Shown here: positions 1-64,000 of the stretch, in pieces
How positions within the stretch are numbered: the stretch's first letter is position 1
How the letters are laid out: each line of letters begins with the position of its first letter
Assembly: GCA_964632945.1 (NCBI GenBank)
Contig: CAZWCX010000028.1
Span: 711-64,710 of the forward strand
DNA from: an uncultured Planctomycetia bacterium
GTDB lineage: Bacteria; Planctomycetota; MHYJ01; WSZJ01; CAZWCX01
Direction: 5' to 3'
DNA length: 64,000 nt
The notes under the pieces: model-generated
Databases searched by the model: none
What the model was told of the DNA's origin: nothing
What the model saw: only the letters and a program-made list of their open reading frames with translations
Program-made: the position numbers and the translations under genes

Positions 1-70
1 CCTGCTTGAGGGGTGGGGCTCGATCACGCCGTTGTACCTCTCTCCCGTGCTGATCGATCGATGCCGCGAC

Positions 71-1021
71 TCATCCTCCCAGTGTCACCCCGCTGCACGA
101 GCGTTTCACGAACTCGCGCAGCCAGTCGAATCGTATCACTAGAACCCGTATCCGGAATGCCTCGGCACGTTTGCGGATGCTCTGCGAATAGGGCGGCAAC
201 TCGGAGCCGAGACCATGCTGCACTGGAGCAACTCCGATCGACCGATCCAAGTAGACATAGTCGACTGGCATCAGCGTGGACTGGGCCAATGCCAGATCGC
301 CCTGGGCATTCACGTCTCTGGAGCCGTACTCGACCAGCCGCAGGTCTGCCGTGGTCACAATCGCGGGGATCAAGTATCGAGGATCTTCGGTACGCCCGGC
401 CTGTTGCCCACGCAGGGACTCCGCCGCGAGCGCCAGGCACCCAAGTTCCGCTTGGAGGCACGTCTTCTCTATTGCCTCGGTGGTGGCATGCGCTCCCTGA
501 CGATTCAGCGCGACTTCCACGGCTTGCGATGCCACTCTCGCGTCCTGCAGTTCAGGAAACCCGTAGGTCACGAAGTCGATGCACGGCGCACCCGCGCCGT
601 CAAGCGTGGCCCGAACGCAACGCCCTTCGGCCCCCTGCTGCTGAAGTGGTGGCAGGAACGCCCATGTCTTGTAGTCGGCTCGATGCCGCTTGGCCTCGAC
701 GACCATGGCCAAGTCTTTCTTCAGGCTACTGTCGGCACGGGGTCGGAGGGCGAGATCGATTCGACTCCTCTCCCCCGCAAACTGCACGGCGTACTCAGAC
801 ACCAGGAGTTCCCACGGACTGAACTGCAACGCAGTACCTGCAGGGATCGGTTGCAGGAACTGCTCCCGGCAGGCGAGCCAGAGGGGAAAGCCAGACGTGT
901 TGATGCCGTCGATGATCTGATCGTCGGTCAAAGGCATTTGCCAACCAGACCCCCATTTGGTTTTCGGCTCCGTGAGTCGGTCGAGGTTCTTGCGCCGCGC
1001 CGGGGCGGCGGCACGATCCAC
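71..1021 (-). CDS. PD-(D/E)xK nuclease superfamily protein (restriction-endonuclease-like fold); likely real start near 937 (MPLTDDQ...)
   Basis: ORF translation carries an E...IDLAL...VVEAK motif typical of PD-(D/E)xK nucleases. Its start lies 4 nt after the brxL stop on the same strand. Confidence 0.45.
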   Translation of the reverse strand: MDRAAAPARRKNLDRLTEPKTKWGSGWQMPLTDDQIIDGINTSGFPLWLACREQFLQPIPAGTALQFSPWELLVSEYAVQFAGERSRIDLALRPRADSSLKKDLAMVVEAKRHRADYKTWAFLPPLQQQGAEGRCVRATLDGAGAPCIDFVTYGFPELQDARVASQAVEVALNRQGAHATTEAIEKTCLQAELGCLALAAESLRGQQAGRTEDPRYLIPAIVTTADLRLVEYGSRDVNAQGDLALAQSTLMPVDYVYLDRSIGVAPVQHGLGSELPPYSQSIRKRAEAFRIRVLVIRFDWLREFVKRSCSGVTLGG

Positions 1022-1024
1022 CAG

Positions 1025-3073
1025 CTACTCCACCAACGCTTTCAACAGCGCCTCGCGGGGATCACTGTAGAACTGGATGTCGATCTTCGTCGCCATGTCG
1101 TCCGACAAGTTCACGAGCTGCTTCCGCGTGGTGACCGGCATCAAGAGCCGCGTGGCCCCCTTCTCGACGGCCATCTCTGCCACGCCCACCGCATTGTGCA
1201 CCTGGTCTACGGATCCGCCCAAGTTCAACGCCCCGACAACGATGATCCCGCCCTTCAGGCTCTTCTCCAGGAGACCGCTGCACAGCCCGAGGAGTGCCGG
1301 GAGTCCGAGACCACTCCCGCCCTTCGACACGTCAAAGGCGCGGAGTTGCACCACGAACTCATGCGACCTCGGGTCGCGGTCGCCCACCAGGGCCTTGCCC
1401 CGTGCGTAGAGATTCTGTTCGGCGCACTTCACGCTCTCGCGGAATGCAGGCGGCGTCGGCTGGTTCAAGATCCGCACGCCCCCGCCCGGCCCCACGCCTA
1501 CCTCGATCCGGAAGAGACCGGGGTGCTCGTCCTGGCCACCCGAGCTGATGGCCCACACCTGCCCCGGCGGCAGCGGATCCGACCCGATGCTGTCCTCGCG
1601 CTGTAGCTCCGGCGTGACCACGAACTTCTCGACGCCGTCCATTCCGAGTTGGTAGCTGAAGTGCGTGTTGCGGAACTCGGCCGAGCCGATCCGCTTCTGC
1701 TGCTCCTTCACCCGCCGCCGAATCTCCATCGCCAGCCGCACCGCCCATTCGAGGACCTCGTCGCTGACCGGCGTCTCCGGGTTCGGGTACATGAGCTTCA
1801 AGAGTCCCGCCACCGTCTTGTTCACCGCCGTCGTGTCGCGCCCGCTCAAGGCCCCACCATAGAACACCCGCCCTTGAAGCACCGCCACCCTGCTCTGGTC
1901 CCGGAGTCGATGCCAGCACTCGGACAGAAAGTCGCTCACGAGCCCGAAGTGGTCGGTGAGGTGCTGCTGGGCGTGGATCTTCGGCGCGTCCCACCCGGGC
2001 AGATAGCCGTGGATTCGGTCCATGAGCGCCGTGTCGTCGCGCATCTCCGGGGGCATTGGCCCGAACAGGTGCCCGACCCGCTGCTGGTGCTCGACGTCCA
2101 CCTCGAAGTTGCCGACCATCATGATCCCGCCGTCGGCGCGGATGCTCTCCTTCCCCCGGCTGAACTCGCCGCTTTCCATGTACCCCTTCATGATATTGAC
2201 GCCGTCCTTCTGGTCGAAGGAGACACCGGAGATTTCGTCGAAGCAGACGACGTCGTACTGGCACACGAGGCCGCGCTGCCCGGAGGCGTTGTTCACGAAC
2301 ATGCGAGCCACCGTCGCCTTCCCGCCGGAGACCAAGTGGGCATACGGCGACACCTGCTGAAAGAGGTGGCTCTTTCCCGTGCCCCTCGGCCCGAGTTCGA
2401 CCGCGTTGTAATTCCGCTCGACGAACGGGACCATCCGAAGCAGGAGCATGTTCCGGGCACGGTCCGAGAGCTTCTCGGGCTCCATGCCGATGCTCCGGAG
2501 CAGGAACAGTTTCCACTCATCCGCCGTGAACAGGTCTCGGCCCCGCTTGAGCAGGTCCAACGAGTCGCGCTTGGAAAGTTGGACTTCGCGGAGGCTCTCC
2601 ACTCCGAAAGGCCGACCGTTCTCCTCCGTGGCGATGGTCGCATCGTACGTGAGATTCACCTCGGCGTAGAAGCCCCCAGTCAGCATCCGCTCATGCTCCT
2701 GGACGAGCTTGGGCTCGATGCGCACGTCCTTGAGGAGCAGGCTGGGCAGCTCCGCCAGGTAGGAGTCCGTCTTGGCGTCCAGCCTCGCCCGGATCAGGTC
2801 GATGATCCGCACCGATCCCTTCTCGCGTGCTCTCGCCTTGAACAGCTCCTCCTCCCCAGCGCGAACGGCCCGGTCGGCGAGCTGCCGCTCCACGACCTTC
2901 AGGCCCTCCTTGATCTCTTCCTCGTTCACCGTGGCGCAGTAACGGCCCAGCAGGAATTCGACGACGTACGTCGGGACGGGGTACTGGCCCTTGAATTTGC
3001 GGACCAGGTCCTTGCGGACGATGAAGCCGTCAAATCCCTTGGCGGCGAGTTGATCGAGAGCGTCGAGTTCCAT
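1025..3073 (-). CDS. brxL: BREX Lon-like protease BrxL
   Basis: 682 aa with an AAA+ P-loop (GPRGTGKSHLF) and a C-terminal Lon-protease-like domain. Last gene of the BREX-1 order. Confidence 0.9.
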   Translation of the reverse strand: MELDALDQLAAKGFDGFIVRKDLVRKFKGQYPVPTYVVEFLLGRYCATVNEEEIKEGLKVVERQLADRAVRAGEEELFKARAREKGSVRIIDLIRARLDAKTDSYLAELPSLLLKDVRIEPKLVQEHERMLTGGFYAEVNLTYDATIATEENGRPFGVESLREVQLSKRDSLDLLKRGRDLFTADEWKLFLLRSIGMEPEKLSDRARNMLLLRMVPFVERNYNAVELGPRGTGKSHLFQQVSPYAHLVSGGKATVARMFVNNASGQRGLVCQYDVVCFDEISGVSFDQKDGVNIMKGYMESGEFSRGKESIRADGGIMMVGNFEVDVEHQQRVGHLFGPMPPEMRDDTALMDRIHGYLPGWDAPKIHAQQHLTDHFGLVSDFLSECWHRLRDQSRVAVLQGRVFYGGALSGRDTTAVNKTVAGLLKLMYPNPETPVSDEVLEWAVRLAMEIRRRVKEQQKRIGSAEFRNTHFSYQLGMDGVEKFVVTPELQREDSIGSDPLPPGQVWAISSGGQDEHPGLFRIEVGVGPGGGVRILNQPTPPAFRESVKCAEQNLYARGKALVGDRDPRSHEFVVQLRAFDVSKGGSGLGLPALLGLCSGLLEKSLKGGIIVVGALNLGGSVDQVHNAVGVAEMAVEKGATRLLMPVTTRKQLVNLSDDMATKIDIQFYSDPREALLKALVE

Positions 3074-3075
3074 GC

Positions 3076-5466
3076 CTATTCCTCACCACCGACGGTGGTC
3101 GGCTCTTTCGCCACCACGCGGCCCTCCGCATCCAGAAGGACGACCACCGCTGCGGCCCCCTGATGCGTGTCGTCGGCGAAGAGGGTCGCCGCGCCGTCGG
3201 TCCCGACCGGACGGGCTTTCCTTTCTTCGGGATCAGCCAGCAACGATGTCCCGGGATCCGCTGCCTTTCCTCGCAGGTCCGCGCTGTGCCCGAGCGGTTC
3301 CCCTTCGACGACGACCTTGCAGACCAGTCGCTTCCAAGCTATCGACTTGATCGAGATCCGGCCTTCCTTCCGTGCGGCAGCCCGTACGACCAGCGACGGG
3401 ACGACGCACTCCTGAACGGAAAGCCCGCCGTGAGTGTACTCGGTTCCGTGCTTGAAGCAAGCGATGCCCCGCGCCACGGCAACGCGATGTTCGGCACTCC
3501 ATGTCCAGGGAACGGTCACGGCGTCGGGCGTGGCAGTCTTCTTCAGGGTCGCACAACGCCCCCAGCGGGTCTCCGTGAGGAATTTCGGCAGCTCTACCTT
3601 TGGAAGCCCACCGGGAAGCAGGAGCCAGCCGTGGTCTGTGACCACGCGGACTTCTCGCCAACCGGCCTCCAAAAGGCCACGGATTCGCGCCGCGAGTCCT
3701 TCCACCTCCTCCTCGATGCGCCACGCCAGCTTCCAGCCCTGGTCGTGCCCCATCCGGTCAAGGCTGCCGTACTCCGTCCAAGCACGACCCTCGGGATCGC
3801 CGCCCTCGTTCGCGCCAAGGACTTGGATGGTTGCTTCGCCCAGAAGCTGCTTGAACCTGTCGCTTGTCAGTTCCTTTCCGGTGGCGGCAATCGTCGGCCT
3901 GAACTCGTCACCCAGACTCGAATTGCTGAGGAGGCCAGCGATCGGCGAGGCTGCCGGTTTCGCTGTCGGCGTCACCGTCGGCATCGCCGCCCAACGCCTC
4001 CCGCGATCGACCTTGACGCCCGCGCTTTCGAGGGCCGCCACCACCTTCTGGCCAACGTCGAAGCGTAACCCGTCGGCGAACAGCACGCAGCACCCCTTCG
4101 GGAGGTCTTCAGGCTTGCCGCTCGGCGTGGCGCAAGGTAGCGCCGCAGAATTCTCAGCGACCTTCTGAAGCTGTTCCGCCCCGTCCTCCAACCACGTCCG
4201 ATACATGCCGCACACGGCGGTTCGCACGGCGACCACGTCCGCTGGTTTTCGAACTATGGCGAGTGCATCGAGAACCGCAGCATCCGCCTTCCATCCCCAT
4301 TCGGCGTACTGCTCCGCCATGGCCTCCGGAGTCGAGCCTCCGAGCGTTCGTTCCGTCGCCAAGGCGAGTACGGCCAGGAACTCCAAGGCCCCTGCCAAGG
4401 GCGAGTCGCCCAGCTTCGACCAGACGCAAGCACGACGCGCGCCGTGCTGCTTCTCCAGCTCCGCGATCCCCTTTCGGGCGACAGTAGGTGGCTTCTTGCC
4501 GACCTCGACGAGGTCCTTCCGCAGCGAGTCTTCCAGTCCCTCGTTGTCCTGGGGCCAGACTGGCGCGTCGGCGTCAAACATACTCGGGGCGGTCTTCGGC
4601 CTGGCCCGGCGGAGCAGCTCTTTCAAGTTCGGGTAGAGTGTAGGGGCCTCCTGGAATCGCCGCCAGACGTGTGCCCAGTGTCCGCGTCCCTGGCCCTTCA
4701 CGCCGAGGGACTCGCCAGCGGTCAGCTCACCGTCCTTCTCCGGATCGAACTTGTACTTCTGCTTGCAGACGGCCCGGAAGGAACCCCACCCGGCGTCGTC
4801 CATGCGACCTCGGACCTCCTTCGGATCGTTCAGCCAGGTGAGGAGATCGCGTACCGGATCCTCGGTCATCAGACTGTTGAAGAACTCGGCATCGAGACGC
4901 TTGTTTCGCAGTTGATCCACGGGCATGTCCGCCAATCGCACCGCCGCTCGCAACAGTGCCTCGGCGGTGGCGTCATCCCGCGCCACTTCCAGCCCGAGGC
5001 CACCATTCTTGGTCTGGAGGAAGGCCGCAAGCGTCCAGTCCTTGCCGTTCTGTTGCGTCCAGACGACGCCGCGAAACTGAAGCTCAACCAGAGGTCGAAG
5101 CGGTGGCGGGCAACTCTCGACGGCCCGGAGTGCCTGCCTGCTCACGCCCGGCAGGTAGATCACCGGGACAACCTCCGGAGCCCAGGTGGCCTCGGGCAGG
5201 GATCGACCCAGCATGCACCGCAACCAGATCGCCGGGCCGGTCTGCGTGGCCGGATCGTGGTCCCCGAAGGTCAGGAAGTGGGCGAGCCGCTGTCGAAGTC
5301 GCGGGACCAGTGCCAGCCACTGACGGTCTTCGTCCGCCCAAAGAATGGCGGCGGGGGCAACCATGTCATCGTGGTTGCACGCCGACATGCCGGACAACGC
5401 TCCGAGGAGCGCGTCGAACACGGTCGCGCGCGTGAACCGTTGGGTCGCCGAGCCATCGGCAGTCAT
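3076..5466 (-). CDS. pglZ: BREX alkaline-phosphatase superfamily protein PglZ
   Basis: 796 aa with the PglZ signature ...VRVVTDHGWLLLPGG.... Its start overlaps the upstream stop in ATGA. Confidence 0.9.
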   Translation of the reverse strand: MTADGSATQRFTRATVFDALLGALSGMSACNHDDMVAPAAILWADEDRQWLALVPRLRQRLAHFLTFGDHDPATQTGPAIWLRCMLGRSLPEATWAPEVVPVIYLPGVSRQALRAVESCPPPLRPLVELQFRGVVWTQQNGKDWTLAAFLQTKNGGLGLEVARDDATAEALLRAAVRLADMPVDQLRNKRLDAEFFNSLMTEDPVRDLLTWLNDPKEVRGRMDDAGWGSFRAVCKQKYKFDPEKDGELTAGESLGVKGQGRGHWAHVWRRFQEAPTLYPNLKELLRRARPKTAPSMFDADAPVWPQDNEGLEDSLRKDLVEVGKKPPTVARKGIAELEKQHGARRACVWSKLGDSPLAGALEFLAVLALATERTLGGSTPEAMAEQYAEWGWKADAAVLDALAIVRKPADVVAVRTAVCGMYRTWLEDGAEQLQKVAENSAALPCATPSGKPEDLPKGCCVLFADGLRFDVGQKVVAALESAGVKVDRGRRWAAMPTVTPTAKPAASPIAGLLSNSSLGDEFRPTIAATGKELTSDRFKQLLGEATIQVLGANEGGDPEGRAWTEYGSLDRMGHDQGWKLAWRIEEEVEGLAARIRGLLEAGWREVRVVTDHGWLLLPGGLPKVELPKFLTETRWGRCATLKKTATPDAVTVPWTWSAEHRVAVARGIACFKHGTEYTHGGLSVQECVVPSLVVRAAARKEGRISIKSIAWKRLVCKVVVEGEPLGHSADLRGKAADPGTSLLADPEERKARPVGTDGAATLFADDTHQGAAAVVVLLDAEGRVVAKEPTTVGGEE

Positions 5467-5831
5467 GGGGCACCTGCTATCGGTCGTACCCGGATCTTGC
5501 GGTCGCTGATGACAATGAACTGCCCGTTCCCGTGGGCCTCCACGGTCGGCCAGGCCTCTGCGAGGCGCTTCAGGCGTGAGGCCAGGTCGGGGGTGTCCAG
5601 GCGGACAAGCAGCACGCCAGAAGAAGAAAGGCGCCGGTGGAAGACGAGTTCCCCGAAGTCCTTGTCGTCGGTGATGACTACCCGACCCTCGCGTTGGGCA
5701 AGGGCCAGAACGTCGTCGTCAGACTCGCCGGGCAGTCCCTCCGCAGCGTAGAGGACATCGTGGCCCTGGGCGCGCAGCCAGGCAACGATGCCGCCGTGGA
5801 GGTTTTCGTCTGCCAGGAGCTTCATGTGCAT
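5463..5831 (-). CDS. DUF5615 (PIN/Mut7-C-like) putative toxin
   Basis: 122 aa (MKLLADENL...DVL...LALAQREGRVVITDDKDFGELV) matches DUF5615. Paired with the DUF433 gene 4 nt upstream. Confidence 0.8.
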   Translation of the reverse strand: MHMKLLADENLHGGIVAWLRAQGHDVLYAAEGLPGESDDDVLALAQREGRVVITDDKDFGELVFHRRLSSSGVLLVRLDTPDLASRLKRLAEAWPTVEAHGNGQFIVISDRKIRVRPIAGAP

Positions 5832-5835
5832 TCCG

Positions 5836-6066
5836 CTATTGGTAGAGGATCTCTTCCATCCCGATCACGGAAGCGGCGTAGAGGAGAGCGGCTCGGATGT
5901 GCTCAGGGGTGAGACGCGGGTGCCCCTGGAGCAGTTCTGCTTCCGGCATGCCTCGGCCCAGTTCCGCGAGGACGTGCTCTACAGTGATCCGGGTCCCCTT
6001 GAAGGTGGGCTTGCCCATCATGACTTCGGGTCGTTCGACGATGTACTCGCGCCAGTCCATGCTCAT
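5836..6066 (-). CDS. DUF433 putative antitoxin
   Basis: Internal Met of ORF 5836..6297 (MSMDWREYIVERPEVMMGKPTFKGTRITVEHVL...) matches DUF433. The ATG at 6066 overlaps the pglX TGA. Confidence 0.8.
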   Translation of the reverse strand: MSMDWREYIVERPEVMMGKPTFKGTRITVEHVLAELGRGMPEAELLQGHPRLTPEHIRAALLYAASVIGMEEILYQ

Positions 6067-9000
6067 GACTTCTCCTTCCTCCGCGAAGTCGGAGCTTCGC
6101 GGGCGGCCCGCTTTTCGGCCAGGGTCAGGTGGTGGTCGTTGATGCGCTCGCCGTGGAAGACATGATACCACGGTGCGGTCGCGGGGTCCTTGCCCCGGTC
6201 CTTCCGCCAGTGGACGTTCGGCGTCTTGCGGAGGACCTCCGCCTCGACGAAGGGACGGATGTTCATCCGCACGCCATCGTTCAGGTCGGGTTCCCACCCG
6301 ATGGCTTGCGCTTCGAGCGGCTTCCAGCGCACGAAGATGTCATGGGGCTTCTCCCCGTCGGCGATGAGCTTGAGACGACCTTGGAGGTCCTTGGCTGCGG
6401 CGAGCCGAACGTCGGCCCCGGCCGCGCCGCGCTTGGCGTCCTCTTCCTGGCGGCGGATCCAGTCGCCCAGGTAGGTGTAGATCAGCTTGTCGAGCAGTTG
6501 CCGGTCGAGCCGGTGGTAGTTCACGAGGGCGTGGAAGCCGTCCTTCCGACCGTCCCAGATGTGCCAGATGAACGGGCGGTGGTGGAACAGCTTGCAGTGC
6601 TGATCAAAGAAGCCATCGTGGAGCCATTCGTCGAGGCTCTTTGCCGCGAATCCCACAGCGGCAAGAAGTTGGTCGAGCTTGGAGGGCGTCCAGTCCTTCG
6701 CGCATGCGGCGGCAAGGAGGTCGCGGAGACGTTCCGACGCTGGGCGCTCCTTTCCGACGACGGGAAGGCATACGATGCCATCATCGTCAGCGTGGGCTTC
6801 TAGGCCGTCGAGGCCGAGGGCTGGACAGTCGGGGAAATCGGAGCCCGTCTGGCGGGGCCAGCGGTAACCCACGAGACGGGCCACGGCGACTTGCAGCGGG
6901 TGCTCCGAACCCTTAGGATGTCCGCAGAACAGCCACTGCGTCGGGTCATCGGAATGGGGCTTGGGGAGGCCGTCTGGGTACCTAGCTGCGGCGACCTTTT
7001 GCCAGCGGGCGAGGTCGAAGGGGACTTTGACAAGGGTAATGTTCGTGACTTTCAGGGTCTGATCGACCTGCCGAATGGCTTGGTGAAACTCCGAAGACGA
7101 TGCGAAGCACCAAATGGCCGCTGTGAGTACATCATCGTAGGGAAGGAGGACAGCAGCGTTCTTGTCGAACCGATCACCCAGATATAGCGTGCAGGGCAGC
7201 TCTCCGATCTGGCTGACGAGTATACCCTTCTTGTTCCACGCCATTCCACCAGCGAGGATCGCTTCACCACGGCTCCCACGATCGCAGAGAGTGCCGCGCC
7301 CCTGCTCCCAGAAGACGATCTGTTCCATTCCACCAAACGTGCGCGTATCCTCCACCGTGGTCTGAAGAAACTCCCAGTCACAACCGCGCTCCGACAGTTC
7401 CCAAAACTGACGAAAGAAGTAAGGACTATCCTTACTTCCAAGCCCGTGAACCCCGTGAGCGTACTTCGATAAGAGGGCGAATCCCGGAACGTCCGCGAGC
7501 GTCACTCTTGCATCTGGATTCCGGAGCTGGCTGCTCTGTGCTACCAGAACGACCTCCCCCCCCTCCATGCCCTCCATGCACCGGAGCAGGTTCGCCTTCA
7601 CCTCCGGCTTTCTTGCATCCGACACATCCAATCCAGCAATTGCATGGCCGTCGCGGATTGCCGCGGATAGAACAAGCAAGGCCGCGTTCACGATCTCTCC
7701 GCTAATCGTGGAGAATGCCCCTGGTCCCAACCGAGCAGCGAGGTTCCACGAACACCTCTCCAGCAGCATCTGGCGGAGGCTCGTGTAGGTCGTCAGAAAG
7801 AGCCAATTCTGCGGTGTGACAAGAGCTGTAGTCGCGGCCTGTGAACAGAACTCCAGACAGCGCAGAACAAACGCGGTGGCTAGGTCCGCCTTGCCTAGCG
7901 GGTAGTGGGCCAGTAGGCACTCTTGAATAACCTCATCTTGTTTCCCTCGCCCGAGGTATGGCACATTCGTGATGACCAAGTGGTACTTCGCTGCGAGCAT
8001 CTCGGCTGCGTGCGCCACGCCCTGGGCCATAACGCCCATCTCGACCGCCTGCGGGTCGCCTTTGACCTTCTCCTTCTGGAGTGCCTTTTCGAGGAGAGGT
8101 TGGAGGCTTCCAAAGTCCGCCTCGAACAGGTCGCCCGGCCGGACGGCGCGATGCGGGTCGATCAGACTCCCGAGTTCGGGGGCTTGCTGGAAGAGATCGT
8201 ACAGCCGCTCCAAACCCGCCCGCAGCCTCGCATCTCCATTTGCCAGGGCCAGCCATTCTTCCTTCTTCCCCGCAACGGCCAGGCCGGAGCAAGCGACGTT
8301 GACCGACGGCAGGTTCCTATACCCTCCCGCGTCCGGGAACTTCCAGGCGGCCAGCGCGAGGGCGAAGGCGGCGATCTGCGTGCAGCGAGCATCCAGCTCC
8401 AGTCCATGCACGTTATCCTTGAGCACGGCCTCGCACGCATCCCGCGCCGAGAGCCGCTCCTCCTGCATTCGGACCCTGACCAGGAGGTCGAAAACGGCGA
8501 CCAGGAAATGACCCGAGCCGCAGCAGGGGTCAAGTATCCTCAGTTCCGCCGCTCGGGTGGGCCAGCCCGGGAACGTCCCCGCCGCCGGTCGCCCATCGGA
8601 TAGAAATCGCAGGTACTCGAATCCGTAGCCAGGGAGGGCGACCCGCCTACGGCGCTCGTCTTCGGAGACTTCACCCTCTTCCCCGTTCTTTCCATCGAGG
8701 CTCTGGCTCGCACCACTTTTGGGAATCTGGGAGAGTTGAACCGGCGCACCGGACGCCAGCACCTTTCCGGCCCACCACGCGCCGATCGTATTGTGCAGGA
8801 GGAAGAGAACCATGTAATGCTCGGTGAAAAGCTGCGTGACGGCGGGCAGCGTCTCCCCGGTGATCTTGTCGCCGCTGGCATTCACCTCCTGCTTCCGCTT
8901 CGATTGCCAAAACTGGTAGACCCAGCCGAGGCCATCCTCGGCGGTGAAGATCTCCGAAGGCAGGTCCTCCAGGAGCTTTTCCAGTTTCAGCCGGTGCTCT

Positions 9001-9539
9001 GCCGCCAGCGCAACCTGCAAGGCCGGGTCCTCCGGGCGGAAGATCTGCGGAAGCATGCGCGAGGCGAAGCGCCCGGCGACCGTCCAGAGATCCGGTTTGG
9101 CCCCACCCTTCCCACCCGCGCCGGGGGTGGCGGTCTCCTCCGCAGCGAGTTCCTTGCACTCCTGGAGCGTCACGGGGACACCGTGATCGGGGTGGATCAG
9201 CAGGTGGTTCTCGGCGAGGAACCGGGCGAAGAGCATCCGATGCCAGTGCTCATAGGCGACCTCGTGCCCGAGCCGGTGGATGTCCTGCCTGCCCGTACGT
9301 GCATCGAGCACACCTCCGAGTTGACGCGCCTTGGCGCGGAGCTGCCTGCGGAGGGTTCGCTCCTCAGGCTTGAGGTGCGGGAAGGGCTCTCCCTCCTCGA
9401 CCGCGAGCCGCTGGAGTGCCGCCTGCGCGGCGGCCTCGGAGACATCACGGGCCTCGACGACCGTTCGTTCGAGCTGTCGTCGAAGGTCTGGGGGAAGTGG
9501 CGGCATTCGTCGCGTTTGCTCCTGAACCAATGCCGTCAA
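6063..9539 (-). CDS. pglX: BREX N6-adenine DNA methyltransferase PglX
   Basis: 1158 aa with motif I LDPCCGSGHFL and motif IV VITNVPYLG. Its start overlaps the brxC stop in ATGA. Confidence 0.9.
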   Translation of the reverse strand: MTALVQEQTRRMPPLPPDLRRQLERTVVEARDVSEAAAQAALQRLAVEEGEPFPHLKPEERTLRRQLRAKARQLGGVLDARTGRQDIHRLGHEVAYEHWHRMLFARFLAENHLLIHPDHGVPVTLQECKELAAEETATPGAGGKGGAKPDLWTVAGRFASRMLPQIFRPEDPALQVALAAEHRLKLEKLLEDLPSEIFTAEDGLGWVYQFWQSKRKQEVNASGDKITGETLPAVTQLFTEHYMVLFLLHNTIGAWWAGKVLASGAPVQLSQIPKSGASQSLDGKNGEEGEVSEDERRRRVALPGYGFEYLRFLSDGRPAAGTFPGWPTRAAELRILDPCCGSGHFLVAVFDLLVRVRMQEERLSARDACEAVLKDNVHGLELDARCTQIAAFALALAAWKFPDAGGYRNLPSVNVACSGLAVAGKKEEWLALANGDARLRAGLERLYDLFQQAPELGSLIDPHRAVRPGDLFEADFGSLQPLLEKALQKEKVKGDPQAVEMGVMAQGVAHAAEMLAAKYHLVITNVPYLGRGKQDEVIQECLLAHYPLGKADLATAFVLRCLEFCSQAATTALVTPQNWLFLTTYTSLRQMLLERCSWNLAARLGPGAFSTISGEIVNAALLVLSAAIRDGHAIAGLDVSDARKPEVKANLLRCMEGMEGGEVVLVAQSSQLRNPDARVTLADVPGFALLSKYAHGVHGLGSKDSPYFFRQFWELSERGCDWEFLQTTVEDTRTFGGMEQIVFWEQGRGTLCDRGSRGEAILAGGMAWNKKGILVSQIGELPCTLYLGDRFDKNAAVLLPYDDVLTAAIWCFASSSEFHQAIRQVDQTLKVTNITLVKVPFDLARWQKVAAARYPDGLPKPHSDDPTQWLFCGHPKGSEHPLQVAVARLVGYRWPRQTGSDFPDCPALGLDGLEAHADDDGIVCLPVVGKERPASERLRDLLAAACAKDWTPSKLDQLLAAVGFAAKSLDEWLHDGFFDQHCKLFHHRPFIWHIWDGRKDGFHALVNYHRLDRQLLDKLIYTYLGDWIRRQEEDAKRGAAGADVRLAAAKDLQGRLKLIADGEKPHDIFVRWKPLEAQAIGWEPDLNDGVRMNIRPFVEAEVLRKTPNVHWRKDRGKDPATAPWYHVFHGERINDHHLTLAEKRAAREAPTSRRKEKS

Positions 9540-12500
9540 ATGACGACTGGCCCATCGGTGAGTTTGACGCCGATCAGCGTCCTGACCTCCGCCAACCAGC
9601 GATCCAGATCTTCCGGTGTCCTGATGGTCGCGGCTGGGAGTGCAACCCGGACGGCGTTCGGTTCGAGCAGCTTGGCCGCAAGAAGTGCTGCGGTCTGAAA
9701 CCGCGCCGGTAAGGCATCACGATGGGAGCGCCAACTCTCCAGAGACCGCGCAAGCAGCGAAGCGCGCAATGCCTCCTCGGTGCCCAAAGAAAGGGCGACC
9801 AGGGGTTCGATCGCGGCCTGCCGCACGATGGCGTCCCGCTGCTCCGTCGCTAGTTTCTTCCAAGAATCCAGGGCTGCGAGCCCTGCCGATTCGCGCTGGT
9901 GCATGGCGACGCACTCTCCGTGCAGCTTGACGATTTCGGCGCGCAGCCCCGTCGTCAATCGCTCACACAAGGCTGGAACAGGGTCGGGAGTGGCCAGCAA
10001 GGCACATTGTCGACTGATCGCTTCCACCTCCCGCTCTACTTCCCCGTAGACGGGGAGCCCGCGAGCGTGCGAGAGCAGTTCGTTCAGCACTACCCAGCGA
10101 GGCAAACGCTGCCTCGCCAATTCACCCGCCGCTCGCCAATCCCCGGCTTCCTTGGTGAGCCGGGTTCCTTCATTCAGAATCGCAATCAGTTGTTCATTGC
10201 CGCCGAGATTCTGGAGATCCTTGATGTGGGCTGTGTTGGGGCGCAGCGCAAGGGGAGGGGCACCACCTGCTGCATCGGCGAGCCCGAGCATCGCGGTCAG
10301 GAACGACTCCGCCTTGCTGGCTTCTTCGTTGGCCTGGCACTTGATGTCGATGACGTTGTAGAGGTTGCGGAGAGCGATCCGCTGGGACGCCGTGATCACC
10401 GTGACCTCGATACGGAAGTCGGTCACGCCGATCTTCGTGTGGTCCAACCGCGTTCGATCTACCGGCTTTCCATTCTGCGATGCACGGATTTGTCCGGCGG
10501 TGAGGAGGACGAGCAGGGCGGCGTCGATGGCGTCCTGCGACCAGCCGTACTCATTCCCGCCGAATTGCCTTCGGATTTCACTCCCCTTCTTTCCCGTCCC
10601 CACCCAGGCGAGGATGGCGGAGCAGACGGGGTGCTGCTCCGGGCTGCCCTTGTACCCGACGGCTTCAAGGGCGTCCGCCGCCCCAGCCTTCGTGCGCTTG
10701 AGCACTTCCTCCCAGCCCTTCTGGTCGGCAAGGTGGAATTCCGGAAATTGCCGGACGAGTGCCGCCTCCGCACCTTCCCGCACCGCGGTGAGGAGGTCGA
10801 GGGCAGCGATCTCCTGCCCGCCACCGAGAATCACCCGAGCGCCGCCCAGCACCTGGGTCTCGATGACCACTCGCGCGTTCGCCTCCGCTTGCAGGGCCCG
10901 GGTCTCCATGGCAGCCCGGGCGTCGAGCCCCTCGGGAGTCGTCGGGTTCCCTCGGGTATCCAGGGTCTCCTTGGCCGCCTTGGCTTCGGCGATCGTCTTC
11001 TTCAGATCCTCGGCGGCCCGCTTCGGGATGAAGACGGTGATCAGCGGGCTGTCTACGCCTGCGGCGCGGGCCTGTGCGAGGACGTTGCTCTCCGTCTCGT
11101 CCCAACCGTTGCGGATCCAGACCGGGATCGCCTGGCCGCTCGGCTGTGGAGTTTCGCCGAAGAAGGGTTCGAGCTTGCGGAGCACCTTGGTAGTGCCCTG
11201 GAGCAGCTTGATTTCCTTGAGCCGCTCGCCGACCTCACGTTTGAGGAGGTCGGCGCGTTCCTGCGCCATTCGGGCGTTGTCCCCGAGGATCTTCGCGTAC
11301 CGCTCCCGGAAGTCCACGAGCCAGACGGTGCCCTCCTGCGTCTGAAGTTTGTACTCATCCTCGATGCGCAGCAGCCTGCCGGACTTCTCCAGATCCGCCA
11401 GCAAGGCGGGGATCCGCTTCCTCAGATCGGCGCTGCCCGCCTTCAGGTCCTGAACGAGCAAGTCGGCCAAGGTGTCGGCGGTCGCTCGGACTCCCAGATC
11501 CGCCCCGGCCTGTGTGGGCAGCTTGCCGATCAAGAAGACCAGGGCGCACAAGCGGCCTCGGAGCACGTCATCGGCCGAACCGCCAAGAAGCTCGGCGATC
11601 ACGTTGTGAAGTTCCCGAACTAGAACACCACGCTGGAGCAAATCGGTGGCGACCTGGTCGTAGATGAACGAAGCCGGAACGACGTGGCCCAGGGGTTCCG
11701 GGGCCAGGGCGCGGGCGGCTTCATGGGCAATGCGAAGCTGCGTGCGAAGCTGCCCAGTGAGCCCGCCGCTGTCCACCGCACGGAGGATGCGCTCCCAGAA
11801 CCGTTGGCGCACCGGGAGGAGCGGGTAGTCGGTGACGAGCAGTGCCTCGTCCTCTGGGCAGGGGGCGATCTTGGTACTGACGAGGTGCTTGGAAATCTCC
11901 CCGTGGCACGCATCGAGTACGCTGCGGATCTCGGCCTCCCGGTCGGCTCTCTTTTGCAAAACGACCTTGCGAATGACCGTCTCGACATCGGTGTCGGAGA
12001 GGTGGACGTTGCGCGTGAACCGGCCTTTGAGGCGGCTGAGCTGCGCGGTGCTGGTGAGGGCGGCCTGACCGGTGCCGATCACGATGAGCTTGCCATCGAA
12101 TCGCTTGCTGATCGCCTCCACCACCTCTTGGACGGCGTAGGAGCGATCCTGGTCCTCACCGATGTACTGCTGGACCTCGTCCAGGATGATCGCCGTGCAG
12201 GGGAGCTTTCCATTCGTGAGGAGGGCCTCGCGGAGCGCCTTCACCATCTCCTCGATGGTGATCACGTTCTTGGGCGGGAAGGTCTTCTCGATCAGGTGCA
12301 GGGCGGCCTCCGGCGTGGCGGCGATGGCCGGATCCGCCTTGAGGATGCACTTCGCGAGGGGAGTCGAGACGTAGAGATTCCTCACCTCCTCGTCGAAGTC
12401 TTCCCCGGATTTCTTGAGGTCGGCCCTCACACGGTCCAGGAGGCCCTTCGCCTTGAGCCACAAGACGAATCGAGCACCGGGGTAGTCTTCGGGGAGCTGA

Positions 12501-12970
12501 CAGGACCGGAAGACGACCGCCAGGACTGCGAGGGGCACGCTGGCGTTCGCACCGGGGCCGAGGGTCCCCGCGGCAGCATGGAGCCCCCCATTCTGACGGC
12601 CCTTGGTGGACAGTTCCTTGAGCGCGTCCTTGATCTCTGCGGGCAGATTCGCGATACCTCGCGCCGTGGACTTGTCCGGCAGTGCGTAGTCCGTCCAGAG
12701 ATACCGGAGCACCTTGGCAAGGTGGGACTTCCCGCTGCCGTAGAAGCCGCTGATCCAGACGGCGGGCTGTTCCGGCTTGTCGAGATTCCCGAGGTAGGTG
12801 TCGAGCACAATGGAGAGTCCCTTGTGGTACTCCCCCTCGCAGACGAAGGTCCGGAGTTCGTACATGAGGGTGCGGAACTCCGGGTCCGCATCCGTCACGG
12901 CAGCGACGCCGTTGTTGGCGAGGGTGCTCTTCTCCGGGTCCTGGCGGAAGACATCGCGGTTCTTGGTCAA
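9536..12970 (-). CDS. brxC: BREX ATPase BrxC/PglY (start set at TTG overlapping brxB TGA; ORF track extends to 13465)
   Basis: P-loop GFYGSGKSHLAKVL and the conserved N-terminal VFRQDPEKSTLANNGVAAVTDAD. The ORF-track start at 13465 would overlap brxB by 500 nt, so the TTG at 12970 (TTGA overlap) is preferred. Confidence 0.85.
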   Translation of the reverse strand: MTKNRDVFRQDPEKSTLANNGVAAVTDADPEFRTLMYELRTFVCEGEYHKGLSIVLDTYLGNLDKPEQPAVWISGFYGSGKSHLAKVLRYLWTDYALPDKSTARGIANLPAEIKDALKELSTKGRQNGGLHAAAGTLGPGANASVPLAVLAVVFRSCQLPEDYPGARFVLWLKAKGLLDRVRADLKKSGEDFDEEVRNLYVSTPLAKCILKADPAIAATPEAALHLIEKTFPPKNVITIEEMVKALREALLTNGKLPCTAIILDEVQQYIGEDQDRSYAVQEVVEAISKRFDGKLIVIGTGQAALTSTAQLSRLKGRFTRNVHLSDTDVETVIRKVVLQKRADREAEIRSVLDACHGEISKHLVSTKIAPCPEDEALLVTDYPLLPVRQRFWERILRAVDSGGLTGQLRTQLRIAHEAARALAPEPLGHVVPASFIYDQVATDLLQRGVLVRELHNVIAELLGGSADDVLRGRLCALVFLIGKLPTQAGADLGVRATADTLADLLVQDLKAGSADLRKRIPALLADLEKSGRLLRIEDEYKLQTQEGTVWLVDFRERYAKILGDNARMAQERADLLKREVGERLKEIKLLQGTTKVLRKLEPFFGETPQPSGQAIPVWIRNGWDETESNVLAQARAAGVDSPLITVFIPKRAAEDLKKTIAEAKAAKETLDTRGNPTTPEGLDARAAMETRALQAEANARVVIETQVLGGARVILGGGQEIAALDLLTAVREGAEAALVRQFPEFHLADQKGWEEVLKRTKAGAADALEAVGYKGSPEQHPVCSAILAWVGTGKKGSEIRRQFGGNEYGWSQDAIDAALLVLLTAGQIRASQNGKPVDRTRLDHTKIGVTDFRIEVTVITASQRIALRNLYNVIDIKCQANEEASKAESFLTAMLGLADAAGGAPPLALRPNTAHIKDLQNLGGNEQLIAILNEGTRLTKEAGDWRAAGELARQRLPRWVVLNELLSHARGLPVYGEVEREVEAISRQCALLATPDPVPALCERLTTGLRAEIVKLHGECVAMHQRESAGLAALDSWKKLATEQRDAIVRQAAIEPLVALSLGTEEALRASLLARSLESWRSHRDALPARFQTAALLAAKLLEPNAVRVALPAATIRTPEDLDRWLAEVRTLIGVKLTDGPVVI

Positions 12971-13518
12971 TCCACAGCTCCTTTGTACGCCGTGATCGGG
13001 ACCGCCAGGTAGTTCCAACCTTCGTGGCCGTCGAACAGTCGATAGACGTTCTGGTCGTACTGTCCCGGAAAAAAGACCAGGAGCCGACCCGCGATGGCGT
13101 CCTGGATCTGAGCGATCAGGTCGGAAGCGCGGATGAGGCCGAAGAGCGAGCCGATGCCCGAGAGGGCGACGACGGTCTGGCCGTCGGATTCGCGGAGCAG
13201 CTTGAGAATCGGCGCGGCGGCGGCGAGCTTGAAGTCCTTGAAGGCCATTTCCAGCTTTTGTGGCGCGGTGAAGTAGGAGTCCCGGTACTTGTGTCCACCC
13301 ATCCAGCGGGAAAACCCATGTGTCAGGTCGTGGTGAGCCCAGCCATGCTTCGCGTTGCCCGTCGCCAACGCAAACTCGCCAAGGCGGGCGCGGAGTCGGC
13401 GTTCGTCGGACTTGTCGTAGACCGCGAACCAGACCCGTTGGGGTCCGGCGAGCGAGGCGTCCCATGGCAACGAGACGAACTCGGCGTAGGCCTGGATGAG
13501 CCGTTCAATCTGGTTCAC
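12967..13518 (-). CDS. brxB: BREX protein BrxB (DUF1788), GTG start
   Basis: C-terminal 183 aa of ORF 12967..13821 (VNQIERLIQAYAEFVSLPWD...FFPGQYDQNVYRLFDGHEGWNYLA) is the BrxB family. The upstream part of that ORF is low-complexity. Confidence 0.85.
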   Translation of the reverse strand: MNQIERLIQAYAEFVSLPWDASLAGPQRVWFAVYDKSDERRLRARLGEFALATGNAKHGWAHHDLTHGFSRWMGGHKYRDSYFTAPQKLEMAFKDFKLAAAAPILKLLRESDGQTVVALSGIGSLFGLIRASDLIAQIQDAIAGRLLVFFPGQYDQNVYRLFDGHEGWNYLAVPITAYKGAVD

Positions 13519-14218
13519 GGGACGCCTCGATCTCGACCGGTGTGAGGAGTTGGGGGAAACGGACTTCGAGGACGTCGCCCGCGTGACGCAGGTCGAGGAG
13601 GCCCAGGCGAGCGGCTTCGGCGGCAAGGCGGATGACTTCAGCATCTCGGAGATCGAGGACGCGGGTCCAGAGCGTGGCAAGGAGGGCGCGTCCACGGCAC
13701 CGCGTGAGGAAGCCGAGGGCAAGGGCAAAGACGGCGCAGGCTGGAGTGGCGACCGGGTGGGAGCGCGTCTTGGTGGCGCGGCCTGCAAGGTGCCCGGACT
13801 GTGTCCAGGAGGAAGCAGCATTCCGAGCGACTTTGTCGCGGGAGGAAGGTTTCAATCGACCTTCGGTGAGTTCGAGGAGGCACGGGATGAAATCGTGCGC
13901 TGCCATCCGGGTGCCAACGCGAGCCTGTAGCACGGGTTCCGCCGTAGCCCGAAGGAGGGGGTCCCGTGCCAGCGCACAGAGAAGCGCGAGCAGCGGCTGA
14001 CCGGCGGCATCCTGGTCCCACAGGAATCGAAGAATGCGGAAGAGCGTGATGGAAGGATCCAGCCCATAGACTTCTGCGAGTCGCTGGATCGTGAGACGTC
14101 GGGTGGCGATCGTGCGCTTGCCGAGGACGTTGTCCTCGACGGCGACGCGCTGGTAGTCGGCGAGTCGAGCGGACGGAGGGAGGGCGCGCAGGAGATCGGT
14201 TAGTTCGCGGAGCATCAT
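13505..14218 (-). CDS. brxA: BREX protein BrxA (DUF1819)
   Basis: Begins at the internal Met MMLRELTDLLRALPP... of ORF 13505..14491. First gene of the canonical brxA-brxB-brxC-pglX-pglZ-brxL order. Confidence 0.75.
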   Translation of the reverse strand: MMLRELTDLLRALPPSARLADYQRVAVEDNVLGKRTIATRRLTIQRLAEVYGLDPSITLFRILRFLWDQDAAGQPLLALLCALARDPLLRATAEPVLQARVGTRMAAHDFIPCLLELTEGRLKPSSRDKVARNAASSWTQSGHLAGRATKTRSHPVATPACAVFALALGFLTRCRGRALLATLWTRVLDLRDAEVIRLAAEAARLGLLDLRHAGDVLEVRFPQLLTPVEIEASREPD

Positions 14219-14839
14219 GGTCCGGCTGGTGTGGGTGCCCCGCGGGCCGCTGCGGAAGCCGAATCGGTCAGGCCATGGGTCGGCTCCGCCACGGCTGGCC
14301 ATTGCCGAGGACCGCTCGACCACGGAGGAGAATCTCCCTCTGCGCATCCGTCGATCTCTCGATCGCGCCACTGGAAGCCAAAGGCGCCTCGCGATCAGGG
14401 TGGGCCTGATGCGGGCGGGGGGGCCGGGGAGTTGACCGTGGCTCGAATGGGGCCAACGGTCGGTCCACGGCGGCGTGCCGGACCGTATCAAACGGCTCCA
14501 GGGTGGTCAAGGAACGGTCAGGGTGCAGCCGAGGGGTGTGGGTCGGCTGCAAAGTGCATTCGGGAGTGAACCCAGGATTCAGGCTCGGGGCAGATGTACC
14601 CAGGTAGCTGCGGGTGGACTATTGGCGGGGTTGAACACCAGCCCGGCGCTTGCGTTGGTAGCACTTCATGCGAACGCCCCAGGCTACTACGCGACCGATG
14701 ATCGGCGAGCAGCGCGGAAGTGGCGAACGATCCGACGGACTTCAGACAACTCCACCGACGACGGGTGGCGGGTGTGCCCGCGGATCTGTGAAGGGGTCTC
14801 AAGTGCCCCGGCGTCAGATCAGCGGTTGGATTCGGCAAG
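14219..14839 (-). promoter_or_regulatory. long noncoding leader/promoter region upstream of brxA
   Basis: 620 nt with only low-complexity ORFs between the HTH gene and brxA. No promoter motifs were confidently identified. Confidence 0.3.
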
Positions 14840-15319
14840 TCAGGTCCGGGAGTCTCCTGTCAATTTCCCCCCAAGTCCAAACTCGTGGAGCCTCTCGAGA
14901 ATCTCCTGCCTTCGTCGAAGGAGTTCCGAAGTGGGAAGGGAGGAAAGGTCGGCCGAGGCCTCTTTGTCTTCTGGCTCCGTAGCCGGACCGAAAAGCCGAA
15001 GGCCCTTGAGCACTTCGAGGCTGGTGCGGACCCGGAGACCCAAGTCGTCCGATTCCTCGATCGCGACGCGTACGCTTTCGATGGCCGAGCCGACAAGGCC
15101 GAGTAGCTGGCCACGGGCGACAGTGGCCATTTCAACTCGCGTTTGTTCCAGCGCGGAGACAAAGTCGGGGTCGCGAATCCACCGATGGACTGTTGAGCGA
15201 GCGATCCCCAAATCGGACGCGACCTTAGATATTGGCGTGCCGACGACCACGGCTTGGAGGACGCGTGCCCTTTTCGCTGGGAGATCCACGAACCCAACGA
15301 CTGTCTCAATCTGTCGCAT
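14840..15319 (-). CDS. small helix-turn-helix domain protein (putative regulator)
   Basis: 159 aa with a clear HTH (ISKVASDLGIARSTVHRWIRD). Same strand as, and immediately upstream of, the BREX operon. Confidence 0.6.
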   Translation of the reverse strand: MRQIETVVGFVDLPAKRARVLQAVVVGTPISKVASDLGIARSTVHRWIRDPDFVSALEQTRVEMATVARGQLLGLVGSAIESVRVAIEESDDLGLRVRTSLEVLKGLRLFGPATEPEDKEASADLSSLPTSELLRRRQEILERLHEFGLGGKLTGDSRT

Positions 15320-15460
15320 GGTGAACCATCATACAAATCCCATGTCTGACAACCAAATGCAGCCGCTCCGGCAGCGACAGAATCCTGGATTCCGACGGGA
15401 ACGAGGAAAAACTGCCATTGATGCGGCGACCGCGGTCACGATTCCCGTCTGGGTAATCAA

Positions 15461-15505
15461 CGACAACTAGAATCCCGGGGGCGGCGACAACTAGAAACCC
15501 GGGGT
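15461..15505. repeat. tandem direct repeat of a 21-nt unit with 3-nt spacer, followed by a perfect palindrome GGCGACG-CA-CGTCGCC
   Basis: The two units (cgacaactagaatcccggggg and cgacaactagaaacccggggt) and the palindrome were read directly from the sequence. They lie upstream of the HTH gene start. Confidence 0.6.
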
Positions 15506-15736
15506 CCGGCGCCTCCCCGGCCGATGTCTCCCGGTACTATTAGCCCCCGGGCGACGCACGTCGCCTTACCGGGTTCGCGTGCCTTCATTTTGTTTCCCTT
15601 GCGGCCCCATCTCGGCCCGGTTGCCCGGGACTGGGCTCTCGTCACTCTGCCGGAAGGGGTGGACCTCCAGGTCGTTCGACCCTCTCAAGTGCGCGCAAAT
15701 CGCATCCTGGCACCTCCGGTCCCCCCACTCGACACC

Positions 15737-15955
15737 TCAGTTCGGCTTCTTCAGATCCGCGTGCTCCATCCCTCCGGTCGAATGTCGCCAGCTCTTCTCC
15801 AGCGGGAGGCGAGACTCGCGCGGCAACTGCTCAACGCGCCTTGCGCGCCGTCTCCGCCACCTCCTCGAAGCAGGCGCGGATCGTCGGCAGGTGCAGGGGT
15901 GCAGGGTCTTGAGGTTCTCCTGCACAAGGGTGCGCTGCTCGGTCGCCTTACTCAT
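15737..15955 (-). CDS. small Arg-rich basic protein (72 aa), hypothetical
   Basis: Internal ATG of ORF 15737..16024 is preceded by a strong SD (ggggaggtggcccATG). It lies 185 nt downstream of the RT stop on the same strand. The Arg-rich product has a low-complexity look. Confidence 0.35.
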   Translation of the reverse strand: MSKATEQRTLVQENLKTLHPCTCRRSAPASRRWRRRRARRVEQLPRESRLPLEKSWRHSTGGMEHADLKKPN

Positions 15956-16142
15956 GGGCCACCTCCCCGGCCGCAATCGGGCACAGGCGTCGTACACGCC
16001 CACGTTCACGGGGTCGACCTTCACGTCGGTCGGCAGCTCGGGCCGACCCGCCGCCCAACATCAACTTCGGGTTCACTGCATCCTTGAACCGGTGGTGCGG
16101 CTGATCCACGTCCACTCTCGTGGCCGCGCCCCGCCTGGGTGT

Positions 16143-17681
16143 TTACCCCGGCCCAGTGACTTTCGGAACGCCCATCTCGTCTGCGACGCGATTCAGGTCC
16201 TTCTCGCGCAGGTCGCGTCGCATCGAGTCGTGGTAGACGCCCGGAGTGTCCCGCCGGTCCCACCGTACATCGGCGGGGATGGCGTCGCGCAGGGTCGCCC
16301 ACAGCAGGACAGCAGCCAGGCGGCGACCCGCGTCGATGGGACCTCCCGATAGTAGAGTGCGGATCGAGCTTCGACATCCAAGGCAATTGAAGGAGAGGAC
16401 CATCCGTCGCGCCTTGCGCGACTCGTCCAGTGGGGTCGTGATGTGGATGTCGTCCGGATCTAGGCTCCCGAGGTCGGCGCACAGGTCCGCGAGGACGGCC
16501 GGGTCCAGGGGGTCGCGACCGGGGTGGTCTCGACGGAAGGCGTCTGCCGCCTCGACCACCCGGCGGGGTCGGGGGCTCCGGGACCACGGGCCGCCGGACC
16601 CGTGCAAGACGGTTTGCACGAAGGAATGCGTCACTCCCGGCGCGAAGCAGACGCTGATGAATGGGGTATTCGTCGTGCCCTTGGTGGGTACGTGGAAGTT
16701 CCTGCGCCAGCACGCCTTGCAGCGTGACTCCCCCTCGCCTGGCGCACGGTAGGGGTGATCCGTTGTTGCTCCCGCGGTAAGAGAAGCGTCAACCGCTCTC
16801 TCACCCTCCTTGCGAGGAAGAGCACCATAGACGGCCACCCGGTCTTCCTCCCCGTCCTTAGGCGGATCGCAGGGAGTATGGAGACGACTATTTCCGCATC
16901 CCGCGGTGCCATCCCCAGGGGAGCGCGTGAAGGTCTCGCAGCCGCATAGGCTGTGGTAGTCGGTTTCGATCTTCCCGGCAGGGATTGTCTTTCGCACTTG
17001 ACCGTCGGCCGCGACGCGGAAGTCCACACCGAGCACCGTCATCTCCACCGCCCGCAGGTCCCCAACCTCGCACTCGACTCCGAGGCCTACGGCCCCCAGC
17101 GTGCGGGCGATCGCGTACGCGCCTGCCCACGCCTCGCCGCGGGTGAGGCACGGCACGATCATGTCGTCCGCATATCTGATGAGGCCGGGAAGACGGAGCC
17201 GCGAATCCATCTCCCCGAGCACCAATTCGGCGAGGATCGGGGACATCGGACATCCCGCGACGATCCCCGTCGGGACGACGCGACACCGACGCTCGATCTC
17301 CTCGACCCAATCCCCAACGATACCGCCGTCGGCCAGGCGCCGCCGGAGAACACCCAAGTCGATTGAGTCGAAGCACTTCACCACGTCCGCGTGCAGCAGC
17401 CAGGTCGCCCCGGTGGCAACCGCGCGGGTGATGTCCAGGACGGCGCGGACGGCACCCCTGCCCGCCCGGCAGTAGCTCCGCGGTGACAGGAGCGGCGTGA
17501 GCGGCGCCACGAGAATCTCATCAAGGATCTTGCGGCCGAGATCCCGGTCCTTCCTCCGCGGGCACCAGCGAGTCTTGCCCCGCGAATCCAAGACTCGGTT
17601 CGGGGTTCGCCACCGGTGCATTCGGATGCGATCGAATAGGGTGCGATCTACCATGTCTAGTAGAACCTTGACATAGAACAC
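16143..17681 (-). CDS. reverse transcriptase with Cys-rich C-terminal extension
   Basis: RT motifs 1-7 present: SYCRAGRGA, HADVVKCFDSID, AGCPMSPILAELVL, YADDMIV, LGVDFRV. Motif 0 is missing. The ~260-aa C-terminal part has CxC...C...C and CxxC-x5-H clusters. GTG start at 17681; an ATG (MVDRTLF) lies at 17654. Confidence 0.85.
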   Translation of the reverse strand: MFYVKVLLDMVDRTLFDRIRMHRWRTPNRVLDSRGKTRWCPRRKDRDLGRKILDEILVAPLTPLLSPRSYCRAGRGAVRAVLDITRAVATGATWLLHADVVKCFDSIDLGVLRRRLADGGIVGDWVEEIERRCRVVPTGIVAGCPMSPILAELVLGEMDSRLRLPGLIRYADDMIVPCLTRGEAWAGAYAIARTLGAVGLGVECEVGDLRAVEMTVLGVDFRVAADGQVRKTIPAGKIETDYHSLCGCETFTRSPGDGTAGCGNSRLHTPCDPPKDGEEDRVAVYGALPRKEGERAVDASLTAGATTDHPYRAPGEGESRCKACWRRNFHVPTKGTTNTPFISVCFAPGVTHSFVQTVLHGSGGPWSRSPRPRRVVEAADAFRRDHPGRDPLDPAVLADLCADLGSLDPDDIHITTPLDESRKARRMVLSFNCLGCRSSIRTLLSGGPIDAGRRLAAVLLWATLRDAIPADVRWDRRDTPGVYHDSMRRDLREKDLNRVADEMGVPKVTGPG

Positions 17682-17783
17682 AAGTTGGTTGGCCTTGTGC
17701 GCACTACCGCCGACGTGTGTCCGCGTCTCGCCCCATCCTGTCTGTCTTGGCGCAGTTGCGCCAAGTCGGGCGTAGTATGCTGG

Positions 17784-18296
17784 TTATCCATCTCCCAAGT
17801 GGATCTGCCGCGAGACTCGCTGGGCGGCCGTATCGATAATCCCCGCGACCCGCTGGAGATCCTCGGTAGTCATCGCCTCGATCTCGTCCTCATATCGGTC
17901 CGGATCAGTCGCGACCATTTCTGCGCGCTTGCTCACTGCTGCCCGCGCTCTCGCGGCAAGTCGCAGCAGCGAGGACTGCAGTCGCAGGAGGGCTTTGTAG
18001 CCAGGCTCGGTGACACAGATCGACTGCCAGACTATCTGATCATCTCCTGCAGGTACTTGATTGGGTTGTTCCACCACTGCGTCCTTTCGTGCAGGCACTT
18101 GATCGGAGCTGCGTCTAAACACCCTGCCGCAGTTGGCAGGCTGAAACTGCGCGGTTGGAGCTATCAACGGACAACCACTACGAAATCCGCACGGGTCCTC
18201 GCACTTGATTATACAATTGTCGCAAATAAAAACAGGTCGCAGAATTCGCGCCCGTTCTCGCGGCTCTAAGCAAACCGGGTATGCTCGTCTCCTCAT
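17784..18296 (-). CDS. Cys-rich hypothetical protein (170 aa), in frame with the downstream RT across one TAA
   Basis: ORF has an N-terminal Cys cluster (CDNCIIKCEDPCGFRSGC) and a helical C-terminal half. Stop TAA at 17784-17786. The 34 codons to the RT start contain no stop and are in the same frame. Confidence 0.4.
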   Translation of the reverse strand: MRRRAYPVCLEPRERARILRPVFICDNCIIKCEDPCGFRSGCPLIAPTAQFQPANCGRVFRRSSDQVPARKDAVVEQPNQVPAGDDQIVWQSICVTEPGYKALLRLQSSLLRLAARARAAVSKRAEMVATDPDRYEDEIEAMTTEDLQRVAGIIDTAAQRVSRQIHLGDG

Positions 18297-18668
18297 CCGG
18301 AGCTAAAGTGTTTGGCAATCAGCCGCGGTTGCGCAAAGCTAGGTTTCGCCAAGACAATCCGCAACTGCCGAGATTCCTCTTGACAGCGTTTCTGGGAAGT
18401 CAGGCGGAACGAGAAGTAGGGCGCCTGGCAGGATCGAAGGGACGGTGTAGGACATGTTCCGTCCTTGTCGGGAGACGCGCGCACCGCTGGTCATGGCCCA
18501 GCGGAGCCACTTCTTTGCGCCGGGTGTAGATACACCCGATACGCCGAAAAGCTGACGCAAGTCCGCAATAATCGGCGAGAATCTGTTATTGCGCTGTGAG
18601 TAGCCAGTGTGGTACAAAGACAGTCGTTCTCGAGGTTACGGCCAATTCGCGTTCGGTTCGTGCACTGA

Positions 18669-18712
18669 ATGGGGTTCAAGAGGTCGCAGGTTCAAATCCT
18701 GTCGCCCCGACT
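18669..18712 (+). other. tRNA-like T-arm plus acceptor 3' strand (possible tRNA 3' fragment or att remnant)
   Basis: Sequence gcagg-TTCAAAT-cctgt then cgccccg-a matches a T-stem, a 7-nt T-loop and an acceptor 3' strand. No complementary 5' acceptor strand was found within 90 nt upstream. Confidence 0.35.
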
Positions 18713-18860
18713 TCCCTGGAAGCCAAGCCGAACGCGGGTTCCCGCATTCCCACCCCGATCAACCGATTCACCCCTCCTCCGGGCCCCGCGCGCACCCTTG
18801 ACCCCCTCCGCCCGGCGCGGTATGGTCACCCCCTTCCGTGGTCCCCGTCGGAGGCTGCCC

Positions 18861-19784
18861 ATGAACCGCTTCCCGCTCTTCGCCGCCCTCGTCGGCGCGC
18901 TCCTCGCCGTCGCGGCCCTTTTCGTCTCCCAGGGGGCGCGCAACGAGGTTGCCGATCTTCGTGCCGCCCCGCCCGCCAAGGATCCGGCGCTCGAGAAGCT
19001 CTCCGCCCGGATCGATGCGCTCACCGAGGAAGTGCGCGGCCTTCGCGAGGGGCGGCAGGCCGTGGACGAGCGCGTGGGGGCGCTCGAGCGCGACCTCGCG
19101 CTCGCCCGCCAGGCGATCGAGCGGCAGGCGCAGGCCCTCGAGGCCGCGACCCTCACCCCCGCCCGGCCGGTCGAGCCCGCCGCTGCGCCCGATGCCGCCC
19201 GCGAGGCCGAGAAGCGCGCCGCGGCCAAGGCCGAGTTCGACCTCTTGCGCAAGAAGGTGTTTTCCGGCGAGGCGACCGCGGAGGAGTCGGAGCGCTTCTG
19301 GGAATTGGCGCGCACCTCCGGTGCGCTGGCCGAGGTCATCCAGGAACTGGCGCAGAAAGTCGAGCAGGTCCCGGCGGACGTGAATGCCCGCATGCAGCTC
19401 GCCCAGGCGTATCTGGCCAAGCTCTTGTCGGTGCCGGACGGTCCGGAGCGCGGCACCTGGGCGATGCGGGCCGAGGGGCAGTGGCAGAAGGTCTTGGAGT
19501 TGGACGGTGCGCACTGGGAAGCGCGCTACTCCCTCGCGGTGTCGTGGAGCTACTGGCCGGAGCAGTTCAACAAGACGCCGGACGCGATCCGCCAGTTCGA
19601 AATGCTGCGTGAACAGCAGACGCGGATGGCCCCGGATCCGGAGCAGGCGAACGTCTACCTCACGCTGGCGATGCTGTACCGGAAGATGGGGAATCACGAG
19701 AAGGCGCGCGGGGCGTTGGAAGAGGGTCTGGCGCGGCACGCGGGACACGATGGACTGAAGAAAGCGCTCGAGGCCGGGCGGTAG
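18861..19784 (+). CDS. membrane-anchored coiled-coil/TPR-like protein
   Basis: Internal Met (MNRFPLFAALVGALLAVAALFV) of ORF 18669..19784. One N-terminal TM helix, a coiled-coil and a C-terminal TPR-like region. Confidence 0.55.
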   Translation: MNRFPLFAALVGALLAVAALFVSQGARNEVADLRAAPPAKDPALEKLSARIDALTEEVRGLREGRQAVDERVGALERDLALARQAIERQAQALEAATLTPARPVEPAAAPDAAREAEKRAAAKAEFDLLRKKVFSGEATAEESERFWELARTSGALAEVIQELAQKVEQVPADVNARMQLAQAYLAKLLSVPDGPERGTWAMRAEGQWQKVLELDGAHWEARYSLAVSWSYWPEQFNKTPDAIRQFEMLREQQTRMAPDPEQANVYLTLAMLYRKMGNHEKARGALEEGLARHAGHDGLKKALEAGR

Positions 19785-19815
19785 CGCGTGCGCCGGGCGG
19801 GGGAGGAGGCCGGAG

Positions 19816-20478
19816 ATGCGACGCTGGAAGTGTCCCGGGTGCGCGGCCGAGCATGCCCGCCCGCCGCAATGGGATCTGCTGCGCGAGGCGCGGGAGAACG
19901 ACGCGGTGGTCCTGGCGATGGTGCAGAGCCGGGACGTCCCCTGCCCGGCTTGCGGGCGCACCGTCGACATCGAACAGGTTGCGAACGGCCGCTATGACGT
20001 GGAGACGTCGCCGGCGAACCGGATCGATTGCCTTGCCGGGGAACCCTGCCGATTCTGTTCGGGTCCGGCGGACGACCCAGCCAACGCGGCGCGGGTGCAC
20101 TTTCAGCGGAGCGGCGGTGGAGACGGGGAGCTGGAGCTCTGCGTGCCCCGCTGCGCCGAGTGCCGCCGGGCCCACGATCGCGTGGAGCAGGTCGGTTGCG
20201 GTTTCGGGGCGATCGGCGGGTTGGCGGTGGTCGGGTACATCGTCCACACCTTCCTGACGACGGGAAAGGACTTCAACGACGAACCCGTAGGCTGGGGGGG
20301 CGTGCTGGCCGCGTCGCTGTTCCTGGGCGGGGTGTCGGGTGCGATCTCCTTGTTCCTCGGCCGCGGCGTGGGGGTCCTCTTCCGGCCCTCGCGCGTGCGA
20401 CGCGAGGCGGACAAATTCGAGCACCCTCGCGTGAAGGAACTCGAAGAGCTGGGTTGGGAAGCGAACCGCAACGCGTAG
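19816..20478 (+). CDS. zinc-ribbon (multiple CxxC) protein with C-terminal TM helices
   Basis: 220 aa with several CxxC pairs followed by two hydrophobic segments. Confidence 0.5.
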   Translation: MRRWKCPGCAAEHARPPQWDLLREARENDAVVLAMVQSRDVPCPACGRTVDIEQVANGRYDVETSPANRIDCLAGEPCRFCSGPADDPANAARVHFQRSGGGDGELELCVPRCAECRRAHDRVEQVGCGFGAIGGLAVVGYIVHTFLTTGKDFNDEPVGWGGVLAASLFLGGVSGAISLFLGRGVGVLFRPSRVRREADKFEHPRVKELEELGWEANRNA

Positions 20479-20526
20479 GCGGCGCCGACGGGGCCGGGCC
20501 GCGGGGGACGGCGGTCCGCCGCCCCG

Positions 20527-21084
20527 CTACTTGTCCGCCCCGTCGCCCCCGCCTTCGGATTTCGGCGCGGGCGGGGTCGCAAAGCGCGCGCGCAGGCGGT
20601 CGAGCGTGAGGCGATTGCCGCGCTCGAAGAAGCCCCGCATCTTCCGCGACTCCTCCGAGTCGGTGAACCCGTGGCCCACGCAGCGGACCCGCGTCTCGTT
20701 CGGGCCGAGTTCGTCGAAGTACATCACCGTCCACATCGATTGGACGGCAACGGGAAAAGGGAACCCCTGGGGCGGCTTGGCTACCTGGAGGGAGAACATG
20801 CGCCCGGGGTCGAAGCTGAGGATGCGATTCTCGATCGTCCCGGCGTCGCCCAGCGTCCCCTTGGGATCGTAATGGGTGCGCATGACCCCTCCGATCCGCA
20901 GGTCGATCTCGGCATGGGCGACCATCCAGGACTCCATGCCTTCCTTGGTCGTCATCGCGGACCAGACGTCCGCCACGGACGCCGGGACCACGACTTCCTG
21001 GTGCAAGGGGCCCGAGTCCTGGGCGGGGGCGACGGCGGCGGCGAGGAACAGGAGCAGGAGGGGGAGCGGGAAGTGCGGACGCAT
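20527..21084 (-). CDS. secreted SRPBCC/AHSA1-like domain protein
   Basis: Internal Met with a signal peptide (MRPHFPLPLLLLFLAAAVAPAQD) followed by an AHSA1-like domain. Confidence 0.55.
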   Translation of the reverse strand: MRPHFPLPLLLLFLAAAVAPAQDSGPLHQEVVVPASVADVWSAMTTKEGMESWMVAHAEIDLRIGGVMRTHYDPKGTLGDAGTIENRILSFDPGRMFSLQVAKPPQGFPFPVAVQSMWTVMYFDELGPNETRVRCVGHGFTDSEESRKMRGFFERGNRLTLDRLRARFATPPAPKSEGGGDGADK

Positions 21085-21239
21085 TAGGCGACTCCTCTGC
21101 AGGCCGGGTCGGGCGCCGGGATGGGGCGGGTGACCTGTCGCGCGGACGGTACGCCGGGCGGGGCGTCGCGGGCAAGCGATATCCGGCCCGAGCACATCCC
21201 TCATTTCCGGGGCGCTGCGCGCGCGGGGGCTCGCCCCGA

Positions 21240-22205
21240 TCAACCTCCCCACGTCTCTTCCGCGAGCAGCGCCTCGATGTGAGGTCCCCAGCGGTGGTCC
21301 TCGAAGCGGGGCACTTCCAGCGCTTCCCGTAAGATCAGGTGCGAGTACCGGGTCGCCCCCATGTCGCGGAGGAGGAGCGCCATGCCGATCAGGGAGAGGA
21401 ACCGGATCTCCCAGGGCAGGGCCGCCCGCCGTTGCGGGTTCATCGTCCCGCCGAGCGTGTACTCGTATCCGCCGGCGATGGCCTCGGCGTCCGCGTATCC
21501 CTGCTCGAAGAAGGCCAGCGCCCCCCGGTCTTCGCGCGCATCCAGTCGTCGCACTCCCTCCAAAACCGGATGGTAGAGCAGGACCTTGTCGGCGGGGGGC
21601 GCGCCGGGCCGGTGGGCGAGTTGGATGAGGGTGTCGCCCAGGTGGAGGCGTGCCTCGAGCAGCAGCGCATGCCCTGCGACCCGGCGTGGCGGGACCTTGA
21701 GGGCATGGGGGTAAGCGACCGCCGCCCAGGACGGACGATTCGCGCCGAGCGAGAACAGCACGGCGAGGCTGTGGACCTCAGCGGCCCCCCGATCCAGGTC
21801 CCGGGCGCGCGCCAGGTGGTAGCGGGCGCGCACACGGTCGATCGGGGGTCGCAGGTACTCCCGTGCCGCCAGGAGGTGGCCGTCGAACTCGTTGCGGTGG
21901 TGCTTCGTGATGCGGCGCAGGAGTTCCCGGCCGGACGCGATCCGGCGCTCCTGCAAAAGCTGTCTTGCCTGGTAGACGTGCCCCGGCGGGTGATCCCGGT
22001 TGTGCAGTCGATCCCACCAACCCGCCGGCGGCACGTCGAACGGCCCGTAGCGGATGCGCGCGTGGTCCTGGGGCGGTTCCCGCCCTGCCGCCACCTGCGC
22101 GCGGACGAAGTGGAGGATGGTGCGGAACGGCAGGGGGGAGTTGCAGCCCAGACAACTATCCAGGCCGGGGCCCAACTCGAGTCCGCAGGTGGGGCAGCGG
22201 TGCAT
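21240..22205 (-). CDS. hypothetical protein with N-terminal zinc ribbon (CPTCG...CLGC)
   Basis: 321-aa ORF with no family assigned. Confidence 0.45.
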   Translation of the reverse strand: MHRCPTCGLELGPGLDSCLGCNSPLPFRTILHFVRAQVAAGREPPQDHARIRYGPFDVPPAGWWDRLHNRDHPPGHVYQARQLLQERRIASGRELLRRITKHHRNEFDGHLLAAREYLRPPIDRVRARYHLARARDLDRGAAEVHSLAVLFSLGANRPSWAAVAYPHALKVPPRRVAGHALLLEARLHLGDTLIQLAHRPGAPPADKVLLYHPVLEGVRRLDAREDRGALAFFEQGYADAEAIAGGYEYTLGGTMNPQRRAALPWEIRFLSLIGMALLLRDMGATRYSHLILREALEVPRFEDHRWGPHIEALLAEETWGG

Positions 22206-22426
22206 GACTCGCTCTCGACCGGGGGTCGACCGGGCCTCGGAGTCGGGAACTCACCCACCGGCATTCTACCGCGTGAAGGATGGGAAAGGAAAGCGGGGAT
22301 GAAGCGATGCGAGGGCAGGGGGTCGGGATCGGCCCGGCGCTCCGTCGCCGGGAGGCGCGGGGCGGTGCCGGCCGGGGATCCGGGAAGTTCCGTCGCGCTT
22401 GCATCGCCCCCTGCTCGAATGTCAGG

Positions 22427-25400
22427 ATGACGGCGGTCGATTGCCGGTCCCCGTGCGGATTGCCCGTCATGACGCAGCCCTCGCCGACAGTTCCCGACCC
22501 GCGGTTCGCGTCGCCGCAGCCGTCCGACCCGAAGACGGTCCTGGATGGAGGCTCGGCTCCGACCACGCCGTTGATGCCGGTTCCCGCCGAGACCCTGCGC
22601 GAGGAATGGTTCGCCGGCGGCGCACCTCCCGTGTCGCCGGTCCCTCTGCAGGCGGCGGCGACCGTCCGGGACCCGGCGTTCGTTCCCGCTTCGATCGACG
22701 CGGCGGACCTTTCGACCTCGTCCCCCGAAGCGCTCACCGGGCGCAAGATCGGCAAGTACCGCCTGCTTCGACTCCTCGGTCGCGGCGGCATGGGAGCGGT
22801 CTACCTGGCGGAAGACGAAGATCTGCGGCGCCGGGTGGCGTTGAAGTTCATTCTCAACGGGGCGCTGGCCGGGCAGGAGGAGGAGGAGCGGTTCTTTCGC
22901 GAGGCGCGCGCGGGCGCCCGTCTGCAGCACCCGGGGGTGGTCCCGGTGTACGAGGTCGGACGGGTGGGCACGCTGCCCTATATCGCGATGGCCTACCTGG
23001 AGGGGACGAGTCTCCACGACCTGCTCTGGCAGGGGGCGAATCCGTCGCCCGCCGCGGGGCGGTCCGTCGGTCCGCGCGATCTCCTGCAGATCCTGCGGGA
23101 CACCGCGCAGGCGCTCCACTACATCCACGAGCACGGGATCGTGCATCGCGACCTCAAGCCCGCCAATCTGCTGGTCGACCCTCAGGGGAAGCCGCACATC
23201 CTCGATCTCGGCCTGGCGCGGGACCTGTCGGACGAGAAGCGCGGGCGGCTCACCGCCTCGAAGGACGTCTTCGGCACGCCGGAATTCATGGCCCCGGAGC
23301 AGGCCAGCGGGGGGTCGCGGCAGGCTGATCGTCGCACCGATGTCTTCGCCCTGGGGACCATTCTCTATCACGCCTGGTCGGGGGTGTCCCCGTTCGCCCG
23401 CGACTCGATCATGGGGACGATGGAAGCCGTGGTCGCGCTCGACCCCGAGTCGCCGTCGCGCGCGCGCCGGAGAGCGGGAAGGCCGTGGGCGGAAGCCGAC
23501 CTGGGGGGAATCCGCGAGGTCGACGTGGATACGGTCTGCCTGAAGGCGATGGAGAAGGAACCCGACCGGCGCTATCCGACCGCGCAGATGTTCGCGGAGG
23601 AGATCGACCGCTGTCTTATCGGCGAACCCACGCTGGCGCGGCCGCTCGGACCCGTGGAGCGGGGGCTGCGACGGCTTCGGAAAAACAAGGCATTGGCGGC
23701 GGGATTGGGCGCGGTGCTTCTCGCCCTGGTCGGCGGGGGCGGTTTCGCCGCGAACGAGTTCGCGGCGCGGAAGCGCAGCATGCTCGAGGCCGAGGAGGCG
23801 CGCAAAGCGGCTGCGGAGAACAGCGCCCGGCTCGAGGAAGAGCGGCTCAAGGTGGAGGAGAAGCGACAGCAACTGATCGAGCAACTTCGAAACGTCGCCC
23901 GCCTGGCGCTGATGGGGACGCTCCAGCTGCGTCGTCACGGCGTCCCGGGAGCGGAAGAGACGTTCTTGCCTTCTCTTCAGGAAGCATTCCGATTCGCCAC
24001 CCAACAGGCTCCGGACCTGGCGGAGCCTTACTACCACATGGGCCGAATGCGGCGCGCGCTGCTCCAGTGGGACACCGCCGCCGGCTTGATCGACGAGGCG
24101 CTCGAACGTGCACCGCGGGACGTGCCGTCGCGATACGAGCGAATCGTGCTGCGGGCGCGCGCATGCGCCCTGCGGCTGGTGGAGCGGCGCGCCGAGTGGC
24201 ACCGGCGAAAAGGGGCGGAAGCGGCCGCCGGCGGGGGTGTGGAAGCCGCGCGCGTGAACGTCGGGGATCTGTCGCGGGTCCCGACGGCCGACGACTTCGC
24301 GGGCGCAGACGGACGCATGAAGGAATTGCTCGACGGGCTCCGGCGCGACTTGACCCTGCTGGAAGAGGCTGCTGCGGGGGCGCCGGACCATGCGGCGCGC
24401 CTGGACTGCGCCCGCGCGCTCGTCGCCACCTTTGCCGCCGACGCCGAGCCGAAACAGGTCCGAGAGGGACTGACCCGTGCCCTCGCGGCGGACGGACGGC
24501 TCGAGGAGGCGTACGATGCCCTCGCCCGTCTGGAATCGGCGTCCGGGGATTTCGACGCGGTCATCGAGATCCTGGGTCGCGCGATCGAGGCCGACAAGGG
24601 GTACTTCCCCCATCGACTCCACCGCGCGGCGGCCTTGCGGGATCGGGCAAACGGCCGATACCACCTCGGCGAGGATCCCCGCCCCGACTATCTCGCCGCC
24701 GAGAGCGACTACGACGCGGTCCTCGCGCTCGCTCCCGCAAACCCCGAACCGTGGATCGGCCGCGGCACCGTGCGCTGGCAGATCGGCTCGCGGGAGGACG
24801 AAGTGGGGGAAGACCCGCTGCCCCGCTATGCCGGCGCCGGCGCCGATCTGGACGAGGCTGTGCGGCTCGATCCGGCTTCCGTGGACGCCTGGTTCCAGCG
24901 GGGACAGATGCGATTCCGGGTGGCGATGCACCGTTCCTCGCGCGGAGAGGATCCCGAACCGGACTTTGCGGCCGCCGAGGCGGACTTGACCCGGGCCGTC
25001 GAGCTGGATCCGCTCCATGCCGATGCCTGGTTGGAACGTGGCGTAAACGGGATGCACCGGGCCACCCACGCGACTGCGACCGATCGCGATCCGTGGCCGA
25101 TCCTGGCGCGCGCCGAGGAGGATATGGGGAAGGCCCTCGCGCTGAATCCGGGGTTCGAGTACTCGTGGTGCAGTCGAGGCAATCTTCGGTTCACTTGGGC
25201 GTGGGCCGCCCGCGACGCGGGACGGGATCCCGCGGAGAAGCTCGCCCAGGCGGAGGCCGACTACCACAAGGCCATCGAACTCGGGGGAGTGCTGACGGAG
25301 TCCTGGTACGGTCGCGGAGACGTCCGGAAATTCCGCGGGGACCTGGAGGCCGCGGCCGGGAGAGACCCCGGCGAATGGTACAAGGGCGCGGAGGCCGACT

Positions 25401-25741
25401 ACACTCATGCGCTCGCCTCCGACCCCGGGACCGGGTACACGTGGCGGTCGCGGGCGGAGTTGCGCCTGAGTGCGGGAGACTACCAGGTCGCCCAGGGGAA
25501 GGACGGCAAGTCCGCCTACGCGTCCGCTCTCGAGGACTGCGATCGCGCCGTGGCCATCAACGCCGTGGATACCTATTCCCTGTGTACCCGCGCCCGCGTC
25601 CATTTCGCCCTCGAACGCTGGGCCGAGTGTGTCGCGGATTTCGAGGCCTCGATACGGATCAATCCCCACTACGCCGAATCGTTCCGCGCTACCTGGGACG
25701 AGGCCCGGCGGCGCCTCGCGGAGTCCGGCGCGCCGAAGTGA
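22427..25741 (+). CDS. Ser/Thr protein kinase with long TPR-repeat C-terminal region
   Basis: Kinase motifs GRGGMGAVYLA, VALK, HRDLKPANLL and DLGLA, followed by ~700 aa of TPR-like repeats. The start is uncertain (22427 or 22469). Confidence 0.85.
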   Translation: MTAVDCRSPCGLPVMTQPSPTVPDPRFASPQPSDPKTVLDGGSAPTTPLMPVPAETLREEWFAGGAPPVSPVPLQAAATVRDPAFVPASIDAADLSTSSPEALTGRKIGKYRLLRLLGRGGMGAVYLAEDEDLRRRVALKFILNGALAGQEEEERFFREARAGARLQHPGVVPVYEVGRVGTLPYIAMAYLEGTSLHDLLWQGANPSPAAGRSVGPRDLLQILRDTAQALHYIHEHGIVHRDLKPANLLVDPQGKPHILDLGLARDLSDEKRGRLTASKDVFGTPEFMAPEQASGGSRQADRRTDVFALGTILYHAWSGVSPFARDSIMGTMEAVVALDPESPSRARRRAGRPWAEADLGGIREVDVDTVCLKAMEKEPDRRYPTAQMFAEEIDRCLIGEPTLARPLGPVERGLRRLRKNKALAAGLGAVLLALVGGGGFAANEFAARKRSMLEAEEARKAAAENSARLEEERLKVEEKRQQLIEQLRNVARLALMGTLQLRRHGVPGAEETFLPSLQEAFRFATQQAPDLAEPYYHMGRMRRALLQWDTAAGLIDEALERAPRDVPSRYERIVLRARACALRLVERRAEWHRRKGAEAAAGGGVEAARVNVGDLSRVPTADDFAGADGRMKELLDGLRRDLTLLEEAAAGAPDHAARLDCARALVATFAADAEPKQVREGLTRALAADGRLEEAYDALARLESASGDFDAVIEILGRAIEADKGYFPHRLHRAAALRDRANGRYHLGEDPRPDYLAAESDYDAVLALAPANPEPWIGRGTVRWQIGSREDEVGEDPLPRYAGAGADLDEAVRLDPASVDAWFQRGQMRFRVAMHRSSRGEDPEPDFAAAEADLTRAVELDPLHADAWLERGVNGMHRATHATATDRDPWPILARAEEDMGKALALNPGFEYSWCSRGNLRFTWAWAARDAGRDPAEKLAQAEADYHKAIELGGVLTESWYGRGDVRKFRGDLEAAAGRDPGEWYKGAEADYTHALASDPGTGYTWRSRAELRLSAGDYQVAQGKDGKSAYASALEDCDRAVAINAVDTYSLCTRARVHFALERWAECVADFEASIRINPHYAESFRATWDEARRRLAESGAPK

Positions 25742-25866
25742 CCCGGGAGCAGGAACGCGGCCGGGATGCACCGAGGGGGACTCCCCCCGGGCGTCGCGCC
25801 CCTTCCGTGAAACCCCGCCGCGCTTCGCCCGGTATCCCCGGAGGTCCGCCGGAAGGAGTCGATGCG

Positions 25867-27495
25867 ATGGCGAGATTCGGATGGTGTTCATGGACCGCCG
25901 TGGTCCTGGTGATCTTCGGCTCGATTCCGGTCCGCGGGGCGTGGGCCCAGGAAGACGGCACCGCCGCGCCGCCGGCGGTTTCCTGGCGCGCCGAGATGCG
26001 CGACGTGGCCATTCCCATGCGCGACGGGAAGTCGCTCGCCGCAGACGTCTACCTTCCGCCGCGCGCAGGCAGGTATCCCGCCGTCCTGATCCAGACGCCG
26101 TACGACAAGAAACGGCTGGGCGCGCCGATCGCGGAGACGACCCCCACCCCCGGCGTCGCCGCCCGCGGGGCCCTCTCGGACTACCGGGGATTGCTCGACC
26201 GGGAGCACTACGCCTATGTGATCGTGGATTGGCGCGGGTTCTACGCCTCGCGACCCGCGAAGGTCGCGGCCCGGCCGGGGAAGTGGCGCCGCGGCATGGA
26301 TGGGTACGATTGCGTGGAGTGGGTCGCCGCCCAGTCCTGGTGCGACGGCAAGGTCGGCACCTGGGGGGGCAGCGCGCTCGGCCGCGTGCAGTTCGACACG
26401 GCGATGGAGCAACCGCCGCACCTGGTCTGCAGCGTCCCCCTGATTGCGCCGCTTGGCCAGGAGTACGAGCAGTATTACGAGGGCGGCATCCCGCTCGAAG
26501 CCCACGTCAAAGGGCTCGACTTTCTCGGATTCGAAGCCTCCGGCCGGGTGCGCAGTTCGGCGCGCCCGGACGATCCGCTATGGACGCTCGCCCGACGTTT
26601 GACCTATCACCCGGAACGAATCGAAGTCCCGTGCCTGTTCATCACCGGCTGGTGGGACAACTTCCCGGACCTGATCCTGAAGGCGTTCGAGGATCTGGTG
26701 GCACAAGGCGGGCCGGCCGCGCGGACGCACTCGCGCATGCTGGTCGGACCCTGGGACCATGTCTCCATCGGCGTGTCGGATCAGGGAGAGCGGAAGTTTC
26801 CCGGCGCGGAGCTCGAATCGGCCCGCATGGCGCAGCAATTCTTCGACCGGTTCCTGCGGGGCGTGGAAAACGGCTGGGAGGAGGTGCCGCGACTCCGGTA
26901 CTGGTCGATCGACGAGGAAGGCTGGCGTGAAGCGGAGAGCTGGTCCGGGATCCAGCGCGGGGTCCTCACCCCCGCCGTGTCCGGAAGCCGTTGGGAGTAC
27001 CGCAACGACCCGAAGAAGCCGACCCCGACGCTGGGGGGCGCGAACCTGCCTCCGCTCAAGCACGGCCCATGGGACCAAGGCGCCCTGGAACAGAGAGAGG
27101 ACGTGTTGACCTGGGCGACCGGCCCGTTCGAGACGCCGGTTCGGGTGGCCGGCAACGTCGAGCTTTCCTTCGAGTTCAAGGCCGATCGGGCGACCTGCGA
27201 CTTTCTCGTGCGCCTTTGCTCGGTCGACGCGGACGGGAAGCCGATGCTCCTGGCCGATGTTGGACGACGGGTGCGCGGAATCGAGCCGGGAGTCACCGGC
27301 CGGGTTCGACTGCGGTTTCCGGCCCTCGCCTTCGCCGCCCGCGAACTGCGCCTTTACGTCGCCTCCACCCACTGGCCGCGTTACGAGCGCAATCCGCACA
27401 CTGGGGCGGACTTCTGGGACGAGGCCGCCGCGCTTCCACTGAGTGTCGTGATCGAGCCGGACTCCGTGGAATTGCGATTGCCGACGGCCCCCTAG
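25867..27495 (+). CDS. CocE/NonD (X-Pro dipeptidyl-peptidase S15) family hydrolase, secreted
   Basis: Internal ATG at 25867 (MARFGW...) with a signal peptide. The family was recognised from the translation. The preceding 790 aa of ORF 23485..27495 is antisense and low-complexity. Confidence 0.75.
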   Translation: MARFGWCSWTAVVLVIFGSIPVRGAWAQEDGTAAPPAVSWRAEMRDVAIPMRDGKSLAADVYLPPRAGRYPAVLIQTPYDKKRLGAPIAETTPTPGVAARGALSDYRGLLDREHYAYVIVDWRGFYASRPAKVAARPGKWRRGMDGYDCVEWVAAQSWCDGKVGTWGGSALGRVQFDTAMEQPPHLVCSVPLIAPLGQEYEQYYEGGIPLEAHVKGLDFLGFEASGRVRSSARPDDPLWTLARRLTYHPERIEVPCLFITGWWDNFPDLILKAFEDLVAQGGPAARTHSRMLVGPWDHVSIGVSDQGERKFPGAELESARMAQQFFDRFLRGVENGWEEVPRLRYWSIDEEGWREAESWSGIQRGVLTPAVSGSRWEYRNDPKKPTPTLGGANLPPLKHGPWDQGALEQREDVLTWATGPFETPVRVAGNVELSFEFKADRATCDFLVRLCSVDADGKPMLLADVGRRVRGIEPGVTGRVRLRFPALAFAARELRLYVASTHWPRYERNPHTGADFWDEAAALPLSVVIEPDSVELRLPTAP

Positions 27496-27694
27496 CCCCG
27501 ATCGCTTGCGAACGGGTTCGCCGTTCGCCCCGCCGGCCTGGCTGCCGACGCAGCCGGGTGGCCCTCCACGACACCGACGGGATTGCCACGCCGGGTGAGA
27601 AGCGCTAGAATCGCCCCCCGCAAGTCCGGTCGGAGGCCCGTCGCCTCGCCGCCGGCGGCGGAAGGCCGGCTACCCAGGAATATAGAGGGAGGGA

Positions 27695-28300
27695 GTGTTC
27701 ATGAAGCGACTTCTCGGGTTCGCAATCGTGCTGGCATTCGGCGCCGGCGTCGTCTTGGCCGAAGATCACCCCAAGGAGCATCCCAAAGGGGAACACCCGA
27801 AGGGCGAACACCCCAAGAACGGGGACCCCGCCGCGGGCGAGCACCCGAAGGCGCCCTCCCATCCCGGATTCGAGGCATTGAAGGGCCTGGCCGGGAACTG
27901 GACCGGGACGTTCGAAAGCGGCCCGGACAAGGGCGAAGCGACGGTGAATTACAAGGTGACGGCCGGCGGGAACGCCGTCGAGGAGACGATTTTCGTGGGT
28001 ACCCCGCATGAAATGGTGACCCTGTATTTCGTCGAAGGCGGTTCCTTGAAACTGACCCACTACTGTGCGATCGGGAACCGCCCGACCATGGTGTGCGCAC
28101 CGGTCGCACCCGAGGCCGGCAAGCCGACCGTCCTGCGGTTTGCCTGCGCGCCGGGTGACGCCCTCGAAGCCCAGCCGCATATGCACAGCGGCGAGTTCAG
28201 CATCGCCGATGCCGACCACGTGTCCGTCTCCTGGTCGATGTTCGTCAACGGCAAGGCTGCGGGCGATCCGAAGAAACTGTCGCTGACGCGCACCAAGTAG
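27695..28300 (+). CDS. secreted protein with (D/E)HPKG tandem repeats
   Basis: Signal peptide, then EHPKEHPKGEHPKGEHPKNG...GEHPK, then a ~140-aa beta-rich domain. SD gggaggga lies upstream. Confidence 0.6.
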   Translation: MFMKRLLGFAIVLAFGAGVVLAEDHPKEHPKGEHPKGEHPKNGDPAAGEHPKAPSHPGFEALKGLAGNWTGTFESGPDKGEATVNYKVTAGGNAVEETIFVGTPHEMVTLYFVEGGSLKLTHYCAIGNRPTMVCAPVAPEAGKPTVLRFACAPGDALEAQPHMHSGEFSIADADHVSVSWSMFVNGKAAGDPKKLSLTRTK

Positions 28301-28521
28301 TGGAGCCGGCCGGCAGGGGTGCGGCGGGCGCCCGTGCCGGCCTCTCCGCCTCGATGGCGCTGTCGTCGGATCCCCCTGGGCCCGGGCTCCCCCGGGCCTA
28401 CCGCTGCGTGGGAGGAAGACGGGACTCTGCGCGCTGGAACGTCCGTCGTGCAGGTCCCGCCCGGCCATCGCTCGTTCCGTGGCTCGGGTCCGTGATTCTG
28501 GTTCCCCTTGGGGAGGTTGTC

Positions 28522-29463
28522 ATGCGTCGATCGGCCTTCGGCTTGGTTGCAGTCCTGGCCGTCCTTGCCGGTCTCCTGGCCGGGTCGTGCCCCGACGCGT
28601 ACGGCCAGGCCCCCGGCGATGCGATCCAGGTGGAGTACAACAATGCCTGGTACCCGGGCACGATCGAGGAGATCAAGCCCTACCTCGGCGCCAACCATTT
28701 CCGGGTCAAGTACACCCAGAGCGGCCAGGACGAGTGGGTGGCGCCGAACCGCGTAGCCCGCCGGGATGATCCGAAGCCGCCTCCGGTGGGCGCCACAACG
28801 GATGCCGCGTCGTTGGCGGTGGGGCAGGAAGTCAGCGTCGAGTACGACGGCCAATGGTATCCCGCGTCGCTGCGGTCCGTGAACCAGGTCTTCGGCGTCA
28901 ACGCCTACGAAATCAAGTTTACGCAGAGCGGCATTGCGGCGTGGGTCGCCCCGAACCGGATTCGATCGACCGGCGGGACCCCGGATGGGGCCTCGGGGGA
29001 GGTGACCAAAAACGGTCGATCGATGCCGATTCGGGATGTCGTGGCGGTTTTCAAGGCGGCCGACAACGAACTGACGGTCGTGCTGGTGCCGATGCCCCTC
29101 ACGCCGGAACAGAGGGAAAAAGTCATCGCCGACGGCGGATCCGCCGTGTACGACTTCCCCACCCCGGATCCCGCCGTGTGGGAGAAGTGTCCGCATGTCC
29201 AGTTGAGCCTCGCGCTGAAGGGCGCGGGAGAATTCGATACCCCGGACGGTGTGGCCTCCTATTGGGTCCTGACCTCCGGAATCGTCTCGACCACGTCGAG
29301 TTCCAGCGTGGCCGTCGGCGGACCGGAAGGCCGGAAGACGCTTGCGAAGATCCGGTACACCGGAGGCTTGCTCGAACTGGTCGCGCGGGGCGAACAGACG
29401 GTGGGCACGGACAAGATCCACTGGGACGTGCGTCTGAAGAGCAAGGTCACGCCGCGGGAGTGA
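28522..29463 (+). CDS. secreted protein with two SH3/Tudor-like repeats
   Basis: Internal ATG with SD gggagg and a signal peptide. Duplicated motif IQVEYNNAWYPGTIEEI / VSVEYDGQWYPASLRSV. Confidence 0.5.
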   Translation: MRRSAFGLVAVLAVLAGLLAGSCPDAYGQAPGDAIQVEYNNAWYPGTIEEIKPYLGANHFRVKYTQSGQDEWVAPNRVARRDDPKPPPVGATTDAASLAVGQEVSVEYDGQWYPASLRSVNQVFGVNAYEIKFTQSGIAAWVAPNRIRSTGGTPDGASGEVTKNGRSMPIRDVVAVFKAADNELTVVLVPMPLTPEQREKVIADGGSAVYDFPTPDPAVWEKCPHVQLSLALKGAGEFDTPDGVASYWVLTSGIVSTTSSSSVAVGGPEGRKTLAKIRYTGGLLELVARGEQTVGTDKIHWDVRLKSKVTPRE

Positions 29464-29770
29464 GCGCGTCGGGGTTGCGCGTCCGCGTCGGCCCCGGGAT
29501 GCGCCTCCGTCCCCGGGTGCCCCCATCTCCACGCCCTGCGGGGCGCCCGGCAGGGAATCCCGCCGGCAAGGCGCCGGTGCCGCGACCCTCGGACCCGGGG
29601 ACTCGGGGGCCGCGCTCTCCTCCTCCCGACGAGCTGCCCCGGCCTCGTCACCCATCCCGCGATTCGGATAGAATGGGGGGGGAGCGCCGGCGTCTCCCGT
29701 CCGGGGCGGGGCCGGCGCGGAACGAGGAATCGGCGCATCCGGCAACGACGCCGGGAATCCGGAGCGCGGC

Positions 29771-30772
29771 ATGACCCCGACCCGAAGCGCTGGCCCGGAA
29801 GGGACCGAGGCCCGTCCGGCCGACACCACCCCGATCCGGATCGGAATCTCCTCCTGTCTTCTCGGGCAGAAGGTGCGCTACGACGGCGGCCACAAGCATG
29901 ACCGCTATCTGACCGACACACTGGGGAACTACTTCGAGTGGGTTCCGGTCTGCCCCGAGGTCGAGATCGGACTCGGCACTCCCCGGGAGCCGATCCGACT
30001 GGTTCGCATCGACGGCGGCGTGCGTCTGGTCGGCACGGCGGCCGTCGGCGACATCACGGAGCGGATGCGCGCCTATTCCCGGCGGCGGGTGGAGCAGTTG
30101 GCCAGGCTCGACCTCTCCGGATACATTCTCAAGAGAGCTTCCCCCAGCTGCGGCATGGCGCGGGTGAAAGTCCATCCCGAGAAAGGGCGCGCCCTCCGCA
30201 ATGGGCGGGGGCTGTTTGCCGAGGCGCTGATGGAGGGACTGCCGCACCTGCCCGTCGAGGAGGAAGGTCGCCTGTGCGACCCCACGTTGCGCGAGAACTG
30301 GGTCGAGCGTGTTTTCGCCTATCACGCGCTCCAGGAATTGTGGCGGCGCCGCTGGACGCTCGGAGACCTGGTGCGCTTCCACACGCGGTACAAGATGGTC
30401 CTCCTCGCACACTCCGAGCGGGAGTATCGCGCGCTGGGCCGGCTTGTGGCCGGGGGGAGGGGGCTCTCGCGCGCGTCGCTGCGGGAGCAGTACGAGGCAG
30501 GCTTCATGTCGGCGATGAGCCGGATCGCGACTCCGCGGAAGAACGCCAACGTGCTCCAGCACATCGCCGGGCATCTCAAGCCGATTCTGGATGGCGATGC
30601 CCGCACCGAATTGGCGACCCTCATCGACGACTACCGGGAGCATCGGGTGCCGCTCATCGTTCCCCTGACGCTGATCCGTCATCACGCGCGGAGTGCGGAC
30701 GTCCCCTATCTCCAGGGGCAGGCCTACCTGGATCCGCACCCGAAGGAGTTGGGGCTGCGCAACCATGTCTGA
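29771..30772 (+). CDS. ybgA: DUF523/DUF1722 (YbgA-family) protein
   Basis: IRIGISSCLLGQKVRYDGGHK N-terminal DUF523 plus a C-terminal DUF1722. Canonical partner of the photolyase gene downstream. Confidence 0.75.
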   Translation: MTPTRSAGPEGTEARPADTTPIRIGISSCLLGQKVRYDGGHKHDRYLTDTLGNYFEWVPVCPEVEIGLGTPREPIRLVRIDGGVRLVGTAAVGDITERMRAYSRRRVEQLARLDLSGYILKRASPSCGMARVKVHPEKGRALRNGRGLFAEALMEGLPHLPVEEEGRLCDPTLRENWVERVFAYHALQELWRRRWTLGDLVRFHTRYKMVLLAHSEREYRALGRLVAGGRGLSRASLREQYEAGFMSAMSRIATPRKNANVLQHIAGHLKPILDGDARTELATLIDDYREHRVPLIVPLTLIRHHARSADVPYLQGQAYLDPHPKELGLRNHV

Positions 30773-32249
30773 CCCGGTCGCGCATTCGCGGGTTCCCGCC
30801 CTCCGCGTGCGGACGGCGCGCGAGGACGCCGTCGACCCGCAGGGGGACTACGTCCTCCACTGGATGACGGGGTTCCGGCGCACGGAGTGGAACTTCAGCC
30901 TGCAACGGGCCATGGAATGGGCGCGCGCGCTCCACCGACCGCTCCTCGTGCTCGAGGCGCTTCGCTGCGACTATCCGTGGGCGAGCGACCGGCATCATGC
31001 CTTCATCGCGCGCGGCATGGCCGACAACGCGAGCCGGCTCGAGCGCGCCGGGGTCGGGACGTATCCGTACCTCGAGCCGAAACCGGGCGCGGGCCGGGGG
31101 CTGTTGGAACGTCTCGCGCGGCGCGCCTGCGTCGTCGTCGGCGATGACCATCCCGGCTTCTTCCTGCCGCGCATGCGGCAGGCGGCCGAGCGGGTGATCC
31201 GGGTGCGAACCGAGTGGGTGGACGCCAACGGCCTCCTGCCGCTGCGGGCTACGGATCGCGTGTACACCCGGGCGTTCGACTTCCGTCGGTTCCTCCAGCG
31301 GACCCTGCGTGGGCATCTGGCGGCGTTGCCCGCGGCGGATCCGCTGCGCGGACGGCGGCTTCCGCCCCCCCCGGCGATCTCGAAGGGAATCCTGTACCGG
31401 TGGCCCCCGGCCCGGCTCGAAGATCTCCGGGAAGGGTCGAGTCGAATGGCGGATCTGCCGATCGACCACGCGGTGCGCCCCGCCGCGCAGCGCGGCGGCC
31501 CACGCGCCGCGCGGCGGGCGCTGCGACGCTTCGTCCGGGAGCGGCTCGCGCAGTACGCCGGCAAACGCAACGAACCCGAAGAGGAGGTCACCAGCGGCTT
31601 GTCTCCCTACCTCCACTACGGGCACATCTCCACGCACGAGGTGGTGCGGGCGGTTCTCGACCGGGAAGACTGGACGGTGGATCGGATCGCCCCCTCGGCC
31701 GCCGGCGGCGCGCGCGGGTGGTGGGGCGCATCGGTCGACGCGGAGGCCTTCCTCGATCAGCTCATCACCTGGCGCGAGCTCGGCTTCAACCTGGCATGGC
31801 AGCGGGACGATGGGGAGCAGTACGGTTCGCTGCCCGCCTGGGCGTTGCGCACGCTGGGGGCCCATGCCCGCGACCCGCGTGATCCGTGCTATCGCCCGGA
31901 TCGGTTCGAGGCCGCCGATACGCACGATCCGCTCTGGAATGCCGCCCAGCGCCAGCTCCTTCGCGAGGGGCGGATCCACAATTACCTGCGCATGCTGTGG
32001 GGGAAGAAGATCCTCGAGTGGTCTTCCGGCCCCGCGCAAGCGCTCGAGACGATGCTCGATCTCAACAACAAGTACGCTCTCGACGGTCGCGACCCGAACA
32101 GCACGAGCGGGATCTTCTGGTGTCTGGGCCGGTATGACCGACCCTGGGGACCGGAGCGGGCGATCTTCGGCACGGTCCGGTACATGAGCAGCCGGAACAC
32201 CGCGCGCAAGGTGCGGGTACGGGGGTACCTGGCGCGGTACGCGCCGTAG
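30765..32249 (+). CDS. phr: class II CPD deoxyribodipyrimidine photolyase
   Basis: C-terminal RIHNYLRMLWGKKILEW and the FAD-binding region. Internal Met MSDPVAHSRV overlaps the ybgA end. Confidence 0.8.
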   Translation: MSDPVAHSRVPALRVRTAREDAVDPQGDYVLHWMTGFRRTEWNFSLQRAMEWARALHRPLLVLEALRCDYPWASDRHHAFIARGMADNASRLERAGVGTYPYLEPKPGAGRGLLERLARRACVVVGDDHPGFFLPRMRQAAERVIRVRTEWVDANGLLPLRATDRVYTRAFDFRRFLQRTLRGHLAALPAADPLRGRRLPPPPAISKGILYRWPPARLEDLREGSSRMADLPIDHAVRPAAQRGGPRAARRALRRFVRERLAQYAGKRNEPEEEVTSGLSPYLHYGHISTHEVVRAVLDREDWTVDRIAPSAAGGARGWWGASVDAEAFLDQLITWRELGFNLAWQRDDGEQYGSLPAWALRTLGAHARDPRDPCYRPDRFEAADTHDPLWNAAQRQLLREGRIHNYLRMLWGKKILEWSSGPAQALETMLDLNNKYALDGRDPNSTSGIFWCLGRYDRPWGPERAIFGTVRYMSSRNTARKVRVRGYLARYAP

Positions 32250-32366
32250 CCGGGCCCGGCCGCGACCGAAAGGAGTCGCGCGCGGGCGTCGAATCCGAGA
32301 ACGGCGGGGAGGGCTGGGTCCCCTCCGGGACGCCGATCCCCGGGCGAGTCGGGCGGGTCGCCCGGT

Positions 32367-32762
32367 TCAGGCCGCATCCGCCCCGGGCATGGGCTCCGGG
32401 GCAGTTCGCAGCACCGCGAAGAGGATGGTCAGGCCCACCGCGATGGCGATCAGCCCGACGCGGGCCCAGCCGCCCTGGACGAAAAACGCGGCCGAGGTGC
32501 CGATCGATGCCCACACGAGCAGGGTGGCAACCACCTTGGCCCGCCGGGACATGGCGCGCTGCTCCTGCCAGTGGCGCACATGATGGCGAAAGGCGCTCTC
32601 CTCCAGGAGCCAGCGATGGAGGCGCGGGGAACTTCGCACGAAGCAGGCGGAGGCGAGGAGGAAGAACGGCGTCGCCGGCAGGAGGGGCAGCACCACTCCC
32701 GCGACGCCCACACCGACGAAGAAGATTCCTGCTCCGGTGAGGAGCCAGCGGGTGAGGATCAT
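32367..32762 (-). CDS. YbaN/DUF454 inner-membrane protein
   Basis: ...LPLLPATPFFLLASACFVRSSPRLHRWLLE... matches the DUF454 signature. Confidence 0.7.
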   Translation of the reverse strand: MILTRWLLTGAGIFFVGVGVAGVVLPLLPATPFFLLASACFVRSSPRLHRWLLEESAFRHHVRHWQEQRAMSRRAKVVATLLVWASIGTSAAFFVQGGWARVGLIAIAVGLTILFAVLRTAPEPMPGADAA

Positions 32763-33152
32763 CGGGTCGCGAATCCAAAGGTCGTTCTGCCCGGAGAGTA
32801 GTCCCATCGCGGGCGGAAGTCAACCCCCGGATTCGCCCCGGGTCTTGCGGCCGGGCTTTTTCCCACCGTCCCGGGGCCGGGGCGGCGTGGCGGCGCCGCG
32901 TCCGGTCGGACGGATGAGGGATCCGAGCGGCGCGGGCGAGGCGGATCCTTCGGAAGGTCCCGGGGTGGCGCGGGAGAGATCCCGCGGCATTTCCGGGCAG
33001 CGGGAGCCCGACGGGGTCCCCATCCACGGCGCGGAGGAGCCGGCCGCGAGTGCCACGGCGGGGGGCTCGTCTTCGTCACCCCCGGAGGCAAGGGGAGCGG
33101 CGACCGTGAGGCCGCCGCTCCGCAGCGGTGCTTCGACTCGCGGGGGGGGGCG

Positions 33153-33659
33153 CTATCCGCCGCGCACGGCGTCGCAGGCCTTGGCGCACGCCTCGCACGA
33201 CTCCATGCACTGCTTGCATGCCTCATGGTGGCCGGCGTGCGGCTTGCACATCGCGGCGCAGTCGCGACAGATGTCGCCGCATACGGCCGCCAGGCGCTGA
33301 ATGCGGTCGGCGGCCGCGGTCCCATACGAGGCCACTTTCGCCAGCGCTCCGCAGAGCGCCAGCATGTTCAGCACCGCCTTGTTGCAGTCCCCCATGAGCT
33401 TGTTGCCGGCGGCCAGCGATTCGGCGCAGTGGCGAAGGCAATCCTCGCCGGTCTTCAGACAATGAAAGGTCGAGTCCACGACGGCCTTCAAGCCCCCGGT
33501 TGCCGGGCCTCCCTTCGGGTGCTCGCCCTTCGGGTGGTCTCCCTTCGGATGGTCCCCCTTCGGGTGATCGCCGCCCGGGTGCTCCTGTCCGATCGCCTTA
33601 CCGGCTGCGGCAAGCCCGGCCATGACTCCCGCGGTGGCAAGAAACGTGCGACGGTCCAT
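33153..33659 (-). CDS. Tat-exported Cys-rich four-helix-bundle (Csp-like copper storage) protein with N-terminal HPKG repeats
   Basis: Twin-arginine signal MDRRTFLATAG, repeats EHPGGDHPKGDHPKGDHPKGEHPKG, then ~18 Cys in a four-helix-bundle spacing (DUF326/Csp-like). Confidence 0.65.
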   Translation of the reverse strand: MDRRTFLATAGVMAGLAAAGKAIGQEHPGGDHPKGDHPKGDHPKGEHPKGGPATGGLKAVVDSTFHCLKTGEDCLRHCAESLAAGNKLMGDCNKAVLNMLALCGALAKVASYGTAAADRIQRLAAVCGDICRDCAAMCKPHAGHHEACKQCMESCEACAKACDAVRGG

Positions 33660-33898
33660 GGGTAGTCCTCCTACGGATGTTGTTGCGATCCTCTGCCATT
33701 ACGATAGTCGGAGCCGGGCGGGGGGACAAGGAGATGTGGTGCCGCCGCGTGTGGGCGTCGCGGGGGGATGCGCGGGCCGGAACGGAGACGGGGGATGACC
33801 GGTTCCCGGGCTCGACGATCCCGCTGCGTCGGGGCCCGGACCGCCCCGCCTGCGCCGGCACCGGTCGGCCGGGACCCGGGATCCGCATGCGGGTGCGG

Positions 33899-35101
33899 TC
33901 AGTGGCCGGTCCCCGGCGGGGGTGCAAACGCGCCCGACGGCCCATCGGGCCCTGCCTGCGGAGGGGGCTTCCTCCGGAGGCCGCGCCCATTGCCGTTCGT
34001 CCCCGCGCGCCTCGTGCCTGCGCGCCGCCTGCCGGGGCGGAGCGTGGAGGCCGGGAGATCCCCATCGCCCGCGGCTGCTTTCGATCCACCGGCCGGATAC
34101 GCGGAGGCGGCGTGGTGCAACTCGCGGGACACCCGCTCGACCAATTCGGCCGGCTCGCGGACGCGCGCGAGCGCGCCGAAGCCCAGGATCCAGCGCATGA
34201 CGTCCTCCAGTCCGACCACGCGCATCTCGAGCAGGACGCGGCCGCCCGCGAGCGACTTCAGGCGCTGGGTGGGATGCCATTCGCGTTCGCGCACGCGCTG
34301 GGCCGCTTCGCGGGCGAATTCCACGAGCACCCGGTGGGCCTGCGTCGCGTTCGGATCCCGGTAGATGCCGAAGCACTCGCGCACATACGCGTCCGGGTCG
34401 AAACCGGCCGGCAGGTCGAAGTGCTCTTCGCGCAGGCGCGCGTCCATGACCCGGTCGATCGCGAAGGTGCGCATGCCTTCGCGCAGCTCGCTCCAGCCCA
34501 TCGCGTAGAGCGCACCGTCGCACCAGGTCATCAAGTAGGGCCGGTACACATGCCGGTCGGTGCTGCGGCGGCCGTAGGCGCGATATCCCACCTCCACCTT
34601 GCGGCGTTCCGCGACCGCTTGCTGAAGCGTCTCGATGGTCCGCGCGTGCCGCTGATAGGGCTTGCCCGGCATCGGCTTGGCCAGGAGCGCGATCCGCGCG
34701 CGTTCCACATGCTCGAGGGCATGCACCGGAAGGGCCATTTCGATCCGCTGCAGCGCGGTATCGATCCCCTCCTTCATCGGCGTGCCCGAAAGGCCGCGCA
34801 TCATGCGACTGGCGAAGTGCAGCGAGAGCAGTTCCCCCAGGGTGAACGGGATGTTCCGTTCGCGCAGTCCCGGGGGAATGCGGACGCGGATCTCGCGGGA
34901 ATCGGGGTCGCGATCCCGCTCCAGGACGAATCCGACGCGCCCCAGGACGGCAAGGTCGCGGCGTATCGTGCGCGCGTGCACCTCCAGGTCGCGCGAGAGC
35001 TCGTCCAGGGTCGCGCCGTACCGCCTTGCGCTGAGGGCGATCAGCAGGCGCCACTGGCGCACGGTCTGCTCGCCGCGGTCCGCATCCGGCGTCATCTTCA
35101 T
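33899..35101 (-). CDS. WYL-domain transcriptional regulator (HTH-WYL)
   Basis: N-terminal wHTH (ATLDELSRDLEVHARTIRRDLAVL), a WYL domain (YRPYLMTWCDGALYAMGWSELREGMRTFAIDRV) and a low-complexity C-terminal tail. Internal Met MKMTPD. Confidence 0.75.
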   Translation of the reverse strand: MKMTPDADRGEQTVRQWRLLIALSARRYGATLDELSRDLEVHARTIRRDLAVLGRVGFVLERDRDPDSREIRVRIPPGLRERNIPFTLGELLSLHFASRMMRGLSGTPMKEGIDTALQRIEMALPVHALEHVERARIALLAKPMPGKPYQRHARTIETLQQAVAERRKVEVGYRAYGRRSTDRHVYRPYLMTWCDGALYAMGWSELREGMRTFAIDRVMDARLREEHFDLPAGFDPDAYVRECFGIYRDPNATQAHRVLVEFAREAAQRVREREWHPTQRLKSLAGGRVLLEMRVVGLEDVMRWILGFGALARVREPAELVERVSRELHHAASAYPAGGSKAAAGDGDLPASTLRPGRRRAGTRRAGTNGNGRGLRRKPPPQAGPDGPSGAFAPPPGTGH

Positions 35102-35560
35102 CGACGGGCCTCCCGATCCAGGCAAGGGGGTCGTTGAGGGTCGATTCCGTGTTTCCATCGTGGGGACGGTCCGCGCGCCGGATTGCATCCGCCCGGACCC
35201 CGCATCGGGATTGCCCAGGGGGGGACGCCCCCCCATCGAGCGCAGGGAGCTACCCGGATTTCGCCGATCACGCCCGCGCCGCGGTCCCGGCCTCCGCCGC
35301 CAGGCGGCCGGCAGGGGAATCCCGATCCGACGGGCGCCATTTCCCGTGCCCGCGTTCCGAATAGATCGTAACTTTCCATCGGGCTGCGCCGCAAGTTTCG
35401 TCGTCCATGGATCTCGGAGGCTCCCGGCGCCTTCGCGACCGCGGGTTCTCCCGCCTGCGCCCCCGCGCAGCGCCGCAGGAGCGGAACGTACGTTCCACCG
35501 GGTGCTCGCGCCGGGTCGGGCGCCGCTTCATCGGACACCGGGCCTCCGCGGCCTTCAGGG

Positions 35561-36733
35561 TCATCCCCCGGCCGGACCCGCGGCCGGGAGCCGCCGCGGC
35601 AACCCGTCTTCGCCCAACCTTGATTCCATCGCGGCCTTGGCGGCGGCGCGCTGTTGCTCCGTCTCGCGCACCTTCTCCTCCACCCGATCCGACTCGCGCG
35701 CCGTGGCGTCTGCGCGCGCCCCGGACTTGCGCGCCTTGCCGGCGATCGCGTTCATCTGGTCGGCGAGCGAACTCCGGCGGCGGACCACTCGCTCGTACTC
35801 CTGTCCGATCGCCCGGAGGCGGCGCTGATGGACCCAGAACTCCTGCCAGGCGCCGGTATTGACCTCGGTGCTGCGCACGACCACGCGCCCGTCCACGGTC
35901 AACCAGTTGCCGTACGCGTCCTGCACCAGGCCGTGCATTTCGGCTTGCGTGAGTTGGGTCGAGCCCGTGCGGCCGAGCGCCGCCGTGGCGGCGGCGTAGG
36001 TCTTCTCGCCATCCTGTTCCAATTCCACCAGGCGGGCGCCCAGGGATTCGTATTCCGCGGCCAGCGGGTTGTAATCGGCGGCGTGCTCACCGAGGACACC
36101 CTGCTGGTAGTCGGCCCGCTTGCGCAGCTTCTCCAGGTCCGATCGCGCCGCGTCGTATGCGTGGTCGGCGCGGGCGAACTCCTTGGTCACCCACGCGCCT
36201 TTCCACCGCTGAAAGCCCTTCGGCGTCCAGAACTCGTCCTCGGTCAGCCAGCCCTCCTCGGGAAACAGGCGGTAGCCGAGACGGTGCGCGAGTTTCTTCG
36301 CCTCCGGGACTTCGGGGGCCTCGCCGGCGCGCGTGAGCACGTGCACGAGGTGCCTGCCCGCCTCCAACTTGAGGTCCTTGGTGGCACACCACTGGGCGAG
36401 CGCCAGGTGGCCCGGCCAGTCGGCGTCGGGGACCTGCCCGCGGCGGTTCGCATACTCCTCCCGCGGGGCGAGCGTCCGCTCCACCGAGATCACGTCCTTG
36501 CGGGAGATCTTCGTTTTCACCTTCCCGATCGCGCGTTCCATTTCGAGCAGGACATGGTCCTCGGTCTCTTCGAGGATGGTGCCTTCCAGGGTGCGGCCGT
36601 CGCGGGTCTTGACCAGGTCGCCCGCCGCGGGCGGGGACAGGATTGCCGCGAGCCCCGTCCACAGGATGCAGGCGAGGACGATCCGGCAGAGAAACGATCC
36701 CGGGAAGGCGCGGGGATGGGGGTGATCGAACAT
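35561..36733 (-). CDS. secreted hypothetical protein (390 aa)
   Basis: Internal Met MFDHPHP followed by a hydrophobic signal. The coiled-coil C-terminal region is on the right reading strand. Confidence 0.45.
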   Translation of the reverse strand: MFDHPHPRAFPGSFLCRIVLACILWTGLAAILSPPAAGDLVKTRDGRTLEGTILEETEDHVLLEMERAIGKVKTKISRKDVISVERTLAPREEYANRRGQVPDADWPGHLALAQWCATKDLKLEAGRHLVHVLTRAGEAPEVPEAKKLAHRLGYRLFPEEGWLTEDEFWTPKGFQRWKGAWVTKEFARADHAYDAARSDLEKLRKRADYQQGVLGEHAADYNPLAAEYESLGARLVELEQDGEKTYAAATAALGRTGSTQLTQAEMHGLVQDAYGNWLTVDGRVVVRSTEVNTGAWQEFWVHQRRLRAIGQEYERVVRRRSSLADQMNAIAGKARKSGARADATARESDRVEEKVRETEQQRAAAKAAMESRLGEDGLPRRLPAAGPAGG

Positions 36734-36981
36734 CGGGCTCCTCCAGGCTGGGACGATGCGGGGAGCGGCGCACCGGCACCGCCTGGAGAAGAAGGATAGC
36801 CGCCGTGCGGGACAGGATGGGTCCCGCACCGGAAAAATATCCGCAGGAAAATCCACGCGCTCTTCCGGCGGTCGTCCGGACGACCGGCGGACGAGCAGGG
36901 GGTGCGCCTGCCCGGGCCGGATCCCGGCCCGAGCCGGCGGTCGGCGGGGCGAACGTCGGCCGAAGGGAGGGGCCTGCGCGG

Positions 36982-37905
36982 TCAGCGGTCCTTCAGGGGC
37001 ACGATGGTTCCCGATTCCGCGGTTCTGGTTTCGCCCCCGGAGAGGGTGACGGTGGCGAGGGAGCCGCACAACGCTTCCACACGGGCGGGGACCCACGGGA
37101 CGTGATGGGCGAAAAAAGTGAATCGGTAAAGGACGATGTCGCCGGACTTCCAGCCGATGGACTGGTTCGCCGGAGGGGCCGGGCAGACGAGCGCCGCGTC
37201 GACGGTGATTTCCTCGTCCTGCGGCCCGTCGGCGCCCACCGTGACCATGCGGACCTTGCCGCCGGAGAATTCTTTCACCAGGCCCTCGCTGAAACACGTG
37301 TGCTTGTCGCCCTCCAGGGTCCAGGCGTAGAGGACGGCGTCGCCGGGCTTGACGGCGGCACCGAGGGTCCGGGGGATCTTGGACGCCGTGGTCTCCTGGA
37401 TCCCTGTCAGGTCCTGACCGCGGTCCCAGCGGGTCTGGGCTTCCGCCCGCCAGGTCTCCGGCAGATCGAGGACGAGGCACGACTCCTCCTGCCCGCCGAA
37501 GTTCACGACGAGCGTGGACTCCTCGGTCCACTCCTCGAGGCGGCGCGGCAACCAGGCGTGATCGTACTGCGCCAACACGAGTTCTCCGGGCTTCGTCGCC
37601 GGCGCCGCGGCGAAGTCCGGCATGGCGACGACGTCGGTCGCCGGCAGCAGGACCTCCTCGCGCGGAGGTTCCCCCCCCTCTTCGGCGGGATAGGGTCCGG
37701 TGACGATGGAGACCTTGACCTTGTCGCCGGGCGCCTCGACGACCGTGGCGGTGACGAACATGTCGCGCCAGCGCGCGACCACTTCGTCGCCGGCCGTGTA
37801 GGTCGCCTGGGGTTCGCCCCGCGGGCCGACCAGGAGGGAGAGGCTCGTCGCCACGGCGAGCGCGAGAAGGATGGAGGCGACCTGGGAACGGAAGGGCGTC
37901 GGCAT
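36982..37905 (-). CDS. secreted hypothetical protein (307 aa)
   Basis: Internal Met MPTPFRSQVASILLALAVA is a signal peptide. Confidence 0.45.
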   Translation of the reverse strand: MPTPFRSQVASILLALAVATSLSLLVGPRGEPQATYTAGDEVVARWRDMFVTATVVEAPGDKVKVSIVTGPYPAEEGGEPPREEVLLPATDVVAMPDFAAAPATKPGELVLAQYDHAWLPRRLEEWTEESTLVVNFGGQEESCLVLDLPETWRAEAQTRWDRGQDLTGIQETTASKIPRTLGAAVKPGDAVLYAWTLEGDKHTCFSEGLVKEFSGGKVRMVTVGADGPQDEEITVDAALVCPAPPANQSIGWKSGDIVLYRFTFFAHHVPWVPARVEALCGSLATVTLSGGETRTAESGTIVPLKDR

Positions 37906-38183
37906 GGAAGGATCTCTCCCAATGGGCGGGCGCACCCCGGAGGGATGGGGGAGGAGCATCCGCAGAAGATACGTTTGACGGCATGGGCGGGTCAAGCGAC
38001 AGCCGGAGGCCCGCTTCCACGGCCATCCATTCGCGGGGAGTCCCCGGCCGGTGCGCGAGCGGAGGCTCGGGGTCTGCGGAAGACGGGGTGGAGTGTCCCG
38101 CGACGGGCCATTCCGGCGCGGGCCGGCGCGGCCGGCGCCCCCCCGGAGCGGCGCCGGTTGCGGGCCCGGACTCCGCAGCCGCT

Positions 38184-38585
38184 TCAGGGGAGAACGGCGG
38201 TGGCCTCGATCTCCATCTTCGCGCCGGGTTCGATCAATCCCTTCACCTCGATCAGCGACATGGCCGGAAAGTGGCGCCCCATGACGGAGCGATACGCCTC
38301 GCCGACGGCGCGGGTCTGCGCCAGGTACTCCCGCTTGTCGGTCACGAAGATGGTCAGACGGGCCACGTGTTCCGGCGCGCCCCCGGCCTGGCGAACGACT
38401 TCGACCACGTTGGCGAGCGACTGTCGGAACTGTCCGGGGAAGTCGTCGCCGACGATCTGCTGATCGCGATTCCAGGCGACCTGGCCGGCGACGAACAGGA
38501 GGCGTCCGCCCGCCGGGGCAAGCATGCCGTTGGAATACCCCTTGGGGAAGCCGAGGGACTCGGGATTGATGGCCTGGAGCGTCAT
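38184..38585 (-). CDS. ridA: RidA/YjgF-family deaminase
   Basis: 133 aa matching the RidA family throughout (GQVAW...IFVTD...IEVKGL). Confidence 0.8.
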   Translation of the reverse strand: MTLQAINPESLGFPKGYSNGMLAPAGGRLLFVAGQVAWNRDQQIVGDDFPGQFRQSLANVVEVVRQAGGAPEHVARLTIFVTDKREYLAQTRAVGEAYRSVMGRHFPAMSLIEVKGLIEPGAKMEIEATAVLP

Positions 38586-38685
38586 GCGACAAGTCCTCCG
38601 CGGTCAGAAACGGGGGGGGAGCGCGTCGATCCGTCCAGCCCCCGGTATCGGGCCGGGACCAGGCGGGACCGGAAGGACGAGCCGG

Positions 38686-40912
38686 TCAATCCGGGTTCGA
38701 TTCCCGCGCTTCGTGATCCCGGAGGGCCCTCCAGATGCGCTCCGGCGTCATCGGGATTTCGCGCACTCGCACCCCGATGGCGTTCGCGACCGCGTTGGCC
38801 AGTGCCGGTGCGACGGGAACGATGGGCGGTTCGCCGACTCCCTTTGCGCCGAAGGGGCCGTGCGGGTCCAGGGTCTCCACGATCACCGGCTCGATCACGG
38901 GCATGTCCTGCGGGCCGGGCATGCGATAGTCGAGGAAGTTCGGATTGGCCATGGCTCCGCCATCGAGGCGGACCTCCTCGAGCAGGGCGTAGCCGATGCC
39001 CTGCAGCACGCCGCCCTCGATCTGGGCCTCGACCTGCATCGGGTTGATCGCCCGGCCGACGTCGTGCGCGGCGATCACGCGGAGGATTCGGATTCGTCCG
39101 GTTTCGACGTCCACCTCCACTTCGATCCCGTGCGCGCCGAAGACATAGGCGGCGGAGACGTTTCCCTTGTTGCCCTCGTCGACCATCGCATTGGGCGGAT
39201 CGTAGAAGGCCTGGCCGAGCACCATGGTGCCGCGGTCGCGGAAGTGGACCGAGCGGACGATCTTGTCCACCGGGGAGTCGGCGGGGAGCGCGAGCGCCCG
39301 GCGGGCCTCGTCGAGTTGGCGCAGCGCGTCGAGCGCGGCCAGGCGCACGGCGTTGCCCGCGATGAAGGTGGTGCGGGAGGCGTGCACGCCGACATCCCAC
39401 GGCCGGACGTCGGTCGAGGCGGTCGTCACCACCACGCGGTCGAGGGCCACCCCAAGGGTCTCGGCGGCCATTTGGGCCACGACCGTCTCCATCCCCTGGC
39501 CGATGTCGGTGCCGCCCACGATCACGGTCACCTTGCCGAAGTCGTCGATCTTGACCATGGCCCCGCAGCCGTCGGAACGATAGATGCGGGCGCCGCCCCC
39601 GACATGGAACACTCCCGCAATGCCCACCCCGCGTTTGAGGTGGGGCGCGGACGGGGTTCCGGGCGGACCCAGGCGTGTACGCACCGCCTCCAGGCATTCC
39701 TTCATCCCGCACGAGGTGATGTGCGAGCCCTGCGGCGTGGTTTCCCCGGGTTCGTTCGCGTTGCGCAAGCGGATTTCGAACGGGTCGATCCCGAGCCGGT
39801 CGGCCAGTTCGTCCATCTGCGATTCCATCGCGAAGACGATCTCCGGATTGCCGAATCCGCGGAACGCCCCGGTCGGCGCCGTGTTCGTGTAGACGCAGCG
39901 GGCGCGGTACGAAACGTTCGGGCAGCGATAAAAAGAGCCGAACGTGTGCATCATCACGACGGGGGTCATGGCGCCCCAGGAGACATACGCGCCGCAATCG
40001 ACGAGGACGTCCGCCTCGCGGGCCAGCAGCGTCCCGTCGCGGGACACGCCGGTGCGCATGCGCACGATCGTGCGCGGGCGCACCGGATCGGCGGCGAAAT
40101 CCTCCTCGCGGTCGAAGGCGATGCGTACCGGTCGGCCGGCCTTGCGCGCGAGCAGGGCGGCGATCACCTGGTGCGGGTAGAGGTCCAGGCGCGCCCCGAA
40201 TCCGCCGCCGATGGCGGGTTGCCGCACCTCGACCTTGGCCGCGGAGATCCCCAGCGCCGCGGCCAGGTCCTTTTGCAGCAGGAAGGGGATCTGGGTCGGG
40301 TCATGCAGGATCAGCCGGCCCTGAAGGTCCCATTCCGCGATCACGCCGGTCGGTCCGAGGCAGCCGTGCGCCTGGGCCGGCAGCCGAAACGTGCCTTCGA
40401 CGATTTCGGCCGCGTCGGCGAATGCCCATGCCGCGGATCCGTGCGAGTAGTCGTGCGACTTGACCAGGTTGGACGCGCCCGCCTCATGCACGCGGGGCGC
40501 GTCGGGCGCCAGGGCCGCCTCGATCTCGAACACGGCGGGGAGCGGTTCGTATTCGACACGGATGAGGTCGAGGGCCTCGAGGGCCGTGTCGGCGTCGACT
40601 GCGGCGACGGCGGCCACCTCGTCGCCCACGCGCCGCACCCGGTTCGGCTTGAGCGCCAGCGTGTCTCTGGCGTAGCCGAAGGGGTGAGGCGGCGCCTCGG
40701 CGCCGGTCATCACCGCCACCACGCCGGGGAGGGTAAGGGCCCGGCTGACGTCGATCGAGCGCACCACGCCGTTGGCGATCGGGCTGCGCAGGATCCGGCC
40801 CTCCAGCATCCCCGGGAGCCGCAGGTCGGTGACGAAGCGCGTCCGTCCGGTCGCCTTGTCCGCCGCATCGAGCTTGGGGATCCGTTTGCCGATCCAGCTC
40901 ATTGTGCCGCTC
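38686..40912 (-). CDS. xanthine dehydrogenase/aldehyde oxidase family molybdopterin-binding large subunit
   Basis: Internal Met MSWIGKRIPKLDAADKATG (a/b hammerhead) followed by the Mo-cofactor binding domains. Overlaps the FeS subunit gene by 14 nt. Confidence 0.85.
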
Positions 40913-41324
40913 CTTCCCGCGCCGCGCGAACCGCCGCCAGAATCTTCGCATAGCCCGTGCAGCGGCACAGGTTGCCTTCCAGTCGTTCCGCCCCCTTCGC
41001 GGCCATGATCATTCCCGGGGTGCAAAAGCCGCACTGGATCGCGCCGTGCTCGATGAAGGCGCGCTGCAGCGGGTCGAGGACGCCCCCCTTCGCGAGTCCC
41101 TCGATCGTGACCACCTCCGCACCCTCGGCATCCGGAGCGAGCACCAGGCAGGACGCCACCGGCTTGCCGTTCAGAAGCACCGTACACGCCCCGCACTCGC
41201 CGACCGAACACCCTTCGCGGGCGCCGGCCAGGTCGAGCGACCCGCGCAGGAGGTCGAGCAGGGTGCGGTGGGGCTCGACGTCGAGCTTCACCGGGAGCCC
41301 ATTGACCGTCAGGCCGATCTTCAT
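40899..41324 (-). CDS. (2Fe-2S)-binding small subunit of XDH-family enzyme
   Basis: 141 aa with the plant-type (CSVGECGACTVL) and second (CGFCTPG...CRCTGY) 2Fe-2S motifs. Confidence 0.85.
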   Translation of the reverse strand: MKIGLTVNGLPVKLDVEPHRTLLDLLRGSLDLAGAREGCSVGECGACTVLLNGKPVASCLVLAPDAEGAEVVTIEGLAKGGVLDPLQRAFIEHGAIQCGFCTPGMIMAAKGAERLEGNLCRCTGYAKILAAVRAAREGAAQ

Positions 41325-42100
41325 GCGCGGACCCTTTCCAAGGCGCGTCGGACGAGCACGGGGACGAGCGCCCGGCGGTACTCCGCGGAGGCGCGCACGT
41401 CATCGATCGGCCGCGCCAGCAGGGCGGCCTCCTCGGGAGAAGGGGGGACCAGGATCGGCGTCGGCGCGACGGCCCCGAGCGCGACGCGCGGCGTCCGGTC
41501 CGAAACGAAACAGGCGACGCTCACGAGAGCGAGGTCCATCGCGTTGCGGGGCGAGAATTTCAGGTAGGTGCCGCGCCCGCGCTGGACAGGCACGTCGATG
41601 CGCGTGAGGATCTCGTCGAGGGCCAGGGCGCTCTTGCCCACCCCGCGGAAGAACTCGGCGATCGGCAGGGTCCGTTCCCCGCGCGGGCAGGCGATCGTCA
41701 ATTCCGCCTCCAGGCACAGCAGCGGCGGGGCGAGATCGGCCGCCGGCGAGGCGTTCGCGAGATTGCCGCCGACGGTCGCCAAGTTGCGCACTTGAGGGGA
41801 CGCCATCTGCAGCGCGGCTTCGACGAGGAGTGGATGCCGCCGCTGGATCACGGGAGACCGCGCAAGGTCTTCGAGGGTGGTCAGCGCCCCGATCGACGTG
41901 ACCCCCGGCGCTTCGTGAATCCCGTGCAGCGCCGTGATTCGCTTCAGGTTGATCACGCGCACTCCGTCCGGTCGCATGCGCTTCAGACGCACGAGCAGAT
42001 CGGTGCCCCCCGCCAGCAGCCGGTTCGGCCCGACCCCTCCGGACAGGAGGGACAGGGCATCCTCCAGGCGGGAGGGAGCGTGGTAGTCGAACGGTTTCAT
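41321..42100 (-). CDS. FAD-binding subunit of XDH-family enzyme (CoxM/XdhB-like)
   Basis: 259 aa FAD-binding PCMH-type domain (AGGTDLLVRLK). Confidence 0.8.
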   Translation of the reverse strand: MKPFDYHAPSRLEDALSLLSGGVGPNRLLAGGTDLLVRLKRMRPDGVRVINLKRITALHGIHEAPGVTSIGALTTLEDLARSPVIQRRHPLLVEAALQMASPQVRNLATVGGNLANASPAADLAPPLLCLEAELTIACPRGERTLPIAEFFRGVGKSALALDEILTRIDVPVQRGRGTYLKFSPRNAMDLALVSVACFVSDRTPRVALGAVAPTPILVPPSPEEAALLARPIDDVRASAEYRRALVPVLVRRALERVRA

Positions 42101-42618
42101 GCCAGAGACTCTCCCGAGAGGAAGGCCTTGCGATTGCGCTCGAACGCCTCCGGGCTGGAGGTGCGGCGCAATGCTTCGAGGAGGGCGTCCGCGCCGGGAA
42201 ACAGCTCCGGAGCGCGCCGGCGGGCGAAGCCGAGCAGGACGAGGTTGCTGCCGCGCGGGAAGCCGAGGCGGGCGGCCGCGGCGTCGGCGTCACAGACGGC
42301 ACGATCGGAGGCCTCGGTCCGGCCGTTGACGAACAGCAGGCCGTCGGGGGACAAGAACGCCTGCGCGGCCGGTCGCCGGCTCGCGTCGAGGGCGATCGCC
42401 GCATCCGCCCGCCCGATCCGCACCAGTGGGCTGTCGTGGTCGCCGAGCTTGACGTGCGAGTAGACCGCCCCGCCGCGCTGTGCCATGCCATGGGTCTCGG
42501 AGGTCAGGACCTCGCGCCCCTCCAGGATGGCGGCCTCGCCGAGGATCCGGGTGAGGAACAGGACGCCCTGGCCGCCCAGGCCGCAGAGGACGAGACACGC
42601 GCGGCGGTCCCTCATGGC
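42097..42618 (-). CDS. iorB: indolepyruvate:ferredoxin oxidoreductase beta subunit
   Basis: Internal Met MRDRRACLVLCGLGGQGVLFLTRILGEAA...SETHGMAQRGGAV. Confidence 0.7.
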   Translation of the reverse strand, partial: AMRDRRACLVLCGLGGQGVLFLTRILGEAAILEGREVLTSETHGMAQRGGAVYSHVKLGDHDSPLVRIGRADAAIALDASRRPAAQAFLSPDGLLFVNGRTEASDRAVCDADAAAARLGFPRGSNLVLLGFARRRAPELFPGADALLEALRRTSSPEAFERNRKAFLSGESLA

Positions 42619-44408
42619 CGTTCTCCCCCCGTCGGGCGGGCCAGGATCGCTCCCGGCGGGCAGACATCGATGCAGTTGCCGCAGTCGTTGCAGCGGAACC
42701 GGTCGATGCGCACCTTTCCGGTGGCTGTGTCCTTCACGAGGGCAGGGCAGCCGCAATACTTGAGGCAAATGTCGCAGCCGGTGCACTCCTCGGGCTCGAC
42801 CGTGACCCGGCCCTTCGACTCGGGCGGCACGCAGAGGGCGCAGGCCCGTCGGGCGATCACCAGGGCCATGCCGCCGTCGGCGCCGCGGGTGAACTCATGG
42901 GCGCGTCGCAGGAGGGCGATCAGATCGTCGGTGCGGAAGGGGTCGATCGCTTCGACGAAGCGGACGCCGAGGGCGCGGGCGATACCCTCGATCGCGGCCC
43001 CCGCGACCGCGGGCGTCGGCTGGAAGCCGGTCATCGCCACCGTCCCGTTATCCATCACCAGGACGACGAAGCGCGCGCCCGAGGTGACGGCGTTGAGCAA
43101 TCCGGGGATCCCCGAGTGGAAGAAGGTCGAGTCGCCGATGATCGCCACCACCGGGCGGTCCGACCCGTCGCGCCGATGGGCGTGCCAGAATCCATTGGCG
43201 AGGGTGATCGACGCGCCCATGTCGAGGCAGGTGTCGAGCGCCCCCTGGTTGACGCCGAGCGTGTAGCAGCCGATGTCGCCGGAGTAGATCGCGCGCGGCA
43301 GGGCGAGGCGCAAGGCGTAGAAGGCCGAGCGATGGCCGCAGCCCGGGCAGAGCGTCGGCGCGGGTCCCGGGGGCAGCGACGGCGCGTCGAGTGCGGGCGA
43401 CGACCTTCCGTCCCGCACGATCGAAGCGATCGTCTCCGGGGTGAGTTCGCCGTGCGCCGGGACGTGGCCGGTGAGCCGCCCGAGCACCTTGCGGCGATCG
43501 GGGATCTGCATCTCGATGGCGTAGTCCGGTTCTTCGAGGACGAGCACCCGTTCGTGCCTCTCGACGAAACGCATCACCCGCCCGAGCGGAAGCGGGAAGG
43601 GGGTGCCGATCTTCAACAGGGGGAGGGATCGCCCTTCGTCGCGCAGGAGATCGCGCACCACGGCCCAGGCCATCCCGCCGGCGATGATTCCGAGGGGGCC
43701 GATACCGGCGTCCTCGCGAACGAACGGCGACTCCTCGAACTCGCGTCGAATGGCCTCGAGCTTGGCGTTCAGCTCCTTGTGCAACTGGAGACGGAATCGC
43801 GGGGTGGCGGCCCAGCGGGACGGGTCCTTGACGAACTTTGCCGGGCGCGTTTCGGGATTCAGCGGTCGGATCGGCACCGGTTGGCGTGCGTGGCATACTG
43901 CGGTGGTGGGTCGGAGGAGCACCGGAACGCGGTGGCGTTCGGACAGGTCGAAGGCCGCGGCGACCATGTCCCGCGCCTCGCGCGGGGACGAGGGATCGAG
44001 GACCGGCACCTTGGCGAAGAGGGTGAACAGCCGCGAGTCCTGCTCGGTCTGAGAGGATTGCGGTCCCGGATCGTCGCACGAGACCACGACGAACCCGCCG
44101 ACGACGCCGGTGTAGGCCGCGGACAGCAGAGAATCGCTGGCGACGTTGAGTCCGACCTGTTTCATGGCGACGGCGGAGCGTTTGCCGCACAGGGAGGCGG
44201 CGAGCGCCACGTCGAAGGCCACCTTCTCGTTGATCGACCACTCGGTCGTGATCGAGACCCCCGCGTCCCGGGCCTGGGCGATCGTCTCTTCGAGGATTTC
44301 GGTACTCGGAGTGCCCGGGTAGGCGGTGGCGATTTCGCAGCCGGACTCCAGCAGGCCGCGCGCGATCGCTCCGTTGCCGAGGAGGAGCGGGGAGTTCGTG
44401 GTCAGCAT
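42612..44408 (-). CDS. iorA: indolepyruvate:ferredoxin oxidoreductase alpha subunit
   Basis: Internal Met MLTTNSPLLLGNGAIARGLLESG, a TPP-binding region and C-terminal 2x[4Fe-4S] (CTGCDICLKYCGC...CNDCGNCIDVCP). Confidence 0.8.
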   Translation of the reverse strand: MLTTNSPLLLGNGAIARGLLESGCEIATAYPGTPSTEILEETIAQARDAGVSITTEWSINEKVAFDVALAASLCGKRSAVAMKQVGLNVASDSLLSAAYTGVVGGFVVVSCDDPGPQSSQTEQDSRLFTLFAKVPVLDPSSPREARDMVAAAFDLSERHRVPVLLRPTTAVCHARQPVPIRPLNPETRPAKFVKDPSRWAATPRFRLQLHKELNAKLEAIRREFEESPFVREDAGIGPLGIIAGGMAWAVVRDLLRDEGRSLPLLKIGTPFPLPLGRVMRFVERHERVLVLEEPDYAIEMQIPDRRKVLGRLTGHVPAHGELTPETIASIVRDGRSSPALDAPSLPPGPAPTLCPGCGHRSAFYALRLALPRAIYSGDIGCYTLGVNQGALDTCLDMGASITLANGFWHAHRRDGSDRPVVAIIGDSTFFHSGIPGLLNAVTSGARFVVLVMDNGTVAMTGFQPTPAVAGAAIEGIARALGVRFVEAIDPFRTDDLIALLRRAHEFTRGADGGMALVIARRACALCVPPESKGRVTVEPEECTGCDICLKYCGCPALVKDTATGKVRIDRFRCNDCGNCIDVCPPGAILARPTGGERP

Positions 44409-44520
44409 GGCCGGACCTCCGGGCACGGGAGGGCCGTCGCGCGGGCGCGTCGCCTGCGCGGGGCGTGCAGGCGCATGGAACGGGGATGGAACGAACCGGC
44501 GGGGGCCGGCGCGGACGGGT

Positions 44521-45027
44521 TCACGGCCGTGCAACCTCGAATCGACAGCGGGGGGCGCCGCAGGCCGCGCATTCGGTCTCGCGGGACGCCAGTCCGGGAG
44601 CCAGTACCCCTGCAGCGACACCCGCCAGGACGCCCCGGATGAAGTGGCAGACCGGCGCGTCCGACCGTCCGTACGCCTCCGCGAACGGGGAGGAGCGGAC
44701 CTCCACGACCATGCGGCTCTGGGCACGGTCGAACTCGACCAGGTCGAAACGGCCCCAGCCGATCTGACCGCCCATGCGGCACAGGAAGCGCGCGGTCTCC
44801 TCGTCCGAGTGGCCGAAGGCGTCCTGGTACCGGCGCGCGGATGCCGATCCGCCGGCGAATCCGCCGGCATGCAGGAACTCGGCCGCGGGTTCCCCCAACG
44901 CGCCCTCCACCCCCTTCTGGAAGGCGGCGAGCGTCTCGGGACGGATCAGGAGATAACGCACGCCCTGGAACGCGAGTCTTCCCTCGTCGGCATCCCAGGA
45001 GAGAGTTTCGAGCACCCGATTCTCCAC
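44521..45027 (-). CDS. V4R (4-vinyl reductase) domain protein
   Basis: 168 aa with V4R-like features. Confidence 0.55.
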   Translation of the reverse strand: MENRVLETLSWDADEGRLAFQGVRYLLIRPETLAAFQKGVEGALGEPAAEFLHAGGFAGGSASARRYQDAFGHSDEETARFLCRMGGQIGWGRFDLVEFDRAQSRMVVEVRSSPFAEAYGRSDAPVCHFIRGVLAGVAAGVLAPGLASRETECAACGAPRCRFEVARP

Positions 45028-45105
45028 GTCACCCTGTCTCCCAAGCGGGATGTCGATGGCTCCCCGGTTGCGGCTTTCGCGCGGCGGTCCCGGACTCCGC
45101 CGCGT

Positions 45106-46839
45106 CTATGTCTGCGACCGTCGCGCGCGCTCGGCGCGAGTTGCGGTCTCGTCCACCCTGCCGGCGGCGTCAAGCACCACTCCGTAGTCGCGCAGGGCCG
45201 CAGCGGCCGCCACCTTCCCGTCCAAGACGTCGGCGGCGACGAGGGCGGGATCGCGCTGCAGCGGGTCCCCATAGCCGCCGGCCCCCGGCATGCGCAGGCT
45301 CACAACGTCGTCGCGACGCAGCTGGTCGAGTCCCTTCGACTTCAACGGCTTTTCCCCGGGCGTGCCCGGATTGAGCACGAAGCGCCCCCGGCCCCCCTCC
45401 TTGCCGCCGAAGAGGCCGAACGGACCGAATCGCTGCCGGTCCCCGTAGCGCGCGAACGAGGCTTCGTCGACCAGCACGCGGATGTCGCGGCGCACGCCGA
45501 GTGCGCCGCGAAAGCGCCCCGCGCCGCCGCTATCCGGCACCAGTTCGTAGCGCTCGATCCGCACCGGGTATTCGAGTTCCACCGCTTCGACCGGGGTATT
45601 CTTGAACCGGGCGAGATGCGAGTCCTGGCCGTCGCGACCGTCCTTGTCCGGGCGCGCCCCCGCGCCGCCGCCCTGGATGTCGATGAAGACGAAGCGCCGG
45701 CCCGTACCCGGATGGATCCCGCTGATGCCGCAGTTGGTGATCTGCCCGTGGCTGCCCGCCATGACCCTCGCCGGCACGGCGGCGGACAGGGCCTTGAGCA
45801 TGGCCTCGGTGATCTTCTGCGAGGTATTCGTGCGCGCGCCCACCGCCCCGGGCGGCAGCGGATTGACGATCAAGCCCGGCCGGGCGTCGACGGTGAAGGG
45901 GCGGTAGCAACCCGAGTTCGGCGGCACGTGCGGGTCGACGACCGCAATCAGGGCGTAGTAGACCGCCGCATGCACCGTGGCGAGGGGACAATTGATGTTG
46001 CCGCGGACCTGGCGCGCGGTGCCCTCGAAATCGATCGTTGCGCGGTCGCCGCGCTTGTGGATGTTGACCACGAGTCGGATCGGGTCTTCGGTCACGCCGT
46101 CGTCGTCAATCCAGTCTTCCCCGGTGTAATCGCCGTCCGGCAGCGCCTTGAGTCCCTCCCGGATGCGCTTTTCGGAAGTGTCCAGCAGCAGCGCGAGACA
46201 GCCGTCGACGGTTTCGCGTCCGTGCTTGGCGAAGATCCCGGCCGCCCGGCGAGCGCCGACGAAATTGGCCGAGGCCTGGGCGCGGATGTCGCCGAGAGTC
46301 TTATCGGGCACGCGGATGTTGTTGGCCAGGATGCCGAACAGTTCGGGATCCTCCTCGCCCTTTTTCCACAGCTTGACGAACGGGAGACGCAGTCCCTCGA
46401 GGTAGATCTCGGTCAGGCCGCCCGCCGTTCCCCCGGGGGCGGCGCCGCCGAGGTCGGTGTGGTGGGCGATGGAGCCGACAAATCCCACAAGCTCGCCGTC
46501 GTGGAACACGGGGGAGAAGGCGACCAGGTCCATCACGTGCTGGCCGCCCCGATAGGGGTCGTTGAAGACGATGACGTCCCCCTCGTGGATCGGTTCGTTT
46601 CGAAATCGCTCGACCAGCGAGCGCATGGGAATCTCGAACCCGGTGAGGAGCATCGGGGCGTGGTGGGCCTGCGCCACCGTGTTGCCGTGGCGGTCGAAGA
46701 CCGCACAGGTCATGTCCTCGATTTCCTTGATGACCGTCGATCGGGCGGTGCGCACGAGGGTGCGCCCCATCTCGTCGGCGACCTGCTCCATCGCGTATCG
46801 GAGCACCTGCATGGTGATCGGATCGACCTGGGCGGGCAT
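45106..46839 (-). CDS. hyuB: hydantoinase B/oxoprolinase family protein
   Basis: 577 aa matching the HyuB family from the N-terminus (MPAQVDPITMQVLRYAMEQVADEMG...). Confidence 0.85.
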   Translation of the reverse strand: MPAQVDPITMQVLRYAMEQVADEMGRTLVRTARSTVIKEIEDMTCAVFDRHGNTVAQAHHAPMLLTGFEIPMRSLVERFRNEPIHEGDVIVFNDPYRGGQHVMDLVAFSPVFHDGELVGFVGSIAHHTDLGGAAPGGTAGGLTEIYLEGLRLPFVKLWKKGEEDPELFGILANNIRVPDKTLGDIRAQASANFVGARRAAGIFAKHGRETVDGCLALLLDTSEKRIREGLKALPDGDYTGEDWIDDDGVTEDPIRLVVNIHKRGDRATIDFEGTARQVRGNINCPLATVHAAVYYALIAVVDPHVPPNSGCYRPFTVDARPGLIVNPLPPGAVGARTNTSQKITEAMLKALSAAVPARVMAGSHGQITNCGISGIHPGTGRRFVFIDIQGGGAGARPDKDGRDGQDSHLARFKNTPVEAVELEYPVRIERYELVPDSGGAGRFRGALGVRRDIRVLVDEASFARYGDRQRFGPFGLFGGKEGGRGRFVLNPGTPGEKPLKSKGLDQLRRDDVVSLRMPGAGGYGDPLQRDPALVAADVLDGKVAAAAALRDYGVVLDAAGRVDETATRAERARRSQT

Positions 46840-46852
46840 CGGGCTCCTCCGG

Positions 46853-48907
46853 CTACTCGAGGGTGATGATCAGGTTGCCGTACTCGTCCACTTCCGCACG
46901 GGCACGCGGAGTGATCACGGTGGATGAGGCCGGCTCCTCGACGATGGACGGACCCGCGAAGGCGTGTCCGGGCGCCAGTCGGGCGCGATCGAAGACCGGG
47001 CAGGGGACGGTGCCGGCACCGGCGAACCACACCGGCCGAGTCGCCTTTCGCGCGACGTCCGGGTCGGGGGCGCCGCGGGGTCGCCGTGGGAGGGCGAGCG
47101 GGCGCGTTCGGCCGACCGCGACCATCCGCACGTTGATGAACTCGACGAGTTCATCCACCGCGGAGAACTCGTAGATCTGCCGGTGGAGCTCGTGGAAACG
47201 CGCGATCGTTGCGGCCACGTCAGCGGCCGTGAGCGGCCGGCGTTCCGTCACCGGCACGGGGATTTCGTAGCTCTGCCCCTGGTAGCGCATGTCCGCGGAC
47301 CCGTGAAGCTCCAGCCTGTCGGGCGGTTCGCGTTCCGCGGCCAACCGCGCGCGTCCTTGCGCTTCGAGCTCGTCGAGCGCCTCGCTGAGAATCCCGGGCG
47401 TGACGTCGCGCTCCGAGAGCGCCAGTGTGCGAACGAAGTCGTGCCGCGTATCCGATGCGACCGCGCCCAATGCGGAGAGGGTCGACGGGAAGGTGGGCAC
47501 GATCACCCGCTTCATCCCCAGTTGGTCCGCGATTTCCACCGCGTGCAACGGTCCGGCGCCGCCGAACGCGAGCATGGCGAACTCGCGCACGTCGTTTCCG
47601 CGCTCGATGACGCGGACGCTGATCCCCTTGACCATGTTGGCGGTGACGATACGCAGGATCCCCCAGGCGGCATCCTCGACCGGAATCTTCAACGGCCGGG
47701 CCACGCGTTGTTCGATCGCGCGGACGGCGCGCCCGGGATCCAGGCGGATCTCCCCGCCGAGGAAGTAGTCGGGGTTGATTCGTCCCAGCACGACGTTGGC
47801 GTCGGTGACCGTCGGGTGTTCGCCGCCGCGGCCGTAGCAGGCCGGACCGGGCTCCGCGCCGGCGCTCTGCGGGCCGACGTTGAGGGCGCCGCCGGGATCG
47901 ATCCAGGCAATGCTGCCCCCGCCCGCGCCGATCCCATCGACATCCACCATCGGGATCTTGACCGGGTATCCCTCGAGCATCCCGTCCGAGCAGACCCGGG
48001 GTCGCCCGTGTTCGACCAGACCGATGTCGAAGCTCGTTCCTCCCATGTCCACGCCGATCACGTGGAGGTGGCCCGCCAGGCGGCCCATCATCGAGTTGGC
48101 CACCGCACCGCCCGCGGGCCCCGAATTCACGATGCGGATCGCGTGGGTGCGAGCGACATCGAGGGGCATCATTCCGCCGCTCGCCTGCATCAGACGCAGG
48201 TCCACGCCGTCGTACGCCTCGCGCAGTCGCGCGGACAGGCTGTCGAGGTACCGCTGCACGATCGGTTGCAGGTACGCGTTGAGCACGGTTGTGGAGGAGC
48301 GCTCGAACTCCCGGAATTCCGGGGCGATCTCCGACGAGATCGAGACGAAGGCGTCCGGGTAGATCTCGCGGCAGAGTTCCCGGGTGCGGCGTTCGTGCGC
48401 CGGATTGAGAAACGAGAAGAGGTAGCAAACGGCGATCGCCTCCACTCCCTCGTCGCGGAGGAAGCGGGCGGCGGAGCGCACCCCGTCTTCGTCGAGCGGC
48501 GTCACCACGCTGCCGTCCGCGCCGATCCGCTCGCGGACCTCGAGACGCAGGCGGCGGCGGACCAGGGGCTGCGGCAGATCGACCGACATGTCGTAGAGGC
48601 CGCCGTCCGGGCGTTCGATTCGGCCGATGTCGAGGACGTCACGGAACCCGTCGGTGGTGATGAGTCCGACGCGGGCGCCCTTCCGCTCGATCAGGGCGTT
48701 GGTCCCGATGGTGGTGCCGTGCACGATGGTGGTGAGGGCGTCCGCCGGCGCCTGCGCGGCGGCCAACACTTTCCGGATCCCGGACATCACCGCCTGCGCG
48801 GGGTCCCTCGGAGTCGAGAAAGTCTTCGCCCAGTGGATTCGCCCCCCGGCCTCATCGACCAGCACCAGGTCCGTGAACGTCCCGCCGACGTCGATCCCGA
48901 GACGCAT
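46853..48907 (-). CDS. hyuA: hydantoinase A/oxoprolinase family protein
   Basis: Internal Met MRLGIDVGGTFTDLVLVDEAG. The 1270-aa ORF in the track is an artefact of a stop-free upstream frame. Confidence 0.85.
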   Translation of the reverse strand: MRLGIDVGGTFTDLVLVDEAGGRIHWAKTFSTPRDPAQAVMSGIRKVLAAAQAPADALTTIVHGTTIGTNALIERKGARVGLITTDGFRDVLDIGRIERPDGGLYDMSVDLPQPLVRRRLRLEVRERIGADGSVVTPLDEDGVRSAARFLRDEGVEAIAVCYLFSFLNPAHERRTRELCREIYPDAFVSISSEIAPEFREFERSSTTVLNAYLQPIVQRYLDSLSARLREAYDGVDLRLMQASGGMMPLDVARTHAIRIVNSGPAGGAVANSMMGRLAGHLHVIGVDMGGTSFDIGLVEHGRPRVCSDGMLEGYPVKIPMVDVDGIGAGGGSIAWIDPGGALNVGPQSAGAEPGPACYGRGGEHPTVTDANVVLGRINPDYFLGGEIRLDPGRAVRAIEQRVARPLKIPVEDAAWGILRIVTANMVKGISVRVIERGNDVREFAMLAFGGAGPLHAVEIADQLGMKRVIVPTFPSTLSALGAVASDTRHDFVRTLALSERDVTPGILSEALDELEAQGRARLAAEREPPDRLELHGSADMRYQGQSYEIPVPVTERRPLTAADVAATIARFHELHRQIYEFSAVDELVEFINVRMVAVGRTRPLALPRRPRGAPDPDVARKATRPVWFAGAGTVPCPVFDRARLAPGHAFAGPSIVEEPASSTVITPRARAEVDEYGNLIITLE

Positions 48908-49026
48908 GGGATGGACTCCCTTCTGGGAAACGGAACCGACCCCGGACGGCCACGCGAGCTCTCGCGCCGGCCGAGCGCGCCAGGAGGATCCGTTCCGCCG
49001 CGGCGAAAAGGTCCCCCTCGCACGGT

Positions 49027-50640
49027 TCAGAGGCGAATCGGTTCCCGGTACTCCCCGAGGACCTGTTTCATCACCGCCACGATCTCGCCGAGCGAGGCAT
49101 AGGCCCGCACGGCGCGGATCATCGCGGGCATCACGTTGGCCGTTCCCGCGCAGGCCTCGCGCACGCCCGCGAGCGCCGACTCCACCGCGCCGGCATCCCG
49201 CCCCGAGCGCACTTCCGCCAGGCGGCGGCACTGTTCGTCCATCGCCTCCGGCCGGTACGGATGAAGCTCGACCGCCGCCGACCCGCACGACTCCAGGCGA
49301 TGCCGGTTGACGCCGACTTTGACGGTCTCGCCGGTCTGGATCCGACGTTCGAGTTCGTAGGCCTGCCGCGCCACGGCCTGCTGCACGAGTCCCTCGCGCA
49401 CGGCGCGGACGATCCCGCCCCATTCGCGGTCCACGCGCACGATCTCCGCGGCGATGCGACGCTCCATCTCCGTGGTGAGACTTTCCACGTAGTAGGAGCC
49501 GGCGAGCGGATCGACCGTGTCGCACAGTCCCGCCTCCTCGGCGAGGATCTGCATGGTCCGCAGCGAGATCAGGGAGGCCCGCTCGCTCGGAATGGTGTAG
49601 GCCTCGTCGTAGCAGCAGAGCGCCATGGTCTGGGTGCCGGAGAGGGCGGAGATCAGGGCGTAGAGGGTCCCGCGGACGATGTTGTTTTCCGGTTCCTCGA
49701 TGGTGAGACCGCCGCCGCCGCCGCCCGCGATCATCTTCATTTTCATGGTGTCGTCCCGCCGGGCGCCGAACTCGTCCTTCATCAGGCGAGCCCACAAGCG
49801 GCGGGCCGCGCGGAACTTGGCGACCTGCTCGAACAGGTTGCCGAAGACATCGAAGTTGAAGGAGATCCGCCCGGCGAACTCGTCGACCGCCAGACCACGG
49901 CGCAGCCCTTCGTGAATGTAGGCGCGGGCGATGGCGAAGGCGTAGGCGATTTCCTGCACCGGGTCGGCGCCCGATTCGCGGATGTGGTAGCCGCAGACGC
50001 TGGTGGGATAGTAGAGGGGCATCTCGCGGCTGCAGAATTCGAGGGTGTCGCCGATCAGGCGGATCGAGGGATCGACCGGAAAGATCCACGCTCCCCGGCC
50101 GATGAACTCCTTGAGGATGTCGTTCTGGGTCGTACCGCGCACGCGGGCGCGCGCGAGGCCCTGCTGCTCCGCGACGGCGACGTACATGGCGAGAAGGACG
50201 GGCGTGACCGCGTTGATCGTCAGCGACACACTGACGCGCTCGATCGGGATGCCGGCGAAAGCGACTTCCATGTCCTTGAGGGTGTCGATGGCCATGCCCA
50301 CGCGTCCCACCTCGCCGGCCGAGCGCGGGTGATCGGAGTCCAGCCCCATCTGCGTAGGCAGGTCGAAGGCGACGTTGAGGGCATCCTGGCCGTTTTCGAT
50401 GAGGAAGCGAAAGCGCCCGTTGGTCTCGGCCGGCGTGCCGAAGCCCGCATACTGCCGCATCGTCCACGGACGGGCCCGGTACATGAGCGGGTGGATGCCG
50501 CGCGTGAAGGGAAAGGCCCCGGGCCGGCCGATGTCGAGCGCAGGGTCGATTCCGGCAAGCGATTCGGGGCCGTAGACGGGCGCGACCTCGATCCCGGATT
50601 CGAGAACGACCCGTTTTGCGCCGGATTCTCCGGACGACAT
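49027..50640 (-). CDS. methylmalonyl-CoA mutase family catalytic (substrate-binding) subunit
   Basis: MCM TIM-barrel domain (FTRGIHPLMYRARPWTMRQYAGFGT...). Lacks the B12 domain, which is encoded by the next gene. The start could be at 50703. Confidence 0.8.
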   Translation of the reverse strand: MSSGESGAKRVVLESGIEVAPVYGPESLAGIDPALDIGRPGAFPFTRGIHPLMYRARPWTMRQYAGFGTPAETNGRFRFLIENGQDALNVAFDLPTQMGLDSDHPRSAGEVGRVGMAIDTLKDMEVAFAGIPIERVSVSLTINAVTPVLLAMYVAVAEQQGLARARVRGTTQNDILKEFIGRGAWIFPVDPSIRLIGDTLEFCSREMPLYYPTSVCGYHIRESGADPVQEIAYAFAIARAYIHEGLRRGLAVDEFAGRISFNFDVFGNLFEQVAKFRAARRLWARLMKDEFGARRDDTMKMKMIAGGGGGGLTIEEPENNIVRGTLYALISALSGTQTMALCCYDEAYTIPSERASLISLRTMQILAEEAGLCDTVDPLAGSYYVESLTTEMERRIAAEIVRVDREWGGIVRAVREGLVQQAVARQAYELERRIQTGETVKVGVNRHRLESCGSAAVELHPYRPEAMDEQCRRLAEVRSGRDAGAVESALAGVREACAGTANVMPAMIRAVRAYASLGEIVAVMKQVLGEYREPIRL

Positions 50641-50745
50641 TGGCACCGCCTCCGCCCGTGGACACTGCTTAACCAGGGTACTTATATGGAAGGGAGGCGT
50701 CAAGGAGGATCGGGGGGACGCCGGGGGCGTGCGCGCGCGGCAGGG

Positions 50746-51162
50746 TCACGTTCGCGGACCCAGCCCCCGCACGGTGCGGCAAATCTCATCCAGGTCCGAT
50801 CCGGTGGGGAAGACCGCCGCGGCGCCCAGTTCGAGCAGGCGGGTCCGGTCCACGTGCGGGATGTTCCCGCCGACGACCACGCGGACATTCGCAAGCCCGG
50901 CGGCGCGCAAGCGTTCCACCAGACTGCGGAGAATTTCGAGATGGGCGCCCGAGAGCAGGGATAGCCCCACCACGTCGACGGCTTCCTCGGCCGCCACCTG
51001 GACGATCTCCTCAACCGATTTGTGGAGGCCGGAATAGATCACCTCACATCCGGCGCGCGCCAGGGCGATCGACACGACCTTGGCGCCGCGGTCGTGACCG
51101 TCGAGGCCCGGCTTCGCCACCAGCACGCGGACGGGGGCGGTTGCGGGTTGGGTGGGATTCAT
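50746..51162 (-). CDS. cobalamin (B12)-binding domain protein, mutase small subunit
   Basis: 138 aa with VLVAKPGLDGHDRGAKVVSIAL (DxHxxG B12 motif). Confidence 0.8.
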   Translation of the reverse strand: MNPTQPATAPVRVLVAKPGLDGHDRGAKVVSIALARAGCEVIYSGLHKSVEEIVQVAAEEAVDVVGLSLLSGAHLEILRSLVERLRAAGLANVRVVVGGNIPHVDRTRLLELGAAAVFPTGSDLDEICRTVRGLGPRT

Positions 51163-52370
51163 GCCGCCTCCTGTACGGACACGACCAGCGCGGCCGCGGT
51201 GTCGCCGGCGGCGCATCCGGACAGGGCGCCGATTCCGCCGCCGCGCAAGATCAGCTCCTCGACCAGTTCGGCGGTCAGGCGCATTCCCATCGGCGCCTGC
51301 GGGTGTCCCCAGACCAGGGACGAGCCGAAGCGGTTGACCGTTTCCGGCTTCAGCCCGAGCTCGCGGCAGAAGTGGACATCGCCCACGGCAAAGGGGTTGT
51401 GCAGCTTCCAGGCCGCCACGTCCGCCACCGTCACGCCCGCGTCCGCGAGCGCGGCCCGGACCGCCGGCACGGGGGCGCGCGGCATCGTCCCCTTCTCCGT
51501 GCGCGCCTCGGCGTAGGAGAGCATCCGCACCTCGATTCCCGTGGTGCGGCCGAGTTCCCGGGCGCGTTCGCGGGTCGCGACCACGAATCCGGCATTGCCG
51601 TCCGCCGGGCGCGTCTGCGTACCCGGAGTCACCGTCCCCCCCTCCCGGGCCGGACGCAGTCGCTTGAGACCCTCGGCGGTCGTGGCCGGGATGCCCTCGT
51701 CGCCCGTCACCGTGGCCGAAACGCGGCGCCCGGCGGCATCTTTGACTTCGAGCGGGAGGGTCAGGAATCGTCGCAGGAAGGCTGCATCGCCCGCCAGGGC
51801 GTCCTGGTACTGTGCGTGACGCAAGAGCGTCCGTTCCTCCTGCTCCTCGCGCGACGAACGGATCTCCCGGGCGAGTCGTTCGGCGGTGTCGATCATCGCC
51901 CCCTGCGCCCACGGGTCGAGCATGAAGTTGTCCCACACCCAATCCTCGGCGTCTCCCCTTCCGCCCGGTCCGCCGGGGTTGGGATAGTAGAGATGCGGAC
52001 CGTTGCTCGTGCGGTCCAGCGTCACCGCGAGGACGCTTCGTCGCCCGCCCGTCTCCACTTCCATGGCCGCGGCGGCCAGGACCCGCGCGGAAGTCGCGCA
52101 CGCCTGGCTGATCGTCGGACCGGTGAGCGCGGGCGCGCCCAGGTGCGCGGCCAGCCACGGTCCCGCGTAGAAGGCGTGCGGCTGCGGGACGGTCATGCCG
52201 ACCACGAGCGCGTCCAGCCCGGACGGATCGATCCGCCGCTCGGCGAGCGCCTTCTTCGCCACGTCCGCCGCGAACGGTACCGCATTGAGGTGGGCATAGC
52301 TGCCCTGCCAGCGGCAGAACGGGGTGGACCACCAGCCGCCCGGGGGCAGGTAGGCCGCGGTGAACTTCAT
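51159..52370 (-). CDS. thiolase-family protein
   Basis: Internal Met MKFTAAYLPP. Active-site-like SQACATS and a C-terminal thiolase fold. Confidence 0.65.
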   Translation of the reverse strand: MKFTAAYLPPGGWWSTPFCRWQGSYAHLNAVPFAADVAKKALAERRIDPSGLDALVVGMTVPQPHAFYAGPWLAAHLGAPALTGPTISQACATSARVLAAAAMEVETGGRRSVLAVTLDRTSNGPHLYYPNPGGPGGRGDAEDWVWDNFMLDPWAQGAMIDTAERLAREIRSSREEQEERTLLRHAQYQDALAGDAAFLRRFLTLPLEVKDAAGRRVSATVTGDEGIPATTAEGLKRLRPAREGGTVTPGTQTRPADGNAGFVVATRERARELGRTTGIEVRMLSYAEARTEKGTMPRAPVPAVRAALADAGVTVADVAAWKLHNPFAVGDVHFCRELGLKPETVNRFGSSLVWGHPQAPMGMRLTAELVEELILRGGGIGALSGCAAGDTAAALVVSVQEAA

Positions 52371-52384
52371 GGGCGCTTCTCCGG

Positions 52385-53530
52385 TCAGCGGGTCAGGGTT
52401 TGCGCGATCACGTCGCGCAGGATCTCCGCGGTGCCGCCCCCGTACAGCAGGAAGCGGGCGTCGCGGAAAAACCGCTGCGCCTCGTATTCCATGGCGAAGC
52501 CATACGCGCCGAAGACGCGCGTCGTCTCGTCGGCCAGGGTGTTTGCCATCTCGGCGGCGAACAGCTTGGCCATCGCCGCCAGTCCGGTGTCGGGCGTCCC
52601 GGCATCGATGCCCCGCGCGGCCCGGTAGACGAGGGAGCGCGCCGCCTCCAGCCGGGTCGCCATTTCCGCGAGCTTGTGCCGGATCGCCTGGAATTCGCCG
52701 ATCGGCCGGCCGAAGGCGGCGCGCTTTGCCGCGTAGGCGACGGCGGCATCCAGGGCCGCGCGCCCGACGCCGAGCGACAGCGCCCCGGTCATCACGCGAA
52801 TCTCGTTGAGGATCCCCTTCAGGAGCCGCCCCCCTTGGCCGCGCCGGCCGCCGAGCAGGTGGTCCGCGGGGAGTCGCACGTCCTCCAGAAACAGCTCCGC
52901 CGTTTCGGAGGCACGGGCGCCGAGCTTCGGGATCTTCGCGCCCACCGTCACCCCGGGCGTGTCCGCCGGGACCAGGAACAGGTCGATGCCCGCAAACCCG
53001 GCATCCGGTTCTGTCTTGGCCGCGACGGTGAAGAAATCCGCCGCCGTGGCGTTCGTGATCCACGTCTTTTGGCCGTTCAGGACCCACCCGCCCCCCTCGA
53101 CCGGCAGGGCGCGCGTGCGGATCGCCCCGAGGTCGGATCCCGCCGCCGGTTCGGTCATGGCGATCACCCCGACTCTTTCGCCGCGCAGGGCGGGGCGGAA
53201 GTGCGCGTCCTTCTGCGCCGGGGTGCCGAAGCGGAAGAGGAAGTCCGTGCCCATGAGGCCCTGCATCGCCACGGTCGCCGCCAACCCCAGAGATCCGCGC
53301 GCCAGCTCCTCACACATCAGGTTGAAGATCATCGAGGTGCCGCCGCCTCCCCCCTCGGCCTCGGGGTAACGAAGGCCGAACCAGCCGAACCCCGCCACGC
53401 GCTCGAACAGCGGGCGCGGAAACGCGTCGGCCTCGTCCAGCGCGCGTGCCGCCGGCACCACCTCCCGGTCCACGAAATCCGCCACCGTGCGGCGGAACAT
53501 CGTCTCCTCCTCACCGAGCAGATCGATCAT
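52385..53530 (-). CDS. acyl-CoA dehydrogenase
   Basis: 381 aa with ACAD N-terminal, middle and C-terminal domains (MTEPAAGSDL, GQKTWITN). Confidence 0.85.
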   Translation of the reverse strand: MIDLLGEEETMFRRTVADFVDREVVPAARALDEADAFPRPLFERVAGFGWFGLRYPEAEGGGGGTSMIFNLMCEELARGSLGLAATVAMQGLMGTDFLFRFGTPAQKDAHFRPALRGERVGVIAMTEPAAGSDLGAIRTRALPVEGGGWVLNGQKTWITNATAADFFTVAAKTEPDAGFAGIDLFLVPADTPGVTVGAKIPKLGARASETAELFLEDVRLPADHLLGGRRGQGGRLLKGILNEIRVMTGALSLGVGRAALDAAVAYAAKRAAFGRPIGEFQAIRHKLAEMATRLEAARSLVYRAARGIDAGTPDTGLAAMAKLFAAEMANTLADETTRVFGAYGFAMEYEAQRFFRDARFLLYGGGTAEILRDVIAQTLTR

Positions 53531-53545
53531 CCGGGTGCCCTCCGC

Positions 53546-54730
53546 CTACCGAGCCGTCCCGTGCGCCCGCAAGGACTCGATCTCCGCGGCGGTTTTCCCG
53601 ATCTCGCCCAGAACGCTGCCGGTGTGTTCACCCATGCGCGGGGGGAACGACATCCGCAGTCCGGCGCGCGCGAGCCACTCGGAGATCAGCGGCGGCGGGG
53701 GCAGGGCGAGCTCGCGCCCGGTCCGGGGATCGCGGGCGCGCACCCGATCGGACACGCAGGGGTCCTGCAGGACCTCCTCCAGCGTGGCCACCCGGGCCGC
53801 CGGGACGCCGACCTCGCGGAACACCGCGAGCCACTCGCCGACCGTACGCGCCTGCAGGACCCGGGCCAGCTGCCCGTGGAGGCGGTCCCCGGCCGCCATC
53901 CGTCCGGCATTGCCCCGGTACTCCGCGCACGCCAGCGGGGCGAAGTCCCCGTGTCCGGTGAGCTTCTCCCATTGCCGGTCGCTGCCGACGGCAAGATAGA
54001 GGTAGCCGTCGCGCGCAGGATAGACCGAGACCGGACCGAAAAACGGGTGGGTCGAACCGCGCCGGCGCGTCATCGTCCCGAAACTCGCGGCCATTCCGAT
54101 CGGCAGGATCATCCACGCGAAGGCGCTGCGCGCCATGGCCAGGTCGATCCGGCTTCCCCGTCCGGTCCTCTCCCGCAGGTAGAGCGCCTTCAGGATCGCC
54201 CCGTAGGCATGCTCGCTCGTGCCCAGGTCGACCATGGGGAGACCGAATACCTCGGGCGGTCCGTTGGCCTCGCCGGTCAAATCCATCCAGCCCAGGCGAG
54301 CCTGCAGGATCGGGTCGTAGGCGGCCTCGTTGCTTTCGGGGCCAAACCCGGTGATGCTCAGCCAGATGACCTCCGGACGAAGCGCGCGCAAGGTCTCATA
54401 GTCGATGCCGAGCCGGGGGAAGTTGCGCGGGAGCGTGTTGGCGGCGAACACGTCGACCGGCAGTCGCCGCACCAGTTCGTGCAGGAGCGCGCGCCCATCC
54501 TCCGTTCCGAGGTCGAGCGTCACCGATTCCTTGCCCGCGTTGTAGGGCAGGAAGTAGGCGTTCATCCCCGGTTCGCCCAGGAGGTTTTCCCCGACCGAAC
54601 GGTTCGGATCGGGCGCGGCGGGATTCTCCAGCCGGATGACGCGCATCCCTTCGGCGGCCAGTCGGAAGGTGAGAAAGGGAAGCGTGAGCGCCTGCTCCAT
54701 GCTCAGAACGGTGAGGCCTTCGAGACTCAT
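53546..54730 (-). CDS. family III CoA-transferase (CaiB/BaiF)
   Basis: Internal Met MSLEGLTVLSMEQALTLPFLTFRLAAEGMRVIRLE. Confidence 0.8.
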   Translation of the reverse strand: MSLEGLTVLSMEQALTLPFLTFRLAAEGMRVIRLENPAAPDPNRSVGENLLGEPGMNAYFLPYNAGKESVTLDLGTEDGRALLHELVRRLPVDVFAANTLPRNFPRLGIDYETLRALRPEVIWLSITGFGPESNEAAYDPILQARLGWMDLTGEANGPPEVFGLPMVDLGTSEHAYGAILKALYLRERTGRGSRIDLAMARSAFAWMILPIGMAASFGTMTRRRGSTHPFFGPVSVYPARDGYLYLAVGSDRQWEKLTGHGDFAPLACAEYRGNAGRMAAGDRLHGQLARVLQARTVGEWLAVFREVGVPAARVATLEEVLQDPCVSDRVRARDPRTGRELALPPPPLISEWLARAGLRMSFPPRMGEHTGSVLGEIGKTAAEIESLRAHGTAR

Positions 54731-55860
54731 CGGGCGCTCCGGGCGCGCAGGGGGGGAAGGACCTCGTCGAGCGCGGCGAGGAAGCGCGTGTTGTGGGCGC
54801 GCGTCCCGACCGTGACGCGGACGCCGTCGGGAACGTAGAAGAAACTCGTCGGACGGATCACGATGCCGCGGGCGAGCAGTTCCTGATACAGAAGGTCGGG
54901 GGGGCAGCCCGGCCGAAAGAAGACGAAGTTGGCCTGACTGGGCAGCGGGGCCAGGCCGCGATGGTCGAGTTCGCAGACCATCCGGCGACGTTCCGCCCTC
55001 ACGATCCGGCGGACGCGGTCGAGGTAGCGCTCGTCGTCGAGCGCGGCCAGGGCGCCGGCGAGGGCCGGCGCGCTGACGTGGAACGGATTGCGGCCGCGTT
55101 CGAGATAGCGCGCGAGGTCCTCCGGGGCGAGCGCATAGCCCACGCGCAGGCCGGCCAAGCCATACGACTTCGAGAAGCTGCGCACGGAGAGGACGGTCCG
55201 TCCGGCGCGGACGTACGGGAGGGACTCGGCCGCCTCCGTATCGTCCACGAAGTCGCGGTAGCTTTCGTCGAACACCGTCACCACCCGTTGCGGCAGGCCC
55301 CGGAGCAAGCGGTCGGCGCCGTCGCGGGTGAGCAGGGTCCCGGTCGGATTGACGGGCGAGCACAGAAAGAGGACGCGCGTGGCGGGACCGACGGCGCGCA
55401 GGATGGCGTCGACATCGTAGGCACCGCCGGGCATTCGCAGCGGACAGGCCACGGCGGTGGCGCCTCGTCGTCGGGTGAAGATCTCGTAAAGCGGGAAGGT
55501 GGGCGGGCAGAAGATCGCCTCGTCACCCGGCGCGAGAAACCCCTGGGCGATGAGCGAGAGGACTTCGGTGCCGCCGTTGGCGACGGCGACGTTCTCCGGA
55601 CCGATGCCGCCGCCGACCTGGCGGGCGATGCGGGCGCGCAAGGCGTCGTCCCCCGCGACCGGGTACCGGTGCAGGGTTCGCAGGCAGGCGCGGACGGCGG
55701 CGACCGCGCGGGGGGAGGGGCCCAGCGGGCTCTCGTTGGAGGCGAGCTTGACGATGTCCTGCAGGCCGGACTTGCGCACGGCCTCTTCCACCGACGTGCC
55801 CGCGGCGTAGACGGGTGCGGCGGCCAGGGCGGAGTTGAGGACGGGTCTCTCGGCGAACAT
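54727..55860 (-). CDS. PLP-dependent aminotransferase class I/II (HisC-like)
   Basis: 377 aa with LASNESPLGPSP and SFSKSYGLAGLRVGY (Lys-PLP region). Confidence 0.8.
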   Translation of the reverse strand: MFAERPVLNSALAAAPVYAAGTSVEEAVRKSGLQDIVKLASNESPLGPSPRAVAAVRACLRTLHRYPVAGDDALRARIARQVGGGIGPENVAVANGGTEVLSLIAQGFLAPGDEAIFCPPTFPLYEIFTRRRGATAVACPLRMPGGAYDVDAILRAVGPATRVLFLCSPVNPTGTLLTRDGADRLLRGLPQRVVTVFDESYRDFVDDTEAAESLPYVRAGRTVLSVRSFSKSYGLAGLRVGYALAPEDLARYLERGRNPFHVSAPALAGALAALDDERYLDRVRRIVRAERRRMVCELDHRGLAPLPSQANFVFFRPGCPPDLLYQELLARGIVIRPTSFFYVPDGVRVTVGTRAHNTRFLAALDEVLPPLRARSAR

Positions 55861-55957
55861 CGTATAACCACGTTAACCAGCGCGGGAGCCGGGGGTCAAG
55901 CGGAAAGCGGACCCGGGCGGGCCGGAAACCGGGGCGGGGGGGCGGCGGGGCGGCGGT

Positions 55958-56812
55958 CTAGCACTGCACCCAGTCGGGGGTGACGAGTTCGGGGACGATG
56001 CCGGCCCGGTGGCCGTGTTCGAGGAAGCGGCGCACGGCCTCGCGCCCGTCCGGGCCGCAGTCGAGGGTGCGGCGGTTGACATACATGCCCACGAACCGGT
56101 CGACCGCGGCGCGGTCGAGCCCGCGGCCGTAGGATTGCGCGTGGTCGAGGGCCTCTTCGCGGTGATCGAGGGCGTAGGCGATGCCGGCCTTGAGGAGACG
56201 GCCGATCTCGCGGGCGGCCTCGGGTCCGAGGTCGCGGCGGATGGCGTTGCCCCCGAGCGGCAGGGGGAGCCCGGCCGTGTCGGCGCGCCACCAGCACCCC
56301 AGGTCGACGACCCGCTCCAACCCCTCCCGGGCGTACGTGAGTTGGCCTTCATGGATGACGAGGCCCGTCTCGGCCTTGCCGGCGAGGACGTGCTCGAGGA
56401 TGGCGTCGAAAGGAACGACTTCGGTGCGCACGTCCGGTTGGTAGAGGCGGAGGGCGAGGTGGGCGGAAGTGAGCGGACCGGGGATGGCGACCGTGCGGCC
56501 GCGCAGGGCCGCGCGCGGGTCGGCGCCGGACGGGATCGTACCCGGACGCGCGACCACGATCGGACCGTAGTCCTCGCCCATGCTCGAGCCGGTGGTGAGG
56601 AGCGCGTACCGGCGGTGAACGTGGGCGTAGGCGTGATAGGAGACGGCCGTGACCTCGTACACGCCCTCGTGCGCCTTGCGGTTCAGGGTCTCGATGTCCG
56701 AGAGGACGTTCTCGAAGCGATAGCGGCCGGTGTCGATGCGGCCGTTCACGAGCGCGTGGAACATGAAAGCATCGTCGGAGTCGGGGCTGTGCGCGACGCG
56801 GATCCGGTCCAT
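55958..56812 (-). CDS. MqnA/MqnD-family protein (futalosine-pathway menaquinone biosynthesis type)
   Basis: 284 aa with the N-terminal VAHSPDSDDAFMFHAL. Confidence 0.6.
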   Translation of the reverse strand: MDRIRVAHSPDSDDAFMFHALVNGRIDTGRYRFENVLSDIETLNRKAHEGVYEVTAVSYHAYAHVHRRYALLTTGSSMGEDYGPIVVARPGTIPSGADPRAALRGRTVAIPGPLTSAHLALRLYQPDVRTEVVPFDAILEHVLAGKAETGLVIHEGQLTYAREGLERVVDLGCWWRADTAGLPLPLGGNAIRRDLGPEAAREIGRLLKAGIAYALDHREEALDHAQSYGRGLDRAAVDRFVGMYVNRRTLDCGPDGREAVRRFLEHGHRAGIVPELVTPDWVQC

Positions 56813-56822
56813 GAGAGTCCTT

Positions 56823-57224
56823 TCAGGCTCCGGCGACGAACGGCGAGGCGTGGTGCACGAGCATGCGCCAGGCGCCGTCCTCGCGGCGGAACAGGTTGGT
56901 GGCGTGGACGGTGGCGTAGTTGGGGGCGTCGCCGGGGACGGTGACGATGTTTTCGACGCAGTTGACCCAACCGGCGTCTCCGGCCGTGCCGGAGGTCACG
57001 TCGGTGATGATGAACTGGATGAAGCCGGTGTGCCGGAAGATCTCCTCCCACGAGGCGCGGATGCGGGTCCAGCCGCGCAACATGCGCCAGCCGGGATGGA
57101 TGCAGGCGACCGCCTCGGACCTGGACCAGACCTCGTCCATGGACTCGAGCTTGAGGGACTCGAACGCGCGGTAGAACCGTTCGTTGGCTTCGCGCAGCTC
57201 GCGTTCGGGTTCGCTCGGGGTCAT
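56823..57224 (-). CDS. NTF2-like/SnoaL-like small protein
   Basis: 133 aa from an internal Met. The start overlaps the upstream stop in ATGA. Confidence 0.55.
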   Translation of the reverse strand: MTPSEPERELREANERFYRAFESLKLESMDEVWSRSEAVACIHPGWRMLRGWTRIRASWEEIFRHTGFIQFIITDVTSGTAGDAGWVNCVENIVTVPGDAPNYATVHATNLFRREDGAWRMLVHHASPFVAGA

Positions 57225-57790
57225 GAGGACGCGCCTTGCCGGGCGGGCATGTCGTCCTCGAGGGGGACGCCGAGGGCCTCGACCAGGCGATTGATGTAGT
57301 TGAAGTAACCGATCACCTGGACGGCGTCGAGGACGGCGCGGTCGTCGAGACCGGCGGCGCGGAGGGCGTCGACGTCGGCCCGGCTCATGCTCGCGGGGGC
57401 GAGGGTGAGGCGTTCCGCGAAGCCGCAGAGCGCCTGCTGCCGCGGATCGAGGGGGGCGGTGCGCCAGTCCTGCTTCACCGCGTTCGCCAGGGCGTCGTCG
57501 TGACACTCCGACCGGAGGTCCTCGCCGTGGGCGTGGGTTCAGTAATGACAGTGGTTCGCGCGCGAGACGACCGTGGCGAGCAGTTCCCGGTCGGCGCGAG
57601 AGAGGGGGCTGTCGCCGAACATGGCGTCGCGGTAGAAGCCCATGCTGCCGCGCAGGGTGTCCGGGTTGAGGCTCATGGCGCGCACCACGTGGAAGACCTT
57701 GCCGGCGCGCTTGAGGGCGGCGTCGTACATCGTCTTCAGGGTGCCGGCGGCCTGTTCGGGGGCGACGGTGCGGATGTGGAAGTCGGGCAT
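57221..57790 (-). CDS. AhpD/carboxymuconolactone-decarboxylase-family protein with in-frame TGA (candidate selenocysteine) at 57539-57541
   Basis: ORFs 57539..59032 (last 83 aa) and 57221..57478 are in the same frame. Read-through gives ...ANHCHY-U-THAHGEDL..., i.e. C-x-x-[TGA]-x-x-x-H aligned to the AhpD CxxCxxxH active site. Confidence 0.55.
57490..57538 (-). promoter_or_regulatory. candidate bacterial SECIS hairpin downstream of the in-frame UGA
   Basis: mRNA ...GAC-CUCC-GGUC-GGAG-U-GUC... forms a stem with a GGUC apical loop and a bulged U, about 25 nt after the UGA. Confidence 0.3.
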
Positions 57791-57866
57791 GGGCAGGTCT
57801 CCTGAATGGGCAGGATGATACCCCCGGAGAGGCGGGAAGGGAAGGAACCGCAGGGGGGCGGGGGGC

Positions 57867-58811
57867 TCAGCGGGGCGGGCGATCGCGGTGCGCGGCGTGA
57901 CAGGAGGTGCAGGAGGCGGCGGCGGAGCGGAAGGCGAGATCCGCGTTTCCGGCGTTGCCTGCGCGGAGCGCGGTCTCCAGGGCGGCGGCATGGTCGCGAA
58001 GGGCGTGGAGTCCCCGGCGGTACGATTCCGGGCGCGATTCGATCCCGGTGGCGCGGGCGAGTTCGGCGGCGACCTCGGCGACGTGGAGGGCCTCGAGCGC
58101 GGGCACGACGTCCGGATGATCCGGGGGCGGGGCCCAGCCGGCGCGGCGCGCGGCCTCGAGTCGCTCCCAGGCCAGGTCGAGGACGACCATGGCTTCGGCC
58201 AGGGGGGGGACGGGCGCAACCGCGGGGAAGGTGACGTCGGCGGTCCGCCACTCCGCCGGGTCGGGCGGGCGGCAGGTCGCGACGGAGCGATAGAGACCGG
58301 CGTATTTCTCCGCGGTGCCGGCCCGGCGCAGGAAGTCGAGGGCGCGGTCGCCGGTCCAGGCGCCGCTGCCGACGAGGGCATAGGCGGCGGCGGCGGGCCC
58401 GCGGTGACGGCCGTGGTGACAGTGGAGGAAGACCGGGCCGGGCAGGTCTCGCAGGGCGCGAAGGAGCGAGAGTCCGCGATCGCGCGGGATTTCGTCGTAC
58501 CCGATCGGCAGGTGGACGTAGCGGATCCCGTGGCGCGCCGCGGTATCGACGTCCGGCCGCATCGCGTCGACGCTGACGATCGTGCGCACGCCGCGCGCGG
58601 CCAGGGCGCGAAAGTCGTTGTCGCCCCGGGGCGAGCCCCCGCTGAGGAGGCGATCGGAAACCTCGAAGACGTTTTCGATCCGGCCGATCGCGACGGGACC
58701 GGGGGGGGCGGCCGGCGCCGATCGGCAGCCGCCGGAGCACGCGAGGACGGCGCCGGCGCCGAAGAGGACCGCGAGCGCCGCGGTGGCGCGCACGCGGCGT
58801 GTGGGGGGCAT
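57867..58811 (-). CDS. lipoprotein with CX5R phosphatase-like domain and C-terminal CxxCH heme motif
   Basis: Signal/lipobox ...LACSGGC, HCHHGRHRG (Cys-X5-Arg), and C-terminal CTSCH. Confidence 0.5.
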   Translation of the reverse strand: MPPTRRVRATAALAVLFGAGAVLACSGGCRSAPAAPPGPVAIGRIENVFEVSDRLLSGGSPRGDNDFRALAARGVRTIVSVDAMRPDVDTAARHGIRYVHLPIGYDEIPRDRGLSLLRALRDLPGPVFLHCHHGRHRGPAAAAYALVGSGAWTGDRALDFLRRAGTAEKYAGLYRSVATCRPPDPAEWRTADVTFPAVAPVPPLAEAMVVLDLAWERLEAARRAGWAPPPDHPDVVPALEALHVAEVAAELARATGIESRPESYRRGLHALRDHAAALETALRAGNAGNADLAFRSAAASCTSCHAAHRDRPPR

Positions 58812-59127
58812 GCCGCGACTCCGCCCGGAGGAGGGGGGCGCGGGGCGCCCCGGACCCGGAAAGGGTACTCCGGGGCGCGCGCGCGGTCAAGGCCGGACCT
58901 GCGGGCGGGTGCATGACCGGTGTTGCGGAATCGGCTGCGCCGGCATTCTCCCGGGACCTGCCAAGGGAGGATCCCGGCCGGGATCGGCCGAGAGGCCGGG
59001 CATGTCCACATCCGGATGGCAGAAGCGGTCACGCACCCCCTGCGGGCCTCCGCCGGCGGCGGACAGGTTTGGATTGCAAACGGCCGGGCGGTCTGCGATC
59101 CTTCGCGACGCCGAGAGGAGCTGCCCG

Positions 59128-60048
59128 ATGCCGAAACGGTGGGAAGAACTGACGTCGCCGGAAATCGCCGCGCTCGACCGCGCCCGGACGGTGGTGTTCG
59201 TGCCGATCGGCCCGCTCGAGGAGCATGGTCCGCACCTGCCGACCGGGACCGACCTGTTCGAGGCGCTCGAGGTGACCCGCCGGACGGCGGCCGCGGTGGA
59301 GGCGGAGCGTCCGGAGCTCACCGCCGTGCTGCTGCCGATCATCCCCGTGGCGGTCGATGCGATCGAGGCCCCGGGGAGCATTCAGACGCGGCCTTCGGTG
59401 ATCTACGATCTCCTCGTCGATCTCGGGGGCTCGTTGGCGCGGCAGGGCTTCGTCAACATCGTCGTGATCAACCATCACGGAAGCCCGCGCAACCTGGTCT
59501 GCCTGGAGATGGCGGCGCGGCGGGTGAGCGCCCGCCACGGGGTGCGCATGGTTTCGCCCGCGGCGAACCTCGTCTACCGGCTCTACTTTCGCGGCGAACT
59601 GTCGCGGCTGGAGTCGTTTCTCGACCGGCCGCTGCCGGCGCCCGGACTGGCGGGACTCAAGAAGGACATCCATGCCGGGGCGTTCGAGACCTCCGAGGTG
59701 CTCGCGGTCCGTCCGGATCTGGTGAAGGCCGACTACACGAAGTTGGCGCCGTTCGAGATCGCGCTGCACGACTTCCATCCGAAGACGCTGATGCGGCTGC
59801 CGGGATCCCAGGGGTACATGGGGCGCCCGGCGCTGGCGAGCCCGGAATTGGGCGACTCGTACTACCGGTTCCTCGCCGATGAGGGGAAGCGGATCGTGCT
59901 CGACGTGGTGGACGGGAAACCGCTGGCGGGGCTGGCGCACTCGCCGCTGGTGTACGCACCGCACCTGTGGCCGCGATTCTGGACCTGGCTCGCCTGGGGA
60001 GCGGCGCTAATGGGGCTGGCCGTGTGGGCGTTCGCGGCGGCGAGGTAG
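59128..60048 (+). CDS. creatininase-family amidohydrolase
   Basis: Internal ATG at 59128. LEEHGPHLPTGTD and VINHHGSP metal-binding motifs. Confidence 0.8.
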   Translation: MPKRWEELTSPEIAALDRARTVVFVPIGPLEEHGPHLPTGTDLFEALEVTRRTAAAVEAERPELTAVLLPIIPVAVDAIEAPGSIQTRPSVIYDLLVDLGGSLARQGFVNIVVINHHGSPRNLVCLEMAARRVSARHGVRMVSPAANLVYRLYFRGELSRLESFLDRPLPAPGLAGLKKDIHAGAFETSEVLAVRPDLVKADYTKLAPFEIALHDFHPKTLMRLPGSQGYMGRPALASPELGDSYYRFLADEGKRIVLDVVDGKPLAGLAHSPLVYAPHLWPRFWTWLAWGAALMGLAVWAFAAAR

Positions 60049-60053
60049 GCCGA

Positions 60054-61589
60054 ATGGACACCATGGCAGCGGACCGTCGTGGGGCGTGGATCGCGGGCGG
60101 TCTCAGCTTCCTCCTCTACGCGCTCACCCTGGCCCCCGGGGTGACCTGGGGGGACAGCGCCAAGCTGGTCCTCATGACGCTCCCGCTCGATCCGGGGATC
60201 ACTCCGGGGGAGCATCACCTGCGCAATCTGCTGGGGGCGGTGGTGCACGCGCTCGTGCCCTGGGGGGATCCGGCGTGGCGGCAGAATCTGTCGTCGGCGG
60301 TCTGTGGGGCGGGTGCGGTGGGGCTCGTGTACGCCCTGACCCGGCGCTTGACCGCCCGCGGGGGAGCGGCGGCGGTGGCGGCGGCGGCGCTCGCGGTGTC
60401 GCACACGTTCTGGCACCTCGCGGTGATCGCGGAGAGCTACGCCCTCGCGACGCTGCTTTTCGCGGGCCAGGCGTGGTACGCCTTGGGATGGGCCGAATCC
60501 GGGGAGGCCCGCCGGTTGCGCGGCTTCGCGCTGCTGACCGGGCTGGCGCTGGCGAATCACGTGCTGACGCTCGTGCTGATGGGGCCGTTCGCGGTCCTGT
60601 TCGCCTGGGCGATCTGGCGAAAGCGTCCGGAGCGGCCCGGCGCCGCGGAGGTCGCGCGCTGGGTCGGGCTGTTTCTGCTCGGCTACGCTCCGGTGCTGTA
60701 CGCGGTGGCGCGTCATCTTCCGGAGCACGGGCTGTGGGCCTGCATCGATGGAGTGCTCGATCTCGAGGCGACGCAGTATCTGAAGGCACGGCCCGGGCTG
60801 AACCTGCGCGGGGTGGCGCAGCGGGGGCTCGCGATCGCGGCGCAGGCGCCGGGACTGGCCGGCGTGCTGGCGCTTGCGGGGGCGGCGGTCGCGCGACGAC
60901 GACCGGCCTTCCTGGTCCTGGGGGGGGCGATGACGCTCGGGCTGTGGGCGTTCGCCTCCCTGCATCTGGACCAGCGCGCGCCCTACCGCCTGGTGCCCGC
61001 GTACTGGTGTCTGGCGGTGTTTGCGGGGTTCGGTTGGCGGGCCGTCGAGGAGCGATGGCTCGGCGCCGTGGGGACCGCGCCGCCGTCATCGAAACGCGCG
61101 CCCGTCGCGCTCGCGGCGGCGCTCGTACTGACGCTCGTCGTCCCGCCCCTCGTCTATGCCGCCTCGCCGGGGATCGTGCGCCGGCTCGGGATCGAACTGG
61201 GCGCCATGCATCGCCTGCGCGACCTGACGTACCGCGACTCGCTCCGCTACTTTCTGGTCCCGTGGAAGCGGGGGGACGACGGTCCGGAACGTTTCGCCCG
61301 CGACGCGCTCGCTCAGGCGGGTCCCGACGGCGTCGTGGTGGCGGATTTCACGCTGCTGACCGTGCTCAACTACGGCCAGCAGATCCTCGGACTCGCTCCC
61401 GGGGTTCGCGTGGAATCGCTGGAGTCCGACCGGGTGCGTCGGCGCGGCCTCGATGCCCTCGCGCACGAGATGCGGGGCGCCGGCCGCCGGACGTATGTGG
61501 TCGACGACCACGACGCCTACCGGCTCGATCGCCTCGAGCGTCATCGGGTCGAGCGCGCCGGCATCCTCTGGGAAATCGTGCCGCGCTGA
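60054..61589 (+). CDS. DUF2723 / GT39-like integral membrane glycosyltransferase
   Basis: Multi-TM protein with N-terminal PGVTWGDSAKLV (O-mannosyltransferase-like). Confidence 0.65.
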   Translation: MDTMAADRRGAWIAGGLSFLLYALTLAPGVTWGDSAKLVLMTLPLDPGITPGEHHLRNLLGAVVHALVPWGDPAWRQNLSSAVCGAGAVGLVYALTRRLTARGGAAAVAAAALAVSHTFWHLAVIAESYALATLLFAGQAWYALGWAESGEARRLRGFALLTGLALANHVLTLVLMGPFAVLFAWAIWRKRPERPGAAEVARWVGLFLLGYAPVLYAVARHLPEHGLWACIDGVLDLEATQYLKARPGLNLRGVAQRGLAIAAQAPGLAGVLALAGAAVARRRPAFLVLGGAMTLGLWAFASLHLDQRAPYRLVPAYWCLAVFAGFGWRAVEERWLGAVGTAPPSSKRAPVALAAALVLTLVVPPLVYAASPGIVRRLGIELGAMHRLRDLTYRDSLRYFLVPWKRGDDGPERFARDALAQAGPDGVVVADFTLLTVLNYGQQILGLAPGVRVESLESDRVRRRGLDALAHEMRGAGRRTYVVDDHDAYRLDRLERHRVERAGILWEIVPR

Positions 61590-61590
61590 A

Positions 61591-62292
61591 TCACCGGCCC
61601 AGCACGCGCACGCGCAGCAGGGTGGCGAGAATCGGCAGGGCGTCGCGCGGGCGGATCTTCTTCCCCTCTTCGTACGTGCGGGCCTGGTAGCGGATCGGCA
61701 CCTCGCGGACGCGCAGTCCGCGCCGCAGCGCCTGGCAGAGGATTTCGGTCTCGAGGGCGAAGCCTCGGCTCCGCAGGCGGAAGGACCGCCAGACCGCGAG
61801 ACGCGCCGCCTTGTAGCACGAGGTCAGGTCGGTCAGATGGGCGGCGTAGGAGAGGTTGACCGCGGTGGTGAGCGATCGGTTGAAGACGCGGTGGAGGTCG
61901 AACAGAAAACGGGCGTCGTCGCGGCCGAAGCGGGTGCCGTTGACCAGGTCGCAGGTTCCGGCGATCAGCGGGGCGAGCAGGGCGGGGATGTCCCCGGGAT
62001 CGTACTCGAGGTCGGCGTCGTGGACCAGAAACCAGTCGCCGTCGCACGCGCTCATCCCGCGCAGGACGGCGGCCCCCTTGCCGATCGGGCGGTCGACTTC
62101 GATCAGGCGGACCCCGCGCGTCGCCCACGAGGGCATGCGGGCATGCAGGATCTCGAGCGTGCCGTCGCGCGAACCGTTGTCGACGATGACCACCTCGAGC
62201 GCGGTCGGCAGGGGGACGGCCAGCAGGCGCTCGACGGAGGCCTCGATGCAGCGGGCCTCGTTGTAAACCGGGACGACGACGGAGAGCTTCAC
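61591..62292 (-). CDS. family 2 glycosyltransferase (Dpm1-like)
   Basis: VVVPVYNEA...DAD... Confidence 0.8.
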   Translation of the reverse strand: MKLSVVVPVYNEARCIEASVERLLAVPLPTALEVVIVDNGSRDGTLEILHARMPSWATRGVRLIEVDRPIGKGAAVLRGMSACDGDWFLVHDADLEYDPGDIPALLAPLIAGTCDLVNGTRFGRDDARFLFDLHRVFNRSLTTAVNLSYAAHLTDLTSCYKAARLAVWRSFRLRSRGFALETEILCQALRRGLRVREVPIRYQARTYEEGKKIRPRDALPILATLLRVRVLGR

Positions 62293-62430
62293 GCGGGGGT
62301 CCCGGGCCCCCGCCGGCAGATCCCGGGAGGAGGGCCGTCCAACGGATCAGGGGGCGGCGCGGCGTGCGCCCCGGCGCGGGCGGCCGAGAAGGTCTCCCGT
62401 CCGGCCGACCCTGCAAGATCCCGCGCGCTC

Positions 62431-63714
62431 TTAGTGGTGGCCGTGCCCGCCGGTATCGGCCGGGAGCCCCTTCTTCAGGTTCTCGATCACCTGGTCGATG
62501 GGAGGATCCCAGGCCACGTTGGGAAGCTTGGCCTTCATCGAGTTCAGGGCTTCCACACCCTCCTGCTTGATGAGATCGAGGTGGTCCGAGTCCTGGATCT
62601 TGTGGACCATGTGCTCGATCTGGCCCGGGAAGCGCTTGAGGGTGTCCTCGGGGAGCGCCGAAGCGAAGTCCGGATTGCCCGCCACCCAGCTCATCAGGTC
62701 GCGCATGAGATCCTCCTTCCAGCGGATCTCGGTTCCCTGCTTGATCAGGATGGCGTCGCGGATGAGCTCGTAGGAGGGGAGATATTTTCCGGACTCGTAG
62801 AGCATGTACGCGAAGGTGGAGATGTACCCGAGCGACCATTCCCGGGCGGCGCGTTCGGAGTCGGTGGAGGTGAACTTGAGCGCGCCCGTGGTCAGCTTGC
62901 GGGTGAGTCGTTGCTTGGCGACGGCGGCGTAGTACTTCCCCGTCCGCAGCAAGCCGTCGACGACGGCGGTCTCCTGGAATCCCAACCGCGGGATGTGGAC
63001 GTGGGGGAAGGTCGAGTACCACTCGTAGTAGAACCGCAGCAGGGCCTCGACCTCCTCGAATCCGCCCGGTTCCTTGCGGAAGAGATCTTCCGCCGCCTGA
63101 ACCTGCTCGAGCGATTCCACCATGTTCGCCCAGGCGATCTTGCCGCTGCCGTACGGCTGGAACGGGCTGGTTCCATATTCGATGTTCTCGGCGAGGGCCT
63201 GGGCTTCCTTGAGCGCGACGAGGGCCTTCTGAAGTTCGCGGGCGATGATGAGGTTGCAGGCCTTCAGGGCCTGGGTTTCCGTCTGCTGGGTTGCAAAGAA
63301 CCACTCGTCCGGGTTCTTGGTCCAGACCACGTCCTTGATCGTGAAGGTGAAATCGACGATGCGGTAGTCCTTCGGTCGGCCGCTGGCGGGGACCAGGATC
63401 TTGGTGCAGGTCCTCACCCCCTTGCCGCGGGCGTAGATGTGCTTGAAGCCGGTGCAGGCCGCCTGGATCTTCTTGATCGGCTCGGCGCCCTCCACGGTCC
63501 AATTGATCACTTCCACGTTCGTGGTGGAGACCGGAACGACGCGGAACTCACCCTCGTGATCCCCGCACCAGAGCACGATTTCGGTTTCGCGGGCCTTTTC
63601 CTCGGCGGGGATCTCGGCCTCCTTCATCTCGCCGACCTGGGCGATCGCCGCGGAGAAAGCGGAACCGAGGATCGTCAGCAGCAGGGCAGGGAGGAGTGCG
63701 CGCATGTCGTGCAT
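62431..63714 (-). CDS. secreted hypothetical protein
   Basis: Internal Met MHDMRALLPALLLTILGSAFSAAIA is a signal peptide. No family recognised. Confidence 0.45.
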   Translation of the reverse strand: MHDMRALLPALLLTILGSAFSAAIAQVGEMKEAEIPAEEKARETEIVLWCGDHEGEFRVVPVSTTNVEVINWTVEGAEPIKKIQAACTGFKHIYARGKGVRTCTKILVPASGRPKDYRIVDFTFTIKDVVWTKNPDEWFFATQQTETQALKACNLIIARELQKALVALKEAQALAENIEYGTSPFQPYGSGKIAWANMVESLEQVQAAEDLFRKEPGGFEEVEALLRFYYEWYSTFPHVHIPRLGFQETAVVDGLLRTGKYYAAVAKQRLTRKLTTGALKFTSTDSERAAREWSLGYISTFAYMLYESGKYLPSYELIRDAILIKQGTEIRWKEDLMRDLMSWVAGNPDFASALPEDTLKRFPGQIEHMVHKIQDSDHLDLIKQEGVEALNSMKAKLPNVAWDPPIDQVIENLKKGLPADTGGHGHH

Positions 63715-63864
63715 GGGGGGGCCTTCCGTGCTAGGGTGCGTGTAGAGCAAGGGATTATAGAGGTGGCCCGAAACGGGAGTCAAGACGAAGTCATCGCTCC
63801 CCGGTTGGATCTGGAACCGGCGCGGAGGGGGCGGTATTTCCGGGATCGGACGCGGGAGGAGCAG

Positions 63865-64000
63865 ATGAAAGCCAGCATCGTCGTGCCGGTGTACAACGAG
63901 GCGGCGACGGTGGAAGAGGTGGTGCGATTGCTGCTGGCGCTGCCCATGGACCGCGAGGTGCTTCTGGTGGACGACGGGTCGAGGGACGGTTCGGCGGCCA
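63865..64000 (+). CDS. family 2 glycosyltransferase, 5' partial
   Basis: MKASIVVPVYNEAATVEEVV... runs off the window end. Confidence 0.6.
   Translation, partial: MKASIVVPVYNEAATVEEVVRLLLALPMDREVLLVDDGSRDGSAA

Follow-up and report, generated by a model that had tools for sequence, protein, structure and literature searches.

The question raised by this locus is whether a solitary reverse transcriptase (RT) gene lying between a BREX operon and a tRNA remnant represents a new stand-alone defence system. The ORF at 16143..17681 on the (-) strand of the window, as we call the whole 64,000-nt stretch of DNA analysed here, starts with GTG, encodes 512 amino acids (NCBI protein P0001, a singleton cluster) and is a genuine reverse transcriptase gene. 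Pfam RVT_1 matched aa 40-202 (E = 6e-14), and a custom profile of its 40 nearest relatives matched aa 35-232 with 131 bits (E = 2e-41). Together with the AF2 model, Foldseek and codon statistics, these matches define a fingers-palm core comprising motifs 1-7 at 16986..17579 (-), aa 35-232, with all three catalytic Asp residues present (D99, D172 and D173, the latter two within the YADD at aa 170-173) and with D99, F104, G139, G143, S147, D159, R169 and D172 among its conserved residues. The core was modelled with pLDDT values of 85-96, and its codon score of +0.31 has the quality of full genes under a model in which true genes average 0.37 (sd 0.12; validated by leave-one-out), with a phase periodicity of p = 6e-13. 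The 512-codon frame is open throughout, without any interruption.

Judged from its sequence and modelled structure, this core appears to belong to the lineage of group II intron and CRISPR-associated RTs, as opposed to those of the UG/Abi/DRT enzymes, retrons or DGRs. The best solved relative in a PDB sequence search was the Cas6-RT-Cas1 protein 7kft (42 bits), followed by group II RTs (25-29 bits), G2L4 (19.5 bits) and UG15 (13.7 bits); retron, DGR and DRT9 chains were absent among the matches at E<=10. Group II intron RTs were likewise the top Foldseek matches of the modelled core (E about 1e-12), and of the 149 nearest proteins 63 carried a Cas1 domain, 24 a maturase domain and 62 neither, with an AEP primase domain found in at least seven. 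Since the polymerase core would fall into this lineage, the label "DRT/UG-type" that the original prediction had attached to it names the wrong one. Its further statement that the protein is neither a retron, DGR or RT-Cas1 enzyme nor a group II intron-encoded protein or characterised DRT agrees with the curated models, all of which scored far below their cut-offs. TIGR04416 was the best NCBIfam model (56.4 bits vs a cut-off of 300), and Drt4 reached 22 bits (cut-off 450), Drt3a 21 bits (cut-off 200) and the retron model NF038233 19 bits (cut-off 235). PADLOC gave 73 bits for its generic RT model, 51 bits for the CRISPR-acquisition RT, at most 32 bits for any UG/DRT model (best UG26) and at most 24 bits for the retron RT models, so that the proposed check against UG/DRT and retron class HMMs matched no class.

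Within the lineage the position of the core appears peripheral. The RT scored 116 bits against an RT-Cas1 profile and 108 bits against a maturase-type profile, whereas these two classes cross-score at 189-359 bits, about twice the value of the RT; against the RT-Cas1 profile, it reaches about half the score of maturase-type relatives. These profile scores suggest that the RT sits on a long branch, at equal and large distances from the maturase-type and the Cas1-type RTs. CRISPR-associated RTs (RT-Cas1, Cas6-RT-Cas1) have the closest cores by sequence and share the fingers-palm motifs and YADD, but the present protein differs from them in having no detectable Cas1 or Cas6, no cas genes or array in the 64 kb, no motif 0 (RT0), and VAG and LAE in place of PQG and LAN. 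Structurally, the modelled core came closest to RT/maturases of group II introns (GsI-IIC RT, Roseburia and Eubacterium intron-encoded proteins); unlike these, the protein lacks intron RNA, an X/maturase domain, a D/En domain and RT0.

G2L RTs are operationally defined as RTs that are closest to group II intron RTs and have no intron RNA, and 25% of the known ones lie near known defence systems (PMC8632793). The present RT fits this definition, would branch near the CRISPR RTs and sits close to a defence system, and in this operational sense, having neither intron RNA nor cas genes, the gene may be called group-II-like on the basis of its sequence and modelled fold. The protein resembles the solved G2L4 only weakly and over aa 138-201 alone (19.5 bits, E = 0.005), and Foldseek aligned only the modelled RT core to the G2L4 chains of ~410 aa; unlike G2L4, the protein has no RT0, no thumb and an unrelated tail of 280 aa. 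The UG/Abi/DRT RTs (DRT1-9, AbiK, AbiA, Abi-P2) are likewise stand-alone RTs with a non-thumb C-terminal extension in defence islands, the analogy drawn by the original prediction; unlike them, the present RT has a core of another lineage and no alpha-repeat, known DRT accessory domain or conserved ncRNA.

Several features of the sequence suggest that the enzyme is incomplete or impaired. The absence of motif 0, as claimed at the outset, was borne out by an N-terminal profile that found none in the ORF or in 200 upstream codons (-1.2 bits), and the profile of the relatives aligns to the ORF only from its position 77 of 375. RTs of other lineages function without RT0. The claimed lack of a thumb/maturase (X) or En domain was confirmed as well: a custom X profile was negative for the ORF and in all six frames, and Pfam gave zero matches to GIIM or HNH (En) in the ORF. 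The original prediction of canonical motifs 1-7 with YADD held only in part, as all seven motifs and the YADD are present, but motif 4 reads VAG...SPILAE (VAGCPMSP) instead of PQG and LAN, and the alignment to the relatives' profile shows no counterpart of the usual motif-6 Lys. In an audit of conserved columns, the RT had A at position 142, where 39 of 40 relatives have Q, and E at position 152, where all 40 have N; with 34 of 46 conserved columns retained, it falls into the low tail. The altered motif 4 resembles neither the retron nor the DGR type ([I/L]GxxxSQ for DGR).

Beyond the core, the ORF divides into two unequal parts. The middle segment at 16770..16985 (-), aa 233-304, is rich in Cys, Gly, Pro and Thr and lies where the thumb would be expected; it has a codon score of -0.04, is predicted to be disordered, folds as RNA with z = -1.8 and has no family match in Pfam. 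Codon periodicity is absent over aa 228-304 (p = 0.5), the sole such part of the ORF, and most of the Cys clusters (aa ~246-326) fall within it. The proposal of zinc-finger-like clusters in a C-terminal domain of ~260 aa was not confirmed, as these clusters lie mostly in the non-periodic, predicted disordered and family-less part. The orphan C-terminal block at 16146..16769 (-), aa 305-512, is coding-like but weak, with a codon score of +0.15, under the 5th percentile of true genes, and, over the last 205 codons, a periodicity of p = 2e-6 that is in phase with the RT core. Because chance phasing across the non-periodic spacer of 70 codons was estimated at ~6%, the block is probably native to the RT gene. 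It gave zero matches in Pfam, PHROG and plasmids, profile searches for Cas1, X and AEP were negative, and no homologue of the C-terminal part was found at E<=10, aa 236-512 being unmatched among 1.84 billion representative proteins. The pLDDT of this part was below 50 in the full-length AF2 model and 39 when it was folded alone.

The two ORFs that had been regarded as flanking members of a module fared poorly. The upstream "Cys-rich" ORF at 17784..18296 (-), 170 aa, shares its frame with the RT, one TAA and 34 codons lying between the two, but with a codon score of -0.01 (-0.14 for the gap to the RT) it is not supported as a gene. A read-through fusion of this ORF with the RT was rejected, as the common frame is a 1-in-3 coincidence and both coding signal and homologue are absent; a motif 0 upstream of the in-frame TAA ("AAQRVSRQIHLGDG", "GWGETRT" by eye) was rejected too, given the profile score of -1.2 bits in a region without codon signal. 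The downstream "Arg-rich" ORF at 15737..16024 (-), 95 aa, has a GC3 of 0.83 and a marginal codon score of +0.09 and may be a decayed gene. No homologues of either flanking ORF were found, and neither sequence was returned from the protein collection that contains the RT.

On the RT-sense strand upstream of the gene, RNA folding revealed local patches of excess structure (z -2.3 to -3.1). A perfect 8-bp hairpin, CTTGGCGC-AACT-GCGCCAAG, lies at 17746..17765 (-), 65-85 nt upstream of the RT start, in a 119-nt stretch with a fold z of -2.7. An ncRNA on the 3' side of the RT (15320-16142) was rejected, the region having no excess structure (z -1.5 to +2). The suggested covariance search for an ncRNA matched none of the Rfam 15 families, those of group II intron and retron RNAs included, within 13000-21000 at E<=1 or, with gathering scores as the threshold, anywhere in the window. 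Further searches found no sigma-70-like promoter on the RT strand, no CRISPR-like array or cas genes in the 64 kb, and no TR/VR-sized repeat, no repeat in 15300-18800 exceeding 27 nt. Inverted repeats near the RT start comprise one of 14 nt (17565-17578/17810-17823), one arm of which lies inside motif 1, and one of 27 nt with 70% complementarity (17726-17752/18347-18373), a number at chance level (about 0.7 expected, as an estimate).

Directly downstream of the RT and on the same strand lies a complete BREX type 1 operon at 1025..14491 (-), identified by PADLOC and comprising brxA (13505-14491, 300 bits), brxB (12967-13821, 219 bits), brxC (9536-13465, 1400 bits), pglX (6063-9539, 1557 bits), pglZ (3076-5466, 955 bits) and brxL (1025-3073, 962 bits), all on the (-) strand. 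The operon is the genomic context of the RT, which is no known BREX component. Both the lower-GC island beside BREX and the tRNA-like fragment of the original prediction were recovered: GC rises from about 0.62-0.66 left of ~19000 to about 0.70 on its right, and at 18682..18710 (+) lies a tRNA 3' fragment consisting of variable loop, T arm and acceptor 3' strand, with no whole tRNA found by ARAGORN. This attR-type fragment marks the end of the lower-GC island.

When 1.84 billion representative proteins were searched exhaustively, only the RT domain gave matches (best E = 3e-14), and no second family member was found among about 15 billion proteins. Scans of genomes and metagenomes yielded RT matches at 25-31% identity only, the only other copies of the locus being contigs that are 100% and 99.94% identical, from runs SRR14787579 and SRR14787580. 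As there is no second locus beyond the identical contigs of these two runs, the search for co-conserved neighbours yielded nothing that is co-conserved with the RT. With flanking ORFs that look spurious or marginal and no demonstrable ncRNA, the proposed "module" or "system" is not supported.

The explanation that we prefer, and to which we give an even chance, is that of a stranded, probably 5'-truncated and impaired RT copy. Such a copy would descend from a lineage so far unsampled and, as a solitary and structurally incomplete RT, would belong to the cargo that a tRNA-integrated BREX type 1 island carries at its attR-proximal edge. A rearrangement near codon ~15 may have taken away its 5' end, as suggested by the change in composition and periodicity at that point, the first ~15 codons having lower GC3; lower GC3 over the first ~15 codons is also typical of a native translation start. 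The RT would now probably have weak activity or none and be a relic in the island's decaying end instead of a working defence system that can be transferred. If still translated, the polymerase would lack a thumb and have its dNTP pocket altered (Q of PQG replaced by A), for which general knowledge of RTs would predict poor processivity and poor dNTP binding. Given the lack of relatives, the missing parts and the absence of a partner gene or RNA, we regard the locus as a curiosity and not as a demonstrable new defence system. However, the codon statistics of the core and the in-phase periodicity of the C-terminal block in an uninterrupted ORF count against a relic, as do the structured patches upstream on the RT-sense strand and the RTs of other lineages that dispense with RT0; an ORF that has stayed open while departing at many positions from every known RT implies a long history as a protein and is at odds with long decay. 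If the RT is a relic, as seems somewhat more likely, it would mainly illustrate that cargo in decay accumulates at the variable end of a BREX island, and that in high-GC DNA an RT ORF of intact appearance does not suffice for calling a new defence system.

Possible, if on the unlikely side, is that the gene encodes an intact and active stand-alone defence RT, and thereby the first sampled single-gene (or RT plus upstream ncRNA) DRT-like system with a core of the CRISPR-RT/group-II-like kind. In this enzyme the thumb would be replaced by the Cys-rich spacer and the helical C-terminal block, which would serve as sensor or effector; infection would trigger DNA synthesis, either RNA-templated or self-primed, the latter having been described for CRISPR-associated RTs, and abortive infection would follow. 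The open ORF, intact catalytic triad and strong codon statistics of the core are in line with this explanation, as are the C-terminal block that is periodic in phase with the RT, the local excess of structure upstream on the RT-sense strand, the position in a defence island beside BREX, where the 25% of known G2L RTs near known defence systems provide a precedent (PMC8632793), and the fusion of relatives in this lineage to varied C-terminal domains (Cas1, AEP, X). It is opposed by the loss of RT0, of the thumb and of the Q and N of motif 4, by a middle segment without coding signature, by a C-terminal part that AF2 could not fold and by the failure to find a promoter. Defence systems are, moreover, normally widespread, and this one would have no second member among about 15 billion proteins. 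Doubtful to a greater degree is the fuller proposal that the intact ORF is the first sampled member of a whole family of stand-alone defence RTs derived from the CRISPR-RT/group II lineage, characterised by the lack of RT0 and a canonical thumb, a remodelled pocket (VAG for PQG), the Cys-rich spacer, a new helical C-terminal domain and possibly a structured RNA in the ~1 kb upstream. An active enzyme would represent another domestication of the group II intron/CRISPR-RT lineage, combining a minimal core with a wholly new C-terminal domain, and an RT working without the Q of PQG would be of interest to enzymologists. Under either reading, relic or active enzyme, the gene points to an RT lineage that is missing from current databases.

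Very unlikely, in our view, is a decayed RT-Cas1 (or RT-AEP) fusion that came apart from its CRISPR locus and in which an eroded Cas1 would make up the C-terminal ~280 aa. The idea draws on the 63 Cas1 fusions among the 149 nearest RT relatives, on a C-terminal length of ~280 aa that equals that of a Cas1 domain, on a BLASTP alignment to the RT-Cas1 protein P0028 that extends to aa 296, into the Cas1 N-terminus, with a second weak HSP on the RNRHPP...GLDP region (E = 0.2), and on the choice by both HMMER and hhalign of aa 456-480 as the counterpart of the Cas1 "AA..YF...F.gR.rr" segment (P about 0.04). However, the two candidate alignments are mutually exclusive, every Cas1 profile scored near or below 0 bits in each of the frames, Pfam Cas1 was absent at E<=10, and a full-length RT-Cas1 profile sees the RT part only, with no second domain even at a domE of 1000. 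The AEP profile was negative in six frames, and the 64 kb contain neither CRISPR array nor cas gene. A degenerate Cas1 in the C-terminal half was rejected as unsupported, the weak hints being contradictory and the scores about 0 bits or lower, as were remnants of an AEP primase or maturase X, frameshifted ones included, which were negative in six frames.

Even less probable, and largely refuted, is the fragment of a mobile group II intron, in which the ORF would be a remnant of the intron-encoded protein. Group II intron RTs do lead the structural matches, and no NCBIfam model did better than TIGR04416, but its 56 bits stand against a cut-off of 300, no intron RNA domain was found (E<=1 in 13000-21000; gathering score in the window), no frame contains an X/En remnant, and the RT is as far from maturase-type as from Cas1-type RTs and distant from both. 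A retron or DGR RT with an unrecognised msr/msd or TR/VR, to which the weak inverted repeats around the RT start and some excess structure upstream might be taken to point, has next to no probability, as retron models reached at most 24 bits vs cut-offs of about 235, no retron or DGR PDB chain matched at E<=10, the inverted repeats are at chance level with one arm within motif 1, no TR/VR-sized repeat exists and motif 4 is of neither type.

The interval between the RT and brxA is occupied by a gene for an HTH_23 protein of 159 aa at 14840..15319 (-), and tandem 20-nt repeats were observed upstream of this gene at 15461-15504.

The open reading frame (ORF) of the original prediction was recovered as described, at 16143–17681 on the minus strand with a GTG start and a length of 512 aa, and its identity as a reverse transcriptase (RT) was confirmed by a Pfam RVT_1 match (aa 40–202, E = 6e-14), a YADD at aa 170–173 and a profile of the 40 nearest relatives, built with the query excluded, which matched aa 35–232, corresponding to motifs 1 to 7, with 131 bits (E = 2e-41). 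Nine columns are identical in the query and its relatives (D99, F104, G139, G143, S147, L155, D159, R169 and D172), and the AlphaFold2 model showed fingers and palm at aa ~20–235 (pLDDT 85–96). The motifs had been described as canonical, which applies to the YADD and to the span from motif 1 to motif 7, but not to PQG, changed to VAG (Q142, Q in 39 of 40 relatives), or to LAN, changed to LAE (N152, N in 40/40), both replaced in the query alone, nor to the usual motif-6 Lys, which has no counterpart. Conservation across 75% or more of the relatives was seen at 46 columns, of which the query retains 34, a count in the low tail. The reported lack of motif 0 was also corroborated: the relatives carry about 45 extra N-terminal residues including the motif-0 region (RT0), the match to their profile begins at position 77 of 375, and an N-terminal profile found nothing in the ORF or the 200 codons upstream. 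Likewise, no thumb follows the palm, and aa ~238–341 are predicted to be disordered instead.

None of the curated class models reached its cut-off with the ORF, including TIGR04416 (group II RT/maturase; 56 bits versus 300), Drt4 (22 versus 450), Drt3a (21 versus 200) and the retron St85 model (19 versus 235), in agreement with the earlier statement that no known class fits. The suggested DRT/UG type found no support, as the top PADLOC models were a generic RT (73 bits) and a CRISPR-acquisition RT (51 bits), while all UG/DRT models remained at ≤32 bits. Among solved structures, sequence comparison ranked Cas6-RT-Cas1 (7kft) first with 42 bits, followed by group II intron RTs (25–29 bits), G2L4 (19.5) and UG15 (13.7), with no retron, DGR or DRT9 chain matching even at E ≤ 10; Foldseek with the RT model placed group II intron RTs on top. 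A Cas1 domain was present in 63 of the 149 best matches of the exhaustive search, a maturase X domain in 24 and neither in 62. These model scores, structure rankings and domains of the relatives led to the conclusion that the RT core belongs to the group II intron/CRISPR-associated RT lineage and not to UG/Abi/DRT. The ORF falls within the operational definition of the group-II-like (G2L) RTs given in a review (PMC8632793), namely RTs nearest to those of group II introns, lacking an intron RNA and branching beside CRISPR RTs, a quarter of which lie near known defense systems. Scores of 116 bits against the RT-Cas1 profile and 108 bits against the maturase-type profile, compared with 189–359 bits for members of these two classes on each other's profiles, suggest that it sits on a long branch. 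In at least 7 of the 149 nearest relatives, including P0020, P0042 and P0049 (proteins from outside the window), the RT is fused to an archaeo-eukaryotic primase (AEP) domain (Pfam AEP-TOTE) rather than to Cas1 or a maturase; such fusions show ready exchange of the C-terminal partner in this lineage.

Coding quality was assessed with a codon model trained on four large BREX genes and validated by leave-one-out, in which true frames score on average 0.37–0.38 per codon (sd 0.12, 5th percentile 0.18) and the in-phase antisense "shadow" frame 0.17. The RT core scored +0.31 (codons 1–234) with clear GC phase periodicity (p = 6e-13, aa 1–227), while the Cys/Gly/Pro-rich middle segment scored −0.04 and lacked periodicity (p = 0.5, aa 228–304). 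The C-terminal block (aa 305–512) scored +0.15, the best of six frames and short of the 5th percentile for true genes, and was periodic in phase with the RT (p = 2e-6, GC1 > GC2). By our estimate, two unrelated pieces would show such in-phase periodicity with a chance of about 6%, and the tail is therefore probably native to the RT gene.

The RT had been described as a module flanked by two ORFs, but evidence for a module is lacking, as neither the upstream 170-aa ORF (17784–18296, minus strand; codon score −0.01) nor the downstream 95-aa ORF (15737–16024, minus strand; +0.09) has a homologue, and a protein search of the collection containing the RT returned neither. The upstream ORF shares the frame of the RT, and between the two lie one TAA (17784–17786) and 34 sense codons, which score −0.14 and include no start codon; we regard this shared frame as coincidence. 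Around the downstream ORF, 15680–16100 shows strong GC phase periodicity with a GC3 of 0.83 in its frame, while the gene caller applied to the Logan contig chose an opposite-strand ORF at 15524–16087; this stretch may be a decayed gene.

The protein is present in NCBI, as a cluster of one. Against 5.8 billion clusters, a word-indexed search found the query alone, and exhaustive phmmer against 1.84 billion representatives returned the query followed by a best match at E = 3e-14, with all listed matches lying within aa 8–296. The C-terminal 291 aa alone gave nothing at E ≤ 10, nor was the C-terminal part found in Pfam, PHROGs or plasmids. Genome and metagenome contig scans yielded RT matches only (25–31% identity), and the locus itself recurred only in two short assemblies (runs SRR14787579 and SRR14787580; 100% and 99.94% identical).

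We consider it about an even chance that the gene stems from an unsampled RT lineage combining an RT core with an unrelated tail, and that this copy is probably 5'-truncated and impaired; a shift in both composition and periodicity near codon ~15 makes the loss of its 5' end probable. That the gene is intact and active is less likely, given its uniqueness among about 15 billion proteins, the missing RT0 and thumb, the loss of invariant pocket residues, the non-coding-like segment in place of the thumb, flanks that appear decayed and the lack of a sigma-70-like promoter on the RT strand. Against a dead relic, in turn, speak 512 uninterrupted codons, core codon statistics of full gene quality and a periodic, in-phase C-terminal block, and the large divergence with the ORF kept open points to long evolution as a protein.

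A degenerate RT-Cas1 is improbable. Cas1, X and AEP profiles, derived from the respective C-terminal domains of the relatives, did not rise above about 0 bits in any of the six frames of 15300–18800, and a full-length RT-Cas1 profile matched with its RT part alone, even when the domain E-value was relaxed to 1000. Two Cas1-like hints, a BLASTP alignment to the RT-Cas1 relative P0028 and a 25-residue segment chosen by HMMER and hhalign (P about 0.04), were mutually incompatible and not significant. Slightly less probable still is a group II intron fragment, as the TIGR04416 score lies far below its cut-off and the proposed RNA check with Rfam 15 returned no family at all, neither a group II intron domain nor a retron RNA (E ≤ 1 in 13000–21000, gathering score in the whole 64 kb). 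A retron or DGR is highly improbable, with no retron RNA among the Rfam results and no TR/VR-sized repeat near the RT; no CRISPR-like array was found in the window either. The ORF represents at most a domesticated group-II-like RT in a defense island.

The predicted setting was upheld by PADLOC and the GC profile: a complete type 1 BREX operon (brxA, brxB, brxC, pglX, pglZ and brxL; 219–1557 bits) lies downstream on the same strand, separated from the RT by a 159-aa HTH_23 protein, and on the other side a unique tRNA 3' fragment (18682–18710, plus strand), which comprises the variable loop, the T arm and the 3' strand of the acceptor, lies where GC rises from about 0.62–0.66 to about 0.70. By this GC step and the tRNA fragment, the island is tRNA-integrated and the RT occupies its attR-type end; in the other direction, the island extends past the left edge of the window. 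ARAGORN and Rfam found no whole tRNA in the window; the island exceeds 18.7 kb, and the intact tRNA and integrase must lie to the left of that edge.

No excess RNA structure was seen in the 820-nt spacer that follows the RT. Upstream, several 150-nt windows on the RT-sense strand fold better than shuffles (z −2.3 to −3.1), including hairpins near the tRNA fragment and, at 17746–17765, a hairpin of 8 perfectly paired bp and a 4-nt loop, 65–85 nt upstream of the RT start (z = −2.7 for the surrounding 119 nt); no known RNA family matches these windows. Just inside the tRNA-fragment end, 18432–18656 shows excess RNA/DNA structure on both strands (z about −2.7 to −3.4), including the hairpin CGGGUGUA-UCUA-CACCCG, and these structures may represent terminators or parts of att arms. 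The HTH_23 gene (14840–15319, minus strand) is preceded, at a distance of about 140 nt, by two tandem 20-nt direct repeats, CGACAACTAGAA(T/A)CCCGGGG, at 15461–15504 with a spacing of 24 nt, which represent a candidate operator or iteron. Directly downstream of brxL, a 316-aa ORF (71–1021, minus strand) has no PADLOC match, and the interior of pglX (7001–8000) shows a local GC dip to 0.576, compared with about 0.65 in the rest of the operon.

Follow-up and report, generated by a model that had tools for sequence, protein, structure and literature searches.

An in-frame UGA in an AhpD-like gene of the TIGR01926 family probably encodes selenocysteine in an uncultured high-GC bacterium

Results

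The minus-strand region 57221..57790 of the window, i.e. of the whole 64 kb stretch of DNA analysed here, is very probably a single gene for a 189-residue thiol-selenol oxidoreductase of the AhpD/CMD fold and a member of the AhpD-like selenoproteins (TIGR01926, CxxU), a family already published. The evidence lies in the unity of the gene, the position of its internal TGA, the conservation of this TGA among orthologues, the conservation and covariation of the hairpin that follows it, and the proximity of selA, selB and the gene for tRNA-Sec to orthologues.

Translation of the minus strand from 57790 to 57221 meets a lone internal stop in 189 codons, a TGA at 57539..57541 (codon 84), with SRANHCHY before it and THAHGEDLRSECHDD after it in the read-through translation. 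Based on the translation and on the alignment with orthologues and homologues, this is the predicted selenocysteine codon. The complete gene (189 codons including the in-frame UGA, plus a terminal stop) starts with the ATG at 57790..57788 and ends with the TGA at 57223..57221, and a Shine-Dalgarno-like AGGAG (57799..57803) is located 8 nt upstream of the start. The initial annotation, which left the strand unstated, had regarded two adjacent open reading frames as one gene split by the TGA, and both the family profile and the solved structures bear this out for the minus strand: With U written as C, the read-through protein matches NCBIfam TIGR01926 ("peroxidase-related enzyme") with 163.7 bits (cut-off 81.8), and the match extends over residues 9-179 and profile positions 6-177 of 178, covering both halves across the TGA. 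Moreover, the protein matches the Pfam CMD domain (PF02627), and PDB chain 6k40_A can be aligned to residues 14-175 (E = 6e-36), spanning the junction; the alignments of 2oyo, 3c1l and 2pfx cross the TGA as well (E = 6e-36 to 3e-30 for the four structures).

The TGA had further been proposed to stand for the second cysteine of the AhpD CxxC pair. We ran this alignment with the cysteine-containing homologues and the solved structures, and it agrees: The column is occupied by the second cysteine of the CxxC pair in 69 Cys-type homologues and in the PDB chains (C-x-Y-C in 6k40 and 2oyo), and by serine in 18 Ser-type homologues. The redox motif C81-H-Y-U84-T-H-A-H88 (57527..57550), placed by alignment to 6k40 and 2oyo, is joined by E69 (57584..57586), which is kept as E[LM][LMI] in nearly all orthologous loci. 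Judged by their spacing (E-x11-C-x-Y-C/U-x3-H), the residues E69, C81, Y83, U84 and H88 may form the proton relay set of AhpD proteins; the spacing is identical to that of the relays Glu36/Cys48/Tyr50/Cys51/His55 in PA0269 and Glu118/Cys130/His132/Cys133/His137 in M. tuberculosis AhpD (PMC3141380).

The TGA at the position of codon 84 was present in each of 160 related loci, 80 of 80 from GTDB genomes and 80 of 80 from JGI metagenomes, and this conservation is beyond chance. Taken together, the 160 loci span Acidobacteriota, Planctomycetota, Chloroflexota, Actinomycetota, Gemmatimonadota, Verrucomicrobiota and others; those from GTDB genomes (47-61% identity) come from at least eight phyla. 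The closest relative, locus L087, is 70% identical and has both the TGA and an identical downstream hairpin.

This hairpin, a stem with a GGUC loop that had been predicted about 25 nt downstream of the TGA, does fold, is conserved and shows compensatory changes. The SECIS-like element (57502..57520, minus strand; +19..+37 after the UGA, identified by folding) reads 5'-GACCUCC-GGUC-GGAG(U)GUC-3'. The apical GGUC (57513..57510) begins 26 nt behind the UGA, the bulged U (57505) is located on the 3' arm, and the element encodes the amino acids D-L-R-S-E-C-(H). The hairpin is part of the minimum free energy fold and reaches -9.2 kcal/mol with few flanking bases. The stability of the 76 nt after the UGA is not above chance (z = 0.01 against shuffles), and since this value is uninformative in DNA of 70% GC, we used comparative evidence from 81 sequences, i.e. 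the window and the 80 loci from GTDB genomes. Across this set, 72% of the cells of the +19 form (hairpin A) are paired as compared to 35-45% in controls with slid partners, and the covariation score is 0.154 versus a shuffled mean of 0.094, with none of 500 shuffles as high (phylogenetic relatedness being ignored). The pair +21:+34 is C-G in 45 sequences, U-A in 6, U-G in 3 and C-A in none (Fisher p = 3e-6, again regardless of relatedness): in six loci of several phyla, a synonymous change of the Asp codon from GAC to GAU is paired with a change from Val (GUC) to Ile (AUC), and the C-A mismatch does not occur. Codon choice is constrained as well: The Leu codon of the hairpin is CUC in 72 of 76 cases and the Arg codon CGU or CGG in 75 of 79, against a background of 0.35 for either. 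Finally, the third positions of the window gene and of L087 are identical in 10 of 10 codons from +4 to +13, as compared to 42 of 75 upstream and 16 of 27 downstream.

The bulged U had been taken as a likeness to bacterial SECIS elements. Its resemblance to the SECIS of E. coli turned out to be incidental, as it is common only to the window and L087 and most orthologues have no bulge. The bulge shifts the three outermost pairs of the window hairpin away from the register of the family consensus, and exactly the same form is found in L087. In the Rfam search, nothing reached the gathering threshold in the whole window, and no SECIS family matched at E <= 10 in 57440..57580; the sub-threshold matches in the hairpin region were chance microRNA-like ones. 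The bacterial SECIS models of Rfam are specific for single lineages or genes, and a missing match is thus no argument against a function. In its general architecture, the hairpin is a stem-loop just 3' of the UGA with a small, G-containing apical loop. Among the Cys forms, L083 and L084 are devoid of the specific hairpin, yet they fold at -6 to -8 kcal/mol; folding energy is therefore a weak discriminator in such GC-rich sequences. Another Cys form, L086/P0007, retains a SECIS-like hairpin.

The family appears to contain the hairpin in two registers that have the invariant segment CUCCG(U/G) in common. In most phyla and in the window, this segment supplies the 5' arm of the +19..+36 hairpin, whose loop follows the UGA at a distance of about 26 nt. 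In Acidobacteriota-type sequences, in which the +19 hairpin is unable to form, it is the 3' arm of hairpin B at +10..+28, with the loop AGGAU about 18 nt after the UGA. As an element of fixed register in all 81 sequences, hairpin B had to be rejected (69% paired, covariation absent); its only support is the constraint on synonymous sites in the Acidobacteriota-type subset.

No selA, selB, selD or tRNA-Sec gene was detected in the 64 kb window by a tRNA scan and the annotation of about 50 open reading frames. In five of the orthologous loci (L006, L030, L061, L079 and L122), a tRNA-Sec gene adjoins the orthologue. In addition, L061 and L079 carry selB (354 and 344 bits) and selA (518 and 262 bits) beside it, and L030 has a selB fragment nearby. 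In some Actinomycetota (Gaiellales-like metagenome-assembled genomes), the AhpD-like gene is located between the tRNA-Sec gene and selB-selA, suggesting that it may be a principal reason for the retention of the selenocysteine trait in these bacteria.

Downstream of the AhpD-like gene, and also on the minus strand, lies a gene for a 133-residue protein of the SnoaL_3 family (56823..57224; Pfam PF13474, 95.7 bits), which was also called in the independent Logan contig L081. Its ATG (57224..57222) overlaps the stop of the AhpD-like gene in ATGA, an arrangement suggesting that the two genes are co-transcribed and coupled in translation. It is followed on the same strand by a gene for menaquinone biosynthesis of the MqnA type (futalosine pathway; 55958..56812; Pfam PF02621, 227.9 bits), of which a 75.5% identical copy is found directly after the AhpD-like gene of L087. 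The upstream minus-strand gene (57867..58811, 314 residues) has a match to Pfam PF22785 just under the cut-off (E = 1.5e-5, 25.9 bits, cut-off 27), a weak similarity to dual-specificity phosphatases (HCHHGRHRG) and a C-terminal CTSCH (CxxCH) motif; it is not conserved beside the orthologues in the 80 loci from GTDB genomes and in L087. None of the neighbours recurs in the flanks of these 80 loci, and as only MqnA is shared with L087, the gene context provides no functional clue. No peroxiredoxin gene is present among the neighbours, and no ahpC or lipoamide-system genes are adjacent.

Discussion

We suggest the following route from gene to protein. The ribosome would start at the ATG at 57790 and, upon reaching the UGA (57541..57539), would encounter the mRNA hairpin 19-37 nt downstream, which with its small G-rich GGUC loop may act as a bacterial SECIS element. 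Recruitment of SelB-GTP-Sec-tRNA(Sec) by the hairpin would then allow selenocysteine to enter at position 84 instead of termination, so that it takes the place of the second cysteine of the CxxC pair. In the predicted protein, Cys81 and Sec84 would be separated by a single turn of the helix, Glu69, Tyr83 and His88 would provide the proton relay described for AhpD, and the pair would cycle between a selenol/thiol and a selenenylsulfide state. In this way, the protein may act directly on a peroxide or serve as the reductant of an oxidised partner protein.

Of the other explanations for the internal TGA, a relic has to be taken most seriously: If the lineage had lost its selenocysteine machinery, the TGA would now terminate translation of a decaying gene. 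The machinery genes missing from the 64 kb window are compatible with such a loss, and so is the conversion of Sec to Cys known in the family, as exemplified by L086/P0007 with its residual hairpin. However, the half of the gene behind the TGA is intact, in frame and fits the family profile to the end, the Shine-Dalgarno site and the translationally coupled downstream gene are retained, and the hairpin codons keep their constrained synonymous choices CUC and CGG; their third positions are completely identical to those of the 70% identical relative, whereas the rest of the gene has diverged. We thus regard a pseudogene as unlikely. It is clearly less probable still that the TGA is a genuine stop separating two small genes, one for an N-terminal protein of 83 residues and one for an independently translated C-terminal protein of 85-105 residues. 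Such fragments do exist in public databases (P0081-P0117), the gene calls of L081 include a product of 84 residues that extends to the end of the contig, and a GTG start is available at 57478. But no Shine-Dalgarno-like signal precedes this GTG, and the starts of the database fragments differ from locus to locus, as artefacts of gene calling would. Moreover, all solved homologues and the 69 Cys-type homologues have one unbroken domain here, and the split would sever its catalytic helix between C81 and H88.

Two further explanations can be given hardly any credence. One is that an ordinary TGC or TGT cysteine codon was altered by an error in sequencing or assembly, or by a nonsense mutation specific to the strain: The Logan contigs of the same organism (L081 and L082, 1-1.5 kb) do not cover the TGA, and no second copy turned up when metagenome contigs were scanned for exact matches to its context, but the same codon in all 160 orthologous loci from independent assemblies, among them L087 with its identical hairpin, speaks against it. 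The other, equally improbable, is a reassignment of TGA to tryptophan or glycine (genetic codes 4 or 25). Database entries with W (P0001-P0005, P0008 and P0064) or G (P0010) at this position would fit such a code; however, the column holds cysteine in 69 homologues, orthologues adjoin tRNA-Sec, selB and selA, and to our knowledge the host phyla are not users of code 4 or code 25. Moreover, TGA is the ordinary stop of many well-supported genes of the window (hisC and the genes for acyl-CoA dehydrogenase and MCM among them), most such genes ending in TGA where their family profiles expect it; the genome is therefore not TGA-recoded.

The expectation that gene callers would split this gene is borne out: Public databases contain C-terminal fragments of 103-123 residues as well as full-length entries that read W or G where selenocysteine is expected. 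The window gene and hundreds of its relatives are mis-annotated, for instance as "peroxidase" fragments of about 105-120 residues or with W or G in place of selenocysteine. Many of these annotations could be mended by a family-specific rule that combines a match to TIGR01926 with the motif C-x-[YF]-TGA-x-x-[AS]-H and the CUCCGK hairpin. The host, an uncultured high-GC bacterium for which a search with MCM gave nearest named relatives divided among Chloroflexota, Planctomycetota and Acidobacteriota, is a probable selenium user, and its protein would be one further case of selenocysteine in an AhpD-type redox centre. As the AhpD-like family has been in the literature since 2005, together with its CxxU motif and its SECIS element, this is not a discovery, and it opens no new question.

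A more tentative proposal, which we put forward as possible rather than probable, concerns the family as a whole: It appears to use two SECIS hairpins that exclude each other, and the AhpD-like gene may be a principal reason why some Actinomycetota retain selenocysteine. If both hairpins are functional, the family records a "register switch" of the SECIS element by about 8 nt and offers a natural test set for how SelB proteins of different phyla measure the distance from the UGA to the loop.

Comparison with known systems

The AhpD of Mycobacterium tuberculosis (TIGR00777), an adaptor that reduces AhpC, belongs to the same CMD/AhpD fold family and has the same proton-relay logic, its Glu118, Cys130, His132, Cys133 and His137 corresponding to E69, C81, Y83, U84 and H88 (PMC3141380). 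In the window protein, however, the motif is located in the N-terminal rather than the C-terminal half, and tyrosine replaces His132. The window protein is not a canonical AhpD: It reaches 18.6 bits with TIGR00777 (cut-off 191.95), and ahpC is absent from the neighbourhood of its gene. NF041238 (AhpD_rel_CFYUT, alkylhydroperoxidase-related (seleno)protein, "hypothetical protein 1" of the Sargasso Sea) contains the motif C-[FH]-Y-U-T in a CMD domain related to that of the window protein, but with about 357 residues it possesses an extra N-terminal half that has no counterpart here. The window protein matches only its profile positions 153-340, i.e. the C-terminal half, with 78.3 bits (cut-off 175), and identity with this family was rejected.

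The SECIS element of E. coli fdhF, the model case of selenocysteine insertion in bacteria, resembles the window hairpin in being located within the reading frame just 3' of the UGA, in its GGUC loop and in the conserved G/U of this loop. The fdhF loop begins about 19 nt behind the UGA, and its hairpin has a bulged U on the 5' arm that is important for function. In contrast, the loop of the window hairpin starts 26 nt after the UGA, and its bulge is on the 3' arm and not conserved.

Among the solved homologues, 6k40 was deposited as alkyl hydroperoxide reductase AhpD, and 2oyo, 2pfx, 3c1l and 2prr are uncharacterised peroxidase-related proteins; all five can be aligned to residues 14-180 (E = 6e-36 to 1.5e-19). 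They have the catalytic helix Glu...C-x-Y-C-x3-H conserved, with cysteine where the window protein has selenocysteine. After the motif, they continue with S-H-G-A-A-L-R and the window protein with A-H-G-E-D-L-R-S-E, a difference that is in part due to the hairpin, which imposes this sequence in the Sec forms.

The closest system is the AhpD-like selenoprotein family itself (COG2128/TIGR01926). It was first reported from the Sargasso Sea metagenome in 2005 (PMC1088965), appeared as "AhpD-like 1" in the GOS data in 2008 (PMC2398784), is listed as "AhpD-like protein | TIGR01926 | CxxU" in a 2026 review (PMC13188914), and is also contained in BSepDB (PMC13326102); the replacement of cysteine by selenocysteine in AhpD-like proteins is thus an established class, as the initial annotation had stated. 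The window gene shares with this family the CxxU motif with selenocysteine at the second cysteine position, the match to TIGR01926 above the cut-off, and the stem-loop directly after the UGA, whose small apical loop contains G, and in both cases cysteine homologues are widespread. The published members are mostly marine, whereas the relatives identified here come largely from soil, sediment and freshwater metagenome-assembled genomes. Nothing essential differs: The window copy is set apart by its high-GC uncultured host and by a lineage-specific bulged U.

Reading frame and predicted redox centre

The minus-strand translation of 57221-57790 comprises 189 sense codons and one internal stop, a TGA at 57541..57539 (codon 84), in the peptide context ...LATVVSRANHCHY*THAHGEDLRSECHDD... 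The frame opens with an ATG at 57790..57788 that is preceded by AGGAG (57803..57799), and it closes with a TGA at 57223..57221 that overlaps the ATG of the next gene (57224..57222) as ATGA. The initial annotation had described two ORFs in the same frame with nothing but a TGA between them; this description, the coordinates and the peptide context are correct, and the strand alone had been left out. With the internal stop entered as Cys, the protein matched the NCBIfam profile TIGR01926 ('peroxidase-related enzyme') with 163.7 bits (curated cut-off 81.8). Residues 9-179 cover profile positions 6-177 of 178, so the match spans the TGA. The Pfam assignment of the read-through protein is CMD (PF02627). 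The profiles of canonical AhpD (TIGR00777, 18.6 bits, cut-off 191.95) and of the two-part selenoprotein family NF041238 (78.3 bits, cut-off 175) both scored below their cut-offs.

Solved structures can be aligned to the window protein over residues 14-180: the PDB chains 6k40_A (E = 6e-36), 2oyo_A (E = 3e-31), 3c1l_A (E = 9e-31) and 2pfx_A (E = 3e-30). Their C-x-Y-C aligns with C81-H-Y-[TGA], and together with the alignment to 69 Cys homologues this bears out the proposal that the TGA stands at the second Cys of the redox motif. The spacing E69...C81-x-Y83-U84-x3-H88 is that of the AhpD proton-relay set, which consists of Glu118/Cys130/His132/Cys133/His137 in M. tuberculosis AhpD and of Glu36/Cys48/Tyr50/Cys51/His55 in PA0269 (PMC3141380). 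Most likely, the window protein is an all-helical oxidoreductase of the AhpD/CMD fold whose predicted redox pair is Cys81/Sec84, with E69, Y83 and H88 as the relay. On the model of AhpD (PMC3141380), the protein should alternate between the reduced selenol/thiol and the selenenylsulfide, and it would reduce a hydroperoxide or an oxidised partner.

Conservation of the TGA and its fate in databases

The 80 best loci of the GTDB species representatives are 47-61% identical to the window protein and belong to the Acidobacteriota, Planctomycetota/Phycisphaerae, Chloroflexota, Actinomycetota, Gemmatimonadota, Verrucomicrobiota, Zixibacteria and Poribacteria; every one of them has TGA at the exact codon, and so have 80/80 best loci of the metagenome collection. 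A sequencing error, a private nonsense mutation and two independent genes are all excluded by this unanimity; the short Logan contigs from SRR14787579/80 end short of the TGA. A reassigned genetic code is excluded as well, since TGA is the ordinary stop of most well-supported window genes.

The related proteins found in the protein database are of three kinds: full-length proteins with Cys (n=69) or Ser (n=18) at the Sec column, full-length proteins with Trp (seven: P0001-P0005, P0008, P0064) or Gly (one, P0010), and C-terminal fragments. The Trp and Gly entries are the products of translating TGA under code 4 and code 25, respectively. About 20 fragments of 103-123 aa (among P0081-P0117) begin right past the Sec column; they are the C-terminal halves that remain after gene callers halt at the TGA, as had been anticipated for this gene. 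One of these database entries, P0081, is named just 'peroxidase' at NCBI. The family is present in public protein collections in three wrong forms, i. e. with Trp, with Gly and as C-terminal fragments.

A conserved SECIS-like hairpin

Downstream of the UGA the window mRNA reads ACC CAC GCC CAC GGC GAG GAC CUC CGG UCG GAG UGU CAC. Its minimum free energy fold contains the hairpin GACCUCC-GGUC-GGAG(U)GUC (57520..57502, minus strand; +19..+37 after the UGA) with seven pairs, a GGUC tetraloop from +26 and a single bulged U at 57505. Folded with a few flanking bases it reaches -9.2 kcal/mol, which is ordinary for its GC content (z = 0.01), and the case for the hairpin is therefore built on comparison. 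No Rfam family was matched. In the gap-free alignment of the window and the 80 GTDB-genome loci (81 sequences), 72% of the cells are paired in the fixed register +19..+25 with +30..+36 (hairpin A), as compared to 35-45% in controls with the 3' partners displaced by 1-3 columns. Covariation scored 0.154, more than the shuffled mean of 0.094 +/- 0.008, and 0/500 shuffles came as high. Where the rest of the stem is kept, pair +21:+34 is C-G in 45 sequences, U-A in 6, U-G in 3 and C-A in 0 (Fisher p = 3e-6, uncorrected for phylogeny). U-A is seen in Planctomycetota, Chloroflexota, Acidobacteriota and one unclassified MAG; in these six sequences a synonymous change at Asp (GAC>GAU) goes together with Val>Ile (GUC>AUC). 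At pair +22:+33, Leu>Phe (CUC>UUC) occurs together with GAG>GAA (Glu) in three loci.

The synonymous sites are constrained. The Leu codon +8 is CUC in 72/76 cases (35% expected from codon usage elsewhere in these genes; binomial p ~2e-28), and the Arg codon +9 is CGU or CGG in 75/79 (expected 35%; p ~2e-29). CGC is found in 4/79 as opposed to 49% in the background, and this avoidance preserves G(U/G) in the apical loop. The closest relative, the metagenome locus L087 (70% identity), has the identical hairpin including the bulged U; third positions agree with the window in 10/10 codons of the hairpin (+4..+13), in 42/75 upstream of the TGA and in 16/27 downstream. The hairpin-encoding peptide common to Sec-type proteins is U-x-x-[AS]-H-x-x-D-L-R-x-E-[VIG]; Cys-type proteins have C-x-x-H-H-x-x-G-L... 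there. Of the hairpin as initially described, the stem, the GGUC loop and the bulged U are indeed present in the fold, but GGUC is merely one of several loop variants (GUGC 31, GGUC 11, GGGC 10) and the bulged U is no feature of the family.

Nineteen sequences, mostly from Acidobacteriota with ...AHGEDLR..., are unable to fold hairpin A (L001, L002, L007-L010, L013, L014, L024, L025, L035, L036, L055, L057, L060, L066, L067, L075, L080). They form instead CACGGRG-AGGAU-CUCCGUG at +10..+28, a SECIS-like hairpin about 8 nt nearer to the UGA. The two structures are mutually exclusive, the CUCCG segment being the 5' arm of hairpin A and the 3' arm of the alternative. Double-sided covariation is absent from the alternative hairpin, and its synonymous sites are almost frozen (GGR 19/19, GAU 18/19, CUC 18/19, CGU 18/19). 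This second register is needless for the verdict on the window gene. The Cys homologue nearest to the Sec clade (P0007, NECHYCTIHHARDFGRES; locus L086) still carries a strong hairpin, GGGACUUC-GGUCG-GGAGUCC (-10.9 kcal/mol), at the SECIS position, ~20-40 nt past its TGC codon, and this looks like a fossil SECIS left by a recent Sec-to-Cys conversion.

Link to the selenocysteine machinery

No tRNA gene lies within the 64-kb window, and selA, selB and selD are absent from its ~50 annotated ORFs. In orthologous loci the gene is linked directly to the Sec machinery. Beside the 80 GTDB-genome loci, ARAGORN found five flanking tRNA genes, four of which are tRNA-Sec genes, each directly upstream of the AhpD-like gene (L006, 1125-1218; L030, 1635-6535; L061, 2862-6540; L079, 935-6534; coordinates of the sel loci). 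A fifth tRNA-Sec is located in L122 (2337-2428), one of 60 metagenome loci scanned. In L061 and L079, the AhpD-like gene is flanked by tRNA-Sec and a selB-selA pair (selB by TIGR00475, 354.6 and 343.9 bits; selA by TIGR00474, 518.2 and 261.6 bits, the latter cut by the locus end), and L030 contains a selB fragment. In the Actinomycetota-type MAGs, the orthologous TGA gene sits within the sel locus; its next downstream neighbours are selB-selA, encoded on the other strand.

Genomic surroundings

The neighbours of the window gene are a translationally coupled SnoaL_3 gene (56823-57224, minus strand, ATGA), a menaquinone gene of the MqnA type and a gene whose phosphatase-like product contains a CxxCH motif. 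None is kept beside the orthologues except for MqnA, which is present in L087. There (769-835), MqnA follows the AhpD-like gene directly and SnoaL_3 is missing, so that the SnoaL_3 gene was either inserted recently in the lineage of the window or lost from L087. The product of the gene directly upstream (57867-58811, minus strand) has an N-terminus like that of a lipoprotein, a weak match to PF22785 (dual-specificity phosphatase-like, HCxxGxxR(G); slightly under cut-off) and a C-terminal CTSCH, a haem-c-type CxxCH motif; this combination is unusual and has no family assignment.

Farther away, window positions 1 to ~18000 hold a BREX-type defence island (ORFs on the minus strand include 1028-3073, 6066-9716, 9539-13504 and 16146-17783) with BrxL (PF13337, 421 bits, plus BrxL_N), a 1217-aa PglX/MmeI-like N6-adenine methyltransferase, a reverse transcriptase (RVT_1) and two more very large ORFs without Pfam match. 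Its GC content (~0.64 vs ~0.70 elsewhere in the window) suggests horizontal acquisition. Two small proteins (27695-28300, plus; 33153-33659, minus) have N-termini that resemble signal peptides, one with a TAT-like 'RRTFL' start, and are predicted to be secreted. They matched no Pfam family; the (E)HPKG(E/D)HPKG units repeated after their N-termini may be metal-binding His-rich repeats. A long catabolic cluster on the minus strand (38187-54700) encodes, in this order, RidA, a three-subunit molybdenum hydroxylase of the xanthine dehydrogenase family (MoCoBD, 2Fe-2S, FAD), a POR/indolepyruvate-type TPP ferredoxin oxidoreductase, a V4R regulator-like protein, hydantoinase/oxoprolinase B and A, methylmalonyl-CoA mutase with a B12-binding subunit, an acyl-CoA dehydrogenase and a family III CoA-transferase. 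Some molybdenum hydroxylases carry a labile selenium cofactor; the window cluster gives no sign of one. A fused 2-thiouracil desulfurase (PF04463) and DUF1722 protein (29771-30769, plus strand) is of note only as sulfur/thio-nucleobase chemistry in an organism that probably uses selenium.

Relation to the known AhpD-like selenoprotein family

Judged from its sequence, the window gene is very probably a genuine Sec-encoding gene; nearly all of the remaining doubt concerns the retention of the Sec machinery in this genome. The finding is of use for annotation, since databases systematically carry the gene in truncated or mistranslated form. To a specialist it is unsurprising, as the family has already been published: 27 CxxU sequences of the 'AhpD-like protein' selenoprotein family were reported from the Sargasso Sea (PMC1088965) and 299 'AhpD-like 1' sequences from GOS (PMC2398784), a 2026 review has the entry 'AhpD-like protein / TIGR01926 / CxxU' (PMC13188914), and AhpD-like is the example family of BSepDB (PMC13326102). 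The selenoprotein class originally proposed was the right one: the window gene belongs to this published family, every sequence-level hallmark of which can be recognized in it.
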